Notes: generated by a model not told the origin, from the sequence alone. A stretch of 64,000 nt of DNA from an uncultured Ignavibacteriaceae bacterium (GCA_964480945.1 CAYZRX010000005.1:21556-85555); one strand, 5' to 3'; shown: positions 1 through 64,000, numbered from the stretch's first letter. Translations and numbers: made by a program.

Positions 1-1547
1 CCTCCTAATTCGGCGAATTCCGCTTCAGCAGTCGAGTCGACTTCGAATGCAACGACCGAGCCGGCCAAGGCCTCGATTTGCGAGACGTACGCTTGTTTAC
101 CCGCGTCAAACGTCGCCTTCTGTGTTGGGAACCAGTTCAGGTCACCAATTGGCAAGCCATCCGTGCCGGCGGTTTTGAGAGTAGCATCGGTATAGGAGAA
201 GTCCTCTGGCAAGGGCCACACTTCATCGGAGGCGAGTACCGTGGGTTTGTAGAAATACGGTGTCGCCGGAGTGAAGCCTCCGCGCAGCAACGTGATATTC
301 GACCACATCGAATCGATCATCGTGGCACCGGTGACACTAAACTTCGGCTGCAACCAGTTGGCGTCGGATGGCGGGTAGGTGGCCAGACCTGCCGGGAGGC
401 TGGTCAACCACACCGTGTCCGTGCTTCCGGCGTGCCCAATATTCATATGTTCCGTGTATTGACTGACGTAATCAAGTTTTGAAACGGGGTCGAGGAAGTA
501 CGCTCGGTGGATTGTATCGCCGTACAACGTGACGAATTTCGGATCAAGATACGCGTACTGCTTGGCAATGACAATCCGGCGCCCTTCTTCTGGACCATAC
601 GTTGACGGCAATGCACCGATGGTGTACAAGCCGTTATGCACTTGCCTCGGATCACGACCAGAACTCGTCATATCGGCGAATCCTTCACCCTGCCACCAGC
701 AATTAATAAGAAGATTGTTGGCGATGTAAGCATTCTGAAACCAGTTCCCCACTGTGATCGACCGGCCAACGTTGACAAACGTGTTGTGGTTGATGCGCAA
801 GTAGGTGGCAGAACCGCCCTCAAGCTGGAACGCGGTGAATTCAACGTTGAAAAATGTGTTATTCTCAACGATGACAGTATCTTGATCTGCCCAGATCGAT
901 ATGCCGCGCCCTTCCCACTGCTGTGTGCTTGGCGAGCCGATCAGGTTGCGGAACTTGTTGTTCGTATAGTAGATCTTGTTGCCGGTCGCAGTGTAGGCGA
1001 CCACCGCAAAGTTGCTTTGTTCAATGATACAATTATCGACAACGAATTTGTGATTCTTTGCGTCTATTTGAATGGGCTGATATGCCGTTTGCACCCCCTG
1101 CGAATTCGTACGCCCAGTAATGTAGAGGTTTTTCAGCGTCAGGTCGTTCAGGCCTGTGATCAGACGTGCGTCCGCTGCGGTGCCGTCATCCCTCAGGTCC
1201 ATCAGTTGGACCATAGCCGGATAGTTGTTCGGGTCACTCATGTCGTAGGGCTGGCCCACAATGGTCAACGGAAACGATGAGTTCTCAATACGATCCGCCT
1301 CCCAATAGACTCCGTTGAGCATGAGCAGGTAGACGCGATTCAAGTTTGCCCTTGACCCATCGGCGGCCGTATCCCCTAGGACGGCATTACGAAGTGCATT
1401 CGTAACAGGCAGAAAAGTCGTGGGGTTCTGCCAGTCGACGTACATCGTGTCACCATGAATGACACTCTGCGCTTTCGCGTGCTGGCAAGGAACCAGCAAT
1501 ACCCCCACAACAAAAGCAAAGAGTATCAAAGAGTAGAAGGATTTCAT
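1..1547 (-). CDS. Secreted beta-helix-like protein downstream of TBDR (3' end runs off the window; absent from the ORF track)
   Basis: Manual translation from ATG 1547 (GAGGAG upstream): MKSFYSLILFAFVVGVLLVPCQHAKAQ signal peptide, NNTF-type repeats, GLPIGDLNWFP motif, open to position 1 (ends ..STAEAEFAELG). Confidence 0.85.
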   Translation of the reverse strand, partial: MKSFYSLILFAFVVGVLLVPCQHAKAQSVIHGDTMYVDWQNPTTFLPVTNALRNAVLGDTAADGSRANLNRVYLLMLNGVYWEADRIENSSFPLTIVGQPYDMSDPNNYPAMVQLMDLRDDGTAADARLITGLNDLTLKNLYITGRTNSQGVQTAYQPIQIDAKNHKFVVDNCIIEQSNFAVVAYTATGNKIYYTNNKFRNLIGSPSTQQWEGRGISIWADQDTVIVENNTFFNVEFTAFQLEGGSATYLRINHNTFVNVGRSITVGNWFQNAYIANNLLINCWWQGEGFADMTSSGRDPRQVHNGLYTIGALPSTYGPEEGRRIVIAKQYAYLDPKFVTLYGDTIHRAYFLDPVSKLDYVSQYTEHMNIGHAGSTDTVWLTSLPAGLATYPPSDANWLQPKFSVTGATMIDSMWSNITLLRGGFTPATPYFYKPTVLASDEVWPLPEDFSYTDATLKTAGTDGLPIGDLNWFPTQKATFDAGKQAYVSQIEALAGSVVAFEVDSTAEAEFAELG

Positions 1548-1613
1548 AGATTACTCCTCAGTTTGTTGGTGAAAGGTTGTTGTGAATTGTTTAATGCGCT
1601 GCCACTTGAACTG

Positions 1614-4598
1614 TCAAAGCTTATATCGAATGCCCAGATCGATCGTCAGACCATAGTACTCGAGAGACGTTGGATTAATCTGCCGATATCCCAGAAGGCT
1701 TTCGTCGTGTCTGTTGTTCAGGTTGTTGAAATTGGCGTACAGTTGCAGGTTTTCACCCAATCTCTGTTGAACTGCAAGGTCCCATCGCGCATAGCGTGCT
1801 GTAAAAGCATCGGTAACCGGAGTTTGGCCGATTCCGGTCACTTTGTCCGATTGATAGAGATAGGATGCGCGAATTGAGAATCCTTTATAATCATAGCCGA
1901 TGGTAATGTTCGCAATATGCGCAGGCTGATCCGGCATTCGGCCCGTTTTGATCGTATCTGTGAGAACGATCGAGGTCAGAAACGTATGCGGAGGAACAAA
2001 GATGGTTTGAGGGGTGGTTTTGAACCGTTGCACATCGATGGTCGAAGTTATGTACGTCCAATTGAAGTTGAGTATCAACCCTTGAAGGAACGACGGCAGA
2101 TACCAGAAGTGCGTCTGCCAGTCAAACTCGATCCCCTTGTACACAGCCGGGTTAGGATTATTAATGTAGGTGTCAACTTGAGGGGCGCTCACGAGCCACG
2201 ACGCGGGCACGTTGAGTTCCGCGGGTAGCAGCTTCGCAACTGCTGTATCCATCTTTGGTATGGTTGCATACATGATCAAGTTGTCGATGCTCTTGTAAAA
2301 CGGAGAAACCGTCAGGAACCCGACATACTCCTGATAGACTGATACGGAGGCATCAAGGTTTTTGGAACGGGAGTCTCTTAGTCCCCCGTTGGCGGCCTTG
2401 ACATAGGACTGATACGTGTTAATGGACGTGATCGGCGCATACATCAAATAATCGGGCCGCGTGAGCGTTTCTGTCCCTGCCAGACGTATGATCAGCCAGT
2501 CGGCGGGTTGAATCTTCAAGTGCACCATGGGTAACCAGAAGCTATTGCGCCGCACATTTTCATTGTGCTGAAGATTTCCAGGGGGCTGTTGGACGTTCCC
2601 ATTGGTAATCACTTCCCTGAAACTCTGTCCGTGGTACGTCGTATGGTCGGCATCGTAGCGCACCCCAGGCAGCAACGTGACATACGGGCCGATGTTCAGT
2701 TCAGCCATGATGTAGCCGGCCTGATATTGCTCGATTCCATCGTAGTCACTTCCCAGCGAACCGATCGCATAATGCTGCCAGACATTCGAGGGCAATGTTA
2801 CCATGACATTCGTCAGCTTGCGCATGAGCCCGAGGTTGTAAACCATCCCCATCCGATACTGACCGTCCAAAAAATTTGAGCGTCCGAAATCGGCCAAGAA
2901 GCGAGAGATTGGCCAGACGTGCTTGGCAGAGATGAGTGTCGAATCTGCCACTACATTGAAGTCGTTGGGATACGTTACGCTGGCGGCGTAGATAAGACTC
3001 GAAACCGGTCCACCCCAGCTGCCGCCATATTGCAGGTTGCCACAACCCCATTGTTCCTGGTCGAATGTCCTATCCAGCCAGCGGAATTTCCCCCCCGTTT
3101 TTATGTACCCCGAGAGGTAGTCCGTCAAGCGGAAAGGGAGTTCGGCGTTGAACTGAACCATCTTCTGTTTTTCAATAAGCTTCGTGCTGTACGTATAGAT
3201 GTACGATAAACCCGTCAACGACGTATCGACACTCTCCAGCGTCCAGGCATCGATGAGTGGAGTCCTTGCCGTCGGAGCGCTGCTGGCTGCTGAATTCTCC
3301 TGAGCAAATTGATAGCGATAATCATTTGGATCGTCCGTTTTCGAACCGGTGGCCGCAGCACTCACATCATACCTGATCCAGCCAAAATCCTGTTTGATCC
3401 CCAAGCTGCTTGTATAGATGGACGTCGTAGAAATGTTCGACTGCAGCTGGTAGTAATGACTGTTATGAGTAAAATCCATGAGATCGCTGCGGTACGTTCC
3501 ATCCGTCCTAGCCTCGCTGTAGAACCCGTTGCCGGTGATTTCGCCGTACGGTACCTTGTAATCGAGCAGGAGGCTCCCACCGCGCCGACTCTTGAAGGCA
3601 TTGTTCTCCCTTAAGGTCAGATTGTCGACCGTAATATCGGAGAGAGTTTGGACGGCTGCCCCAGCACGGTAGGCTGCACTGAGTTGATCCGCGCTTCGAT
3701 TGTTCCGATCAGCATTCACCCCGGCGATAATGCCAAGGCTGCCGTCGAGAAAACGGTTGCTCACACTGACGTTTGAGTTGTAATTGCCTGTATAGCTCTG
3801 AATTTGATTGTAGCCCCCCTGGAGCATCGCATTCACTTGAAACTCGTCGGGTGCTTCTTTCAACCGGAGATTGATCGTCCCGCCAAGTGCATCCGCATCC
3901 ATGTCGGGGGTATTCGCCTTTTTCACCTCAATGCCGTCGAGCATACTCGACGATACGAGCGAAAGATCGACACTCCTGTCGTTGTCGTTCGTCGCGGGAA
4001 GCGCCACGCCGTTGATGGTGACAGTATTGTACTTTGGAGCGAGCCCACGAATTGCCACCGCTGTCGCTTCACCGCCATATCGGTCAATGGAGACACCCGG
4101 CAACCGTCCGATCGATTCGGCGGCATTGGCATCCGGCAATTCCTTGATGCGATCCGCCGCAACAATATTGGCGATGGTGTTTGATGCGAGCTGCTGATTG
4201 ATGGCGGCCTCTTGGCCTCGAGCCTGAGCTGTTACTATTACTGTTTCCCCTAGGATTGCTCGCGCTAGCAAAGCAAAATCCAATTCCACTGCCTGACCGC
4301 TGGCAATTCTCACTTCCTTGGAGATTGATACATAGCCAATGTATGACACCCGCACGGTATACGTACCTGGCGGAATGCTGCGCAGAATGAATCGACCATC
4401 CAGGTCGGCCGCAGCCCCTATCCCGGTACCTTGGATCATAACGTTGGCTCCAACGAGCGACTCGCTTGTCTCTCTGTCATAGACGCGCCCATTGATGGAG
4501 CCAGAGGCTTGGGCAAGCAGCGATTGATGCACAAAGAAAGACATTACCAGCAGACTGCAGGCAAGTACGCCTTGTCTACGGGAACCGTGGATGAGCAT
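1614..4598 (-). CDS. TonB-dependent receptor with N-terminal carboxypeptidase-regulatory-like domain
   Basis: SLVGANVMIQGTGIGAAADLDGRF N-domain, plug ELPDANAAESIGRLPGVS, C-terminal DLGIRYKL; start moved to ATG 4598 behind AGGAGG. Confidence 0.92.
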   Translation of the reverse strand: MLIHGSRRQGVLACSLLVMSFFVHQSLLAQASGSINGRVYDRETSESLVGANVMIQGTGIGAAADLDGRFILRSIPPGTYTVRVSYIGYVSISKEVRIASGQAVELDFALLARAILGETVIVTAQARGQEAAINQQLASNTIANIVAADRIKELPDANAAESIGRLPGVSIDRYGGEATAVAIRGLAPKYNTVTINGVALPATNDNDRSVDLSLVSSSMLDGIEVKKANTPDMDADALGGTINLRLKEAPDEFQVNAMLQGGYNQIQSYTGNYNSNVSVSNRFLDGSLGIIAGVNADRNNRSADQLSAAYRAGAAVQTLSDITVDNLTLRENNAFKSRRGGSLLLDYKVPYGEITGNGFYSEARTDGTYRSDLMDFTHNSHYYQLQSNISTTSIYTSSLGIKQDFGWIRYDVSAAATGSKTDDPNDYRYQFAQENSAASSAPTARTPLIDAWTLESVDTSLTGLSYIYTYSTKLIEKQKMVQFNAELPFRLTDYLSGYIKTGGKFRWLDRTFDQEQWGCGNLQYGGSWGGPVSSLIYAASVTYPNDFNVVADSTLISAKHVWPISRFLADFGRSNFLDGQYRMGMVYNLGLMRKLTNVMVTLPSNVWQHYAIGSLGSDYDGIEQYQAGYIMAELNIGPYVTLLPGVRYDADHTTYHGQSFREVITNGNVQQPPGNLQHNENVRRNSFWLPMVHLKIQPADWLIIRLAGTETLTRPDYLMYAPITSINTYQSYVKAANGGLRDSRSKNLDASVSVYQEYVGFLTVSPFYKSIDNLIMYATIPKMDTAVAKLLPAELNVPASWLVSAPQVDTYINNPNPAVYKGIEFDWQTHFWYLPSFLQGLILNFNWTYITSTIDVQRFKTTPQTIFVPPHTFLTSIVLTDTIKTGRMPDQPAHIANITIGYDYKGFSIRASYLYQSDKVTGIGQTPVTDAFTARYARWDLAVQQRLGENLQLYANFNNLNNRHDESLLGYRQINPTSLEYYGLTIDLGIRYKL

Positions 4599-4793
4599 AT
4601 TTTTCCTCCTCATGGACGCCTTTCTTTCAGACTCGGTGCTGAAGGACATTCTGGAATCCGTGTCTTGCGGACCACCTCTGTGAGTCGTTGGCGCCGCCGG
4701 AATAGGGCAGCGACCGCAATCCGATTGATTCCATCAGGGGTATTTCAGCAGCGCCCTCCACTCGTCTGCTTCCTGTGCGCGGGCGGTTGCGGA

Positions 4794-6635
4794 TCATTGC
4801 ACCACTTGTTGCTTGGAAGCCGAGTACGAGATCTCGACCCTGCTGATCTGAATCCCTTCGTTCAGTAGGATCTTGATGAATTTCGTCCCGGGCGGAATTT
4901 CGTCGCAGACATAGGAAACGGCATCATAGAAGCCGTAATCATTCGGCCCGAACCTGAAGACGCGAGTCTTTGTCGGGAGATCGGAAAAACTGTTGAGGCT
5001 GGAATCCGCCGCGAGGTGTAGATCGCTCCATTCCGACACGCGGAATGCGTCGACCGCGATGGCCGAGACGGTGGCCGGGACTTTGTAGACGACGTAGCTG
5101 CCCTTCTCACCGGTCAATCTGCTTCTGTCCTCTTTCGCCTTTCGAATGTCCTGAACCGTCAACAGCCTCAGCTCGCCGTCCTTCTGAAAGACCTGCTCAA
5201 ATGATTCCATCTCATCGACGATCTTCTTCGTCGCCACCCCGACGGGGCCGACAACATTCGAGTACTCCGACTCACCGGACTCGTTATCTGCCTTCACACG
5301 ATAGAGATACTTCCTGCCAAATTGGGCACTCGTATCGGAGAACAACGGCCGATATTGATATCTGCTCTCGTCAACGTTCACCGCGAGAACCCTCCACTCG
5401 GTGGAGTCCGCGTCTTTGCGCTCAACGACGTACGACTGGGCGCCCATCGAACCTTGCCACGAAATGGACGAGACATCATCGAAGGTCAACAATGTCGGTT
5501 TAGCCGGCAGAGGGAGCCGGGGCTGCAAACCGCCGTTGATCTCATATGCCTTCGCCCGGATGATACTCAGCACCATTCGTTCGTCATAGACTTCCCCATT
5601 TCTAAATCCCGGCCACCGGTACGCAGACACCCTGTTGTACTCATAGTGATGGTAGAAGCCTCCCTCTCTGTTTCTGAAGCGCAAACTCCACACCATCCCT
5701 CCCGCGATACCCTGATGAATGATCGTGTCAGTGATCGCCCGAATATCCTGGGTTGGGATAATTCCGTACTCACCGACGATGTACGGCTTGTTCCCTTTAG
5801 CCAACTTCTGGTTGCTCACGATGTACTGAAGAGAAAGATTCGGGTCGCCGTAGTGGTGAGTCGAGAGAATATCAATATTCGGGTCGCCGATCGCGTCCTG
5901 CGAGAGCTCCTTGGCGAGCGTCCCTTCGAGAACGAGATGATTGGTGTCGAGACTCTTCACAAACGCCGCAATCTGTCGTGTCCACGAAAAAGGAGCCACC
6001 AACTCATTGCCCGTCTCCCACGCCAAAATCGCCTTGTCGTTCTTGTAGGCGACGCCCGTGCACGTGTTCGTTCGATTGATCAAGAACTCGACGGTCTTTT
6101 CGAAATCCGCAACCAGGTCGGGGTCGGTCCAGAAGGCATCTCTCTCCTTTCCTCTGAACCCGGCATACTCGCGGACGCCCCCCCACCACTTCCAGTTGTC
6201 AACGAAAGGAATTATCACGCGAACGCCAAGTTCATTAGCGATCTGCAGTACCTTGTCGAGCGCGCAAAACGCATCCTCATTGAACTTCCCCGGTCCCTCC
6301 ACATGGCGAATGATGTCCGGCGTGTCGTCCTGCCGCCGGACCGACAGCACGTACATGCGCGTCACTCGACCACCCAGCTGCTTGATGGCCGCCAGCGCGT
6401 CCCGGATTTCAAATTCGTCGGGCAGCCGCCACGGATTTGTGCCGCTGAACGGAAGATAGTCCTCTAGATAATGCAGATTCGGGATGTTGAAGGAGATGAA
6501 CCGCACTTCGCGGTCACCATCCATCAACTTGTCAGCGTTTCGCGTGACAAAGTTTTTGAATTGGGCCTGCAGGTCTCCGCTAAGGAGAAACACCGCGATC
6601 CCGAGGAAAACCGAGGTATGGAGGGTGCGGCGCAT
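4794..6635 (-). CDS. GH5 endo-beta-1,4-mannanase-like enzyme with FN3 domain
   Basis: Signal peptide from ATG 6635; AWETGNE acid/base, STHHY, VGEYG nucleophile; FN3 (YLYRVKADNESGESEYSN). Confidence 0.8.
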   Translation of the reverse strand: MRRTLHTSVFLGIAVFLLSGDLQAQFKNFVTRNADKLMDGDREVRFISFNIPNLHYLEDYLPFSGTNPWRLPDEFEIRDALAAIKQLGGRVTRMYVLSVRRQDDTPDIIRHVEGPGKFNEDAFCALDKVLQIANELGVRVIIPFVDNWKWWGGVREYAGFRGKERDAFWTDPDLVADFEKTVEFLINRTNTCTGVAYKNDKAILAWETGNELVAPFSWTRQIAAFVKSLDTNHLVLEGTLAKELSQDAIGDPNIDILSTHHYGDPNLSLQYIVSNQKLAKGNKPYIVGEYGIIPTQDIRAITDTIIHQGIAGGMVWSLRFRNREGGFYHHYEYNRVSAYRWPGFRNGEVYDERMVLSIIRAKAYEINGGLQPRLPLPAKPTLLTFDDVSSISWQGSMGAQSYVVERKDADSTEWRVLAVNVDESRYQYRPLFSDTSAQFGRKYLYRVKADNESGESEYSNVVGPVGVATKKIVDEMESFEQVFQKDGELRLLTVQDIRKAKEDRSRLTGEKGSYVVYKVPATVSAIAVDAFRVSEWSDLHLAADSSLNSFSDLPTKTRVFRFGPNDYGFYDAVSYVCDEIPPGTKFIKILLNEGIQISRVEISYSASKQQVVQ

Positions 6636-6812
6636 GGGGCGGCTTTCTGGGATCGTAATGGGTTGCCTGCGGGCTCGGCTGCGCGAATTTGCAGAAGGAA
6701 AAGTCTCAATCCTGATGCCAACGCTCAGACGGCGAGCAACGCCCATGCCATCGGAAAAATGCCCAAAACACGTCTGGAAGGCAGCGGGGACGGACCTTCG
6801 GAAAGGCAGTCA

Positions 6813-6847
6813 ATATTATTATGATAAGGAATAATCAAAATGATAAA
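6813..6847. promoter_or_regulatory. AT-rich operator/promoter element, copy A (tandem TTATCA-N3-TGATAA-like sites)
   Basis: Reverse complement matches 23367-23400 at 31/34 nt; lies between divergent GH5 and epimerase genes. Confidence 0.6.
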
Positions 6848-6947
6848 ACTGAGAGCTGTCCCACATGCGTTCTGGCCTTCGAAGGACTACTCCTTCGTAG
6901 TACGTTTTTTGTTGAGTGTTTGGATACGTACAGTGCCATTCGAAACC

Positions 6948-8375
6948 ATGCTATCCTTTACCTCTGAGCCGGCCGGACTTTCCGAAGCAATGTATGGACA
7001 CCTCGACGAGGATCTGCTCCGAAAGTGGTATCCCCTCGTCATCGACAAGAAATGTGGCGGGTATTTTGCCAATATCACATACGATTGGCGGCTCGCTCCC
7101 GAACAGGAGAAAATGATCATCACGCAAGCCCGCCACGTGTGGACAACGACGAACGCCGCTGCGTTCGTCGCAGACAATTCCCCGTACGAAATCTTTGCCC
7201 GGCACGGTTTTCTTTTCCTGAGAGACATCATGTGGGACCAACGGTACGGAGGCTTTTACCAGATCCGCAGCCGGGAAGGCGGCTATTCGGACTGCAGAGG
7301 CTGGAGTGAAGAAAAGCGTGCCTACGGAAATGCCTTCGCGATCTACGCCCTTGCAGCGCTCTATGGCTTTGCGCACGATCCGGGCGTGCTCGATCTTGCC
7401 AAGAGAACGTTCGAATGGCTGGAAACGCATGCCTATGATCCGGAATTCAAGGGTTACTTCCAGTTCTTGACTCGGCATGGCGAACCATTCGACGAGAACA
7501 GCCAGTATCGATCTGTTGCTGCCGACTTCCGTGAAGCCGGCTTCAAGGATCAGAACTCTTCTGTCCACTTGCTGGCGGCGTACACCGAATTGTACCGTGT
7601 CTGGAAAGATGATATCGTCAGAGCTCGGCTCGCGGCGCTCCTCGAACTGATCCGCGACACCATGGTCACCAAGGACGGTTCTCTGCAGCTCTTCTTCACA
7701 CGCGATTGGACGCCCGTGAGCTTTCGGATGGCCTCAGAGCCGACGCGCTCGCTCAACTACACTCTCGATCACGTGTCTTTTGCGCACGATTATCAAGCAG
7801 CGTACCTCATGCTTGAGGCATCCTCTGTGCTCGGAATCGAGAACGACACGCGAACACTCACGGTCGCGAAGCGGATGCTTGACCACGCGATGGAGAACGG
7901 CTGGGACCGGGATCGTGGGGGCTTCTTCGACTGGGGCTATTTTCTCGAAGGATCGAACCGGTGCACCATCGTGAAGAGCACGAAAGCATGGTGGTCACAG
8001 GCGGAAGCTCTCAATGCCCTCCTTGTTTTCTCACGCATTTTCCCGGAGGAGGCCCGCTATCAGGAATTCTTCGAGAAGCAGTGGAACTACATCGACACAT
8101 ATCTTCTTGACCACCGTAACGGCGATTGGTATGAAGGCGGCATCGATATGGAACCATCATGCGCGACGGGCCCCAAAGGTCACATGTGGAAAGATGCCTA
8201 TCACACCAGCAGGGCTCTCATGAACTGCATCGCCCTCTTGAGCGAGCGAACGCAGAGAGAGACCGGAATCCACCGGCGAAAGCACGAGATGGAGGAGTTT
8301 GCCCAACACTGGAAGAACACGAAGTGTGCGGCCGATGAGAAGGCGAAAACGACCGTCGACTCCCGGCTCGAGTGA
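6948..8375 (+). CDS. AGE-family / cellobiose 2-epimerase-like protein
   Basis: KDQNSSVH, WWSQAE and WKDAYHTSRA motifs; start uncertain (6948 or 6990). Confidence 0.85.
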   Translation: MLSFTSEPAGLSEAMYGHLDEDLLRKWYPLVIDKKCGGYFANITYDWRLAPEQEKMIITQARHVWTTTNAAAFVADNSPYEIFARHGFLFLRDIMWDQRYGGFYQIRSREGGYSDCRGWSEEKRAYGNAFAIYALAALYGFAHDPGVLDLAKRTFEWLETHAYDPEFKGYFQFLTRHGEPFDENSQYRSVAADFREAGFKDQNSSVHLLAAYTELYRVWKDDIVRARLAALLELIRDTMVTKDGSLQLFFTRDWTPVSFRMASEPTRSLNYTLDHVSFAHDYQAAYLMLEASSVLGIENDTRTLTVAKRMLDHAMENGWDRDRGGFFDWGYFLEGSNRCTIVKSTKAWWSQAEALNALLVFSRIFPEEARYQEFFEKQWNYIDTYLLDHRNGDWYEGGIDMEPSCATGPKGHMWKDAYHTSRALMNCIALLSERTQRETGIHRRKHEMEEFAQHWKNTKCAADEKAKTTVDSRLE

Positions 8376-8506
8376 GTCAGTCCCGCCGACGCAGCACCTG
8401 AACTGCTTCTCCGATTTCTGAAAAAATGATAGTTCGAAGCCTCAGAAAACCTGCTGAGTCGTTCAGAGATCGATCTCAGCACGAAACCTTCACGAGAAAG
8501 AGCGGA

Positions 8507-10705
8507 ATGACATTTTCGTTTCGAGCAGCGAAAACACTGATCGCGTCCGTTGTCCTTCAATGGACTCTCCCCGTGTGGGCACTGCAGGCACAGGATTACA
8601 TTAACCCCTCCCTTCCTCTCCACCAGCGGGTCGCCGATCTGCTGGGGAGAATGACGCTGGACGAGAAGATTGGCCAGATGATGCAGGTAGACCTGTCCGC
8701 TCTCCGCGGCAGAATGTCCGACGTCAGCGCGTACGGTTTCGGTTCGGTTCTGAGCGGCGGCGACTCAGATCCCCCCACGGGCAACTCCGCACTGAGTTGG
8801 AGTACAACCTGCAATTCTGTACAGAGCCACGCCCTGGCAACACGGTTGAAGATCCCGGTGATCTACGGCATCGACGCCGTGCATGGACACAGCAATGTGT
8901 ATGGTGCAACGATCTTCCCGCATAACATCGGCCTGGGGTGTACAAGAGATCCGGCCTTGATTGAGCAGGCCGCACGGATCACAGCCGTCGAGATGGCTGC
9001 GACAGGCATCAGGTGGAACTTTGCTCCCATGATCGGGGTGCCGCGAGACATTCGATGGGGGAGAACCTATGAAGGGTTTGGAGAGACGCCTGAGCTCGCA
9101 CAATTGGGAAGCGTGCAGGTTCGTGGACTGCAGGGGGAGTCGCTGTCGAGCCCCACCAGCGTCCTGGCGTGTGCGAAACACTTCCTCGCCGACGGAGGGA
9201 CTCAGGATGGAAAAAATGCGGGAAACGCAGTGGGAGACGAGACTCTGATCAGAAAAATCCATCTACCCGGCTACCTCTCCGCGCTGAAGTATGGAGTCGG
9301 CAGTATCATGGTTTCGTACAGCAGCATCAACGGCGAGAAAATGCATGGGAGCAAGCACTGGCTCACCGACGTGCTGAAGGGAGAACTTGGATTCGGCGGC
9401 TTCCTCGTATCCGATTGGGGCGGGATCGACCAGCTTGGGCCTGATTACACACAGGACGTTGAGCGAAGCATCAATGCCGGCATCGATATGGTGATGCTCC
9501 CTACCCGGTACCGCGATTTTCGCGCGGCGATGAGAAGCCTCGTGACGAACGGGAGGATCACGATAGCCCGCGTGGACGATGCCGTGCGGAGAATTCTGAC
9601 AGCGAAGTTCGCCCTCGGCTTGTTCGAACATCCGTACGCGGATTCCTCGATGCTCCCGATCGTTGGCTCCGCGGAACATCGCGCGATCGCACGCCGGTGC
9701 GTTCGCGAGTCGATCGTTTTGCTCAAGAAGAAGGATGGCGTCCTACCCCTCCGCAAGACCGGCGGCCGAATCCTCGTCGCTGGAACACATGTTGACAACC
9801 TGGGCTATCAATGCGGCGGCTGGACAATCTCATGGCGAGGGGGAAGCGGGAATACAACGGTCGGTACGACCATTCTGGCGGGCATGAGGAGGGTAGCCCC
9901 GGCGGTCACCGTCGACTATTCCGAGACGGGTGACTTCTCCGACACCGCGGCGGACTACTCGGTGGTCGTGATCGGAGAAACGCCCTACGCCGAAGCACAG
10001 GGAGATCGAAGAGAACTTGCGCTCTCTTCATCCGACGTCAGCCTCATCAAGAAAATGAAGAGCTACGGTCACCCGGTCATCATCATTCTCATTTCCGGCC
10101 GGCCGTTGATCCTTGACGAGATTCTTCACTACAGCGACGCAATCCTCGCGGCCTGGCTTCCTGGGACGGAAGGAGATGGCGTAGCCGACGTCTTGTTCGG
10201 GGACTTTGCGCCGACGGGGCGCCTCTCTCACTCATGGCCTCGAAGTATGCGACAGGTGCCGATCAATGTCGGTGACGTGCCCTATGACCCTCTCTATCCC
10301 TACGGATATGGTCTGACGAGTTTCGACGACTCCCCAGCGGGATCCGCTCCGGTCTTCATGAGCGGCATTGTTCGGGAAGATGGGCGTCACATCGAGCTCA
10401 CGTTCAACAAACGGATGAAGGATCCTTCTTCCCTGCCGTCGTCATTCACTGTAATGAAGAGCGGGATGCTTTCCAGGACAATCTCAGCCGTTACCCTGAA
10501 GCCAGGAGACGGCACGACTGTTCTCCTGGAATTGAATACTGCGATCGCGGGAAGCGACAGCGTGACAATCGCTTACACGGCGGGTTCTCTCACATCCGCG
10601 GACGGAGGCGCTCTTTCACCATTCGGGCCTGTCGAGATCTACAATGCGTCGAAGGTTGCTGCCCGACGCGATCCCCAATCGGTTCGAGATTCAGGACGGA
10701 AGTGA
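8507..10705 (+). CDS. GH3 beta-glucosidase with C-terminal SwmB-like Ig domain
   Basis: IDAVHGH, AKHFLADGG, VSDWGG nucleophile, VIGETPYAE; signal peptide from 8507. Confidence 0.9.
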   Translation: MTFSFRAAKTLIASVVLQWTLPVWALQAQDYINPSLPLHQRVADLLGRMTLDEKIGQMMQVDLSALRGRMSDVSAYGFGSVLSGGDSDPPTGNSALSWSTTCNSVQSHALATRLKIPVIYGIDAVHGHSNVYGATIFPHNIGLGCTRDPALIEQAARITAVEMAATGIRWNFAPMIGVPRDIRWGRTYEGFGETPELAQLGSVQVRGLQGESLSSPTSVLACAKHFLADGGTQDGKNAGNAVGDETLIRKIHLPGYLSALKYGVGSIMVSYSSINGEKMHGSKHWLTDVLKGELGFGGFLVSDWGGIDQLGPDYTQDVERSINAGIDMVMLPTRYRDFRAAMRSLVTNGRITIARVDDAVRRILTAKFALGLFEHPYADSSMLPIVGSAEHRAIARRCVRESIVLLKKKDGVLPLRKTGGRILVAGTHVDNLGYQCGGWTISWRGGSGNTTVGTTILAGMRRVAPAVTVDYSETGDFSDTAADYSVVVIGETPYAEAQGDRRELALSSSDVSLIKKMKSYGHPVIIILISGRPLILDEILHYSDAILAAWLPGTEGDGVADVLFGDFAPTGRLSHSWPRSMRQVPINVGDVPYDPLYPYGYGLTSFDDSPAGSAPVFMSGIVREDGRHIELTFNKRMKDPSSLPSSFTVMKSGMLSRTISAVTLKPGDGTTVLLELNTAIAGSDSVTIAYTAGSLTSADGGALSPFGPVEIYNASKVAARRDPQSVRDSGRK

Positions 10706-10798
10706 CATTTCGAGAGTTGAAAAAAGAGGAACCGGCAACACGGCCGGGATGACGTTTTTCCGATTTCCCTCGCGATCAGAAACCACACCGGAGAAAAC

Positions 10799-11872
10799 AT
10801 GCAAAGGACCATACTCCTCATCGTAGCGCTCCTTCTCGGCACCTTCCGCCAGCAAACCATCAACGCCCAGCAAGAGCCAGGGAAATACCACGACTGGTGG
10901 AACGATCAGAACATCGGGGCAGCCTTCAACAGCCCAAATGCGAAAAGACTCCCCCTCATTCAAGTGCGGGGGAACACTTTCGTCAATGAGCGCGGCGATA
11001 CCGTGCTGCTCCGCGGGCTCGCGATCTCCGATCCGGACAAGATCGAACACCAGGGCCATTGGAGCAAGGATCATTTTGTGAAAGTGAAGGGAATGGGGGC
11101 GATGATCGTCCGCATTCCCGTCCACCCGATCGCCTGGCGCGAACGCATGCCGGCACGATACCTTCGACTGCTCGATCAGGCTGTCGAATGGTGCACGGAC
11201 CTGGGGATGTACGTCATGATCGATTGGCACACGATCGGCAACTTGAAGATGGAGCTGTTCCAGGATCCGATGTACGACACAACTCCGAAGGAGACCTATG
11301 ATTTCTGGCGTACGATCGCACGGCATTTCAAGGGGAACAATACCGTCGCGTTCTACGAACTCTTCAACGAACCGACCCTCTACCACGGCCAACTGGGCAG
11401 AATGTCCTGGAGTGAATGGAAGAAGATCAACGAGGATATCATCCATCTGATCCGTGCGTATGACGACGGAACGATCCCGCTTGTCGCCGGCTTCGATTGG
11501 GCGTATGATCTGACGCCGCTGCACATCGAGCCGATCGAAGCAGAAGGCATCGGCTACGTTACGCATCCGTATCCGCACAAGCGCGGGAAGCCGTACGAAC
11601 CGAAATGGGAGGAGGATTTCGGCTTTGCAGCAAACCGCTATCCGGTCTTCGCGACGGAATTTGGATTTACCCTGGGTAAAGAGGGAATGGCGGAGAATGG
11701 CGAGTACGGCACAGCCATTATCAACTACCTTGAAGAAAAAGGGATCAGCTGGATTGGCTGGGTGTTCGATCCGGAATGGTATCCCAGAATGTTCGAATCG
11801 TGGGACACGTACAGGCTGACGGAGTCGGGCGAGTTCTTTAAGGAAGCTCTGCAGGGGAGGGTCGCCAAGTGA
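10799..11872 (+). CDS. GH5 endoglucanase/cellulase-family enzyme
   Basis: VMIDWH, ELFNEP, HPY, ATEFG; signal peptide. Confidence 0.88.
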   Translation: MQRTILLIVALLLGTFRQQTINAQQEPGKYHDWWNDQNIGAAFNSPNAKRLPLIQVRGNTFVNERGDTVLLRGLAISDPDKIEHQGHWSKDHFVKVKGMGAMIVRIPVHPIAWRERMPARYLRLLDQAVEWCTDLGMYVMIDWHTIGNLKMELFQDPMYDTTPKETYDFWRTIARHFKGNNTVAFYELFNEPTLYHGQLGRMSWSEWKKINEDIIHLIRAYDDGTIPLVAGFDWAYDLTPLHIEPIEAEGIGYVTHPYPHKRGKPYEPKWEEDFGFAANRYPVFATEFGFTLGKEGMAENGEYGTAIINYLEEKGISWIGWVFDPEWYPRMFESWDTYRLTESGEFFKEALQGRVAK

Positions 11873-12032
11873 CGCACACGGGACTCTCAATAGGAGGAAG
11901 AGAAACGACAAATGCTGTTCTCCCCCATTCGACCTTTGATTCCTTCCTCATGATTCGGTAAAGTACACGGAGGATTTTCCCTTCCACAAAATGTGGTTAT
12001 GATACCTGGCAGGATGCTGAAAGACCCTAGAA

Positions 12033-12150
12033 TGTCATTCCCCCCAAGGGGCAAGCGGCCGAGCGAAGCGAAGAGCCGGAATCCAGAATATGGATTATTT
12101 CTGGACACCCGCTTTTCACGAAGTGATGCCTTCGGCACGCGGGTGTGACA
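12033..12150. repeat. REP/BIME-like palindromic element
   Basis: TGTCATTCCC..GGAATCCAG..CTGGACACCCG..GCGGGTGTGACA with nested inverted repeats and a GCC-TTC-GGC hairpin; intergenic. Confidence 0.6.
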
Positions 12151-12202
12151 TAATTTGGAGTTTTTCAGCACCCTCCTAGTTCGCAATCAAATGGAATCTC
12201 GG

Positions 12203-14266
12203 ATGAAAAACAATGGACGGTTCTTCGCGGCGGCAATTGCCGCACTCATGGTTGCTGATGTCTGCGCGCAACAATCGAGCGACATCAGACTCAATCAAAT
12301 CGGCTTCTACCCGACGATGCCGAAGGTGGCGATCGTTCGGAACACTGGGTCGGCCACCTTCTACATTCTCGATACCTCATCGCAGGATACGGTTTTTCAG
12401 GGAGCGTTGAGCCAACAGCAGCAGTGGCCTTATTCCGGAGAGTCGGTGAGTCGAGCGGACTTTTCGGATCTCACGTCAATCGGCAGATATGTCCTTGCCG
12501 TGCCTGGGGTCGGGTCATCCTCTCCGTTTGAGATCAAGCCGCATGTCCACCAAGACCTTGCGATCGGCGTCTTGAAGGGGTACTACTATCAGCGTGCGTC
12601 CCTCGAACTGACGTCCGAGTATGCAGGAGTTTGGGCCAGGGCGCTCGGACATCCGGACGCGAGCGTGCTGATTCACCCGTCGGCGGCAACGGCCCAACGG
12701 CCGGCATACAGCTCCATTTCCGCCCCCAAGGGATGGTATGATGCAGGCGACTACAACAAGTACATCGTCAATTCCGGGATTTCGACCTATACGATCCTCG
12801 CTACGTTCGAACATTTTCCAGAGTACTGCGCCAAGCTCAACACAAAGATTCCAGAGAGCACGAACTCTCTGCCCGATATCCTTGACGAAGCTCTGTGGAA
12901 CCTCCGCTGGATGCTGACAATGCAGGATCCCAATGACGGAGGTGTGTATCACAAACTCACGAACGCGAACTTCGACGGTTGGATCATGCCGGCGGAGGCG
13001 ACGACACCGCGGTATGTAGTGATGAAATCCACTGCAGCGACGCTAGATTTCGCGGCCGTGACAGCACAGGCGGTGCGGATTTTCCGAGACTTTGAATCTG
13101 TCCTGCCCGGTTTTGCCGACACATGCCTGCAGGCGTCATACAAGGCGTGGAACTGGGCACGGCAACATCCTGCAATCTCCTACAATCAGACTCAAATGAA
13201 CAATCAGTTTTCCCCCCCCGCCCCCGCGATCAGCACCGGTGAGTACGGCGATGGCTACTTCCAGGATGAATTCGACTGGGCCGCGGCTGAGCTCTTCGTG
13301 ACAACGAAGAGCGACAGCTTTCTGAACATCGCCAATCCGCTCAACACGCCCACGGCGATCGTTCCGAGCTGGCCGAATGTTCGGACTCTGGGTCTGTACT
13401 CCCTTGCTCAATACCGAACCACGATCGCGGACAAAGTCGACACGTCAGACGTGAGGAACAAACTCATCGCATTGGCCAATAGCCTTCGCTCGTCGATGGA
13501 TGCCTCCGCGTATCGAGTCGCCATGGGCGCTCAGAGTTATGATTTTGTCTGGGGGAGCAATGCAATAGCGGCCAATCAAGGGATGGCGTTGCTCTGCGCC
13601 TATGAGCTCACGGGCGACAGCACCTATCTTCGGGCGGCCCTCGCGAACCTGGACTACCTGCTGGGGCGCAACGGAACGACCTACTGCTTTGTCACAGGGT
13701 TCGGTTCGCTGTCTCCGATGCACATTCACCATCGCCCGTCGAAAGCCGACAATATCGTGCTTCCTGTTCCCGGCTTGTTGGCTGGAGGTCCAAACCCTCG
13801 TCAAGAGGATGGGGTCAAGAGTTACCCATCGAGCTTGCCGGCCTTGTCCTATATCGATAACGACGATTCCTACGCTTCGAATGAGATTTGCATCAACTGG
13901 AATGCGCCGCTGGTCTTTCTCGCTGTGGGACTCGAGGCGCTCACGTCGCCGGATGGATTTCCAACCGGAATGCTCGATGACCATGGGATGGCGCCCGTCC
14001 CTGGCGACTATGGACTGATGCAGAACTATCCGAATCCATTCAACCCGACGACAACGATCGAGTATGTCGTTCCCCGCGAAAGTCTCGCCGTGCTGAAACT
14101 CTACAATCTGCTCGGCCAGGAAGTGCGAACCCTCTACCAGGGCTGGGCAAGTCCCGGCTATCATAAGGTTAGCTTTGAAACATCAGATCTGTCAAGCGGG
14201 GTGTACATCTACAGGTTGACGACAGACGGCGTCATCTTAAGTAAGAAGATGATTCTCGCCAAATAG
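12203..14266 (+). CDS. GH9 endoglucanase with N-terminal Ig (CelD-like) domain and T9SS C-terminal domain
   Basis: IRLNQIGF, GWYDAGDYNK, HHRPS, YASNEICINWNA; CTD QNYPNPFNP...KKMILAK. Confidence 0.93.
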   Translation: MKNNGRFFAAAIAALMVADVCAQQSSDIRLNQIGFYPTMPKVAIVRNTGSATFYILDTSSQDTVFQGALSQQQQWPYSGESVSRADFSDLTSIGRYVLAVPGVGSSSPFEIKPHVHQDLAIGVLKGYYYQRASLELTSEYAGVWARALGHPDASVLIHPSAATAQRPAYSSISAPKGWYDAGDYNKYIVNSGISTYTILATFEHFPEYCAKLNTKIPESTNSLPDILDEALWNLRWMLTMQDPNDGGVYHKLTNANFDGWIMPAEATTPRYVVMKSTAATLDFAAVTAQAVRIFRDFESVLPGFADTCLQASYKAWNWARQHPAISYNQTQMNNQFSPPAPAISTGEYGDGYFQDEFDWAAAELFVTTKSDSFLNIANPLNTPTAIVPSWPNVRTLGLYSLAQYRTTIADKVDTSDVRNKLIALANSLRSSMDASAYRVAMGAQSYDFVWGSNAIAANQGMALLCAYELTGDSTYLRAALANLDYLLGRNGTTYCFVTGFGSLSPMHIHHRPSKADNIVLPVPGLLAGGPNPRQEDGVKSYPSSLPALSYIDNDDSYASNEICINWNAPLVFLAVGLEALTSPDGFPTGMLDDHGMAPVPGDYGLMQNYPNPFNPTTTIEYVVPRESLAVLKLYNLLGQEVRTLYQGWASPGYHKVSFETSDLSSGVYIYRLTTDGVILSKKMILAK

Positions 14267-14284
14267 CCTATCAAGGTTGAGATT

Positions 14285-16798
14285 ATGCGTTACGGACACT
14301 TCGACGATAAGAAGCGCGAGTATGTCACTACCAGGCCGGACACGCCGCTTCCCTGGATCAACTACCTGGGTTGCGAGGCGTATTTCGGAATCATCTCGAA
14401 CACGGCTGGAGGTTACTCCTTCTATCGTGATGCACGGCTGCGCCGCCTGACGCGCTATCGCTACAACAACGTTCCCTTTGATCTTGGCGGACGTTACATC
14501 TACCTGCGTGACAACGAGGACGGTCAATTCTGGTCTCCTTCATGGCAGCCAACCCGGCACGACGTCGAAGCCTACGCCTGCCGGCACGGCATGGGTTACA
14601 GCATTATCGGTTCAACCTTCAAGCGCATCAACGCCGAAACACTCTACTTTGTCCCGCTTGGCGAGAACCTTGAGATCTGGCGACTGAGCGTTACGAATCT
14701 CCGGAAGAAACCGGCCCGGCTGTCCGTCTTCTCCAGCATCGAATTCTGTCTCTGGGATGCCCAGGATGATGCGACGAACTTCCAGCGCAATTTCAACACC
14801 GGCGAGGTCGAAATCGAAGGGGCCGTCCTTTATCACAAGACGGAATACCGCGAGCGGCGGGATCACTTTGCCTACTTCGCCTGCTCGGAGAAACTGGCTG
14901 GCTTTGATACACAACGCGACGTCTTCTTGGGTCCCTACCGGAGCTGGGACAACCCGATCGCTGTGGAGCGGGGACGCTCATTCAATTCGGTCGCCCACGG
15001 CTGGGCGCCGATCGGATCGCATCACGTCAAACTCAATCTGAATGCCGGCGAGACACGACAGGTGATTTTCCTTCTGGGGTACCACGAGAATCCCGCAGAT
15101 CAGAAGTTCGATATTGGCAAACGCCTCGCCGGATCGAGTCCTCCATTCTCGCAGACTCTCAACAAGCTGTCAGCCAAACCGACGATCGCCAAGTATCTGA
15201 AACCGGCCGAGGTGGAGGCGGCTTTCGAGGCTCTCCACAAGTACTGGGAGCGATTGCTAGGCCTGTATCAGGTCAGGACGCCCGATCAACATACGAACCG
15301 GATGGTGAACATCTGGAATGCCTATCAATGCATGGCTACGTTCAACATGTCGAGATCTGCGTCGTTCTATGAATCGGGGATTGGACGGGGTCTCGGATTC
15401 CGTGATTCGAACCAGGATCTCCTGGGATTCGTCCACATGGTGCCGGAGCGCGCCCGCGAGCGCATCCTCGACCTCGCGGCCACCCAGCTTGCAACCGGCG
15501 GCGCGTATCATCAATACCAGCCGCTCACCAAGCGGGGGAACGACGACGTCGGCAGCAATTTCAATGACGACCCATTATGGTTGATCCTCGCGGTCGCTGC
15601 ATATCTGAAGGAAACGGGGGACTGGTCCATTCTCGACGCACCGGTACCTTACGATAACAAACCCGGAAGCGAGACGCCTCTCTACGAGCACCTCGAGCGC
15701 AGCCTACAATACACTCTCGACAGACTCGGCCCTCACGGCTTGCCCCTCATCGGCCGGGCCGATTGGAACGACTGCCTGAATCTCAACTGCTTTTCCGATA
15801 CGCCGGGACAATCATTCCAGACAACCACGAACAAAGATGGCAAGGTTGCCGAGTCCGTCTTCATTGCCGGGTTGTTCGTTCTGGCCGCGAGGGAGCTGGC
15901 GGATATCGCCGAACGGTACCTCCCTATCAGAGGGGAAGGCTTGCAAGGCACTGATGCCGAAAGCTATCGCAAAGCGGCTGAGCGGATGCAGGAGACCGTG
16001 ATCAAGCATGGCTGGGACGGGGCATGGTTCCTTCGGGCCTATGACGATTCCGGGAGGAAGGTCGGCTCCAATGAGTGCCAAGAAGGAAAGATCTTCATCG
16101 AGCCGCAAGGCTTCTGCGTGATGGCTGGGATCGGTCTGAAGGACGGTCTGGCGCAGAAGGCGCTGGACTCCGTGAGCGAGATGCTCGCGACCCGACATGG
16201 CATCGTGCTCCAGCAACCGGCCTATTCAACGTACTACCTGCATCTGGGGGAGATTTCCTCGTATCCGCCCGGCTACAAAGAGAACGCCGGCGTCTTTTGC
16301 CACAACAACCCCTGGATCATGATCGCCGAAACCATGACGGGCAACGGAGACCGGGCGTTTGACTACTATCTCCGCATCAATCCTTCCGCGCGGGAGAAGA
16401 TCGGTCACCTCCATCGCTGCGAGCCGTACGTCTACGCGCAGATGATCGCCGGAAGAGATGCGCCGACGCATGGCGAGGCCAAGAACTCCTGGCTTACCGG
16501 AACTGCGGCCTGGAACTACGTGGCGATTACCCAGTTTATCCTCGGCATCCGCCCCACCTACGAAGGCCTGATGGTCGCTCCGGTCATTCCGTCAAAGTGG
16601 GAAGGCTTTTCGGCAAGCCGACTCTTCCAGGGAGTGCGGTACAATATCAACGTGCGGCGAGCCCCGAAGAGCCCGGGACGGACGGGAAAGGGAAACCGCG
16701 TGCGGCTGACCGTTGATGGAAAGACGACAGACCGCAACATTATTCCGAAGCCTCCCGCAGGCGTCACCAAAGTCTCAGTTGAGGCGCTGTTGGAGTGA
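14285..16798 (+). CDS. GH94 cellobiose phosphorylase-like enzyme
   Basis: [53 protein letters not shown]. Confidence 0.92.
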
Positions 16799-16874
16799 GG
16801 AGCTTCGGTGCGATCTGCATCGTCCGTGGAGGCTACGGGAGAAATCGACCATAAATCATCTTCCGAAGGGTCAA

Positions 16875-18581
16875 ATGATGAAGATTCCAGTCTGCGTACT
16901 GCTCCTGCTTCTGGGGTCGTACGCTCATCTCGGTGCAACTGAGTTGATTGACCGTCCTACGAAAGGGCGGCAATACGAAACCCTCAGGTTTCGATTTGTG
17001 GAGAACCTGAACTTTGAAAATCCGTTCGACCTGGAGACGAATCACGTGGAGTTGCTCATCCACCAGCCCGATTTTTCCATGCGAGTCCTCTCCTTTTTCT
17101 ACGATGGCCTGAATACGGACAGCGTGCAGCAGTGGGAAGCGCGCTTCACGCCGAAGCAAGCCGGATTGTATCGCTTCATCGTGCGCATCAACGGGAAGAT
17201 CCAATCACACTTCGATGTGCCCGTCGAGACCAACAAGGGAAAGAACCAAGGAGGACTGAAGGTATCGAAGAAGCTTGGCGTGTTCGAATACGAGAGCGGA
17301 GAAGCGTTTCGGGGGATTGGTCTCAATGTCTGTTGGGCGCGAGACTACGAATACTACTTCAAGAAGATGCAGGCGGCGGGCATGAATATCACCCGCATCT
17401 GGATGTGCCCCTGGCATCTATCCTTCGAGTGGCAAGAGACCGGCCTCGGCCGATACAATCTTGCATCAGCCCACCGGCTCGACACGATCCTCCAGTTGGC
17501 GGACAAGTATGGAATCTTTGTCATCCTGTGTCTGGATTATCATGGTGTGGCCCGCAAGGGTATGGGGTATTTCAGGGAGAATCGCTGGCCGGTCAGTCCT
17601 TACAACAAAGCCAACGGCGGCCCCTGTGCAGAAGCATCAGAGCTTTTCACCAACCCGGTGGCAAAGGAGTTTTTCAAGAAGAAGTACAAATACATCGTTT
17701 CCCGGTTCGGTCACAGCTCCCGCATTGCCGCGTGGGAGTTCTACAACGAGACCGATCTGATGGCGGGAAACTCGATCGCGGAGAATCGTTGGCACATCGA
17801 GATGGCGGAGTACGTTCGCTCCATCGACGTCCACGAGCGCCTCGTCACAACCAGCTCAACCCGTTCGTTTCCGGAAAAGGTCGTGGATGCCTTCAAGTCG
17901 CCCGCGATGGACATCGTCATGTTTCATGAATACAATAAGCTGGACATGGCGCCGTACGTCATAGATTTGCACGAAGCAACAGTTGAATACTATCAGAAGC
18001 CCGTCGTTCTGGGCGAGTTCGGCATCGAGTACCGGGGTGCAGATCGCACGTTCAAGGCCGATTCACAGCATATTGGTCTGCACAATGGGATCTGGGCCGG
18101 TTGGTTCAGCGAGACCCCCGTCATCCCCCTCAGTTGGTGGTGGGACAACTACATTGATCCGCTCAACCTCTGGTCGGAATTTGCGAACCTGTCACGCTTT
18201 GCGGCGGCGATGGACTTCAATGTGGCGCATCTTGCGTTCAAGAGTCTTCCGGCCGGGCCGTTGGAAACGAATCGCCGCCGGCAGGCGGAATCTCTCGTGC
18301 GCTGCATCTACAGTGGAGAAAACTCTGCCCTCTGGTTCAAGAATGAGGAGTATCAATGGTCGATCGTCGGTGAAGGCAAGGAGCCGAAGGAGATCGGTGC
18401 GTTCACTCAAGTCGTTCCCGATCTCGTGCCGGGCCGCTATTCGGTCGCCTGGTATAACCCTCAGACGGGGAAATTCTCTGAGAAGACGACTGAGGTCGAG
18501 GTCAAAGAAGACGGCGTACTCTCGTTCTTGGTCCCATCTTTTTCGAAGGATCTTTCTTGTTTGCTCACGAGGCAGCCGTAG
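16875..18581 (+). CDS. DUF5060-like N-domain plus GH5-like TIM barrel (putative mannanase/glucanase)
   Basis: NPFD and WEARFTP N-domain, AWEFYNE, VLGEFG; signal peptide. Confidence 0.7.
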   Translation: MMKIPVCVLLLLLGSYAHLGATELIDRPTKGRQYETLRFRFVENLNFENPFDLETNHVELLIHQPDFSMRVLSFFYDGLNTDSVQQWEARFTPKQAGLYRFIVRINGKIQSHFDVPVETNKGKNQGGLKVSKKLGVFEYESGEAFRGIGLNVCWARDYEYYFKKMQAAGMNITRIWMCPWHLSFEWQETGLGRYNLASAHRLDTILQLADKYGIFVILCLDYHGVARKGMGYFRENRWPVSPYNKANGGPCAEASELFTNPVAKEFFKKKYKYIVSRFGHSSRIAAWEFYNETDLMAGNSIAENRWHIEMAEYVRSIDVHERLVTTSSTRSFPEKVVDAFKSPAMDIVMFHEYNKLDMAPYVIDLHEATVEYYQKPVVLGEFGIEYRGADRTFKADSQHIGLHNGIWAGWFSETPVIPLSWWWDNYIDPLNLWSEFANLSRFAAAMDFNVAHLAFKSLPAGPLETNRRRQAESLVRCIYSGENSALWFKNEEYQWSIVGEGKEPKEIGAFTQVVPDLVPGRYSVAWYNPQTGKFSEKTTEVEVKEDGVLSFLVPSFSKDLSCLLTRQP

Positions 18582-18774
18582 TTCGGCAATCTCCTTGTCG
18601 AATTGATGAACAATCGTCGGAGATTAGCGTGAGTCGATTGCGCGTGTTACCCAAGTCACAAGATGCCAGAGCTCGCGTACCGAACATTCACGTGGCTCTC
18701 CCTCGACGACTGGGGACTCTGCCATCCACAGTGACGGGTCGGGAATCCTCCAAATAAAGGAAGAGAGGGATAGA

Positions 18775-21018
18775 ATGCGATCCGCGACACGGATGTCTCT
18801 TTTGCTTGCAGCGCTCTTCGTATCGCACGCCGCGCTTTCGCAGACCAACAGGATCAACTACAATGACCAGAAGCTCTTCCTGAGCGGCGCCAACTTAGCA
18901 TGGCTCAGTTTTGCGAACGATCTCGGCCGCGGCTTCACGGACTCTGCGACGTTCGGAGATATCCTTCTTCAAATGCACGATCACGGCGGCAATGCACTCC
19001 GCTGGTGGCTGCACACGAACGGCACAGTGACGCCCGAGTTCAACGATACGGGCCTCGTGATCGGCCCGGGGGCGACGACAATTCAAGATCTGAAGAAGGC
19101 TTTGGACATGGCCTGGGAGAGAGAGATCGGTGTCGATCTCTGTCTGTGGTCCTTCGATATGCTTCGATACCATGGGCCGGGCGCAATCGATAGCGCAGCC
19201 GTGAACCGCAACATGTTGATGCTCACCGACACCAATTACACCGGGGCGTATATCGACAACTGTCTCGTCCCGTTGGTCGATTCGCTGAAAGGTCATCCCG
19301 CGATCATCACGTGGGAAATATTCAATGAACCCGAAGGGATGAGCGACGAATTCGGTTGGAGCGATATTCGACATGTTCCGATGTCTGCGATCCAACGGTT
19401 CGTCAACCTCTGTGCCGGCGCTATTCATCGGACAGATCCGACTGCGCTCGTAACGAGCGGCGCTTGGAGCTTTCTTGCTCTCAGCGATGCCGCCCCGCTT
19501 GCTTCACTTGCCAAGACCGGCTCAGAGCTTTCTCAGTTGAGCACCGCGGAGAAGGAGCGGATTACGGCTTGGTTCAATCGAAAGTACAGATTCTCCATGT
19601 CGACAGGCGATGTCATATCCTACCTGCAGAGAATAGCCGGCATCGCTGGCAAGAACTACTACTCCGATGCTGGCTTGATTGCTGCTGGTGGCGATCCCGA
19701 CGGCATACTTGATTTCTATTCGGTGCACTACTATTATACCATCAATCCTTCGAAGCCCACCTCCATCTCTCCCTTCAGCCATTCAGCGGCCGATTGGCAG
19801 CTCGACAAACCGATCGTCGTTGCAGAATTTGCCCTGAGTGATACCACCCACGGCGTCTCGCGGGGCGGCCACTTCGAACAACTCTATCAGAACGGGTATG
19901 CCGGCGCGCTTGCGTGGTCATGGACGGATGCTGCTTTCTCCTCGCACGACGATATGCTCGCAGCGATGCAGGACATGTGGGATAACCACGAAGCTGATGT
20001 TGATGTCAACGGCATTGGCGGCGACTGGCCGATGGTAAGCATTACCAGTCCGAAGAGTGACTCGACATTTACCGCCGGTGTGCCGATCCAAATCGTCGCG
20101 CAGGCATCGGACAATGACGGCTCTGTCGCCGTGGTTGAGTTCTTTGCCAACGACACAGTGAAAATCGGTGAACAGACCACGACACCCGACTCCATCTACT
20201 CAGCCATCTGGGCCAGCGCCTCGCCGGGCATTTACACGCTTACGGCAGTTGCCACCGACAATGAGGGGCATCAACGGGCGTCCAACAGAGTGCAGATCAC
20301 GGTTGGCACTCCGACGATGACGAGGCTTGAAGCGGAAGGGGCTCTTCGACAGGGGGACGTGTCGAATCTATTTATCCGAAGCTTGTCAGGAGCAAGCGGC
20401 GCTGCTTATGTCGACATTAAGACTAATGACCCTAACACGACAATTACCTGGACGTTCACAAACGTGGCACCGGCTGGCACCTATTACATTGCTTTCGGCT
20501 TCAGATTAGAATACGATCACCCGAAAGCTCAGTTCATCAACGTCAATGGCACCCGCGTTGCGACCGTGACATTCGATGGAAGTTCCTCCACGACATGGTA
20601 TGAAACCGGGCTCGATGTCAACCTGGTTCAAGGACAGAATACCATACAAATGCAGTTGTCATGGGGTTGGATGGACCTCGACTACCTCGCTGTTCCAACC
20701 AATGTCCTCACATCAATCGAAGGATCTCTTGCCGAGCTACCGCGCACCTTTTCTCTCGAGCAGAACTATCCTAACCCATTCAATCCATCGACGGCTATTC
20801 GTTACGAGTTGCCGGCTAAGAGCCTTGTAACGCTGAAAGTATTTGACGTCTTGGGAAGAGAAGCGGCAACGCTCGTGAATGAACAGCAACCCCCAGGAAC
20901 GCATACCGTGCGTTGGGATGCCTCCGTTTTCCCCAGCGGCGTGTACTTTTACCGCCTCGAAGCCAGGAGCACGACGCAAAGCCATGCCAAGACAATGAAG
21001 ATGGTCCTGCTGAAATGA
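18775..21018 (+). CDS. GH5-like mannanase with Ig domain, CBM35/CBM6-like module and T9SS CTD
   Basis: TWEIFNEPEG, YSVHYY, VVAEF; Ig ASDNDGSVAVVEFFAN; RLEAE...WGWMDLDY; QNYPNPFNP CTD. Confidence 0.8.
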   Translation: MRSATRMSLLLAALFVSHAALSQTNRINYNDQKLFLSGANLAWLSFANDLGRGFTDSATFGDILLQMHDHGGNALRWWLHTNGTVTPEFNDTGLVIGPGATTIQDLKKALDMAWEREIGVDLCLWSFDMLRYHGPGAIDSAAVNRNMLMLTDTNYTGAYIDNCLVPLVDSLKGHPAIITWEIFNEPEGMSDEFGWSDIRHVPMSAIQRFVNLCAGAIHRTDPTALVTSGAWSFLALSDAAPLASLAKTGSELSQLSTAEKERITAWFNRKYRFSMSTGDVISYLQRIAGIAGKNYYSDAGLIAAGGDPDGILDFYSVHYYYTINPSKPTSISPFSHSAADWQLDKPIVVAEFALSDTTHGVSRGGHFEQLYQNGYAGALAWSWTDAAFSSHDDMLAAMQDMWDNHEADVDVNGIGGDWPMVSITSPKSDSTFTAGVPIQIVAQASDNDGSVAVVEFFANDTVKIGEQTTTPDSIYSAIWASASPGIYTLTAVATDNEGHQRASNRVQITVGTPTMTRLEAEGALRQGDVSNLFIRSLSGASGAAYVDIKTNDPNTTITWTFTNVAPAGTYYIAFGFRLEYDHPKAQFINVNGTRVATVTFDGSSSTTWYETGLDVNLVQGQNTIQMQLSWGWMDLDYLAVPTNVLTSIEGSLAELPRTFSLEQNYPNPFNPSTAIRYELPAKSLVTLKVFDVLGREAATLVNEQQPPGTHTVRWDASVFPSGVYFYRLEARSTTQSHAKTMKMVLLK

Positions 21019-21176
21019 CTGCTGAGATCTTGATGCTCACTCTGCACCACCATCGGCGTTAGCCTCCGTGTCGTCCGATAATTCCTGCGTTGAAAACGAC
21101 TCTGGGTTGAAGCGGCAGAAATGCAGTGCGGGATAATCTGTAAGAGGCTGAAGACGGAGGGGCTCAGTCGATTGCG

Positions 21177-22172
21177 CTACTCGCCAGGCGCCTGCTGGTA
21201 CGAGCGGAGTAACCGATCCATCATTTCATCGGTTTCCTTCCGAACGATTTTCCTCGCCGGATCCGCTTCAAACCAAGCCAACGTCCGCCTAATCCCCTGG
21301 GCAAACGGTATCGTTGCCTTGAAATCCGGGACGAACCTCTTAATCTTCGTATTGTCGAAAACGACGCTCACCGCCTTATCCCCGAGGAGAGTCCCTGCCA
21401 GTGACGGCTCGCAGCGTGCGATGAAGTCCGACGGAATGTGAACGACATCCGCCTGACAGCCGGCAGCGTCGGCGACCGCTTGATAGATTTGATTCCAGGT
21501 GAGAATCTCGTCGGAAGTGATGTGAAACGCTTGGCCAATAGCCTGTTGATGGCCGAGGAGACCGACAAACCCTTTTGCGAAATCCTCTGCATGCGTCACG
21601 GTCCAGAGGGATGTGCCGTCCCCATGGACGATCACCTGTTTGCCCCGTTTCATCCGATCGATGATCGTATACTCCGTCCAACCCCCGATGGCGACAGGAA
21701 TGACGGTATCGTAGGTCAGGGAGGGACGAACGATCGTGATCGGGAATCCCTCCTCGCGATAGGCGCGGTTCAGCCGTTCTTCACAGGCGATCTTGTTGCG
21801 GGAATACTCCCAGAATGGATTCGAGAGGGGAGTCGATTCGGTAACGATAGGATGGGATAACGGCTTCTGATACGCAGACGCAGAACTGATGAAAATGAAT
21901 TGTTTTGTTTGATGACGGAAGAGATTGATATCCCGATCGATGTCTTGTTCCGTATACGCGATCCAGTCCACGACGGCATCCCAACGATGCTTGGCAAGAT
22001 CGGTTTTCAGTTTCTCCGGATGCGTAATGTCTCCGCTGATGACGCTGGCTCCCGGAAGGTCAAGCGCCCGCGTTCCCCGATTCAGCAAATACAGATCAAC
22101 CCCATGTTCGGCACAGAGCCTGCTCACAGATGCGCTGATGTTTCCGGTGCCACCGATGAATAATACTCTCAA
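21177..22172 (-). CDS. NAD-dependent epimerase/dehydratase (atypical SDR)
   Basis: GGTGNIS, FISSASAY, YSRNK; TTG start behind AAGGAG. Confidence 0.88.
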   Translation of the reverse strand: MRVLFIGGTGNISASVSRLCAEHGVDLYLLNRGTRALDLPGASVISGDITHPEKLKTDLAKHRWDAVVDWIAYTEQDIDRDINLFRHQTKQFIFISSASAYQKPLSHPIVTESTPLSNPFWEYSRNKIACEERLNRAYREEGFPITIVRPSLTYDTVIPVAIGGWTEYTIIDRMKRGKQVIVHGDGTSLWTVTHAEDFAKGFVGLLGHQQAIGQAFHITSDEILTWNQIYQAVADAAGCQADVVHIPSDFIARCEPSLAGTLLGDKAVSVVFDNTKIKRFVPDFKATIPFAQGIRRTLAWFEADPARKIVRKETDEMMDRLLRSYQQAPGE

Positions 22173-22213
22173 AATAGTTCTCCTTTCGGTAACTCATTTG
22201 TACTTCTATTTGT

Positions 22214-23089
22214 CTAGGCTCTCCCTTCTGCGAGCCCATTTCTCGTCAGATACGTATAGCTCCTGCCGATCCCGTCAAAGATGTCTTTTTCATACTCATC
22301 GAATTCGACGATCATCCATTGGATGCTCTTTCCTCCTGCTTTCACAATTGGAGGAAAATCCAGGGTTCCTTCGCCTGCTGGGACCTGTTTGTACATCATA
22401 TCGCCTTCGACAGCGGGACCATCTTTGATGTGCAAGAGTGGCGCACGTTTGCTGAAATCGCCAACCACTTTCGCCGGGTCTCTTCCCGCGGTCTTCGCCC
22501 AGTACGTGTCGATCTCGAAGAACACATTTTTGTCAAGGTGTTCGAGAAGATAGTAGAAGGGAACAATCCCATCCGTTTCCTGAAAATCCCACCAGTGATT
22601 GTGGAGGCCAAAGGCGAGTCCGCGTGATTTCAAGAACGCCGACACTTCGTCATACGTAGCTGCAGTGCGCTTGCTCGTTTCGCGATCCTTGTACTTGTCT
22701 CCCTGCGGCCATCCGGGATAAATCACTCGGCTGCAATTGAAAGCTTCCGCCAATTTGAGGACGCCATCGCGGTCATTTCCCACGGGCAGAGGAGTGTGCA
22801 TACCAAAGACCTCCAGTCTGAGATCTTTGAATGCCTTTGCAGCCCGCTCCGTTGTGATCTTTTCCGACAGAGGATAGTACTCGATCCCCCAGAAACCGAT
22901 ATCGGCAATCTTCCGTAGTGTGCCTTCAAAATCCTCTTCAAGCGCCTTTCGGACAGTGTACAATTGAATTCCAATCTTTGCCTTATAGGATGAAATCGGG
23001 CTGAACTTGAAGCCCCCTGTTGCCAGTGAAAGAGTCCCTAGTCCCATGAGCTTCAAAGCGATCCTCCTTGATTGATGAAGAGTTTCCAA
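22214..23089 (-). CDS. Sugar phosphate isomerase/epimerase (xylose-isomerase-like TIM barrel), possible Tat signal
   Basis: GIQLYTVR, GLHNH, FEIDTYW, LHIKD, IVEFD; likely TTG start 23089 behind GAGGAG, SRR motif. Confidence 0.85.
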   Translation of the reverse strand: METLHQSRRIALKLMGLGTLSLATGGFKFSPISSYKAKIGIQLYTVRKALEEDFEGTLRKIADIGFWGIEYYPLSEKITTERAAKAFKDLRLEVFGMHTPLPVGNDRDGVLKLAEAFNCSRVIYPGWPQGDKYKDRETSKRTAATYDEVSAFLKSRGLAFGLHNHWWDFQETDGIVPFYYLLEHLDKNVFFEIDTYWAKTAGRDPAKVVGDFSKRAPLLHIKDGPAVEGDMMYKQVPAGEGTLDFPPIVKAGGKSIQWMIVEFDEYEKDIFDGIGRSYTYLTRNGLAEGRA

Positions 23090-23366
23090 GTTCTTCTCCT
23101 CATTCCTCTGACTGTTTAGGCAGGCCCATTCCGGCATGACGTTCTCTGGCAGAGGATAATACTCGATTCCCACAAATCCAACGCCAGCGATTTTCTCGAA
23201 GTGTGTCTTCGGCAAAGTGGTCATGGAACGTCTCAACGAGTACAAGGGGATGTGTTCGTTGGCATCGCTCGCCAGCCATGCTGCAATTTACGTGGTACTC
23301 AGCAAGAAACGTACTGTAAAGTAACAAGCAGGCCGAAGGGACGCTCCTGAGGTCACGATTCCCACC

Positions 23367-23400
23367 TTTATCATTTTGATTATTGCTTATCAATATAATA
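23367..23400. promoter_or_regulatory. AT-rich operator/promoter element, copy B
   Basis: TTTATCATTTTGATTATTGCTTATCAATATAATA; matches copy A; includes TATAAT at 23394-23399. Confidence 0.6.
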
Positions 23401-24126
23401 GTATGGAGCATTATCCTGCTCCCGCACAGGGCCCCATAGACCTGTTTTTCCCCATATTTCGAAGGGAAGAAGGATGGCTCCCCGCAAAGCGTTGGCATTG
23501 AGATTGAGAGTTTCAGGATAGATTACGCAATCGCACCTTTTCCTTCGGAAGCGGCGCAAAGGGCCTGCATTTCAGAACCCAGAGCTTGATCGCCTCTTAT
23601 CTAAGACCGGTGATTCCAACGAATTTCGGTAAGGATTGCAGTGTGCAATCGCACAATTGACCTCCCTCGCAGCCAACCGTCGAAGAGACAAATGCACTCC
23701 AAAGACCCGTTCGCTTCCGCACCTCTTGCTGATTCGCCGGTGACGTGTGTTCAACAGAGATTTCCGTATCTCACTGGTGTCTCCATTTTCTCTTGTCACT
23801 CGCAATACAAACCTTCCACTCACAACACATCGACAGCGCAATAAAAGGGGGTGAACGATAGAGGGAAATCAGCAATTACAAACAAAGGGGTCAATAAGTC
23901 TCCTCGGGCGTTCAGTGAGAGTTGTTGTGCACGCGCGTAAAGGAGTGCTGACTCGACCCATGCAGTATTATTGACTGTAGTGCCAGTGAGCGACAGCGGG
24001 GAAGCGTTGGTGGGGAACGGTTAGTGAGGAAAACTCGATGAGGAGGAGAGACTGTCACTATGAATCGTGATCGTCACACAATTCATTTCATTCTTCTACA
24101 ACTCAAGACCGGTAAGGAGAAAGGCA

Positions 24127-25956
24127 ATGCGCACCAAAACGATTCTCATGGTTTTGGCCCTCGTAGTACTGATCACGTCGCAGGCTGTGTCTCAGACACC
24201 GGCGCGGGAGTCGTTCAACTATTCGTTCACGACGATCGCCGGATTGGGAACAGCAAGCAACGGTTTCGGGGGACCCTGGGTGGTTGATCCAACTGCTGGC
24301 GGCGTCGAGGGCCTGGTTGCTATTTCGGGGTCACGGTTCAGCTACGGGGATCTCAGTTACGACGTTGCACACGATACTGTCCACTTACAGATCGTGAAGA
24401 GCAACGCATGGTCTGACTTTCAGCGCTACAAACGCCCACTGGCCGCAGCGTGACCAAACACGGCGGGGGCGCACTACTGGGTCAGCTATTTACTCGACGT
24501 AAAAGACACCAACGTAGTAGGAAATACCTATTTCATGGTCAAGTTGTATGATGGCACAAACGAACGGATAGCCATCGGCAAAGGAGGCGGAGCTGATTCG
24601 CCGGTGTTCACCTGCGGCAGTGGTTGGCCTGGGAATGCAGGCGACGATCTCTCCGCAACACCGGTCGCCGCAGGACCGGTATGGCTTGTCGTGCGGATCG
24701 ACATGAATGGCAGCACCACGGAAGATCAAAGAACCTACATGTGGATCAATCCGAATCCTGCCGGTCCGGAGCCGGACACAAGCACCGCGATCGTGAAGCG
24801 TAACTCGACGTTCCCGAACGGATTTGACATGATCGCGATAGAGTTCGGAGGCGACGGTGCCAATGTGCGGCTGGTCTTCGATGAAATCCACATCGCCACC
24901 AGCTTCGCTGATCTGAATGCATCCACCCCCGCAGGTACGGTAGCGCGGGAGTCGTTCAACTATTCGTTCACGACGCTCGCCGGATTGGGAACAGCAAGCA
25001 ACGGTTTCGGGGGACCCTGGGTGGTCGATCCAAGCGCTGGCGGTGTCGAGGGCCTGGTTGCTATTTCGGGGTCACGGTTCAGCTACGATGACCTCAGTTA
25101 CGACGTTGCACACGATACTGTCCACCTGCAGGTCGTGAAGAGCAACGCATGGTCTGACTTTCAGCGCTACAAACGCCCACTGGCCGCAGCGTGACCAAAC
25201 ACGGCGGGGGCGCACTACTGGGTCAGCTATTTACTCGACGTAAAAGACACCAACGTAGTAGGAAATACCTATTTCATGGTCAAGTTGTATGATGGCACAA
25301 ACGAACGGATAGCCATCGGCAAAGGAGGCGGAGCTGATTCGCCCGTGTTCACCTGCGGCAGTGGTTGGCCCGGTGCTTCAGGCGATGATGTCTCCGCAAC
25401 ACCGATCGAAGCAGGACCGGTATGGCTTGTTGCGCGGATCGACATGAATGGCAGCACTACGGAGGACCAAAGAACCTACATGTGGGTCAATCCGAATCCT
25501 GCCGGTCCGGAGCCGGACACAAGCACCGCGATCGTGAAACGTAACTCGACGTTTCCGAACGGATTTGACATGATCGCGATAGAGTTCGGAGGTGACGGTG
25601 CAGATGTGCGCCTGGAATTCGATGAAATCTCCATTTCCCCCACCTTCGCGGGTCTTGCCACCGCCGTACCGTCCGAACCGAGCAGCGTTCCGGCCCAGTT
25701 TGCCCTCCTGCAAAACTACCCCAACCCCTTCAACCCGAGCACGAAGATCCTCTATACTCTGCAGGCGACCGGACAGGTTCGTCTCTCGGTCTATGACCTT
25801 CTCGGGAGGGAAGTGGCTGTGCTGGTAGACGCCGTTCAGCATGCAGGTGAGCATCAGGTTTCCTTCCAAGGACAAGGGCTCCCCAGCGGCGTGTACTTCT
25901 ACAGGCTCCAGTCTGGTCAAGGGCTGATCACGAAGAAGATGGTGCTGATGAAGTAA
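24127..25956 (+). pseudogene. T9SS-secreted tandem two-domain protein interrupted by in-frame TGA at 24451 and 25192 (pseudogene or readthrough gene)
   Basis: Signal peptide MRTKTILMVLALVVL; one reading frame through to CTD QNYPNPFNP..KKMVLMK; the three ORF-track pieces are in frame. Confidence 0.8.
24202..25630 (+). repeat. Intragenic tandem duplication, period 741 bp (247 codons)
   Basis: 24202-~24890 aligns to 24943-~25630; 24392-24602 is identical to 25133-25343. Confidence 0.95.
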
Positions 25957-26004
25957 CGGAATTTCGAAACAGTATCATCGGCGAGAAATCGTCAATGGAA
26001 TTCG

Positions 26005-26039
26005 GGGCCGGGCGAGCAGAGTATCGCCCGGCCCTTTTT
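26005..26039 (+). terminator. Rho-independent terminator
   Basis: GGGCCGGGCGA / TCGCCCGGCCC 11-bp stem followed by TTTTT. Confidence 0.85.
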
Positions 26040-26158
26040 GCTTGAGATGTGTCCGAAGAATTGCATCGGCCGCGCAGAATCATGGAACAATCGTTGAACC
26101 CTGTCTCACTTACAACCCACGAGACGGAAAAAAAACTTCATCAAAGAAGCATACTGTC

Positions 26159-28483
26159 ATGACCTCGTTACGCAAGACACTTCTCAAAACGCTTCTCCTC
26201 GCCGCGCTCTTCCCTATAACGATTTCAGCGCAGAATGCGCCGTCACAGACACTCACGTCCGCACCGTATCGCTGGAAGAACGTGCAGATTGTGGGAGGAG
26301 GGTTCGTCGACGGCATCGTATTTCACCCGACCGCCAGGGGGGTCTGCTATTACCGCACGGATATCGGCGGCGCTTACCGGAGAAACCCCGAAACGATGAG
26401 ATGGGAGCCGCTGCTGGATTGGATTTCCTACGATGACCTGAACCTCATGGGAGTCGAGAGCATTGCGCTCGACCCCTCCGATCCCGACAGGCTCTATCTT
26501 GCGTGCGGCACCTATACCAATTCTCAGAAACCCGATGGTGCGATCCTTCGATCGGAAGATCGCGGCAGGACATTCAAACGCACAAATGTCCCCTTCAAGA
26601 TGGGCGGCAACGAGAATGGCCGCGGGAACGGCGAGCGCATGGCCGTCGACCCGAATGATGGGAAGATCATCTACCTCGGAACGCGACACGCCGGTCTGTG
26701 GAGAAGCACAGACCGCGGAGAGACATGGCGCCGCGTCGAGAGTTTCCCGGACGTGACAGAGTATCCGCCGGCGAGTATTCAGAGCCAGGACAGCATTCGT
26801 TTCTGGCGGTGGCAGAACCAGGGGAGCGGGATCGTGTTTGTCATCTTTGACGGGCGAAGCGGAGCGCGCGGAAGCGCGAGCTCGACGATCTACACGGGCG
26901 TGTCCCTGAGCGGCCGTGAGAATCTCTTCCGCAGCACCGACGCAGGAACCACCTGGCATCCCGTTCCCAGACAGCCAATGCAGTACCGCCCCACCCACGC
27001 CGTGCTCGCTTCCAATGGAACGCTGAACCTCGCCTACGGCTCGAGCCCCGGACCATCACGTATGAGCAGTGGCGGAGTATGGAAGCTCAACACCGATAAC
27101 GGCAAATGGACCGAGATCACGCCCTACAAACCCGATGCCGACAGGAAAAAGGGCTTCGGCTATGCCGCAGTTTCTGTCGACGCACATGATCCCAACACAC
27201 TTATTGCGAGCTCGTTCGGGCGCTTCAGCGCCGCCGGGGAAGATGATATTTTCCGCAGCATCGACGGCGGTCAAACGTGGGCGACTATCTTTGCCGGAGG
27301 GGGTACGTACGATTTCTCCCTTGCCCCTTACGTGGCTCAGACACCGGTTCATTGGCTCTTCGATATCGAAATCGATCCCGCCGATCCGAAGCACGCAATG
27401 TTCACTACGGGTTATGGCGGGTATGAAACGTTCAATTTGACGGACGCCGATGCCGGCAAGCCAACAAAGTGGTGCGTGATGAGCACTGGCATCGAAGAGA
27501 CCGTTGCTCTCGATCTTCTCAGCCCGCCAAAGGGCGCGCACCTGATCTCTGCCATCGGCGACTACTGCGGCTTTGTGCATTGGGATTTGGATAGGCCCGC
27601 GCCTGAGGGTCATTTCGACAACCCGAGATTTGGCAACACGACAAGTCTGGCTTGTGCTGAGAAGAACCCAGATATGATCGTGCGTGTCGGCAGAACGTCA
27701 CATCACAAACCCGGCCTCAACATCGGTTATTCCCTTGATGGCGGCAAGACGTGGCAGCCGACGGCTTCTATGCCCAACGCAGAGACGGGCCTCGGCTCAA
27801 TTGCTGTAGCGTCGGATGGAGCCACGTGGGTCTGGGCACCGGATCCGATCTATCACTACCCTCGTTCGCCTGAACCGACCCCGGTCTGGCTGACGACTGA
27901 TCGTGGTTCAACGTGGGTTCAATGTCAGGGAATTCCGCCGAATACCCGTGTCATTGCGGACCGTGTCAAGCCGAAGCGGTTCTACGGGATGAACTTGTTC
28001 GAAGGGAAGTTTCTTGTCAGTACCGATGGAGGGGCACACTTCGCGGGGTGGCCGTTGAAGCTAGACGGCGGACCTCTTCCTCAACGAGGGAATAGAGGGG
28101 ACAACCGCGGCGGGCAGGATCGCCTGTACGCCGCACCCGATCGCGAAGGAGATCTCTGGATTGCTGCCTTTGACGGGCTGTATCACTCCACCGATGAAGG
28201 GAAGACTTTCTCCGGAATCGAGGGCGTGGAGGAAATCCACGCGTTCGGATTCGGCAAGGGGGCGCCAAGAGCGAGCTATTCCGCACTCTACCTTGTCGGT
28301 ATCGATCGAGGCGTTCGCGGTATCTTTCGTTCGGACGATATTGGACGAACCTGGGTGCGCATCAACGACGATCAGCACCAGTGGGGATTGGTGCTTCAGA
28401 TAACCGGCGATCCGAAGCTCTATGGACGTGTGTACGTCGGCACGCACGGGCGCGGAATTCTCTATGGCGACCCGGTGAAATAG
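26159..28483 (+). CDS. GH74 xyloglucanase
   Basis: GGGFVDGIVF, RTDIGGAYR, SAIGDYCG, RVYVGTHGRG; BNR repeats; signal peptide from 26159. Confidence 0.92.
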   Translation: MTSLRKTLLKTLLLAALFPITISAQNAPSQTLTSAPYRWKNVQIVGGGFVDGIVFHPTARGVCYYRTDIGGAYRRNPETMRWEPLLDWISYDDLNLMGVESIALDPSDPDRLYLACGTYTNSQKPDGAILRSEDRGRTFKRTNVPFKMGGNENGRGNGERMAVDPNDGKIIYLGTRHAGLWRSTDRGETWRRVESFPDVTEYPPASIQSQDSIRFWRWQNQGSGIVFVIFDGRSGARGSASSTIYTGVSLSGRENLFRSTDAGTTWHPVPRQPMQYRPTHAVLASNGTLNLAYGSSPGPSRMSSGGVWKLNTDNGKWTEITPYKPDADRKKGFGYAAVSVDAHDPNTLIASSFGRFSAAGEDDIFRSIDGGQTWATIFAGGGTYDFSLAPYVAQTPVHWLFDIEIDPADPKHAMFTTGYGGYETFNLTDADAGKPTKWCVMSTGIEETVALDLLSPPKGAHLISAIGDYCGFVHWDLDRPAPEGHFDNPRFGNTTSLACAEKNPDMIVRVGRTSHHKPGLNIGYSLDGGKTWQPTASMPNAETGLGSIAVASDGATWVWAPDPIYHYPRSPEPTPVWLTTDRGSTWVQCQGIPPNTRVIADRVKPKRFYGMNLFEGKFLVSTDGGAHFAGWPLKLDGGPLPQRGNRGDNRGGQDRLYAAPDREGDLWIAAFDGLYHSTDEGKTFSGIEGVEEIHAFGFGKGAPRASYSALYLVGIDRGVRGIFRSDDIGRTWVRINDDQHQWGLVLQITGDPKLYGRVYVGTHGRGILYGDPVK

Positions 28484-28532
28484 CACGGGACGGGGAGTCG
28501 AGAAACCCCGTCGATGGGGTCTTCCGTCGTGC
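28483..28532. terminator. Compound hairpin between convergent genes
   Basis: GCACG-GACGG..CCGTC-GTGC outer stem, ACCCC/GGGGT inner stem; no clear U-tract. Confidence 0.4.
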
Positions 28533-28581
28533 GACCGGCGGTGCTTGAAGTGTAAGAGAGCGCCCTCGTTTATACTTCCCT

Positions 28582-30522
28582 TCACTTAATCAATACCATC
28601 ATCTTCGTCCCTCTGTACCCCTCCGTCTGCAGGTTGAAGAAGTACACTCCGCTCGACAGACTCGTCCCCTCGAAGGGGACGTCATAGGTACCTGCTTTTT
28701 GCCTCTCCTTGTCCACAAGCGTGGCGATTTTCCGTCCCATGACATCGTACACCCTTAACGTCACCGTACTCGCTTTTGGAAGTGAGTACGAGATAGTGGT
28801 CCGGGGATTGAATGGATTGGGGAAGTTCTGCTGCAGCTTGAACTGCTCAACAATTCCCGCAGCGTTTCCCTCGACCGAAGAGATAAGCCGACTACCATTA
28901 TCGATCAGGACGAATTCCACGGATCGCGCAGGCGACGCAAGCCTGATCTCATTTTCGATCGGATACGCCCACGCCGGAATGTTAGCCAGACTATCGAGCG
29001 GTCCCCACGTTGCGCCGGTCGGTCCATAGCCGTTGATCACGACGGCCTGCGGCCATTGGCTCTTGTCAATACCGGTCAGCGTAAACGCATAGAACTTCTG
29101 ACCGACACCGATGTTGCTCGGATCTACCTTCACCACATAATCGGCCGACCCTTTGTTCACAAGGACGACGCCTGTGTGTCCAGAGGAGTACCTCGTAGCG
29201 TATGCCAAAATATCGTTATTCCCGCCGGAAGATGTGCTTATTGCGTGATCTCCGACGAACCGTTGCATGTAGGTGAGGTAATAGAAATCGGGTCTAGGAT
29301 TCCAAGGCGGAATGCTGGAGTTGCTTCCATAATAGAACATGCCGTCACTTTCCCAGTTGGCCACAAGCCAGCGTGCGGACATGCCGAAATTATTGTTCAT
29401 CATCTCACCGAGCAAGACAACTGCCTGCATTCCGTTCGCAATGGAGGTCTTCGCATCATCCGGCCCGCCGCAATTCCACTCGGTCACTGCAACCGGTTTG
29501 GGAGAAGCTTGCTTCGCCGCAATGTCCTGCCGGATGAACGAAATGTTCTGGTCGATGGCGGTACGAGCCTCATTCAGCTGACTCTTGATAGTCGTTTTAC
29601 TATTGCCAAAGTAGTTGTGCATGACATAGAAATCGGCCGAATCTCCCACTTCTCTGAAAAACCCATCGTTCCATTTTTGATTGGCAACGTCCCAATCATT
29701 TGTGGCGTCGAAATGAAGAATCTGGCCTCCGATGTACACGGTGGCCCCTACCTCCGCAGCGGCAGCTCTCATCGAGTCTGCAAAAACCTTGAAATGCTTC
29801 CCGTACAACTCGCCGGTTATTGTGTCCGGCTGCCCATCTTGGTTCGTTGAGCGGTCGATCCACCAGCCAGCCTCCCAGGGACCGGCGTTTTCATTACCGA
29901 TTTCCCAGAACTCGGTCCGGCCTCCATCATAGCGCACCCAATCAGCGGCATAGTGAGCGGCCTGTGCAACGGGATTCGCACTCGTGCCATACCGCGCGTA
30001 ACCATAATTAACGGTGATGAGTCCTTGACACCCCAGCTGGCTGCAGAGGTCATAATACTGATCGACCGTAAGTGAATACCACGATCCAATCTGAGGATGG
30101 AACTGACCTTTCGACCAAGTGACCGTCCTCGTATCGTAGCTGTACGCAGAGTCGGGCAAATCGCCGGGGTCCCCATCCCAAAAATAAATATCGGACCAGC
30201 TACCGCCCGGAAAGCGAATGAGGGTGGGAGATAGGAACTGAAGATGGTTCACCAGCGTGGTGTTGTTGACGTTCTGCGATACCCAGACGGCAACGGCATT
30301 CCCAAAGAGATAATTAGAGACTTCGCCGAGCGTGTCCGCTCCGTTGAGAGTGACAGTAACCGTCGGAGTCGCGGTCGTCTTCGACATATCCACGGAGACA
30401 GGAGCGGTCGTGTATTTCGGATAATAGTCCTCGAGAAAGCAATTCGAGCTTTGCTGCGCAAGGACAGGAACCGCAAAGGTGGAAAGCGCAATCCAGACCG
30501 CAAGCATTTGCCCGATTTCCAT
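28582..30522 (-). CDS. Secreted clan GH-A hydrolase (GH51/GH44/GH79-like, arabinofuranosidase-like) with T9SS CTD
   Basis: IRFPGGSWSD, FWEIGNE, AVTEWN; QNFPNPFNP CTD. Confidence 0.7.
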   Translation of the reverse strand: MEIGQMLAVWIALSTFAVPVLAQQSSNCFLEDYYPKYTTAPVSVDMSKTTATPTVTVTLNGADTLGEVSNYLFGNAVAVWVSQNVNNTTLVNHLQFLSPTLIRFPGGSWSDIYFWDGDPGDLPDSAYSYDTRTVTWSKGQFHPQIGSWYSLTVDQYYDLCSQLGCQGLITVNYGYARYGTSANPVAQAAHYAADWVRYDGGRTEFWEIGNENAGPWEAGWWIDRSTNQDGQPDTITGELYGKHFKVFADSMRAAAAEVGATVYIGGQILHFDATNDWDVANQKWNDGFFREVGDSADFYVMHNYFGNSKTTIKSQLNEARTAIDQNISFIRQDIAAKQASPKPVAVTEWNCGGPDDAKTSIANGMQAVVLLGEMMNNNFGMSARWLVANWESDGMFYYGSNSSIPPWNPRPDFYYLTYMQRFVGDHAISTSSGGNNDILAYATRYSSGHTGVVLVNKGSADYVVKVDPSNIGVGQKFYAFTLTGIDKSQWPQAVVINGYGPTGATWGPLDSLANIPAWAYPIENEIRLASPARSVEFVLIDNGSRLISSVEGNAAGIVEQFKLQQNFPNPFNPRTTISYSLPKASTVTLRVYDVMGRKIATLVDKERQKAGTYDVPFEGTSLSSGVYFFNLQTEGYRGTKMMVLIK

Positions 30523-30534
30523 CGCTCCTCCATC

Positions 30535-32997
30535 CTATTCCATCTCTTTCGTATCAATAACGATCGTCGAACCTTCCAATCCATCGGACGAAGCTTTCAA
30601 AGCAATACGGCCGGACTTGTCCGTAGATTGAACCACAACCAAACACATGCCGTTGAATGTCTTCCGCCTATCTGCTTTGAACGGCTCGAGACTTGTCTGA
30701 AGACCATTGTCGACGCCTGCTATCGTCCCTTCACCGGAAAGAGTGAGTTGAACCAAGTTGTCGGCCGTGGGCACCATTGTTCCCCCTTCATCCATAATCC
30801 TCACGGTGACAAAGGAGAGATCCCTTCCATCCGCCGCGATCGTGCTTCTGTCGGCTTCCAGCGTAATCTTTGCAGGCGGCCCGGCGGTCTTGACCTCTTT
30901 CGCGAGGATCACGTTCCCCGCGGTCCGGCCAATCGCCTTCAGGACCCCAGGCTCAAACGTCACACGCCAAGCAAGGTGCAGCTCATCCCCGACCTTCTTC
31001 CGCGTGCCGAGCGACCGACCGTTGAGGAACAGCTCAACTTCGTCACAGTTCGTATACGCCCAGACATCAATCACATCTCCCCTTTTCCAATTCCAGTGAG
31101 GGAAAATATGGAGCACCGGTTTGTCGGTCCATTCGCTTTGGTACATGTAATAGGCGTCCTTTGGGAATCCGGCCAGGTCCACGATACCGAAATACGAGCT
31201 GCGGGAAGGCCACCCGTACGGCGTCGGCTCTCCCAGGTAATCGAAGCCGGTCCAAATGAACATGCCGGAGAGGAAGTCATACTTCTTCATGATTTTCCAC
31301 GTCTCCTCGTGCGTTGAGCCCCAGGGGGTGCTGCAGTTGTCGTACGAGGAGCAGGTGTTGTCGGGGTTCCCCTTGTCGAACGGCTTGTCCCAGCGCTCCG
31401 GCCATCGGCGAATGCTGTCCGACGGCATATTGTAGTGGCCGCGTGTCGCCAGCGCAGACACCGTCTCCGTGCCGAGGAATTTCTTGCCGGGAAAATTCTT
31501 GGGGAAATCCGGAAATTTCTCAAGGCTGTAGTTGAGGCCGACGAGGTCCAGAGCGCCGGATCGTATCAGGGGATTCGACGGATCCGTGTCATTACAGGCT
31601 GAGGTAATCGGTCGGGTCGGGTCGAGGGACTTCACCAGTCCCGCCAGCTCCTTCGCAATCGCGATGCCGATGCCGGCGTTCTTGTCCCACTGCTCGTTCA
31701 CCTCGTTCCCAATGCTCCACATAAACACGCTGGGATGGTTCCTATCGCGGACGACCATATCCTGCAAGTCCTGCCGATGCCACGCGTCCCAGTCGAGCGC
31801 ATAGTCGAATTCCGTTTTCTTCGTCTTCCACATATCGAACGCTTCATCCAGCACGATGAAACCCATCTTGTCGCACAGATCCAGAAGCTCCGGCGCAGGA
31901 GGGTTGTGAGAGGTACGGATGCCGTTCACCCCCATCCCCTTCAGAATCTCAAGCTGACGCTCGATCGCACGCGTGTTGACGGCCGCACCAAGGCATCCGA
32001 GATCGTGGTGATCGCACACGCCGTTGATCTTCACGTGCTTGCCGTTCAAGTAGAATCCTTTGTCGCTGTCAAAGACGAATGTGCGGATTCCAAATGGGGT
32101 TTCGTAGTCGTCGAGTATCTTGCCTTCTACCTCGACCGTTGTCACTGCCGTATAGAGTCTCGGATTCTCAAGCGACCACAGAACAGGATTCTCCACAGCA
32201 AGAGTCTGAACGACATCAGAGACCGAGCTCTTCGGCGCAACACCCTCAGTCGACTCAGTGCTTATTTCTTTTTTGTCACTATCCAACAAGACGGTCTTGA
32301 GAACGAACTTCTGGTCCCGCGCAGAAGCGTTCCTGATCTTTGTCGCAATCGAGACCTTCGCCGAGCCCTCGGTCACTTCCGGCGTCGTGACGAAGGTACC
32401 CCAGTGGTCGACGAACACTTTCTCTGTCGTTACCAGCCATACGTTTCTGTAGATCCCCGACCCGGAGTACCATCGGGAATTCGGCTGCTGCGAATTGTCG
32501 ACTTTGACGGCCAGGACATTAGGTTCTGTTCCGTACTTCAGAAACGGGTTTAATTCATAACGAAACGAGCTGTAACCGTACGGCCGCTTGCCGAGGTAAT
32601 GACCGTTGATCCATACCTCGCTGTTTCTGTAGACTCCATCGAATTCGATCGCCACCACCTTCCCTTCGTCCGATTGGGGAATCCTGAACGTCTTCCGGTA
32701 CCATCCGACGCCACCCGGCAAAGCTCCTCCCCCCGGCGTGGCAGGGTTGTCCTGGCTGAAGTCTCCTTCGATGCTCCAATCGTGGGGCAGGTCGAGACTG
32801 CGCCATTGCGAATCGTCAAATCGAGGCTCCTGCGCGCCGGCCAGATCATTGAGGTGGAATTTCCAGCCGTTGTCGAAATTCTCTATCCTTGTGACTTTTG
32901 AGAGAGGGGAGCTGCACGACACACAGAAGACAGCTAAGAGAATGAGAAGAGAGAAGGAATACGGGAAACTAGTCCCCTTTCGGATCAGTGAGTTCAT
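30535..32997 (-). CDS. GH2 beta-galactosidase, lipoprotein-like signal
   Basis: LPHDWSIE, SRWYSGSGIYR, RTSHNPP, WSIGNE, WTGFDYLGE. Confidence 0.92.
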   Translation of the reverse strand: MNSLIRKGTSFPYSFSLLILLAVFCVSCSSPLSKVTRIENFDNGWKFHLNDLAGAQEPRFDDSQWRSLDLPHDWSIEGDFSQDNPATPGGGALPGGVGWYRKTFRIPQSDEGKVVAIEFDGVYRNSEVWINGHYLGKRPYGYSSFRYELNPFLKYGTEPNVLAVKVDNSQQPNSRWYSGSGIYRNVWLVTTEKVFVDHWGTFVTTPEVTEGSAKVSIATKIRNASARDQKFVLKTVLLDSDKKEISTESTEGVAPKSSVSDVVQTLAVENPVLWSLENPRLYTAVTTVEVEGKILDDYETPFGIRTFVFDSDKGFYLNGKHVKINGVCDHHDLGCLGAAVNTRAIERQLEILKGMGVNGIRTSHNPPAPELLDLCDKMGFIVLDEAFDMWKTKKTEFDYALDWDAWHRQDLQDMVVRDRNHPSVFMWSIGNEVNEQWDKNAGIGIAIAKELAGLVKSLDPTRPITSACNDTDPSNPLIRSGALDLVGLNYSLEKFPDFPKNFPGKKFLGTETVSALATRGHYNMPSDSIRRWPERWDKPFDKGNPDNTCSSYDNCSTPWGSTHEETWKIMKKYDFLSGMFIWTGFDYLGEPTPYGWPSRSSYFGIVDLAGFPKDAYYMYQSEWTDKPVLHIFPHWNWKRGDVIDVWAYTNCDEVELFLNGRSLGTRKKVGDELHLAWRVTFEPGVLKAIGRTAGNVILAKEVKTAGPPAKITLEADRSTIAADGRDLSFVTVRIMDEGGTMVPTADNLVQLTLSGEGTIAGVDNGLQTSLEPFKADRRKTFNGMCLVVVQSTDKSGRIALKASSDGLEGSTIVIDTKEME

Positions 32998-33028
32998 CGG
33001 TAGTATTCCTTATGGGTTATCCCAGTTG

Positions 33029-35872
33029 TCACTTCATCTTGATGGATTGCTCGGAACCATCGTAGTGCACGGTCACATCGGGAGGCGAGCCGAAATTCAG
33101 ACCGAGCGGCTTCGTCTTGCTGATCCAGACGATTTCCAATGTCCTGGTTGAGAGCATCCCGGGAAATTCACCCTGACGATGCCCGATCGTCAGGAGCCCG
33201 TCCTTTTCGCTGTAATGCAACGGGATCGTCGAGAATGCGCCTTTTTCGTAGTTGTAGTTCACACCCTCATCTTCATAAAGCGTGAAGGAGCCATCGCTGC
33301 CCGTAAAAACGAACAAACGAATAGGATCTGCCGGCTTTTCCGCCGTGTACTGGATCTCCGGACCGCACGGGAGGATCGATCCTTCCTTCACAAACACGGG
33401 GATCTGCTCGTAGGGTGCTTCCGCTTCGAGCGTCTGACCTCCCTTGAAATAGCGACCGGAGTGGAGATCATACCATCCTGTTCCGGAGGGAAGATAGACC
33501 GAACGCGTCCGCGCTTTGTATTCGGTCACCGGATTGACCAGCAATGACGGACCGAACATAAACTGGTCGCCGATATTGAGCACGTTCTGGTCATTGCCGA
33601 AGTCAAAGACCAACGCCCGCATGATCGTGTAGTCGTTCTGGGTGACAGACCCGGTCAGCGAATAAATGTACGGCATCAACCGATAGCGCAGCTTGTCATA
33701 GGCAAGCATCGACTGGTACGCCGGGTGATCGTCGGGCGCGACATTGAACATTTCCCGATACGGAAACTGGCCGTGGACGCGGAACACGGGGCAAAACGCG
33801 CCGAACTGGAACCAGCGGGTCATCAGCTCGCGCCACTCCTCGAGATCGGCATCGTTCGGATGCTCGTAGCGCTGTTCCACGGCAAAGCCGCCGATGTCGG
33901 TCGTCCAGTATGGGATGCCGGACAACGAAAAATTCAGGCCCGCCGAAATCTGAGCCTTCAGGTCGTACCAACGGGCAGCGACATCACCACTCCACGTTAC
34001 AGCAGGAAAGCGCTGCTGCCCCGCGAACGCGGAACGAGTGAGAATGAACACGCGTTGATTGGGATTCACCTTACGCTGTCCCTCGTACACAGCCTGACAA
34101 TTCATGAGGGAGTACGTATTGAGGTAGCGAGAAGCGCTTCCGAGGCCGGTCGGTCCTTGTCGGAGAATGGTCTCCGTTCTGGAGAGATTCGAGCAAATGT
34201 CCGGCTCGGTGCAGTCCAGCCACCATGCGTCGGATCCCTTCGAAAACAGTTTCTCGTTGATCTGTTTCCAGTAGAGCTCGCGCGCTCCTTCGCTGTAAGG
34301 ATCGTAGAACGTGGAGACGTATCCGGGTCCCACCCAATCCCGCTGGCCTTTCTCAACGTTCCACATATAGAGCCAGCCGTGTTCCTTGAATTCCTCGAAG
34401 TGTCTCGTCCCCACATAGAACTTTGGCCACACTGAAATCATAATCTGCGTGTGAAGATCGTTGTGCACCTCCTTCACCATCCCGTCTGGGTCCGGGTACC
34501 GCGTAGAATCAAATTCGTGGCTGCCCCACTGGTCCTCCTTCCAATAGAACCAGTCCTGAACGATGTTGTCGAGTGGAATCCGGCGCTTGCGGAATTCCTT
34601 GACCACCGAAAGCAGCTCGTCCTGCGTCCGATAGCGCTCGCGGCATTGCCACAATCCCATTGCCCACTTGGGCATCATGGAAGCTTTACCGGTGATTTCG
34701 CGATACCCATGAATCACCTCGTCGAGGTTCTCCCCGTGCACAAAGTAGTAGTCGATCTGATCCGCGACGTCGGAGTAGAGAGAGATGGTGTTCTTGCTCT
34801 TTTCGCTCTCCGGTCCGAGACACTTCAGACCGATGAACCCGCCGGTGTGGACCCACTCGATCTTGATCGGATACCTCTTCCCGGCTTCCATGCGGAGATT
34901 CAACAGATAGGTCCACGGGAGCCAGTTCTGGCGCCACGCATCGACCACGAGCTTGCCGCCTAGCCACATCCGCGTATAGCCGCAGGAATAGAGCCTGAGC
35001 TTGTGGATGCCTGTCTCATCGCTCTCCAGCTCTCCGCTCCAGCGGACGGCGGCAACGTTCTCCTGAAATCCGGGCGGATACTCGTCGTTCACATCGATGA
35101 ACTCGTGCTCGATCCTCTGCTCGGACCGCGAGGTGTAAAGGGATGTCAGACTCGTGTCTTTGAAATACTCGGCGGTCAGTCCTCCCGCTTTGCCATCCTT
35201 GCCATAGAGTTTGAGTGTGGATAGAGACTGATAGTCTCGAATGTCTCCAAACTTCGTGTGCGAATTATTGTCCCAAAGAATCCCGTACTCCTTGTTGGAG
35301 ACGAGAAAAGGAACCACGGCAACAATGTTGTATTGCCAGAGGTCCACATCGTGGTTTTTGTAGTTCATGACGTCGTTTTGGTGCTGGCCCAACCCGTAGA
35401 ACGCTTCATCGTCGGAAGAATCGAAGACCTGACGGATATGAAATGTGCTTTCGCCCATCACATCAGCGGGCGTGATGGTTTTGCCTCCGTCTTCCTTTTC
35501 CCCAAGAAGCAATCGGCCTTGAGCATCATAGAAGGCGATTGCCCCCGTTGTCGTCTGCACTCGCACCGTGAGCTTCGATGTGGTAATCTCCGTCCAGTCC
35601 CCTTTCACTTTCATCGACCAGGGCACCGACCCCCACGTGGTCTTGTCCACCATCAGACTTGGACGGGCTGAGAACGATCGCCCCGGCGTCGCAATGACGC
35701 GGATGATATCCTCGGCACACACCTGAACCTTCACCTGCTGCGCTTCGGTATCCCTTTGCTTCGTGATCTTGAAAAGGACACCGTCGGCTTGCTTCTCCTG
35801 AGGGGAAGAGTGCTGCACGACGATGACGAGGCAAGCGACGATGAACGTAACCTGCCAATGCTTTGATCTCAT
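33029..35872 (-). CDS. GH31 alpha-xylosidase with PA14 insert before the catalytic domain
   Basis: IVQDW, WWLDCTEPD, WSGD, YWTTDIGGF, RVHG; start 35872. Confidence 0.9.
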   Translation of the reverse strand: MRSKHWQVTFIVACLVIVVQHSSPQEKQADGVLFKITKQRDTEAQQVKVQVCAEDIIRVIATPGRSFSARPSLMVDKTTWGSVPWSMKVKGDWTEITTSKLTVRVQTTTGAIAFYDAQGRLLLGEKEDGGKTITPADVMGESTFHIRQVFDSSDDEAFYGLGQHQNDVMNYKNHDVDLWQYNIVAVVPFLVSNKEYGILWDNNSHTKFGDIRDYQSLSTLKLYGKDGKAGGLTAEYFKDTSLTSLYTSRSEQRIEHEFIDVNDEYPPGFQENVAAVRWSGELESDETGIHKLRLYSCGYTRMWLGGKLVVDAWRQNWLPWTYLLNLRMEAGKRYPIKIEWVHTGGFIGLKCLGPESEKSKNTISLYSDVADQIDYYFVHGENLDEVIHGYREITGKASMMPKWAMGLWQCRERYRTQDELLSVVKEFRKRRIPLDNIVQDWFYWKEDQWGSHEFDSTRYPDPDGMVKEVHNDLHTQIMISVWPKFYVGTRHFEEFKEHGWLYMWNVEKGQRDWVGPGYVSTFYDPYSEGARELYWKQINEKLFSKGSDAWWLDCTEPDICSNLSRTETILRQGPTGLGSASRYLNTYSLMNCQAVYEGQRKVNPNQRVFILTRSAFAGQQRFPAVTWSGDVAARWYDLKAQISAGLNFSLSGIPYWTTDIGGFAVEQRYEHPNDADLEEWRELMTRWFQFGAFCPVFRVHGQFPYREMFNVAPDDHPAYQSMLAYDKLRYRLMPYIYSLTGSVTQNDYTIMRALVFDFGNDQNVLNIGDQFMFGPSLLVNPVTEYKARTRSVYLPSGTGWYDLHSGRYFKGGQTLEAEAPYEQIPVFVKEGSILPCGPEIQYTAEKPADPIRLFVFTGSDGSFTLYEDEGVNYNYEKGAFSTIPLHYSEKDGLLTIGHRQGEFPGMLSTRTLEIVWISKTKPLGLNFGSPPDVTVHYDGSEQSIKMK

Positions 35873-35952
35873 GATGCGTCCTCTCAATGCCTCACTGACT
35901 GTGAATCCTCGGATGATCCCAACTGGGACAAGCGCACTGGTTCGCCGCTTTC

Positions 35953-38772
35953 TCACTCGGGCAAACGCACATCAACTTCAGTGCCGTCGTATTCCACGAT
36001 CTTGTCCGGATCTGGAGTTGTGTCAATCCCCACTCCGTGATTCCCGGAAACGACGACGATCCTGAAGCGTCTCTTTCTTATCATACCGGGAAACGTTCCT
36101 TGACGCTTTCCAATTGTCAGCGTCCGGTGGGCCTCGTTCCATCTGAAGTCGACAGTAGCATAAATCCCTTTCTCATAATTGTAATTGTCATTCTCATCCT
36201 CGTACAAGACAAAGCGCCCATCAGCACCCGGATAAATGCGCAGTTCGAAAGGATCTGCCGGCTTCTCTGTTGCATACTGAACAAACGGACCCATCGGGAG
36301 AATGGAGCCAACTCTGACAAAGAGAGGTGTTTTGTCGATTGGTGCGTCCGAGGCTCTCTCCTGGCCGCCATGGAATTTCTCACCCGTCCAGAAATCAATC
36401 CATCCCTCCGATCGGGGGAGATAGACCGGGCGCGTCTTGGGATGATCCTCAACCGTTTGCTCTTTCGCAAAAATCGAGGGGGTTTTCCAGAAGAGTCTCA
36501 TCCGTGCCGCACCCGTGGATGAGTTTTCGGTCTCGAGAACGAAACCGTATTCTCTTCCCGCGATCAAGTCGACGGTGTCGGTATACTGTTCCACGCTGGT
36601 GTAGACGATCGGAAGCCGCTCGCCATCAAGATACATTCTCTTGGCGTCATAACTTTTCATGTGGAACTGGTGTCTTCCCGTTTCCTTTGGAATGAGTCTC
36701 CCTTCCCAACGAATGGAGAACATCGAGTCCGTCACATAGCTGGGCCTGCCGGTGTACCAAACGATGTCGATGTTGGGCACAATCTCTTCCTTGCCGAGAC
36801 TCCCGTACTTATTGTCCCTGTAGTAGCTCACACGTAGGCCGGGCTTCCCATCGTTCGTCTTGAAGTACTCCGGATCAATGAGAACGCTTGGCTCAGGTGG
36901 ACGATGATACTGAGGGTGCGTCACGGGACAAACCATGATGGACGGCCCGAACATGAACTGATCGTCAATAGAGTAGGTTCTCTTGTCTGCGGCAAAATCC
37001 ATCGGAAGGCCGCGCATCACTGTATAGCCTTCACTCGTCACCTTCCAGGCCAGTGAATAGATGTAGGGCAGGAGGCGGTATCGCAACTGGTCGAATTTCA
37101 GGATAGGCTCGACGAATTCGCCCATCTCCCATATCTCCCGCGGCGTTTCGGAACCATGGGACCGGAAGATAGGACAGAACGCACCAAACTGGAACATGCG
37201 GGCGTACAGCTCCTGGTACGCCGGATCTTTGCCGCCCCTCGTGAACACGCCATCATACGCCCCCAGGACAAAGCCTCCGATATCAAATGTCCAGTACGGC
37301 ACGCCTGACATGCAATGATTGAGGCCCGCTGAGATCTGGCGCCGATAGACGTCCCAGCTTGCCCCGATATCGCCCGACCATGTTGTGGCGGCATTCCGTT
37401 GCTGACCGGCAAACGTCGACCTCGTCAGGATGTAACATCGGCGATCGGGTATATCCTTTCTCCAGTCTTCATGAAGACTGCTGGTCATCACGAGCGAGTA
37501 AGGATTCAGGTAGCGCGCGAAGGTTCCCAAGAAGTTGTTGTCAACACGCTTCATCTCGTACTCTGTCGACTCCTTTGTCATCGCGTTGACGACATCGGGT
37601 TCGGTCGAATCTATCCAAAGAGCATCGATGCCCTTGGAAAGAAGCCCTTTCTTGAGATAGCTCCAGTAGAGGCTGTCGGCGGCGGGATTGTAGGCATCGT
37701 AGTATTTGAAGCCAGCCCATCCTACTGGTGAGTACAAGTAGCCATGCTTGTACATCTCTCTGTAGATCTCCGTCTGCGGACCAAGGGCGGGCCAAATGGA
37801 GATCATCATGTGGTAGTGCATGGTGTGAAGACGTTCGAGCATCTCGGCCGGTGTCGGGAAAAGGGTCTTGTCGAAGAACATACCGCCCCAGTGTTCGGGT
37901 CCGTTCCAGTAATCCCAATCCTGAACGATATTGTCAATCGGCATCCTCCGTTCGCGATACTCAACAGCAACGTTCATCAGCTCATCCTGGGTGTGGTAGT
38001 GCTCCTTGCTTTGCCAGTACCCGTATGCCCATCTCCCATAAAGAGGAGCCTGTCCGGTCAACTTCCGATAGCCTGCGATCACCTCATCCATATTCTTGCC
38101 GCGGATGACATAGTAGTCGATATTATCGGCAACGTCCGACCAAAGGGAGGCCTTCTTCTCTCCATCATCTTCATAGATTGTTTTGGAATAGTTGTCCCAG
38201 AGAATGCCATAATTGTTGGTTGAGATCAAGAAGGGGATGACCGCCTCGGTGTTCGATTGCACCAGTTTCACGGTCCTTCCGCGGTAATTCATGTACCCAT
38301 CTTGATGTTGACCAAGACCGTAGATTCCTTCATCAGGGCTGAGCTCGAACGTCTGCCTGATGCTGAACGCTGAATCAGCCCTGTAGACCACGGGTACGAA
38401 CTCGCAGTCGACTTCTTTCAAGATCGTGTTGCCCTTGAGATCGCTCATGACGAGTCTGCCGCGCTCTTGTGCGATAGTCACCTTGAGCGTTCGGCAGCTT
38501 AGTATCACGTTGTCCCGATCCCGCTCCAGTTTCACCGGTAGAGAAGGCAGGCTATCCAGAATGACGCAGAGGCTGGTCTTCTTGTCCGTCACGGTCGGCT
38601 TCCATCGCACCACCCGCACAATATTGTCGTCATAAAACTGGACTTTTACGTTCATGAGGGATGAGTTCACAACGGCTCCGTTCTTGATCTGTTGAACGGC
38701 CTGATTCTCGGCCGAACTCAGATGTGGGGATGCCAGTGTCGAAATGAGGATTGCAGCGAAGCTGATTCTCAT
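35953..38772 (-). CDS. GH31 alpha-xylosidase-like enzyme with PA14 insert after the catalytic domain
   Basis: IVQDW, LWIDSTEPD, WSGD, YWTFDIGGF, RSHG; PA14 (SIRWEG, GRHQFHM). Confidence 0.88.
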   Translation of the reverse strand: MRISFAAILISTLASPHLSSAENQAVQQIKNGAVVNSSLMNVKVQFYDDNIVRVVRWKPTVTDKKTSLCVILDSLPSLPVKLERDRDNVILSCRTLKVTIAQERGRLVMSDLKGNTILKEVDCEFVPVVYRADSAFSIRQTFELSPDEGIYGLGQHQDGYMNYRGRTVKLVQSNTEAVIPFLISTNNYGILWDNYSKTIYEDDGEKKASLWSDVADNIDYYVIRGKNMDEVIAGYRKLTGQAPLYGRWAYGYWQSKEHYHTQDELMNVAVEYRERRMPIDNIVQDWDYWNGPEHWGGMFFDKTLFPTPAEMLERLHTMHYHMMISIWPALGPQTEIYREMYKHGYLYSPVGWAGFKYYDAYNPAADSLYWSYLKKGLLSKGIDALWIDSTEPDVVNAMTKESTEYEMKRVDNNFLGTFARYLNPYSLVMTSSLHEDWRKDIPDRRCYILTRSTFAGQQRNAATTWSGDIGASWDVYRRQISAGLNHCMSGVPYWTFDIGGFVLGAYDGVFTRGGKDPAYQELYARMFQFGAFCPIFRSHGSETPREIWEMGEFVEPILKFDQLRYRLLPYIYSLAWKVTSEGYTVMRGLPMDFAADKRTYSIDDQFMFGPSIMVCPVTHPQYHRPPEPSVLIDPEYFKTNDGKPGLRVSYYRDNKYGSLGKEEIVPNIDIVWYTGRPSYVTDSMFSIRWEGRLIPKETGRHQFHMKSYDAKRMYLDGERLPIVYTSVEQYTDTVDLIAGREYGFVLETENSSTGAARMRLFWKTPSIFAKEQTVEDHPKTRPVYLPRSEGWIDFWTGEKFHGGQERASDAPIDKTPLFVRVGSILPMGPFVQYATEKPADPFELRIYPGADGRFVLYEDENDNYNYEKGIYATVDFRWNEAHRTLTIGKRQGTFPGMIRKRRFRIVVVSGNHGVGIDTTPDPDKIVEYDGTEVDVRLPE

Positions 38773-39236
38773 GAGATCCGCTCCATTCTATGTTGCGCAC
38801 GCATCGTCAGTTTCTTACGTGCACCTCTGAAGGTATATCACTGGCGAGGAAGCAGCCAAGGACCCTCTCCATGATGAGCTCTTCTGCTTCCCCCGCGCAG
38901 ATGTCGGACACCGATGAAACTGCCCTCGACCGATTCACCTGGTCCGGGCGGCCGTGGACGACCATCCGAGGCGATGAAGGCTGGGCGCATCAGTGTACGG
39001 ACCCTTCTTGTGACAGCTCCGGACGGACCAGTGTGTCGCTAGCTCTGGGTCTACCGGTATTCTGCAGCTCGACTGACCAACGAGATACACTGAACGGGGG
39101 AGAGGGTCATGCTGTCAGAATGTGGACTCTACACTCTCCTGTAAACCCGGGTGCACCCCGAAGGATGAACCGCAGTGGGCAAGAGATTTCCGCAGCGCTG
39201 ACCTACAACTGTCCTAAGATCGGCACGCTCCGATTG

Positions 39237-39416
39237 CTAGAACAGTGTGTAGATAAACGGGGCGAGCGCCGAACCTTGGGTCAGAATAATGAACAACCCC
39301 AAGAGGAGCAGAACGAAAATGATTGGCCCAAGCCACCACTTTTTTCGCACTCGCATGAACGCCCAGAGCTCACCGAAGATCGTCAGCTTCCTGCGTAGGT
39401 TCTTCAACCTCCCCAT
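39237..39416 (-). CDS. DUF5989-like small membrane protein (59 aa; absent from the ORF track)
   Basis: Manual translation: ..FMRVRKKWWLGPIIFVLLLLGLFIILTQGSALAPFIYTLF. Confidence 0.85.
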   Translation of the reverse strand: MGRLKNLRRKLTIFGELWAFMRVRKKWWLGPIIFVLLLLGLFIILTQGSALAPFIYTLF

Positions 39417-39423
39417 AGGTTCC

Positions 39424-41157
39424 TCAGTCTAGTTCAAATTCTTCTTCAACCACTTCCTTGGTGGGTCCCAGCTTCCCTTTTTCGATGATGAAACTCCCCA
39501 TCACGAGGACGTCCATTTCTGTCCTCATGAAGCATCGCCACGCGTCCTCCGGCGTGCAAACGATCGGCTCTCCGCGGACATTGAAGGACGTATTGATCAT
39601 CACGGGACAGCCGGTCTGGCGATCGAACTCCGTAATCAAATCGTAGAACAACGGGTTTTGGTCGCGAGAGATCGTCTGAAGCCGGGCAGAGCCGTCGACG
39701 TGCGTGACGGCCGGGATCATCTTGTGGTCGATACAGACATCGGCGACAAAGAGCATGAACGGGCTCGGCCGATCGAAATCGAAGTAGTCTCTTGCCCGTT
39801 CCTCCAGGACTGTCGGAGCAAAAGGCCGAAAGCTTTCTCGAAACTTGATCTTCAAGTTGACGATCGTCTGATTCTTGGCATTCCGCGCGTCTGCCAGGAT
39901 GCTGCGGCTCCCGAGGGCCCGCGGCCCAAACTCCATTCGTCCCTGAAACCACCCCACGACTTTCTGTTCAGCAATAAGTCTGGCTGTTTCCTGCAGCATC
40001 TCCTGGCGGGAGCACTTGCTGTACCTTACATTGTTTGACTGCAGAAGAGCCTCAATCTGGTCATCCGAAAACTCAGGTCCGAGGAAGACATTCTTCATCA
40101 CATAAGACCGCGGCCTTCCAAGGATGGTGCTATACACAAGGTATGCCGCGCCCACGGACCCGCCTGCATCCCCGGCCGCCGGCTGAATGAATAGATCGGC
40201 AAAGGCGGTGTTCTCCAGAATCTCGCTGTTTGAGATGCAGTTCAGGGCGACTCCCCCGGCGAGACAGAGGTTTTTCATTCCCGTTTCTTTCTGGACGTGC
40301 CGTGCCATCCTCACCATTATGGTGTTTGTCACCTTTTGGAGGGAGGCCGCGGCATCCTTGTGGAACTGCGTCAGCTTTGCCTCCGGCTCTCTTGCTGGCT
40401 CGCCAAAGAGTTCCGCGAATCTTCTCCCCACCATCTTCAGTCCGTATTCGTAGGTGAAGTATCTCATGTTCAGCCTGAAGCTCCCATCGTCCTCGATCGA
40501 GACCAGTTCTCGCGTGATCAGATCATAGAAGCGAGGCTCACCATACGGCGCCAATCCCATGACCTTGTATTCCGCGCTGTTGACTTTGAACCCGAGGTAG
40601 TAAGTGAAGGCCGAGTACAGCAACCCGAGAGAATGCGGAAATCCGATGTACCGGCTCAACTCGATGTCCGTGCCGCGTCCGACCCCGTAGGTCGTTGTCT
40701 CCCACTCACCGACGCCGTCCGCCGTGATGATGGCCGCCTCTTCAAAGGGAGAGACAAGGAAGGCGCTTGCCGCATGCGAGAGGTGGTGTTCGCAAAACAG
40801 GATTTCTCCCTCGTAGCCGAGTTCGCTGTAGATCCTCTGCGGAATCCAGATCTTCTCCTTGATCCACACCGGCATCGCTTTGAGGAATGAGGGCAAGCCT
40901 TTCGGCCAGGTTGCAAGATACGTTTGGAGAATCCTGTCGAATTTTACGAGCGGTTTGTCATAGAAGACCACGTAGTCAAGCTCTTGCGGTCGGAGGCCGG
41001 CGTAGCCAAGGCAGAAGTCGACCGCGTGCTTCGGGAAGTTCTGGTCGTGCTTCTTGCGGGTGAACCGCTCTTCCTGCGCGGCAGCCGTCAGCTGGCCGTT
41101 CTGGAGGACTGCTGCCGCTGCATCGTGATAGAAACAGGATATTCCGAGGATGTTCAT
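39424..41157 (-). CDS. NodU/CmcH-family carbamoyltransferase
   Basis: GISCFYHDAAA, QEERFTRKKH, EHHLSHAASAF, EFGPRALG, INTSFN. Confidence 0.93.
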   Translation of the reverse strand: MNILGISCFYHDAAAAVLQNGQLTAAAQEERFTRKKHDQNFPKHAVDFCLGYAGLRPQELDYVVFYDKPLVKFDRILQTYLATWPKGLPSFLKAMPVWIKEKIWIPQRIYSELGYEGEILFCEHHLSHAASAFLVSPFEEAAIITADGVGEWETTTYGVGRGTDIELSRYIGFPHSLGLLYSAFTYYLGFKVNSAEYKVMGLAPYGEPRFYDLITRELVSIEDDGSFRLNMRYFTYEYGLKMVGRRFAELFGEPAREPEAKLTQFHKDAAASLQKVTNTIMVRMARHVQKETGMKNLCLAGGVALNCISNSEILENTAFADLFIQPAAGDAGGSVGAAYLVYSTILGRPRSYVMKNVFLGPEFSDDQIEALLQSNNVRYSKCSRQEMLQETARLIAEQKVVGWFQGRMEFGPRALGSRSILADARNAKNQTIVNLKIKFRESFRPFAPTVLEERARDYFDFDRPSPFMLFVADVCIDHKMIPAVTHVDGSARLQTISRDQNPLFYDLITEFDRQTGCPVMINTSFNVRGEPIVCTPEDAWRCFMRTEMDVLVMGSFIIEKGKLGPTKEVVEEEFELD

Positions 41158-41163
41158 ACGACC

Positions 41164-41412
41164 CTAGAACTGGTGGCGTGCCTGGTCGAGGGTGTGGGCA
41201 ACAGGTTCCTTCGATCTCCAGAACGAGCGGCTCGGGCGGATGCGGTGCATGAGGAGATCCTTCCCAACGATCCGAGCAACGAGAGACATCGGACCGATGA
41301 GAACGATGTACACAACTGTCAGAAGGAGAGCGGTGTTGGCAATCGCGAGTGCATGGGCGAATGCCATCCACCACTTGTACACTCTCTGACCAATCTTACG
41401 AAGAAGTTTCAT
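41164..41412 (-). CDS. SxtJ-like small membrane protein
   Basis: One TM segment, C-terminal RHQF; adjacent to carbamoyltransferase. Confidence 0.7.
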   Translation of the reverse strand: MKLLRKIGQRVYKWWMAFAHALAIANTALLLTVVYIVLIGPMSLVARIVGKDLLMHRIRPSRSFWRSKEPVAHTLDQARHQF

Positions 41413-41548
41413 GACAGTCAGCACTCGTTGCGCCAATATATCCAAAAACACGAGGAATCTCAATGAGCGCCTGAGGGAAGGGAGATGATTTCTGCCGTTT
41501 TAGTCTTATATTCCGAGCAGAGACTTGCTAATGGACTGTTGAAGAGCT

Positions 41549-42733
41549 ATGCGGAAGCCGAAGAACCACGATCAATCATTGACCCCTCTCAAGAAGCGCG
41601 TGTTTCTCGCAATCACTCTTTCCTTTCCGGTAGTCCTTCTCGTGGGTCTAGAACTTGCTCTTCGTTGGTTCCAGTATGGACCCGATCTCTCCCTCTTCAA
41701 GCTTCATCAGATCCGCGGGCAGAGCTACTACCTGATGAATCCCGCACTGAAATACCGCTACTTCGGCACCTCCCACTTTGCGCCGTCAACATCGCCTGAG
41801 TATTTCCAGGTCGTCAAACCACGCGGCGTGTATCGCATTTTCTGTCTCGGTGGCTCCACAACCGTCGGCTACCCGTAGTGGTACAATGGCTCGTTCCCCT
41901 CCTATCTTCGTGATCGGTTGAGGGCAACGTTTCCGCAGAAGAACATCGAGATCATTAATGTGGGGATGACTGCCACCAACAGTTTCACTGCGCTCGACAT
42001 CGCGCGAGAGCTCGCACACTACCAGCCGGATCTCATCATCGACTACGACGGACACAACGAGTTCTACGGGGCTCTTGGCGTTGCCTCTCATCAAACGATG
42101 GGTTCATCACGGTTCATGACGCACTTGTACCTCCACCTGATTCACCTCCGTACCTTTCAGCTCCTGCGAGATGCCATCCAAGCAGTCGCTGGACTCATCG
42201 GCCGAACAGACAAACCAGATTCACGCGGGACGATGATGGAAACCCTTGCGCGCGATCGGTATATCCCTTACGGAAGTGCTATGTACGATGACGCTTGCTC
42301 GATGTTCCGCGAAAACCTCGAGGACCTCAAGGCGACGTGCGAGTCAGCTGGGGTACCGCTCATCCTGGGAACTCAAGTGTCAAATCTCCGGGACCAACCT
42401 CCCTTTGTTTCAAGGAATTCGCCTGCGTTGCCATCGGAGCAAGGAGTCCTCTTCCAACGGTTGTACACGGAAGGAATGGAGCTCCAATCGAATGGGTTAT
42501 GGGATTCCGCCATCGTTGCTTTTCGCTCAGCCATTACAGTCGACTCCTGCTTTGCGGACGCCCATTATCGACTTGCCGAGTGCCTTGATACGGCAGGGAG
42601 GAAGCACGAGGCCCTCCCTGAGTACATTCGTGCTCGAGATTACGACGAGCTCCGATTTCGCATGGATAGCAGGTTTAACGATGTGGTTCGAACGATGGAA
42701 GATCATGAACACTGCTTCGTATCCGATATCGAA
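41549..42733 (+). pseudogene. SGNH-hydrolase-like/TPR membrane protein with in-frame TAG (41876) and truncated 3' end
   Basis: RIFCLGGSTTVGYP*WYNGSF reads in frame; YDGHNEFYG; TPR DAHYRLAECL; runs into the antisense of the next gene at 42733. Confidence 0.75.
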
Positions 42734-43096
42734 GTTATAGATGTCGGCCGTGACGCCCGGCGCATAGCCGTCGACGAACACGTTATCGTGAACTTCGATG
42801 AGAAAGTAGAGCAGATTAGTCGCCGATGACCAAACCACCTTGTACCTCCCAAAGTAATCATCGGAGTCCACGTGCGCGCCGTAGGGAATCCACACCTGAC
42901 CGATACGTTGCCACGGAACGTCCTGCCAGCACTTGTCGTCGCCTTTCCCGTCGACAAGAGGAGGAGGTACAACATCGGCGATCAAAACGGTATCGTCCTG
43001 GGTCGTTCGGATCTGGGAGCGCGCGCGAAAGCCGTTCGGAAGAAACGTCAGAAGGGCTATGATTCCGAATCTCAGAAGACAATTATGAGATGGCAT
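42725..43096 (-). pseudogene. CBM9-like sugar-binding protein, 3'-truncated
   Basis: Signal peptide; PLVDGKGDDKCW, YKVVWS..LLYFLIEVHDN; recognisable sequence stops at IYNFDI. Confidence 0.7.
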
Positions 43097-43125
43097 AGGC
43101 GCAGGAGAATACGATGTTTTCTTCT

Positions 43126-43159
43126 AAAAAAAGGTCGGTCACTGAACGCTGGACCGACC
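43126..43159 (-). terminator. Rho-independent terminator after the IPT/TIG gene
   Basis: GGTCGGTC / GACCGACC stem with a 7-T run on the minus strand. Confidence 0.7.
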
Positions 43160-43257
43160 GTGGTTTTTCCTTTGGGCAACTTGGCCCCTGCCTTCACGAG
43201 TATGTCTGCCCCGCACACGCGGCATCCGTTTCGTCGGCAAGCTCAGAAAGCTGCCCA

Positions 43258-44505
43258 TCAGAAGTATGGGACACCTGCTGTTCCCATTCGCACCCGGATG
43301 ATATTCCACATGTTCGCTGTCTGCGTGCCAGGATCGTTACTGATCATGTAGAGATTCTGCCCACCCCCCCAAGCAGATTGTTTACCATAGGGTGCGAGAA
43401 TACCTTTATAAAAGTAATCCAAGGTGTTGGTCGTTGGGTCGAAGACCACGAGCGGGTTCACGTCATCGATCGTAATGTACATTGTTCCAGTCGCAGAGAA
43501 CGCAATGGCTTTTACGACGCTCGAAGAGAAACCCGCAAGATCAACGACAAGAGATTGAGACCCGAGATTGCCGGCAGCGTCTATTGTGTGTCTCCAGATC
43601 TTCGCAGGGGTCGTTGTATTGGCTTGTCTCGATGCTACATAGAGATACCCGCTGACTGCGCGGATCGCCAGGATCTCGTCCGTGCGGTAGGATCCCGCCG
43701 TTTTGATCTGAGCAGTAGTGAGATCGACAGGAGGGTTGGGAGGAACCACGCAAAGATCGGTCGACGCGCCTCCCGTGTAAAAATTCCCGTAAGCGTCAAA
43801 GTCACCACAATTCACGGGTATGCCGGAAGGAAGTCTGGTCCACCGGGTCAATCGACCGGTCGACAGATCTGCCATCTGAATCTCTCTTTGGAGCTTTCCT
43901 ATGAGGTACAGAATTCCGTTGTGGATTCTGGCATCCGAGTAAACTCTCTTGATGGCAGGGCTCACCGCTGTAACCGATAATTGAGCGGCTGATCCATCAG
44001 GAGCGACCATCCAAAACGTGTAGGGTGTTCCTGACGCGACGACGTAAGTATTTTCTGCGCTGTCCACGGCAACGGTAGCGAGCGGTATGTTAGCAACAAA
44101 GGCGCCGTAGCGGTCCATCACGGCATCGATGCCGTACGGGCTCATCTTTGCAGCGAGATACGCCTTAGCGGAGACGACCTTGATCTCAGCAGACGCGGCA
44201 AACAGATTGGGGCGACGAACCGTGAGAGAGGTGCTGGATGCGTTGACGATTTCTGTGACCGTGCTGTTGAAGTAGACAGTCATATCGCTGATGGAATCAC
44301 TGAAGCTCTGCCCCTGAATCGTAATCATATTCACGCCGGCAGGCGCCGCCCCAGGAGGAATGACTCCGGTGATCGTGGGCGTCGTCACCGTCGGAGCCGG
44401 CTTGTCCCATACCGGCCCCGCGACATCATAACTGCATCCGATCACTGCGGCCATGCTTGCGGCGGCGATGAGACATGCAAGCAGAAAGAAACGATACGCA
44501 TTCAT
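43258..44505 (-). CDS. Lipoprotein with IPT/TIG domain and beta-propeller-like region
   Basis: Lipobox VIGC; PTITGVIP..ITIQG..VYFN; repeated beta-strand motifs. Confidence 0.75.
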   Translation of the reverse strand: MNAYRFFLLACLIAAASMAAVIGCSYDVAGPVWDKPAPTVTTPTITGVIPPGAAPAGVNMITIQGQSFSDSISDMTVYFNSTVTEIVNASSTSLTVRRPNLFAASAEIKVVSAKAYLAAKMSPYGIDAVMDRYGAFVANIPLATVAVDSAENTYVVASGTPYTFWMVAPDGSAAQLSVTAVSPAIKRVYSDARIHNGILYLIGKLQREIQMADLSTGRLTRWTRLPSGIPVNCGDFDAYGNFYTGGASTDLCVVPPNPPVDLTTAQIKTAGSYRTDEILAIRAVSGYLYVASRQANTTTPAKIWRHTIDAAGNLGSQSLVVDLAGFSSSVVKAIAFSATGTMYITIDDVNPLVVFDPTTNTLDYFYKGILAPYGKQSAWGGGQNLYMISNDPGTQTANMWNIIRVRMGTAGVPYF

Positions 44506-44525
44506 GAGCTCATTCCTTCACGGTT

Positions 44526-45587
44526 TCAAAATGAAAAACGTGCGGTCATCCGTTGGACGTTCTGGAAAATGCCGTACGGCGTATACGAGTAGTCGAAGGA
44601 GAATCCGAACTTGGAGACCCCTACGCCATATGAAAGTCCGCTCTCATCGCTGTTCGTCGCATATCCACCGCGCAGCGAGAGCATATCCATAATCCGATAA
44701 TCGATTCCTACCTTCAGCTGTTCCGGATGATCCCGGTAATGGCTTGCGTCAACACTCAGATAGAGCGATTGATCAAAGGGGAGCTTCGGAACCAGGTCCA
44801 TCACGTTCATCGATATTCCGAGGGTAAAAACCAGCGGCAGCTGAAATCCTTCGTAGACGTACTGGATATCCTTGGAGAAATTCCTTACCGACATCCCAAA
44901 CACCAGGCTCTTGAACCCCGTCCTGAATTGAGTTCCGAAATCGAAAACGAACGGTGTCAGTCTGTTCGACGCGGTCCTTGCCGAATCAGCATAATACAGG
45001 ATGGTCGTTCCCGTGCTGTCGAACACCGGGTTTGAAGGTGCTTCGCTCGGAACAAAACTGTCGCCCAGGTCCTGTCGAGCCCACCGTACCTGACCTCCGA
45101 CGCTGAATTGATTCGTCAGCTGTTTGGCGTACCCGATCCCGACCGCCAAGGCATTCAACTTGAAGATGCCGACATCAACATACCCCTTCTGACTGAGCGG
45201 ATCCCTGTCTACGCGGGTGCCGATGAATTCCCCATAGTCCACATATTGTATGCTGAAGCCCAGCACCCCGTAATCGCCCTTGAAGGGACTAACGGCGATG
45301 CCAAATGTGTAATGTCGGATATCAGCTATCCACCGGTTGTTGCTTGCTGTGACATCGAAGAATCCATCCATTGCCGACATGCCGGCTGGATTGAAGAACA
45401 GTGCGCTTGAACCAATCTGGAGACTCGTCACGGCGTCCGCCATGGCAGCGGCCCGTGCATCCGAGACCACACTCAAGAACCCAAAACTGGTCTGTGCCAG
45501 TTTTTGATTGGTTTGGGCGATCCCGCAATCGGTCAACAGGACCCCCAGCAGAACTCCTATCGCTATAACGCCCGTCGTCTTTTTCAT
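44526..45587 (-). CDS. PorV/PorQ-family outer-membrane beta-barrel
   Basis: DARAAAMADA, ALFFNPAG, LSLRGGY, YSYTPYG, terminal Phe. Confidence 0.85.
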   Translation of the reverse strand: MKKTTGVIAIGVLLGVLLTDCGIAQTNQKLAQTSFGFLSVVSDARAAAMADAVTSLQIGSSALFFNPAGMSAMDGFFDVTASNNRWIADIRHYTFGIAVSPFKGDYGVLGFSIQYVDYGEFIGTRVDRDPLSQKGYVDVGIFKLNALAVGIGYAKQLTNQFSVGGQVRWARQDLGDSFVPSEAPSNPVFDSTGTTILYYADSARTASNRLTPFVFDFGTQFRTGFKSLVFGMSVRNFSKDIQYVYEGFQLPLVFTLGISMNVMDLVPKLPFDQSLYLSVDASHYRDHPEQLKVGIDYRIMDMLSLRGGYATNSDESGLSYGVGVSKFGFSFDYSYTPYGIFQNVQRMTARFSF

Positions 45588-45598
45588 CGATCAAGCCC

Positions 45599-47863
45599 TT
45601 ACCTGATAATCACAAACTTGCGGAACGTTGTTTGGCCCGCGCTGAAGATTTTGTCTCCGTTACGAAAGATGACGGCACCCCGAGGATACATCAACTTCAG
45701 GTGTTCATCGTAGACGTCATAATTCGCAACTCTGTCCTGCGTCGCATAGGTATCTTCGGTCACTTCAACGAACAGGATGTAAATGCCGCTGACCACGATC
45801 TGGTTCGAAGAAGTCTTGGAATCCCAGGCTTCATCGCCCGAGCCATTGGTGTGATCCTTTTCCCATACGAGGGTTCCGTTTTCGGTGAAGATCTTCAGCT
45901 TGCATGTTGGCGGCAGTCCGTAGAACATGATCCGGTCGATGTTGCCGGTGGTGCCGGTGTTGGGATCCGCGAACTGCCATTTCCGTGACCGGATATCGTA
46001 GGGATTCGGGACGACTCGCACCTCTCCGAGCAGATTGCCGGCAGGTCTCAGGAGGTGGGCCGGCACAGAAGTCGGCGTCAGGAACAGACTGCTGTACAAT
46101 GGGGTGCCCGGCTTCACATCGTTCTGCGTACCGTCGTCTTTGGACTGAATGTAGTAGTAGTAATTGAATCCGCGCACCGCCGACGTATCGTCCCATTGGG
46201 TGACGGCATTTGCAGCATTACATTGGAAGACCTTCTGGTAAACGGACCGATAGTCTTTCACCGTCCCTTCGCATCGGTAGATGACGTAGCCGTCAAAATG
46301 GGGCCCGCTCGCCGCATTGTTGTCCCACTCCAGGTGAATTCGGTCTCCACCTGAAGTCACGGAGAAACTGCTCGGCGCGGGAGGCGGCTGAGGAATTGCA
46401 TAGTTGGAACTAAAATTGGCCGTGGCGTTGCGAAACGTCTGCAGGAGGGAATCCTTGCCCGTTTCAACCCACGCACGCGTATAGTCGGTGTATGTCGTAC
46501 CGCTGGTCCCGGGAGGAAAATTGAGCGATGGCGTGCTCGTCCCCTTGTAGTACGCATACCATACGGCTCCAACCTCACGGCATTTTTGCCAACTGATTCC
46601 GCTCACTCCTTCGGCAAACACAATGTGGATGCTATCACCCGGGGCCAATGTATAGGGGCCAAATCCCTGTCCCTGCTCCCCGCCATAGCGGTTGGTATGG
46701 GTTGTACCCCAATCTTCAACATATTGGCTGCCGACGGATTCCTCATGAGACTGAGGGAGATGGCCCTCCGTCATCCTCTGATACCGTGCCTGCATGAACA
46801 CATCGTCGTACTGGCTGACGGACGCTGCCATGATGGTTTCGTCCGGACCAAAATATGATGTAGTCGCCGGCTGGCTGGGATCGTCAGTCCCGAAGCTCTG
46901 GGGAGTCTGCGAAGCGAACAACGTCACGCAGCCGGCGTACTTTGCCGAACCCAACAATCCATCCAAGCCCGGTCCGCCTCCATTTTGGTTTGGGCAGCCC
47001 CAATCCTGATCGTACGTGACGCTTGTCCGGTTCTTCGACGGAGCGTAAAAAGAATAGAAACCTCTCATAGTGCCAGTCGTGGAAAGCGGTCTGTAAGGGC
47101 CGAAATCGTGTTGAACGGTGCTGGTACCCCACTCCGATTCGAAGGCTCCCCACGTCGAGCCCCAGCCGCTGGAGGTAACTCCGGCGAAAGCATACCGGTA
47201 GCTGAAATGAACCCAGAAGTTGTTCAGGGTCTGCGGAGGGCTCATCACGTCGCCGTTCTTGTTGTAGATGCCTGTGTTCGTGAAGACGTAATCATAGATG
47301 AAGTAGTTGTCGTGATTTTGCTGCGTGAACGCCAACACCTTTTTTGTGACCGAGACGCCCATAGAGGTATTGAACTTGATCACCACCATTCGGTCGCATG
47401 GAAGATCACTCTGCACCTCGTCCAGCACATCATAGAGTTGATTGCTCGCGGCGAGCTGGTTATCCACAACCACGATCGGCGGATTGCTCTGCCCGATCAA
47501 CTTTATGCTCTGCGGAAAAATCACGGTAGGCTGGTTGACCGCGTCGTACCGGGGCCCGGAACCGACGACTTTCACGGCTTTGACCTTTTTTTCGACCGGA
47601 TCGTAGAAATTCGTGGCGCCCAGCCACAGGCCTTTCATGCGGCTTGTGTACTGATTGTCGCCGTACTGTGCGGGCCACGTAAAGGAATTGTTGTTGAAGG
47701 GCGTCAGTTCGTTCTCCGACCCGTAGTCCACCAGAAAAGACTGCAGCTGTCCAACGCGAATCCATCGCAGCTCCTGGCAGAGGGCAAGTTGAATGCTGCC
47801 GACGACGAGCATCAAACAGACGAACGGCAGCGCTGGTCGAATCTTCCTGATCGTATTGTTCAT
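45599..47863 (-). CDS. Secreted protein with FN3-like domain and variant T9SS CTD (VVPNPY type)
   Basis: PPPAP..IHLEW..GYVIYR; VRVVPNPY..VSGIYI..RKFVIIR. Confidence 0.75.
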   Translation of the reverse strand: MNNTIRKIRPALPFVCLMLVVGSIQLALCQELRWIRVGQLQSFLVDYGSENELTPFNNNSFTWPAQYGDNQYTSRMKGLWLGATNFYDPVEKKVKAVKVVGSGPRYDAVNQPTVIFPQSIKLIGQSNPPIVVVDNQLAASNQLYDVLDEVQSDLPCDRMVVIKFNTSMGVSVTKKVLAFTQQNHDNYFIYDYVFTNTGIYNKNGDVMSPPQTLNNFWVHFSYRYAFAGVTSSGWGSTWGAFESEWGTSTVQHDFGPYRPLSTTGTMRGFYSFYAPSKNRTSVTYDQDWGCPNQNGGGPGLDGLLGSAKYAGCVTLFASQTPQSFGTDDPSQPATTSYFGPDETIMAASVSQYDDVFMQARYQRMTEGHLPQSHEESVGSQYVEDWGTTHTNRYGGEQGQGFGPYTLAPGDSIHIVFAEGVSGISWQKCREVGAVWYAYYKGTSTPSLNFPPGTSGTTYTDYTRAWVETGKDSLLQTFRNATANFSSNYAIPQPPPAPSSFSVTSGGDRIHLEWDNNAASGPHFDGYVIYRCEGTVKDYRSVYQKVFQCNAANAVTQWDDTSAVRGFNYYYYIQSKDDGTQNDVKPGTPLYSSLFLTPTSVPAHLLRPAGNLLGEVRVVPNPYDIRSRKWQFADPNTGTTGNIDRIMFYGLPPTCKLKIFTENGTLVWEKDHTNGSGDEAWDSKTSSNQIVVSGIYILFVEVTEDTYATQDRVANYDVYDEHLKLMYPRGAVIFRNGDKIFSAGQTTFRKFVIIR

Positions 47864-47898
47864 CTGAAATTCCCGTTCAGATCAATAGTTGGCAAATG

Positions 47899-50800
47899 TC
47901 AATCCAAGTCGAATGAAACCCGAAGGCCGAAGGTGACGGCGCGGGGAGTCAGGAACCAATACGTGGAGGGATTCGGCATGAAGATGTACGCCTTGTCGCT
48001 GTTGATTTGATCGATCCTCTTCTGATCGACCGACGACCAACGTTGTGCAACGGGGAGGCTTGCGTCGTCCGCGTATTGCCAGTATTGTCCGGTCTTCGCT
48101 TCGTAATAGATCGCGTGTGTTCTTCCGGGAGAGAGCTTGGTTTGCGTCATGTCCGCCTGGTATTCAATGGGCTGCCATTCGACGCCCGGTTTGCGATAGT
48201 CCCCGAGCTTGTCGTCGCCGGGAATATTGTTATAAGCATTGCCTTTCGGCAGATGGAGGGAACGCCTGTAATCTTGGTCGCCGGTGTTCCTGAGGCGCAA
48301 CGCATTGAAAAGATTGTAGACGTCGGCAAACAGCTGGATCGTGAATCGATCGACTTTGAGGGACTTGCTGGCACGCAGCGTCGCATCGAAATAATCCACA
48401 TACTGCACGTTGTTGCTGACGCCCGGGGCATTGAGCGGGTTATACGTGGTCCATCCCCCTTGATTCCAGTTCAGCAGAAAGCTGAATAGGAAATCGCCAA
48501 ACCCGTTGTGCCCCAGTACCTTCGGCCCAAAATCTCCAGGCGTGGAGAAATTGAGGTTTGCTGTGGCATAGGGCGTGGGTTTGTATCGAGTCTGATACAG
48601 ATTCACCGTGTTCTGGTCGTAGGCTTGCTGTTGGGAAGGATCCTGAAACAATTGACCTTCGCCGAAGTTGCCGCTCGAGTAGGTCTGATAGGTATAGTTG
48701 GCGAATCCTGAGAACCAGCGCCCCGGGGATTTGCGTATGGTCACCTCGAACCCACGAATATCCCGATAGGAATTGCTCGTTGTTACAGTGTAGGTTTGGC
48801 CGAAAATCGGCGTGTAGGTCGTCGTGTTTTGCTGGTTGCTAATGTCGCGATAGTACGCAGTGACTTGAACCAGCACGGAATTGTCGAAGAGCTGCTGATC
48901 ATACCCCAACTCGTATGAAATGGTCTTCGCAAGAGCCAGGTTGGGATCGCCGAGGCGCGCGAGTGAGTGATCAGTTCTGCGATCGACTCGAAACAACGAT
49001 TCGTACTGCGGCATTTGTTTGAAGTGGCCGTAGTTGAAGTAAAGTTTGGAGTTTTCCGTAATGGGATGCGAAATGCCGATCCTCGGGCTCAACTGCCATT
49101 GGCCTTTGGATTTCTGCACGGCAAGCACCTGCTGAGGGTTATACTGGTATGAGTAGAAATCTGCGTCATAAGGATTATAGCTCCACCAGTATGTTTGGGA
49201 ATTGCTGTAATCCAGACGAAGGCCGGCGTTCAGGACAAACCCATTGGTCTCCAGCTTGTCCTGAAGGTACGCGGCTCCCCGGATGGGGAAATTGTCCATC
49301 TGAACGCGGCTGGCGTAAAGATTTCCGCCGGTTTGCATTTGTATGAAGCCGTAGTCCAAATTGAGATCGTTATAGACGAATTCAACGCCCGCCTTCACCT
49401 CGTTGTTGAAATCGACCTGGCTGGTCAAGTCTGCTCTGACAGAAACCTGGTTCGAAATGGAATTATCGCGGGCCAACGACTCTTGGGAAGCATCTTTGAT
49501 GACGACGCCATCAGATATTCCAGGAAGATAGCCGAAGGGGTTTGAAGTCTCGAAGAAACCGGGAAAGATCTCATACTTCTGCGAGGTATCTCGTGCGGCA
49601 GGCGGCCGTGAGAAATAGTTGGTCCTGAAGTATTCCAGCGAGACCTCATAATATGTTTTTTCGTTCAAGAGATGTGTCAGTTTCGCGGCGATCGAACGAT
49701 GGCCGATATCGGTGAGGCTGTAGGTCATATTACTGTACATGTTCAGCAACACGTCGCCCCCGGTGCCGTTTGCGATATCGCTCGGATAGTGAGGGTAAAA
49801 TCCTTTGTTCCAATTATCCTCCATCGTGGCGACATTGCCTGTCAACCCCGAGAACCGGAGCTTCATCGTATTGCTGATGTCGGCATTCAATACAAGTCGT
49901 GCGTCGTAATCAGCATAGTCCGGCCTCGTCATGGGGAAGAGAAGGAGCTCTCGTTGGCGACGGTAGGAGGCAAAGAAACGGAGATTGCCGAGCGCTTCGG
50001 AAACCATCGGAACGGGGCCGCCGAGGCCGGCGTCGATTTCGTAGTCAGGCTCGGTGTTGATCTGTTGCTTTCGTGTTTCATACTCAAAGGCGCGTTGGGC
50101 ACCTAATGGCGTCAGGTCGTTGTTCGGATTGTCGTCGGTGAGCAACGCTTTCGACACCGCGTTCCACCCGTCGAACGGGAGGTATTGCTTCTTCGTGTAC
50201 TCATCCCAAGCACCGTTGTTCGTGCCCGTCCAGCAAACGGCGGGATCGAAGAAAGGTCGCAACCAGTACGAGGTTGGGTCGTTGACATCCGGGATCCCAC
50301 CACCACGATAGTACTTCGGGGCCGGCGGTGTGAGCCGGACATTGATGCTCCCCGAATAGCCTTTCCGTTTTCCTTCGTATGTAACAACCTTGACGATGCC
50401 CGATTGAACCTGACCGTATTCCGCATTGAAGCCTCCACGCTCGACGGAAATCTCCTTGACGGTGCTCAACGCCACTTTCGTCACAGGCTGGTTATTGCGG
50501 GGATCCCTCATCGTGACACCGTCGAGCATGAACAGAGCCTCACCGGCTCCCCCGCCGCGAATCGCCATTCCTTGAACACCGGCCTGCATGCTGATGACAT
50601 CCTGGACGTTGACAGCAGGCAATTGCGAAATCTCGTTGTCGGAAATATCGACAACGCTGGTCGCCACATCCGGCTTGATGATCCTGCGTTCAGCGACGAC
50701 GACCACCTCGCCAACTTCAATTGCCTGTACCCGCAATGCAATATTCAGCCGCGCGGTCTGGTCGATGTACACGCGCACATCGCTGATGACCATCTTTTCG

Positions 50801-51051
50801 TATCCGACATACGATACCTCAACGCTGTACGACCCCGGCGGGACATTCAGAATCGTGTATTGGCCGGCCACATCGGTCGCCGCCCCGAGGGTCGATCCAA
50901 CAACACGAATATTGGCGCCGATGAGCGGTTCACGAGTTTCTTGATCCGTAACAATGCCAGCGATTTTTCCTGTGGTCTGCGCCCAAAGCGGGGCCGCTAG
51001 TGTGATCGCAACCAACAGACTCGATGCTATCACCCTCACAGCTGATTCCAT
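47899..51051 (-). CDS. TonB-dependent receptor (carboxypeptidase-regulatory N-domain, non-SusC type)
   Basis: EPLIGANI, IRGGG..LDGV..GGFNAEYG, SPRIGISHP, terminal GLRVSFDLD; start 51051 behind AAGGAG. Confidence 0.92.
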   Translation of the reverse strand: MESAVRVIASSLLVAITLAAPLWAQTTGKIAGIVTDQETREPLIGANIRVVGSTLGAATDVAGQYTILNVPPGSYSVEVSYVGYEKMVISDVRVYIDQTARLNIALRVQAIEVGEVVVVAERRIIKPDVATSVVDISDNEISQLPAVNVQDVISMQAGVQGMAIRGGGAGEALFMLDGVTMRDPRNNQPVTKVALSTVKEISVERGGFNAEYGQVQSGIVKVVTYEGKRKGYSGSINVRLTPPAPKYYRGGGIPDVNDPTSYWLRPFFDPAVCWTGTNNGAWDEYTKKQYLPFDGWNAVSKALLTDDNPNNDLTPLGAQRAFEYETRKQQINTEPDYEIDAGLGGPVPMVSEALGNLRFFASYRRQRELLLFPMTRPDYADYDARLVLNADISNTMKLRFSGLTGNVATMEDNWNKGFYPHYPSDIANGTGGDVLLNMYSNMTYSLTDIGHRSIAAKLTHLLNEKTYYEVSLEYFRTNYFSRPPAARDTSQKYEIFPGFFETSNPFGYLPGISDGVVIKDASQESLARDNSISNQVSVRADLTSQVDFNNEVKAGVEFVYNDLNLDYGFIQMQTGGNLYASRVQMDNFPIRGAAYLQDKLETNGFVLNAGLRLDYSNSQTYWWSYNPYDADFYSYQYNPQQVLAVQKSKGQWQLSPRIGISHPITENSKLYFNYGHFKQMPQYESLFRVDRRTDHSLARLGDPNLALAKTISYELGYDQQLFDNSVLVQVTAYYRDISNQQNTTTYTPIFGQTYTVTTSNSYRDIRGFEVTIRKSPGRWFSGFANYTYQTYSSGNFGEGQLFQDPSQQQAYDQNTVNLYQTRYKPTPYATANLNFSTPGDFGPKVLGHNGFGDFLFSFLLNWNQGGWTTYNPLNAPGVSNNVQYVDYFDATLRASKSLKVDRFTIQLFADVYNLFNALRLRNTGDQDYRRSLHLPKGNAYNNIPGDDKLGDYRKPGVEWQPIEYQADMTQTKLSPGRTHAIYYEAKTGQYWQYADDASLPVAQRWSSVDQKRIDQINSDKAYIFMPNPSTYWFLTPRAVTFGLRVSFDLD

Positions 51052-51473
51052 ATTGGATGACTCCTTGAGAAATGGGTCAGAGTTACGCTCCGTGAGGTAA
51101 GAAAAGGACATACAGGCAAGAATGAATACTTAGAAGCCAGCATCGGCAACCGATGTGAATTCCAGAGCCCGAACTGATGTTCGTGCCCTGGCTGAACAGT
51201 CCTGGATGGAATTGATCAGGAAGTAATTGTACCAGTTCAACGTCTGATGGATTTTTGACAAATTCAACTCTCTTCTGGGAGGAATCAATCTGTCAATCGG
51301 ATAACGGACTCCCGAAAGTGGCAATCGACGCTGTACTTGAGATGGCCGCGATCTCCGAAGGAACGGCGCGTGGTCATTCGTGGAAGGGCTTCGACCGTTG
51401 ACCCGTCCTAGCGAAAACTAGAAGACAACTCTGCGGTTCGCAGCGCACACCCTTCACAAACCTCGCACCCTCG

Positions 51474-53519
51474 TCACCAATCGTCCGTCCGGAACGACGG
51501 GGCCGGCAATCCGTCTTTGTTGAAAAGCGTAGCCTCCGGTGCATTCGTGAAGGCATATCGGACAGCTAGCGGCCAGACTATTTCAGGATTGGAGAGGATC
51601 AGCCGGTTGCCCCGTACTCGTACGATGGCACGCTTGAATACCCGGTCCGGGCCGGCGATCTGGAATCCGTTCCCTTGAGTACCCTCTTCTACCTCGAGTC
51701 CTCCCTCCGCGTGCTCGAACAGCAGTTCAATCCTACCCTTGTGCCATTTATCGGACTTGAACAACGGTCCGGAGTACGGGATCTCCATGCCATAGGTCTT
51801 GGCCAACGCCCACAACGCGAGCCTCCCACCCACGTCCTGCTTGTCCGCCGGATGAATGTTCGTCGCGTTCCCGATGTCAAGTGTTACAGCCATACCGGTA
51901 TTCTCGATTGAAAGTGCCTCCGCCTGTGCCTCGCGCAGAAATTGCGACTTTGTTGAAGGGCCATACTCGTACGGCGCTATTTGTACGTAGTAGAAAGGAA
52001 GAAGGCTGCCCATCCTGAAATCGCTCCTCCAGTTCCTGATAAGGAGTGGGAAGAGCACCTTGTACTGTTTCGGATCCTTGGTGTCCGATTCCCCCTGATA
52101 CCAGATCACCCCTCTGATGGAATAGGGGATCACGGGTGCGATCATACCGTTGTAGAGAGCTGTCGGGGTGTCTGCCGAGAGATCAATCGGCAAACGGGGC
52201 CTCGTCTCATACTGGTCGCCAACTGGTCCGAACACATACAGGAGATTGCCAAGATATTCCGCGACAGGCAGGTACTTCCAGTTACCCGCGAGCGAGATGC
52301 GGTCGTCGCCTCCTTCGAGGTGCAGCGCCATCGACCTTGGATCACCATAGATCCCACCCCCGCCCTGGTAGTCGACCACGCGCACGGCGATCTGCACAAC
52401 CGTGCTGTCCACGATTCCGCTCGGGACTTCATACACCCTCTCCACCTTCCACTCCCCCTCCCCTTCGTGGCCGCCGACCTTCACACCGTTCACGAATGTC
52501 GCATCGATGTCGTCGATCGGACCGAGCTCCAGAATGAGCTTCCTCTGAACCCAGTCTGGTGGAATCGTGATCTGCTTCCTGAACCAGACGACGCCATCGA
52601 AATTCCCCATCTCGGTCGCTTCCCATAACGTGGGCAAGCGCATCACACGCCACGAGGCGTCGTCAAAAGAGGGCAACGCACACCCGTCATCTCCAAAGCT
52701 AAGCTCTTCCCACCTGCTGTCGCCTTTCCTGGCGCGCATGTCTATGACCGGATATCGACGCAGCCAGGTCTTCATGCGTTGTTGTCCGTCGGCACTCGCT
52801 CTCACCTTCTGAAGCGTCGTGTCAAATTGCGGAGCCTGCGAGAGAAAGCGCGCGGCAATCCACGAATGAACCGCCGTTCCTCCCCAGCTGGCGTGGATCA
52901 GACCGATCGGCACGTGCAGCGTTTCATACAATTTCTTTCCGAAGAAGTAGGCCGTCGCGCTGAAGTCGCCCGAAGTGGCGGGTGAGCACTCCGCCCACGC
53001 TCCATCGCACTCCGACTCCGGTACGGCGGAGAATGCCCGCCTCACGGTGAACAAGCGGATGTTGGGGAAGGATGAATTCTTAATCTCCCGTGCCGAGTTC
53101 TGGACCGTGTCCGTCGGCGGCCATCCGGCAAGCGGCATCTCCATGTTTGACTGTCCGGAACATAGCCAGACCTCGCCGACAAGAACATTTCTGATCGTCA
53201 GCGCCGTGTCATCGTGTCCGATGACGAGCTGATACGGCCCGCCGGCTGCGGGTGTGTTCAGTTTCAGCACCCAGGAACTGTCCGGATCGACGCGGGTCGC
53301 AACGCTCGTTCCCCACGACGATTCAAGCCTCACCTCGGACCCCGGCATTCCTCGTCCCCACAAGGGGACGATGCTCTGTTGCTGGAGGACCATATTATCG
53401 GTAATGAGAGGTGCCACACGGAAGAGCCTCTGTTGGCATATGGCGAACGAGGATATAAGGAACAAGGAAAGAAGAAGAGAGGCCACGGTGGCATTAAGCG
53501 ACGGGTCGCGGGTCTTCAT
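51474..53519 (-). CDS. SASA-family (sialate O-acetylesterase-like) acetylesterase with internal galactose-binding-like domain
   Basis: GEVWLCSGQSNME, VIWYQGES, DIGNATNIHP. Confidence 0.88.
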   Translation of the reverse strand: MKTRDPSLNATVASLLLSLFLISSFAICQQRLFRVAPLITDNMVLQQQSIVPLWGRGMPGSEVRLESSWGTSVATRVDPDSSWVLKLNTPAAGGPYQLVIGHDDTALTIRNVLVGEVWLCSGQSNMEMPLAGWPPTDTVQNSAREIKNSSFPNIRLFTVRRAFSAVPESECDGAWAECSPATSGDFSATAYFFGKKLYETLHVPIGLIHASWGGTAVHSWIAARFLSQAPQFDTTLQKVRASADGQQRMKTWLRRYPVIDMRARKGDSRWEELSFGDDGCALPSFDDASWRVMRLPTLWEATEMGNFDGVVWFRKQITIPPDWVQRKLILELGPIDDIDATFVNGVKVGGHEGEGEWKVERVYEVPSGIVDSTVVQIAVRVVDYQGGGGIYGDPRSMALHLEGGDDRISLAGNWKYLPVAEYLGNLLYVFGPVGDQYETRPRLPIDLSADTPTALYNGMIAPVIPYSIRGVIWYQGESDTKDPKQYKVLFPLLIRNWRSDFRMGSLLPFYYVQIAPYEYGPSTKSQFLREAQAEALSIENTGMAVTLDIGNATNIHPADKQDVGGRLALWALAKTYGMEIPYSGPLFKSDKWHKGRIELLFEHAEGGLEVEEGTQGNGFQIAGPDRVFKRAIVRVRGNRLILSNPEIVWPLAVRYAFTNAPEATLFNKDGLPAPSFRTDDW

Positions 53520-53683
53520 CTCAGTGACAAGAGTTAAGAATGAACGCCTCTAGACCACTTCAATAGAGCAAATCCCCTGCCAGTTTGAGATTGTTGATTC
53601 TCTGGCGGAAAAACCACCCCTTCGTGCGTCGCGCCCACAACCATTTATCAAATCAATAATCCCTTCTTCTTTTAACAATCAAA

Positions 53684-53699
53684 AGGGCAAGCTTGCCCT
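53684..53699. promoter_or_regulatory. Perfect 16-bp palindrome in a divergent intergenic region
   Basis: AGGGCAAGCTTGCCCT. Confidence 0.35.
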
Positions 53700-53849
53700 G
53701 AGAAAATGGGCGGGGCCGCGCTCCGGGTTTCGAGCCTGCTTCGTGGCATCGTTTGTGAATAATCTGCATATTTTCAGTTCGGATTGGCGTCGATGAACAT
53801 ACTCTCAACCCCCCTCGGCCGTTGAGGCCTTTGAGAACAAGGTGGATCT

Positions 53850-55217
53850 ATGAAATGGCAGAAGAAATCGCTTCTGTGTGCACTGGGCGTCGTTTCCCTT
53901 CTTTTGTCTTCGTGTTCTTTCCTTTCCCTGTTTCGGGAACGCGATAACTTCATCACGATTCGGGGAACGCAATTCATCCATAACGGGTCACCCTACTACT
54001 TTGCGGGAACAAACTTCTGGTACGGGTGCTATTTGGGCTCGACGGGCTCGACAGGTGACCGGCCGCGCCTCCTCCGGGAACTGGATTCGATGAAAGCAAA
54101 CGCCGTTGTGAACCTCCGCGTCCTTGCCGCGTCGGAGGAATCGTACATTCGCCGGTCCGTGAAGCCGGCCATCCAGCGCGCCCCGGGAGTCGTTGATGAT
54201 TCTCTTCTCCAGGGCCTCGATTTTCTGCTGGCGGAAATGGCAAAGCGCGACATGCACGCCGTGCTGTTTCTCGGCAACTACTGGGAGTGGTCCGGCGGAA
54301 TGGTGCAGTACAACGTCTGGACGGGAGCCAAACCCGTCGATCCGGAAGACCCGGCCCAGGGCTGGGGAGCGTTCATGGACTTCTCCGCGACGTTCTATTC
54401 CAATCCGGAAGCCATTCAACTGTATCGAAACTATGTCCACATGATCGTCACGAGACGAAACACGGTGAGCGGCAGGTTGTACTCCGAAGATCCGACGATC
54501 ATGTCCTGGCAGCTGGTGAATGAGCCGAGGCCGGGCCGCGACAACGAGGAAGGGCGAAGGAACCTTCCCGCCTTCTACCGCTGGATCGATCAGACGGCGA
54601 TGCTCATTCATTCGCTCGACACCAATCATTTGGTGAGCGCAGGGAGCGAAGGTACTGTCGGCACGCTCCAGTCGGAAGAGTACTACCTTGAAGCGTACCG
54701 GACGCCGCACATCGACTACCTCAACCTGCATCTGTGGCCGCTCAACTGGAGTTGGTTCGATCCGAAACGGTGGGAGGAAACGCTGCCGCCAACGGAAACG
54801 AAAGCCGTTGCATACATCAACCAGCACTTCGCACTGGCGCGAAGGCTCGGCAAGCCGATCGTTATGGACGAATTCGGCCTAGGGCGGGACAATGGAGAAA
54901 TCCTCCCGGGAACGCCGACGAGAGCGCGGGACCAGTACTACCGGTTGATCTTTCGGGTGCTCGAGGATTCGGCTCGTGCCGGGGCGCCGATTGCAGGGTC
55001 GAACTTCTGGGGATGGGGAGGTGAGGGGCGAGCGCAGCACCCGGACGGAATGTGGAGACCGGGCGACCCGTTCGTCGGCGATCCGCCGCAGGAGCCTCAG
55101 GGACGGAATTCGATTTTCATTTCCGACACCTCGACGCTCAGGATTATACGCGAACACGGTCAGAACATGCTGAGGCTGAGCGCGGCAGCTTCGCTCATCG
55201 TCTCGAAGCAGCCTTAG
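53850..55217 (+). CDS. GH5 (subfamily 7-like) beta-mannanase, lipoprotein
   Basis: Lipobox LSSC; [34 protein letters not shown]. Confidence 0.88.
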
Positions 55218-56422
55218 CGGGATCTCGACCGACTGGACTTTTTCGCGAGGATCTTGAGGTTCTTCTCGATGAGAGCAACCCGCTGGCGGACTGACACCCC
55301 GGTGCGCAAACCGTCCTCAGGGGTGTGCAAGACGTAGTCCAGAAGCTGATCCGACGTCGACGTGGCAACGTGTACTCTCGTGTCCGACGAGCCGTAGAAG
55401 ATAAACACTTCCCCGTTCTTCCTCATCACCCATCCGCTGCTGAACACTACGTTGGAGACGTCTCCGACGCGCTCCTCCCCTTCCGGGGCGAGAAAATACC
55501 CTCCCGGTCGTGCGATCACTCTGTTCGGCTCCTTCAGATCCGTCAGGAACAGATAGAGCACGTATCGCAACCCCGCGGCGGTGTTTCGAACCCCGTGGGC
55601 GAGCTGGAGCCACCCTCTGTCGGTCTTCAGAGGGGCAGGCCCAAGGCCGTTCTTCACTTCCTTGATGGTGTGATACACCCGGTCATCAATGATGGTTTCC
55701 GAGTCGATGACCGCGTGTTCGATGCTCTGCGAGAGTCCCCACCCGATGCCGCCGCCCGAACCGGTGTCAATAAACCCATCCTGCGGTCGCGTGTAGAAGG
55801 CGTACTTCCCATCAACGAACTCCGGGTGAAGAACGACATTTCGCTGCTGGGGCGAGACGGTTTTCAGGTCATCCAGTCGTTCCCACGTCTTCAAATCTCT
55901 CGTCCTGGCAATGCCGCATTGTGCGATGGCAGCCGAAGTGTCGGTTCGTGGCGCCTTGGGATCCTTCCGTTCCGTGCAGAACAGCCCGTAGATCCACCCA
56001 TCTTCGTGCTGGACAAGCCTCATATCGTAGACGTTGACATCAGGAGTTCCGGTCTCGGGCAGCTGAATCGGAGAGTCCCAGAAGTGAAAATTGTCGATCC
56101 CGTTCCGCGACTCAGCGACTGCAAAGAACGATTTTCGATCGGCACCTTCAACCCGCACCACGAGGAGGATCCTCCCGTCGATCTCTATTGCGCCGGGGTT
56201 GAATGCGGCATTGACCCCCATGCGTTCCATGAGGTACGGGTTGGAGCGATAGTTGAGATCATATCTCCAGAAGAGAGGGGCATGGTGGGCGGTGACAACG
56301 GGGTGCTCGAATCGCCGGAGAACACCATTGGTCGATCCGAGCGATTTGTTCTTTCTCTTCAGCAGGATTTCTTGCTTCTTGACGAGCCGTCGGACGGCCG
56401 CGTTGAATTCACTCTGTGTCAT
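55214..56422 (-). CDS. mgp: GH130 4-O-beta-D-mannosyl-D-glucose phosphorylase
   Basis: [46 protein letters not shown]. Confidence 0.9.
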
Positions 56423-56435
56423 GATTCATTGCCGC

Positions 56436-58295
56436 CTACTTTATTGTCGTCAAAGCCTCTGCCGGTGCGAGCTCCTTCCTTTCTCCCGGCAAGATCTCGG
56501 CAGCTGCTTCATCGAGCTTGTTCCACCAGTTCAGTTTGAGGATGACAGACGTGAGGATGGTAATGCCCAGGACGGCGAGGAACATCTTGTAGTCATGCAC
56601 GACCAGATAGATGGGAAGCGCCACGAGCGATGCTTGCCAGATTATGCCGACCAGAACATTCGTCGCGTCACGCTTGAAGCTCTTGTTCGGCTGAAACGAC
56701 GGATAAATCTTCTTCGCTTTCTCATATACAGGCTTCCACCACCCCCACGGCCTCACCTGGATGTAGAACTTCATGAGGACCTCGTCGGGCTCGGGCTTGG
56801 TCATGTAACTCCCGAGGATACATCCCACCAACGAGACTCCGAGGATATAGGGAAACGCCGACAGGGCCGGAACCGAAGGGAAAGCGAAAGGAATGAAGAG
56901 GGCAGCCGCGATGCCTGCCACCATTCCCCAGAAATACCCATAGCCGTTCAGCCGCCACCAGTACCATTTCAAGAGATTGGAAGCCGTATAGCCCCCGAAG
57001 AGGGCATTCACGATCCATAAGGTCACTTGATTGATGGACTCGACGATGAGGCCGAAGGCGAAGCCGAGCAACACGAAGACCACGGTGATCACGTAGCTGA
57101 GCCGAACGTACTTTCTCGGTTCGGCATTGGGATTGATGAACCGCTTGTAGATATCGTTGACAACATAGGCAGGCGCGGCGTTGATCGTAGCCGCGTACGT
57201 AGACATGAAGGCGGCGAGCAGGCCGGCCAGCAGAACGCCGATCAGTCCGACGGGGAGCAGGTTCTTGATCGTATAGGGAAGCACCATTTCGAAATCAATG
57301 TTTCCCCCCATCGCCTGCAACTGGGGCGTGTAGTAGACCAAGGCCAGCACGGTCAAACCGGCAACCATCATGTATCTCGGGAAGAACAGGACCACGGACA
57401 CAAACCAGCTCATCTTTGCCGCTTCCTTCGGCGACCGGGTCGCAAGCACGCGCTGCATATCGTAGTTGGGGGCTGGACCGGCGGAACTGACGAGCATCCC
57501 CTTAAACAATACCATCATGAAGAGGATCCCGAAAAGACCATAACCGTCACTCTGGATCTTGGTATTCACGGCATCGATGAGCCCAGTCCAGTCGAGATCG
57601 AGCCTCCAACCGAAGAAAATGTTTGTCCATCCCTCCGGTATGAACTTGCTCAACATCTCGGGTGAAACCGCGTTCATGGCGAGGATGCCAACCACGATCG
57701 ATGCGACGGTCATCACAAGGAACTGGATAACCTCCGTAATGACGACGCTGAACATGCCCCCCTTCACGGCGTAGATGGCCGTCAGAGACATGAAAATGAT
57801 AGCGTAGGCGTCGGGAGATAGATTCCACGGCAGAAAGATCGCCGCGAATTTGCCTATCCCCTTGAAATCATACGCGATGAAGCCGATGACGCTCACCAGG
57901 GCGAATACCACAACACTGATATGGGAGAGTTGTGCCCCCCGGCTCTTTCCGAATCTGGTTTCAATCCATGCCGCGCCGGTCATAACGTTCGACTTCCGCA
58001 GCCAGATGGCAAGATACACCATCAAGAAGACCTGGTTGAAGATAGGCCAGAGCCAGGGAAGCCAGACGCTCTTGAGGCCGTAGACAAAGAGAAGATAGAC
58101 AAGCCACATTGTGCCCGTGATGTCGAACATGCCCGACGCGTTCGAAACGCCGAGCATCCACCACGGCAGGGAGTTGCCACCGAGAAAGTACCAGTGGATG
58201 TCCTTCGCTGCTTTCTTCGAGACAATGACGCCAAGCGTCACCACAACGGCGAAATACGTGATGATGATGGCGATATCGATGATGTGAACTTCCAT
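56436..58295 (-). CDS. Sodium:solute symporter (SSS), probably a manno-oligosaccharide importer
   Basis: YFLGGNSLPWW, many TM helices, directly upstream of GH130. Confidence 0.9.
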   Translation of the reverse strand: MEVHIIDIAIIITYFAVVVTLGVIVSKKAAKDIHWYFLGGNSLPWWMLGVSNASGMFDITGTMWLVYLLFVYGLKSVWLPWLWPIFNQVFLMVYLAIWLRKSNVMTGAAWIETRFGKSRGAQLSHISVVVFALVSVIGFIAYDFKGIGKFAAIFLPWNLSPDAYAIIFMSLTAIYAVKGGMFSVVITEVIQFLVMTVASIVVGILAMNAVSPEMLSKFIPEGWTNIFFGWRLDLDWTGLIDAVNTKIQSDGYGLFGILFMMVLFKGMLVSSAGPAPNYDMQRVLATRSPKEAAKMSWFVSVVLFFPRYMMVAGLTVLALVYYTPQLQAMGGNIDFEMVLPYTIKNLLPVGLIGVLLAGLLAAFMSTYAATINAAPAYVVNDIYKRFINPNAEPRKYVRLSYVITVVFVLLGFAFGLIVESINQVTLWIVNALFGGYTASNLLKWYWWRLNGYGYFWGMVAGIAAALFIPFAFPSVPALSAFPYILGVSLVGCILGSYMTKPEPDEVLMKFYIQVRPWGWWKPVYEKAKKIYPSFQPNKSFKRDATNVLVGIIWQASLVALPIYLVVHDYKMFLAVLGITILTSVILKLNWWNKLDEAAAEILPGERKELAPAEALTTIK

Positions 58296-58419
58296 GACGG
58301 GTTTCAGTGTTGGAGGTGGTTAGGAAAAACCTTTGAAAGCAAATCACAATCCATGCCACTCACCATTGCGCGCGAGGCGTCATTTTCAGAGGGTTTTTGA
58401 GAGACCTTTCCGCGCCCTT

Positions 58420-58434
58420 TTATCACTCTGATAA
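58420..58434. promoter_or_regulatory. Perfect TTATCA-N3-TGATAA site upstream of the SSS-GH130 operon
   Basis: TTATCACTCTGATAA, 125 bp from the SSS start. Confidence 0.45.
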
Positions 58435-58682
58435 TGTCGGAGGAATTGATAAAGGGAAAAGCACCGATTTCGCAAGTGAGAACCGGATCTCCCCTGCTGG
58501 AGGAGTGGCCCGCTCTGAGACCTGGTCCGGTTCGATCACGCCGCGACCCGACGTTGAGACCGTGCCCTTTTCGTGAGGCTCGACCCACCCCCAGTGAGGA
58601 GCACTTTCGTCAAAGAGTTCCTCCGCTCTCAGATTGACTTTCTCGATGCCGAGCGGTATTTTTTCGACAACTTCTTCCCCCT

Positions 58683-59993
58683 GTGCCGCTGAAAACACAT
58701 CCAACACACCGGCTCATTCCCCTCATTGCGACTCTCGCGGTGATGCTCCTGGCGATCCGCTGGATTCCCATCGCGCCGATCATCGCGTACACGGCAGTCT
58801 TCATTTCTGCATCGGTCCTTTACTGGGTGATCTGCCGAGAGTCGCTTCACGTCGAAGCCTCTGGACGTGGGCTCATGCCGCTGCTCATCGTCCTTATTCT
58901 GGTGCGCGCGAGCTTCATCGGGATGCAGCCCCTTGGCTCAGATGACGTCTACCGCTATGTATGGGATGGCCGCGTCCAGACAGCGGGGATCAACCCGTAC
59001 CGATTCGCCCCGGACGACAGCACGCTGCGCCCTCTCAACAGCAAGGAACTCCCCTCCCACGTGAACCACCCCGACATGAAGACGATCTATTTTCCGTTGT
59101 GCCAGTGGCTCTTCTATGTCGGCTACCACCTGAGCGGAGAGCACGTGTGGGGCTTTCAGCTTCTTATCCTCCTCGCGGAGATCCTGACCATCGTGAGCCT
59201 CATCATGCTTATGCGGGAGCTTGCGTACTCGCCGTGGCTCGTGCTCATCTATGCCGCTAATCCGCTCGCGATCCTTCAATTCTCCCTCGATGCTCACGTC
59301 GATGCGTTCGGATTTCCGCTGCTTATCTTCGCGTTCCTTTTCTATCATAGAAAGAGAACAACCTTTTCGCTCCTCCTCTTCGGATTCTCGCTCTTGATCA
59401 AGCCCGTTGCTCTCGTCATCCTGCCGATTCTGTTTCTTCACGAGCGCGGTCTGCTCAACAAAGCCAAGGCGGTTCTTCTGCCGCTGGCAGTCGTTCTCAT
59501 CCCCTTCATACCGTACGCGCTCAATGCCAATCCTTTCGAAGCTCTCACCACATTTTCGGAGCATTGGTACTTCAACGGCGCCCTCTTCAGCATGCTGTAT
59601 CCATTGTTTTCAGACAACCAGACAACGCGCCTGTGGTGTTTTGCCATCCTCGCGGTTGTGTTGATGGCGCTGTACGTAAGCAGAAAGCCTCTGCACGAGA
59701 AGGCTGTGCTCGCAGTTCTCTTTTTGCTTCTCTGTTCGCCCGTGGCACACCCCTGGTATATGGGATGGCTGATCGTTCTCCTCCCTCTCGCACCGATTTC
59801 GAGCGGGCTCGCACTCGCGGCGACGGCGAGCCTACCGTCCGTCACGTTTGTTACCTATCAGCTGAATGGCGTTTGGAAAGACTACCCGCTGGTTTTGGTT
59901 CTTGAGTACGTGCCTGTCATCGCGCTTCTGCTTTTCGACCTATTCAAGAGGGGAGCGACACGAGCAAGCACAGGAAATGAGGTGGGAACATAG
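58683..59993 (+). CDS. GT-C fold membrane glycosyltransferase (GT87/DUF2029-like)
   Basis: SDDVYRYVWDGRV..GINPY, TIYFP, NPL, HPWY. Confidence 0.75.
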   Translation: MPLKTHPTHRLIPLIATLAVMLLAIRWIPIAPIIAYTAVFISASVLYWVICRESLHVEASGRGLMPLLIVLILVRASFIGMQPLGSDDVYRYVWDGRVQTAGINPYRFAPDDSTLRPLNSKELPSHVNHPDMKTIYFPLCQWLFYVGYHLSGEHVWGFQLLILLAEILTIVSLIMLMRELAYSPWLVLIYAANPLAILQFSLDAHVDAFGFPLLIFAFLFYHRKRTTFSLLLFGFSLLIKPVALVILPILFLHERGLLNKAKAVLLPLAVVLIPFIPYALNANPFEALTTFSEHWYFNGALFSMLYPLFSDNQTTRLWCFAILAVVLMALYVSRKPLHEKAVLAVLFLLLCSPVAHPWYMGWLIVLLPLAPISSGLALAATASLPSVTFVTYQLNGVWKDYPLVLVLEYVPVIALLLFDLFKRGATRASTGNEVGT

Positions 59994-60248
59994 GCGAGAC
60001 GACAACAGATTTGGTGTGTGAGGAAGGTAAGAGAAGGGTAGATTGCTGCTCCTTCGGCCGCAAACGATAAGTCCCCACCAGCTTTCGCCAGCAGGGACTT
60101 TTCATCGGGACTGCAAGCGGGGCAGCCCGATAAAGACTCTAGACACTTATGAAACGATAGCGGCTCGGTTCACTGGTGCGAGTCCCCGTGGAAGCTCTAG
60201 AATTCACGGGGCTGCAGTTGTTTCCCGTTTCACCATGCACTCGATGGA

Positions 60249-60743
60249 CTACCGCCGGCCCCTCGCGGGACGATGTCCGACCATGACATGGCCGCCATAA
60301 TGTCCACCGATGTGCGAGTATCCGCTGTAGATTGATGGATACCAAGGATACCAGTAGTACCAGGGATCGGGGTACCAGAAAGCGCTCCAGTAGGGATCAT
60401 ACAGAGGGGCATAGACTCGTGTTCGACGCACGGGTCGTGGTTTCTGGCTTGTCTGGATCATCGCGCTGATGACCCGTTCGCTCACACCCTCTTTCTTCAG
60501 GGTCAGAATATCATCCGTCGTCAGCTTGAAGTACGAATCCGTGGCTTTGATCTGGTTGATGATCACGTCGTCGCCCACGTTGTCCTTCGCCAGCGCAATA
60601 ACATCATCGATCGTCATTGGTGGGGGCAGCAGCGAGTCCTGTACCGCCTGCATGTCTCGATCGCGATGCGTGTAGTAGCCGGACATGCAACCCGTCCCAA
60701 CAAATGAGACCGCTAACGCAATGAGAAATACGATTTTCTTCAT
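60249..60743 (-). CDS. Hypothetical lipoprotein with Tyr/Trp/Gly-rich tail
   Basis: MKKIVFLIALAVSFVGTGC; LTTDDILTLKKEGVSERVISAM. Confidence 0.75.
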   Translation of the reverse strand: MKKIVFLIALAVSFVGTGCMSGYYTHRDRDMQAVQDSLLPPPMTIDDVIALAKDNVGDDVIINQIKATDSYFKLTTDDILTLKKEGVSERVISAMIQTSQKPRPVRRTRVYAPLYDPYWSAFWYPDPWYYWYPWYPSIYSGYSHIGGHYGGHVMVGHRPARGRR

Positions 60744-61247
60744 ATCCCTTCGCTCCTTTGATGCAAATATGACTTCCTCTTCCGCCCCGTTGGGCACCCT
60801 CTCACTAGATGGAAATGCTCCCTTCCCAACGAAGGCAGAAGAGCCAGACTTCATAAAGTCAACCCTTGTGCCACGAAACATTCGATTCCCAGGCTGTTTT
60901 GGGGAAAACGAGCCTCAAAATTGTCCCAGTCGTACACAAAAATCTACATGGATGTCCTTTTTTTGAAGTTGTCAGTTGGCCGAATTAACGAAGGGAGTAA
61001 GCTGAGCTGTAACTTATCTGTCCGGCATTGACGGAGCGGAGCGCCACGACGCAAACGACGTCGCTGCCGATGATGGGCCTCTTCATGGTTCAAACTTCGT
61101 TTCGTACCATCAGGCATGCCGCCCCCGGCGCGATGAGATCGAAGAAAAGAAGAGAGTAAGGAGGAAATTACTGAACACTCAGACTGACCTCGGAGTGAGA
61201 ATCTTGCAGCGTCTGAGGTGGTGTTTCAAATCAGAAAGGATAGGTAG

Positions 61248-61604
61248 ATGAAGGAGAGCAATTGGATCCGCGAATTCCCTGCGGCGATCACCGTGTGCGA
61301 CCGCGATGGAATCGTACTTGCGATGAACGACAGATCGTGCGCAACGTTTGCTGAGGAGGGCGGGACAGCTCTGATCGGCACGAACCTGCTCGATTGCCAC
61401 CCTGAGCCGGCCCGAACGAAAGTGGCATCACTGCTGAGTTCCGGGTCGCCAAACGTTTACACGATCGAAAAAGGAGGAATCAAGAAGTTGATCTACCAGT
61501 CGCCGTGGTACGATCACGGCACGTACGCCGGTTTTGTGGAGCTGTCACTCCCGATACCGGCCGAGATACCACACTTCATCAGAGATACGAAGGGTAGCGA
61601 ATAG
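61248..61604 (+). CDS. Stand-alone PAS-domain protein
   Basis: AITVCDRDGIVLAMND, LIGTNLLDCHP. Confidence 0.8.
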   Translation: MKESNWIREFPAAITVCDRDGIVLAMNDRSCATFAEEGGTALIGTNLLDCHPEPARTKVASLLSSGSPNVYTIEKGGIKKLIYQSPWYDHGTYAGFVELSLPIPAEIPHFIRDTKGSE

Positions 61605-61671
61605 GCCTACGAGCGGAAAGGCTCAAGGGAGCACTCGCACACGACCGTTTGCACTGTTTATCGCAGTAATG

Positions 61672-62844
61672 TCAATTGCTCTTGCAGGATGGGTACGATT
61701 CCTTCACGAGCGCTTCTATCTCCGCCAGCGTGGCCACACGCGGGTTGGCTTTGTAATCAGGCAACACCATAGACTGTTTTGCCAGCGCGGGCAATTCCGC
61801 TTCGGGGACACCCACGTCCGCAAGTCCGAGTCGGAGCCCGATCTTCTTCAGGAAAGTGTCCACGAGCCCGCTGCTGCGCTCCGCTGCAACTATCTCCGGC
61901 TTTTCTGCCAGTGTAGGATCAAGAACACGCGCCAGCCGCGCAAACTGCGGTACGGCGCTTCGCCACGTAAAGCGCACGAAGGCCGGATACACGATGGCCA
62001 GCGCCACGCCGTGTGCCACGTGCGGGTACATACCGCCGATGGCCATGCCTATGCCATGCGGCAACGTCACGCCGGCATTCGCGATGCTGTAGCCGCCGAG
62101 GGTATCTGCCCACGCGAGGGATTCGCGGGCATCAAGATCGGAGCCATTGGCCAGTGCCTTCGGGAGCGCCTCGACGACCAGGCCTATCCCCTGCCATGCC
62201 ATCAACTCGATGATCGGACTGCAGTTCGGATGGATCGTGGACTCAAAGGAGTGGCAGAGAGCGTCGAAGCCTGTGGGCGCCGTCGCCTCACGCGGGAGGC
62301 TGACCATCAGCTCCGGATCCACAATGGAGACCTTGGGGTAGACATTGGGGTGATAGATCGCCGACTTGTCTCGGAGGGCGGGATTCGTGACGACAGCCAC
62401 CTGTGTTACCTGCGAGCCCGTCCCAGAGGTTGTTGACACCGCAATGATCGGCAGCGTCTTCTCCGTTGGAGCCTTCTTGTAGAAGAGATAGTCCCAGCAG
62501 GAACCTTCGTGCGTTGCTTCAACAGCGATGGCTTTCGCGCTGTCCATGCTTGACCCGCCCCCCAGACCGATCACAGACTGAACCCCACACTCACGCGCGA
62601 CCTTTGCTCCGGCAGCTATGGATTCCACCGTCGGGTTCGGCACCACACCGTCAAAGTGGGTCACCTTCAATCCCTCCTCCTTCAGGATCTGGAGAATCCG
62701 GGCATATTGCTCCCTGACTGGAGGGGACTCCTTGACAGTGACGAGGAGTGTCCGGTCGCCAAAGCGTTTCGCGAACGTCCCCAATTCTTTGATTCTTCCG
62801 CGGCCGAACACCAGCTCAGTCGGCTGATAGTAATTGAATCTCAT
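61672..62844 (-). CDS. Iron-containing alcohol dehydrogenase
   Basis: GLGGGSSMDSAK, TTSGTGS, DALCHSFE, HG..HG. Confidence 0.92.
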   Translation of the reverse strand: MRFNYYQPTELVFGRGRIKELGTFAKRFGDRTLLVTVKESPPVREQYARILQILKEEGLKVTHFDGVVPNPTVESIAAGAKVARECGVQSVIGLGGGSSMDSAKAIAVEATHEGSCWDYLFYKKAPTEKTLPIIAVSTTSGTGSQVTQVAVVTNPALRDKSAIYHPNVYPKVSIVDPELMVSLPREATAPTGFDALCHSFESTIHPNCSPIIELMAWQGIGLVVEALPKALANGSDLDARESLAWADTLGGYSIANAGVTLPHGIGMAIGGMYPHVAHGVALAIVYPAFVRFTWRSAVPQFARLARVLDPTLAEKPEIVAAERSSGLVDTFLKKIGLRLGLADVGVPEAELPALAKQSMVLPDYKANPRVATLAEIEALVKESYPSCKSN

Positions 62845-62913
62845 TTGATCTCCTCTTCATTGTAACAGATGCATACGACGAGGTTCACACGGTAAGCCCA
62901 ACAGCGTACCAAG

Positions 62914-63834
62914 CTAGGCAGGATTGCTCTGATGGAACTCCCTAGTTATTTCCTCAGGTAGGGGTGGGACCGCTCCGGGCTGCGAGCACACGAAAGCCCC
63001 CACCCGGTTCGCCAACTCCTGTACGCTCTCGAGCGGCAAACCGCGTAAGAGTCCGACCGTCACTGCAGCTGTAAAGGCGTCACCTGCACCCACGGTATCC
63101 ACCACTTCTGCCGGATAACCGGGATGGCTTTCATCCCGATCCGCGGTCACCATCCGGCTCCCCCGTTCGCCTCTGGTGAAGACGACCGAGCCCAGGTTGA
63201 ATCGCTCGCGAAGGATGCGGAGTCGAGCTGTTTCGTCGCCGGCGATCCCCAGCGAGTCTGCCAGGACCGGCAGCTCAGCATCGTTCAGCTTCAGCACGTC
63301 GGCCAGTTCCAGCGAGGAGCGGATGACCTCCGCGGAGTAGAAAGGCTGGCGCAGGTTCACGTCGAACACCGTAAGGCATTCTGGCCGGACGGCGTGTAAG
63401 AATTTTCTGATTGCATTCCGGCTGCGCTGGTCGCGCTGAGCCAGCGAGCCGAACATCACGGCGTCGGCGTTACGTGCCAGCTGTTCCACCGCCGCATCGA
63501 TCTCGATCGCGTCCCATGCCGCCGGCTTGCGGATGGAGAAAATCGGCACCCCGGCGTCGTTTAACTTCACATCCACCACACCGGTCGGCAGTCCCCGTAC
63601 CACGCGTACCCCCGCAACATCCATCTGCAGTGCGCGGAGACGCTCCAAGATTTCTCGTCCCTCGGCATCATCCCCCACTCCGCTGATCGCTGCCGCCTTC
63701 ACCCCCAGTTGAGCCGTGTGTGCCGCCGCATTGATCGGAGCGCCACCAAGGCTTCGGCCCGCCGGCAGGAGATCCCACAAAACCTCGCCGATGCCGACAC
63801 ACAAAGGCCTCTCCACCGGCTCCTTAAGCGACAT
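62914..63834 (-). CDS. PfkB-family carbohydrate kinase (fructokinase-like)
   Basis: GGAPIN, DVNLR, DTVGAGDAF. Confidence 0.92.
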   Translation of the reverse strand: MSLKEPVERPLCVGIGEVLWDLLPAGRSLGGAPINAAAHTAQLGVKAAAISGVGDDAEGREILERLRALQMDVAGVRVVRGLPTGVVDVKLNDAGVPIFSIRKPAAWDAIEIDAAVEQLARNADAVMFGSLAQRDQRSRNAIRKFLHAVRPECLTVFDVNLRQPFYSAEVIRSSLELADVLKLNDAELPVLADSLGIAGDETARLRILRERFNLGSVVFTRGERGSRMVTADRDESHPGYPAEVVDTVGAGDAFTAAVTVGLLRGLPLESVQELANRVGAFVCSQPGAVPPLPEEITREFHQSNPA

Positions 63835-64000
63835 CGATGATCACCTTCAACGATTTGTCCCCCTGTTCCTCGATGAAGTGATAGGCATCAGGATACTGTG
63901 GGAACGGGAAGTGGCGTGTCAGCAGCGGCTCGGTTCGCACTGCTCCGGTAGCAATCCATTGCACTGCCTGCTCATAGTCCTCGTGCTTGTACATCAGCGT
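63824..64000 (-). CDS. Zn-dependent (sorbitol-dehydrogenase-like) dehydrogenase, C-terminal fragment
   Basis: Manual translation: TLMYKHEDYEQAVQWIATG..PLLTRHFPF..KSLKVIIDVA*; overlaps the PfkB start. Confidence 0.7.
   Translation of the reverse strand, partial: TLMYKHEDYEQAVQWIATGAVRTEPLLTRHFPFPQYPDAYHFIEEQGDKSLKVIIDVA

Follow-up and report, generated by a model that had tools for sequence, protein, structure and literature searches.

A TonB-dependent receptor, a variant-CTD cargo protein and a private PorV-family barrel form a conserved outer-membrane gene set in Ignavibacteria and related phyla

In SusC/SusD (RagA/RagB) PULs and "utilisomes", the gene for a large CarbopepD_reg TonB-dependent transporter is followed by that for an obligatory surface partner. 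In the PULs, a surface glycan-binding-type lipoprotein comes after the partner, substrate-specific CAZymes lie around, and many copies with differing glycan contexts occur in one genome. The locus described here is alike in each of these respects. A second set of described systems joins T9SS cargo to outer-membrane barrels. In the T9SS attachment complex of Porphyromonas gingivalis, PorZ-PorQ and PorU-PorV are each believed to consist of a T9SS cargo protein that keeps its CTD and a PorV-family barrel that holds it at the cell surface; the CTD of PorZ is known to be retained. In Flavobacterium johnsoniae, the gene for SprB, which has a type B CTD, adjoins that for its own small cargo-specific outer-membrane barrel, SprF, and type B CTDs associated with PorP/SprF are likewise thought to remain uncleaved and to anchor the protein. 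There is published precedent for cognate PorV-like barrels that hold uncleaved CTDs (PMC10202324). Cassettes of the kind analyzed here have been drawn, with their genes listed as hypothetical and without analysis, in two papers on Rhodothermus (PMC9530828, PMC6987092). The alginate PUL of R. marinus (hypA/hypB/hypC) contains, in order, a TBDR, a "T9SS type A sorting domain protein," a "PorV/PorQ family protein" and a hypothetical protein (PMC9530828 Fig. 2), and in the xylan locus (Rmar_1070-1073) a TBDR comes first, with three hypothetical proteins behind it, two of them with Por CTDs and none annotated as PorV/PorQ (PMC6987092 Table 1). The cargo paralogues and glycans of both loci differ from those of the present cassette, and the set of TBDR, cargo, barrel and lipoprotein genes has been unstudied so far.

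The window, a stretch of 64,000 nucleotides from an uncultured Ignavibacteriaceae bacterium, had been described in a preliminary description as carrying a cassette of five co-oriented, closely spaced ORFs. All five were confirmed, on the minus strand and in the gene order TBDR, 754-aa protein, barrel, lipoprotein, CBM9-like protein, with gaps of 35, 11, 20 and 161 bp, respectively. The features of the cassette and of its downstream neighbors are as follows.

47899-51111, minus strand: TBDR, 1070 aa, with CarbopepD_reg, Plug and barrel domains (Pfam); probable true start at M21
45599-47863, minus strand: 754-aa secreted cargo protein ("MID") with FN3 domain and variant T9SS CTD (AlphaFold model, Foldseek)
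47777-47863, minus strand: Sec signal peptide of the cargo protein
46394-47776, minus strand: N-domain of the cargo protein, modeled as a beta-supersandwich with a helical hairpin
46040-46393, minus strand: FN3 domain of the cargo protein
45602-46039, minus strand: variant CTD of the cargo protein, residues 609-754
45629-45760, minus strand: CTD insertion of ~44 aa (EDTYATQ...FSAGQ), residues ~702-745
44526-45587, minus strand: private PorV/PorQ-family outer-membrane barrel, 353 aa (NF033709)
43258-44505, minus strand: IPT/TIG lipoprotein, 415 aa, with lipobox VIGC and a TIG Pfam match
42527-43096, minus strand: CBM9-like ORF, 189 aa, truncated, with a partial CBM9_1 match
35953-38772 and 33029-35956, minus strand: two GH31+PA14 genes, co-oriented downstream (Pfam)
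30535-32997, minus strand: GH2 gene, co-oriented downstream (Pfam)

The first four genes are a genuine, strictly conserved outer-membrane set. Orthologous loci were surveyed in five FCB phyla (77 loci; Ignavibacteriota/Bacteroidota, KSB1, Neomarinimicrobiota, Calditrichota and Zhuqueibacter). In each of the 68 evaluable loci, the gene immediately upstream of the cargo gene encoded a TBDR; a PorV-like gene lay directly downstream of the cargo gene in 50 of 51, and the TIG lipoprotein gene was present in 42 of 46; the median gaps were 19 and 11 bp. The CBM9-like ORF had also been counted as a member of the cassette. It is present, but its sequence marks it as a truncated remnant outside the conserved core: homology to three full-length relatives (293 to 388 aa) ends at residue 125 of 189, and CBM9_1 (Pfam) is matched at profile positions 1 to 58 of 185 only.

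The CTD class itself was followed through ten genomes of nine genera, with CTD-profile matches of at least 60 bits taken as strong. A PorV_fam gene was found directly 3' of 60 of the 62 strong matches; among 30 weak matches, one had a PorV_fam gene directly downstream, and that one was PorU upstream of PorV. For 70 of 71 CTD-barrel pairs, a related TBDR gene starts 3.7 to 7.0 kb upstream, the lone exception lying at a contig edge, and each of the ten genomes contains 2 to 10 such triads.

The barrel matched the PorV/PorQ family model over its full length (NF033709, 166.1 bits; cutoff, 90) and fell under the equivalog cutoffs for PorV (NF033710, 64.8 versus 250) and PorQ (NF033711, 69.1 versus 220). 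It is not a PorP/SprF protein (PorP_fam, 18.9 bits versus 90.55). Canonical PorV is encoded next to PorU on contig C30, away from the cassette, and triads of the same genome on contigs C78 (a GH28 locus), C16 and C95 each have a barrel of their own. Barrels adjoining orthologues of the 754-aa protein formed a single clade, with canonical PorV outside, and the barrel tree followed the cargo type. Together with the linkage in the orthologous loci and in the ten-genome CTD survey, this upholds the earlier proposal that the CTD protein has a private PorV relative.

The receptor scored 82.7 bits against the SusC/RagA model (TIGR04056; cutoff, 368.25), the match being confined to the N-terminal 130 positions, and by this measure is not a SusC/RagA-family protein. 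Its closest paralogues in the genome are the TBDRs of other triads (contigs C78, C16 and C40), and nearly every triad begins with a TBDR of its subgroup. The cassette had been called SusD-less, and PF07980 (SusD_RagB), the single SusD model used, indeed matched nothing in the cassette or elsewhere in the genome, which is 98% complete; four other Ignavibacteria-type genomes, each with 7 to 9 triads, also had no SusD. The suggestion that the cassette replaces SusD fits the Ignavibacteria-type genomes (0 SusD genes, 4 to 9 triads) but not those of Rhodothermus, Rhodocaloribacter and Balneola-like bacteria, in which triads occur alongside 2 to 10 SusD genes. Because both coexist in Rhodothermales, the triads are better described as a parallel system than as a simple SusC/SusD substitute.

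The 754-aa protein had no match to a Pfam family above the cutoff, and its C-terminus gave weak scores against CHU_C, the PorZ C-terminus and Por_Secre_tail. Its AlphaFold model (pLDDT, 81; pTM, 0.79) matched FN3 tandems in Foldseek, and the N-domain weakly matched (TM ~0.2) the N-terminal sandwich domains of GH94, GH15-like and GH31 enzymes; these modeled fold matches are uninformative on ligand binding. As modeled, the protein is beta-rich and not SusD-like. A SusD/TPR fold was considered for both this protein and the 415-aa lipoprotein and was ruled out, as structure models and searches showed beta folds for both. At least 677 homologues share 50 to 86% identity with the 754-aa protein, all with generic names in their sources (hypothetical, or FN3 domain-containing), and the paralogue on contig C78 is homologous over its full length (hhalign probability, 99).

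The variant CTD has the pattern RVVPNPYDIR ... SGIYILFVE ... FRKFVIIR, the first motif being residues 616-625, and aligns column for column with the canonical QNYPNPF...KKLVLIK tails of two family members. By these alignments it is clearly a homologue of the type A CTD, but of a distinct class that always stands ahead of a private PorV-family gene. Its Por_Secre_tail score (TIGR04183/PF18962) was 13.8 bits, under the cutoff of 23, and its recognition by the T9SS is therefore inferred from homology; the CTD of the C78 paralogue passed the same type A cutoff (24.5 bits). It did not score as a type B tail (CHU_C/TIGR04131; CHU_C, 18.1 bits versus 27). The best library match of the cassette CTD was the PorZ C-terminus (PDB 5M11), which was also the best library match for the CTDs of all four triads in the genome and which favors retention of the CTD. 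The CTD is also the slowest-evolving part of the cassette (mean distance, 0.48, versus 0.90 for the N-domain). A tail destined for removal would not be expected to be so well conserved, which hints that the CTD is retained, as does the obligatory adjacency of the barrel gene.

The insertion of about 40 aa noted earlier in this CTD is real. It sits between the last two CTD strands and was modeled at a pLDDT of 77 to 90, and other proteins of the window, at 28582-30522, 12155-14266 and 18775-21018, do have canonical PF18962 tails. As the mark of a dedicated partner, the insertion did not hold up: orthologues have 0, ~17, ~40 or ~57 extra residues at this site, and all keep the private barrel. 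It is a lineage-variable hairpin and does not account for the cargo-barrel pairing.

The 415-aa lipoprotein was modeled (pLDDT, 90.7) as an IPT/TIG domain with a six-bladed NHL-type beta-propeller. Its top Foldseek matches were 3HRP, 3TC9 (BT_3476) and 4HW6 (BACOVA_00264), of which 3TC9 and 4HW6 are Bacteroides proteins deposited under the name "auxiliary nutrient binding proteins," and the model looks like a surface glycan-binding protein of a PUL. In the C78 triad, the fourth gene is unrelated to this lipoprotein. The cassette had been placed beside mannan genes; this is true upstream (GH130, SSS), but the GH31+PA14 pair, the GH2 gene, a Sortilin/BNR (GH74-like) protein, and GH3, GH5, GH9 and GH94 are more telling. 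With co-localized CAZymes (two GH31, GH2, GH74-like) and a surface glycan-binding-type lipoprotein, the locus is like a PUL in this respect. The GH31 pair and GH2 (30535-38772) are likely periplasmic debranching enzymes for an imported oligosaccharide, and 13 related loci have a GH31+PA14 gene of ~945 aa downstream of their tetrad. The neighboring GH31, GH2 and GH74-like genes point to xyloglucan as the substrate, and the cassette probably imports xyloglucan fragments.

The genome encodes a T9SS, with SprA (795 bits) and a PorU (C25 peptidase) and PorV equivalog pair (PorV, 269.5 versus 250). We infer the following path. The 754-aa protein would cross the inner membrane by Sec and would be exported by this T9SS through recognition of its CTD. 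The CTD, uncleaved, would be held on the extracellular face of the neighboring private PorV/PorQ-family barrel, as in PorZ-PorQ and PorU-PorV, and the anchored beta-sandwich N-domain would lie at or over the TBDR and capture substrate, the role that SusD has for SusC. The IPT/propeller lipoprotein may contribute extra surface glycan binding. Outside the cell, the polymer would be cut by GH74-like and GH5/GH9 enzymes that have ordinary CTDs, and the TBDR would import fragments to be trimmed in the periplasm by GH31, GH2 and GH3. We give a probability of roughly 55% that the four genes are one outer-membrane nutrient-capture module working in this way, most likely for xyloglucan oligosaccharides.

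The cassette thus proposed seems to fill the role of the SusC/SusD pair in relatives of Bacteroides, and it differs from that pair in several ways. Its partner protein is an all-beta FN3/CTD protein with a Sec signal and a T9SS tail and without a lipid anchor, whereas SusD is an alpha-helical TPR lipoprotein; a further gene is required, that for the PorV-family barrel, as the third of the set; its transporter fails the SusC model; and it is found in Ignavibacteria, Rhodothermia, Balneolia, KSB1, Calditrichota and Marinimicrobia. PorZ-PorQ and PorU-PorV are single housekeeping secretion components, whereas the cassette pair is present 2 to 10 times per genome, has its two genes side by side and always accompanies a TBDR; its CTD would be retained by analogy. 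Unlike SprB/SprF, which is arranged without a TBDR, the cassette has a relative of the type A CTD and a barrel of the PorV/PorQ family.

The same linkage data would fit equally well if the 754-aa protein were a surface enzyme of an undescribed family (a glycoside hydrolase, lyase or esterase), anchored by the barrel and cutting polymer for the TBDR as a counterpart of SusG and not of SusD. Its very high conservation across phyla would also fit an enzyme, many Asp, Glu, Trp and Arg residues are invariant, and the fold matches of the N-domain come only from multidomain glycoside hydrolases and phosphorylases. The matched parts of GH94, GH31 and GH15-like proteins, however, are noncatalytic, searches of Pfam, NCBIfam and PDB yielded no catalytic-domain sequence match, endo-acting enzymes with ordinary CTDs are already encoded at the locus, and the strict place of the gene right after the TBDR mirrors the susC-susD order. 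We consider an enzyme unlikely. Somewhat less likely still is a barrel that serves only as a dedicated export shuttle from the SprA translocon, its cargo being cleaved and then either set free or linked to lipopolysaccharide, so that no complex persists. Canonical PorV acts as a shuttle (Glew 2017, cited in PMC12578637), and the cassette CTD is a homologue of the type A CTD, a cleavable tail whose cutoff the C78 paralogue passes; yet a transient shuttle needs no paralogue for each cargo, let alone 2 to 10 per genome that diversify with their cargo, the CTD is more conserved than the remainder of the protein, and the obligatory upstream TBDR (70 of 71) would go unexplained.

That the genes simply share their regulation within a glycan locus, with a FadL-type barrel in a transport role of its own and no physical complex, we regard as quite improbable. 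PorV-family barrels are FadL homologues, and a mirror-tree comparison within this orthologue group, a test of the CTD-barrel co-evolution proposed earlier, gave no specific signal (partial correlation of CTD core and barrel, 0.06, with TBDR distance controlled), a result that also tells against our main reading. Set against this, gene order and spacing are near-invariant over five phyla, dozens of paralogous triads and different CAZyme contexts, the pairing tracks the CTD class and not the glycan, and the barrels fall inside the PorV/PorQ family.

A capture module built of receptor, cargo, barrel and lipoprotein remains our preferred reading. More tentatively, and at somewhat less than even odds, TBDR, variant-CTD cargo and private barrel may represent a third, uncharacterized architecture for TonB-dependent glycan import, in which a capture partner that is not a lipoprotein arrives by way of the T9SS and is fixed to a dedicated barrel through its uncleaved CTD. 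If so, this third architecture would be used 2 to 10 times per genome over much of the FCB superphylum and would be, in Ignavibacteria, the sole accessory system for such receptors. The variant-CTD profile matched 2768 clusters of a 50%-identity library at E<=1e-10.

The region from 43258 to 51111 of the minus strand contains four closely packed genes, separated by gaps of 35, 11, and 20 bp, with a fifth ORF beyond them.

47899-51111, minus strand: TBDR, 1070 aa, with CarbopepD_reg, Plug, and barrel domains (Pfam)
45599-47863, minus strand: MID, the 754-aa secreted cargo; no Pfam family above the cut-off
44526-45587, minus strand: barrel, 353 aa, passing the PorV/PorQ family model (166; cut-off, 90)
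43258-44505, minus strand: lipoprotein, 415 aa, with an IPT/TIG domain
42527-43096, minus strand: CBM9-like ORF, a remnant

The TBDR scored 82.7 bits against the SusC model (cut-off, 368), with the match limited to the N terminus, and the barrel fell below both equivalog models, PorV and PorQ. A five-gene cassette had been proposed in the preliminary description; four of these genes were retained here, but the homology of the CBM9-like member to full-length relatives ended at residue 125 (∼42722). Those relatives (293 to 388 aa) occupied the same cassette orientation in three other loci (L022, L041, and L060), and the gene looks to have been truncated by a deletion. The remnant is overlapped by a convergent TPR/SGNH-like ORF (41918-42829, plus strand). 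A promoter and terminator scan of positions 41000 to 54000 gave counts at chance level and no operon boundaries.

The absence of SusD from the cassette was checked at two levels. In the MID model (pLDDT 81), a beta-rich N-domain and a helical hairpin are followed by an FN3 domain and a sandwich-fold CTD; Foldseek linked the model to FN3 tandems and, at a weak level, to the supersandwich domains at the N termini of GH94, GH15-like, and GH31 enzymes, and the fold is not SusD-like. A search of the whole host genome (3.9 Mb, 98% complete) with one SusD model, SusD_RagB, returned no matches. The lipoprotein model (pLDDT 90.7) combined an IPT domain with a six-bladed NHL-type propeller, for which Foldseek placed three Bacteroides proteins first: 3HRP and two entries deposited as "auxiliary nutrient binding proteins" (3TC9 and 4HW6). 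Alignment of the TIG lipoproteins revealed a C-E-Y-D-V consensus starting at the lipid-anchor Cys; the acidic +2/+4 residues resemble the signal for lipoprotein export in Bacteroidota and would be consistent with a surface-exposed protein.

The C-terminal 145 residues of MID gave weak scores throughout, for CHU_C, for Por_Secre_tail, and for the best match, the PorZ C terminus. In PDB sequence searches, MID matched the PorZ CTD alone, and that weakly, and the barrel had no useful match. Two of twenty aligned MID homologues carried a canonical type A tail (QNYPNPF...SGIYFYRL...KKLVLIK) that matched the variant tail (RVVPNPYDIR...SGIYILYVE...FRKFVVIR) column for column, which identifies the MID tail as a diverged T9SS CTD. 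In a representative library of 1.84 billion proteins (50% identity), the CTD profile matched 2768 clusters at E≤1e-10; among the full-length matches listed, most were proteins of ∼700 to 780 aa with the CTD at the extreme C terminus. The CTD core was the slowest-evolving part of the cassette (mean distances: CTD core, 0.48; barrel, 0.63; N-domain, 0.90). An insertion of ∼40 aa in the CTD had been taken as the mark of a dedicated partner, an idea that did not survive comparison: MID orthologues had 0, 17, 40, or 57 residues at this position, and insertion length bore no relation to having a private barrel and no visible relation to the length of the PorV-like protein.

Hundreds of MID homologues were found, at 50 to 86% identity, all with generic source names (hypothetical or FN3 domain-containing). 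Within the phylum, a sample of 201 genomes from 109 genera contained MID in 53 genomes (31 genera). Neighboring genes were surveyed at 77 loci from species-representative genomes (Ignavibacteriota/Bacteroidota, KSB1, Neomarinimicrobiota, Calditrichota, and Zhuqueibacter). A TBDR was directly upstream of MID in all 68 evaluable loci, and a PorV-like gene was directly downstream in 50 of 51 (46 by ORF picking, plus four of the five misses, recovered by tblastn as intact genes). The TIG lipoprotein came next in 42 of 46. The named carriers, Rhodothermus marinus, Rhodocaloribacter litoris, Balneola, and Ignavibacterium album, all have the same tetrad. The open-access literature yielded no paper analyzing the triad (TBDR, variant-CTD cargo, and barrel). 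Such genes are given without comment in a paper on alginate lyase from Rhodothermus (PMC9530828, Fig. 2), and the table of a xylan locus has, for Rmar_1070-1073, one TBDR and then three hypothetical proteins, of which two bear Por CTDs (PMC6987092).

The linkage to a private PorV, suggested in the preliminary description from one locus, also held for the CTD class as a whole. When ten genomes from nine genera were searched with the CTD profile, 60 of the 62 hits scoring at least 60 bits were immediately followed by a PorV-family gene in the same orientation, and one of the two exceptions sits at a contig edge. Among 30 hits below 35 bits, a single one adjoined such a gene, and this was PorU before PorV. 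Seventy-two of 118 PorV-family genes were paired with an upstream variant-CTD gene. Each genome has one canonical PorV, which in no case was paired with a CTD of the variant class; its sole upstream CTD-profile match was the weak PorU hit. For 70 of 71 CTD-barrel pairs, a relative of the cassette TBDR started 3.7 to 7.0 kb upstream (the exception is the contig-edge case), and genomes carried 2 to 10 triads each. In the barrel tree, MID-adjacent barrels formed one clade; canonical PorV fell outside. A mirror-tree analysis gave r values of 0.67 to 0.89 among all parts, with a CTD-barrel partial r of 0.06 once TBDR distance was removed, so that no co-evolution signal specific to CTD and barrel was obtained.

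The host genome itself encodes SprA and a canonical PorU-PorV pair, the latter on another contig, together with three further variant-CTD genes, each with a PorV-like gene after it. On contig C78 the order is GH28, TBDR, 738-aa cargo, and barrel; on C16 it is TBDR, 1157-aa cargo, and barrel; the C95 pair is interrupted by the contig edge. Homology between the C78 cargo and MID extends over the full length, and the C78 barrel is sister to the MID-adjacent clade; the C16 cargo has the CTD alone in common with MID, and the barrels of C16 and C95 group in a separate clade. The fourth gene was considered as a constant part and ruled out, since that of C78 is unrelated to the TIG lipoprotein; the core is therefore the triad. 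Contig C40 terminates (28231-32046) in a triad-type TBDR plus the N-terminal 279 aa of an ORF, and at the start of C95 (22-3229; L017) the C-terminal 699 aa of a variant-CTD cargo precede the PorV-like gene; assembly has probably split a single triad between the two contigs. Unpaired PorV-family paralogues were also observed (C3:100989-102032 and C116:4336-6083; L020 and L021), one nearest to the "PorV2" model (216.8 bits; cut-off, 325) and a tandem pair nearest to PorQ. A second TBDR of the window (1011 aa; 1614-4649, minus strand), followed by a beta-helix protein (3-1547, minus strand), had neither a variant CTD by the CTD profile nor an adjoining barrel by the PorV-family search; thus, not all large TBDRs of the window are triad members.

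Previously, PorZ was shown to be held by PorQ and PorU by PorV, both with the CTD kept, and type B CTD cargo was shown to rely on neighboring PorP/SprF barrels. A review has proposed that cognate PorV-like barrels shield CTDs against cleavage (PMC10202324). The triad likewise has one barrel per cargo, and the retained tail of PorZ is the closest match of triad CTDs; together with the slow evolution of the CTD core, these features suggest that the triad fits a cognate-barrel retention logic. The TBDR is invariably directly upstream of the cargo, mirroring the susC-susD order, and on all these grounds we favor a model in which the T9SS would deliver MID, the private PorV-family barrel would anchor it, and the anchored MID would act as the capture partner of the receptor.

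The accepted glycan-capture model for Bacteroidota is SusC/SusD, and the barrel-delivered CTD protein had been proposed as a replacement for the SusD lid. This holds in part: four of five Ignavibacteria-type genomes had no SusD and the fifth had a single weak match, but Rhodothermus (six SusD, nine triads), Rhodocaloribacter (seven and ten), and two others have both systems. Ignavibacteria, KSB1, Calditrichota, and Marinimicrobia are among the abundant degraders of sediment, soil, and ocean, and the module would fill a gap, as their TBDR feeding is unexplained by SusC/SusD. If correct, the model would give the T9SS a second job, the assembly of nutrient-uptake machines, and would explain the dozen PorV paralogues in such genomes. 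Present PUL prediction relies on finding SusD and would be improved by including the triad. The idea is directly testable because cultured hosts carry the module (R. marinus, I. album, and Melioribacter), and genetic tools exist for R. marinus. At one R. marinus locus (L102; genome G003, C1:2243021-2246333), the TBDR of the MID triad is split into two parts and contains an in-frame TGA, and it may be a pseudogene in that strain; a SusC/SusD pair lies ∼7 to 10 kb upstream.

Glycan-active genes accompany the cassette in the window.

8426-18581: GH3, GH5, GH9-CTD, and GH94
26042-28483, plus strand: Sortilin-Vps10/BNR protein (GH74-like)
30535-38772, minus strand: GH2 and two tandem GH31+PA14 genes, downstream of the cassette

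Several of the GH74-like, GH3, GH5, GH9, and GH94 proteins carry ordinary CTDs. The GH74-like, GH2, and two GH31+PA14 genes around the cassette are a xyloglucan-type enzyme set, and in 13 related loci the tetrad has a GH31+PA14 gene downstream of it. The imported cargo most likely consists of xyloglucan oligosaccharides. Two members of the glycan locus are unannotated: a 455-aa ORF (53850-55217, plus strand) with no Pfam match and a 646-aa protein (28582-30522, minus strand) whose sole match is a canonical Por_Secre_tail.
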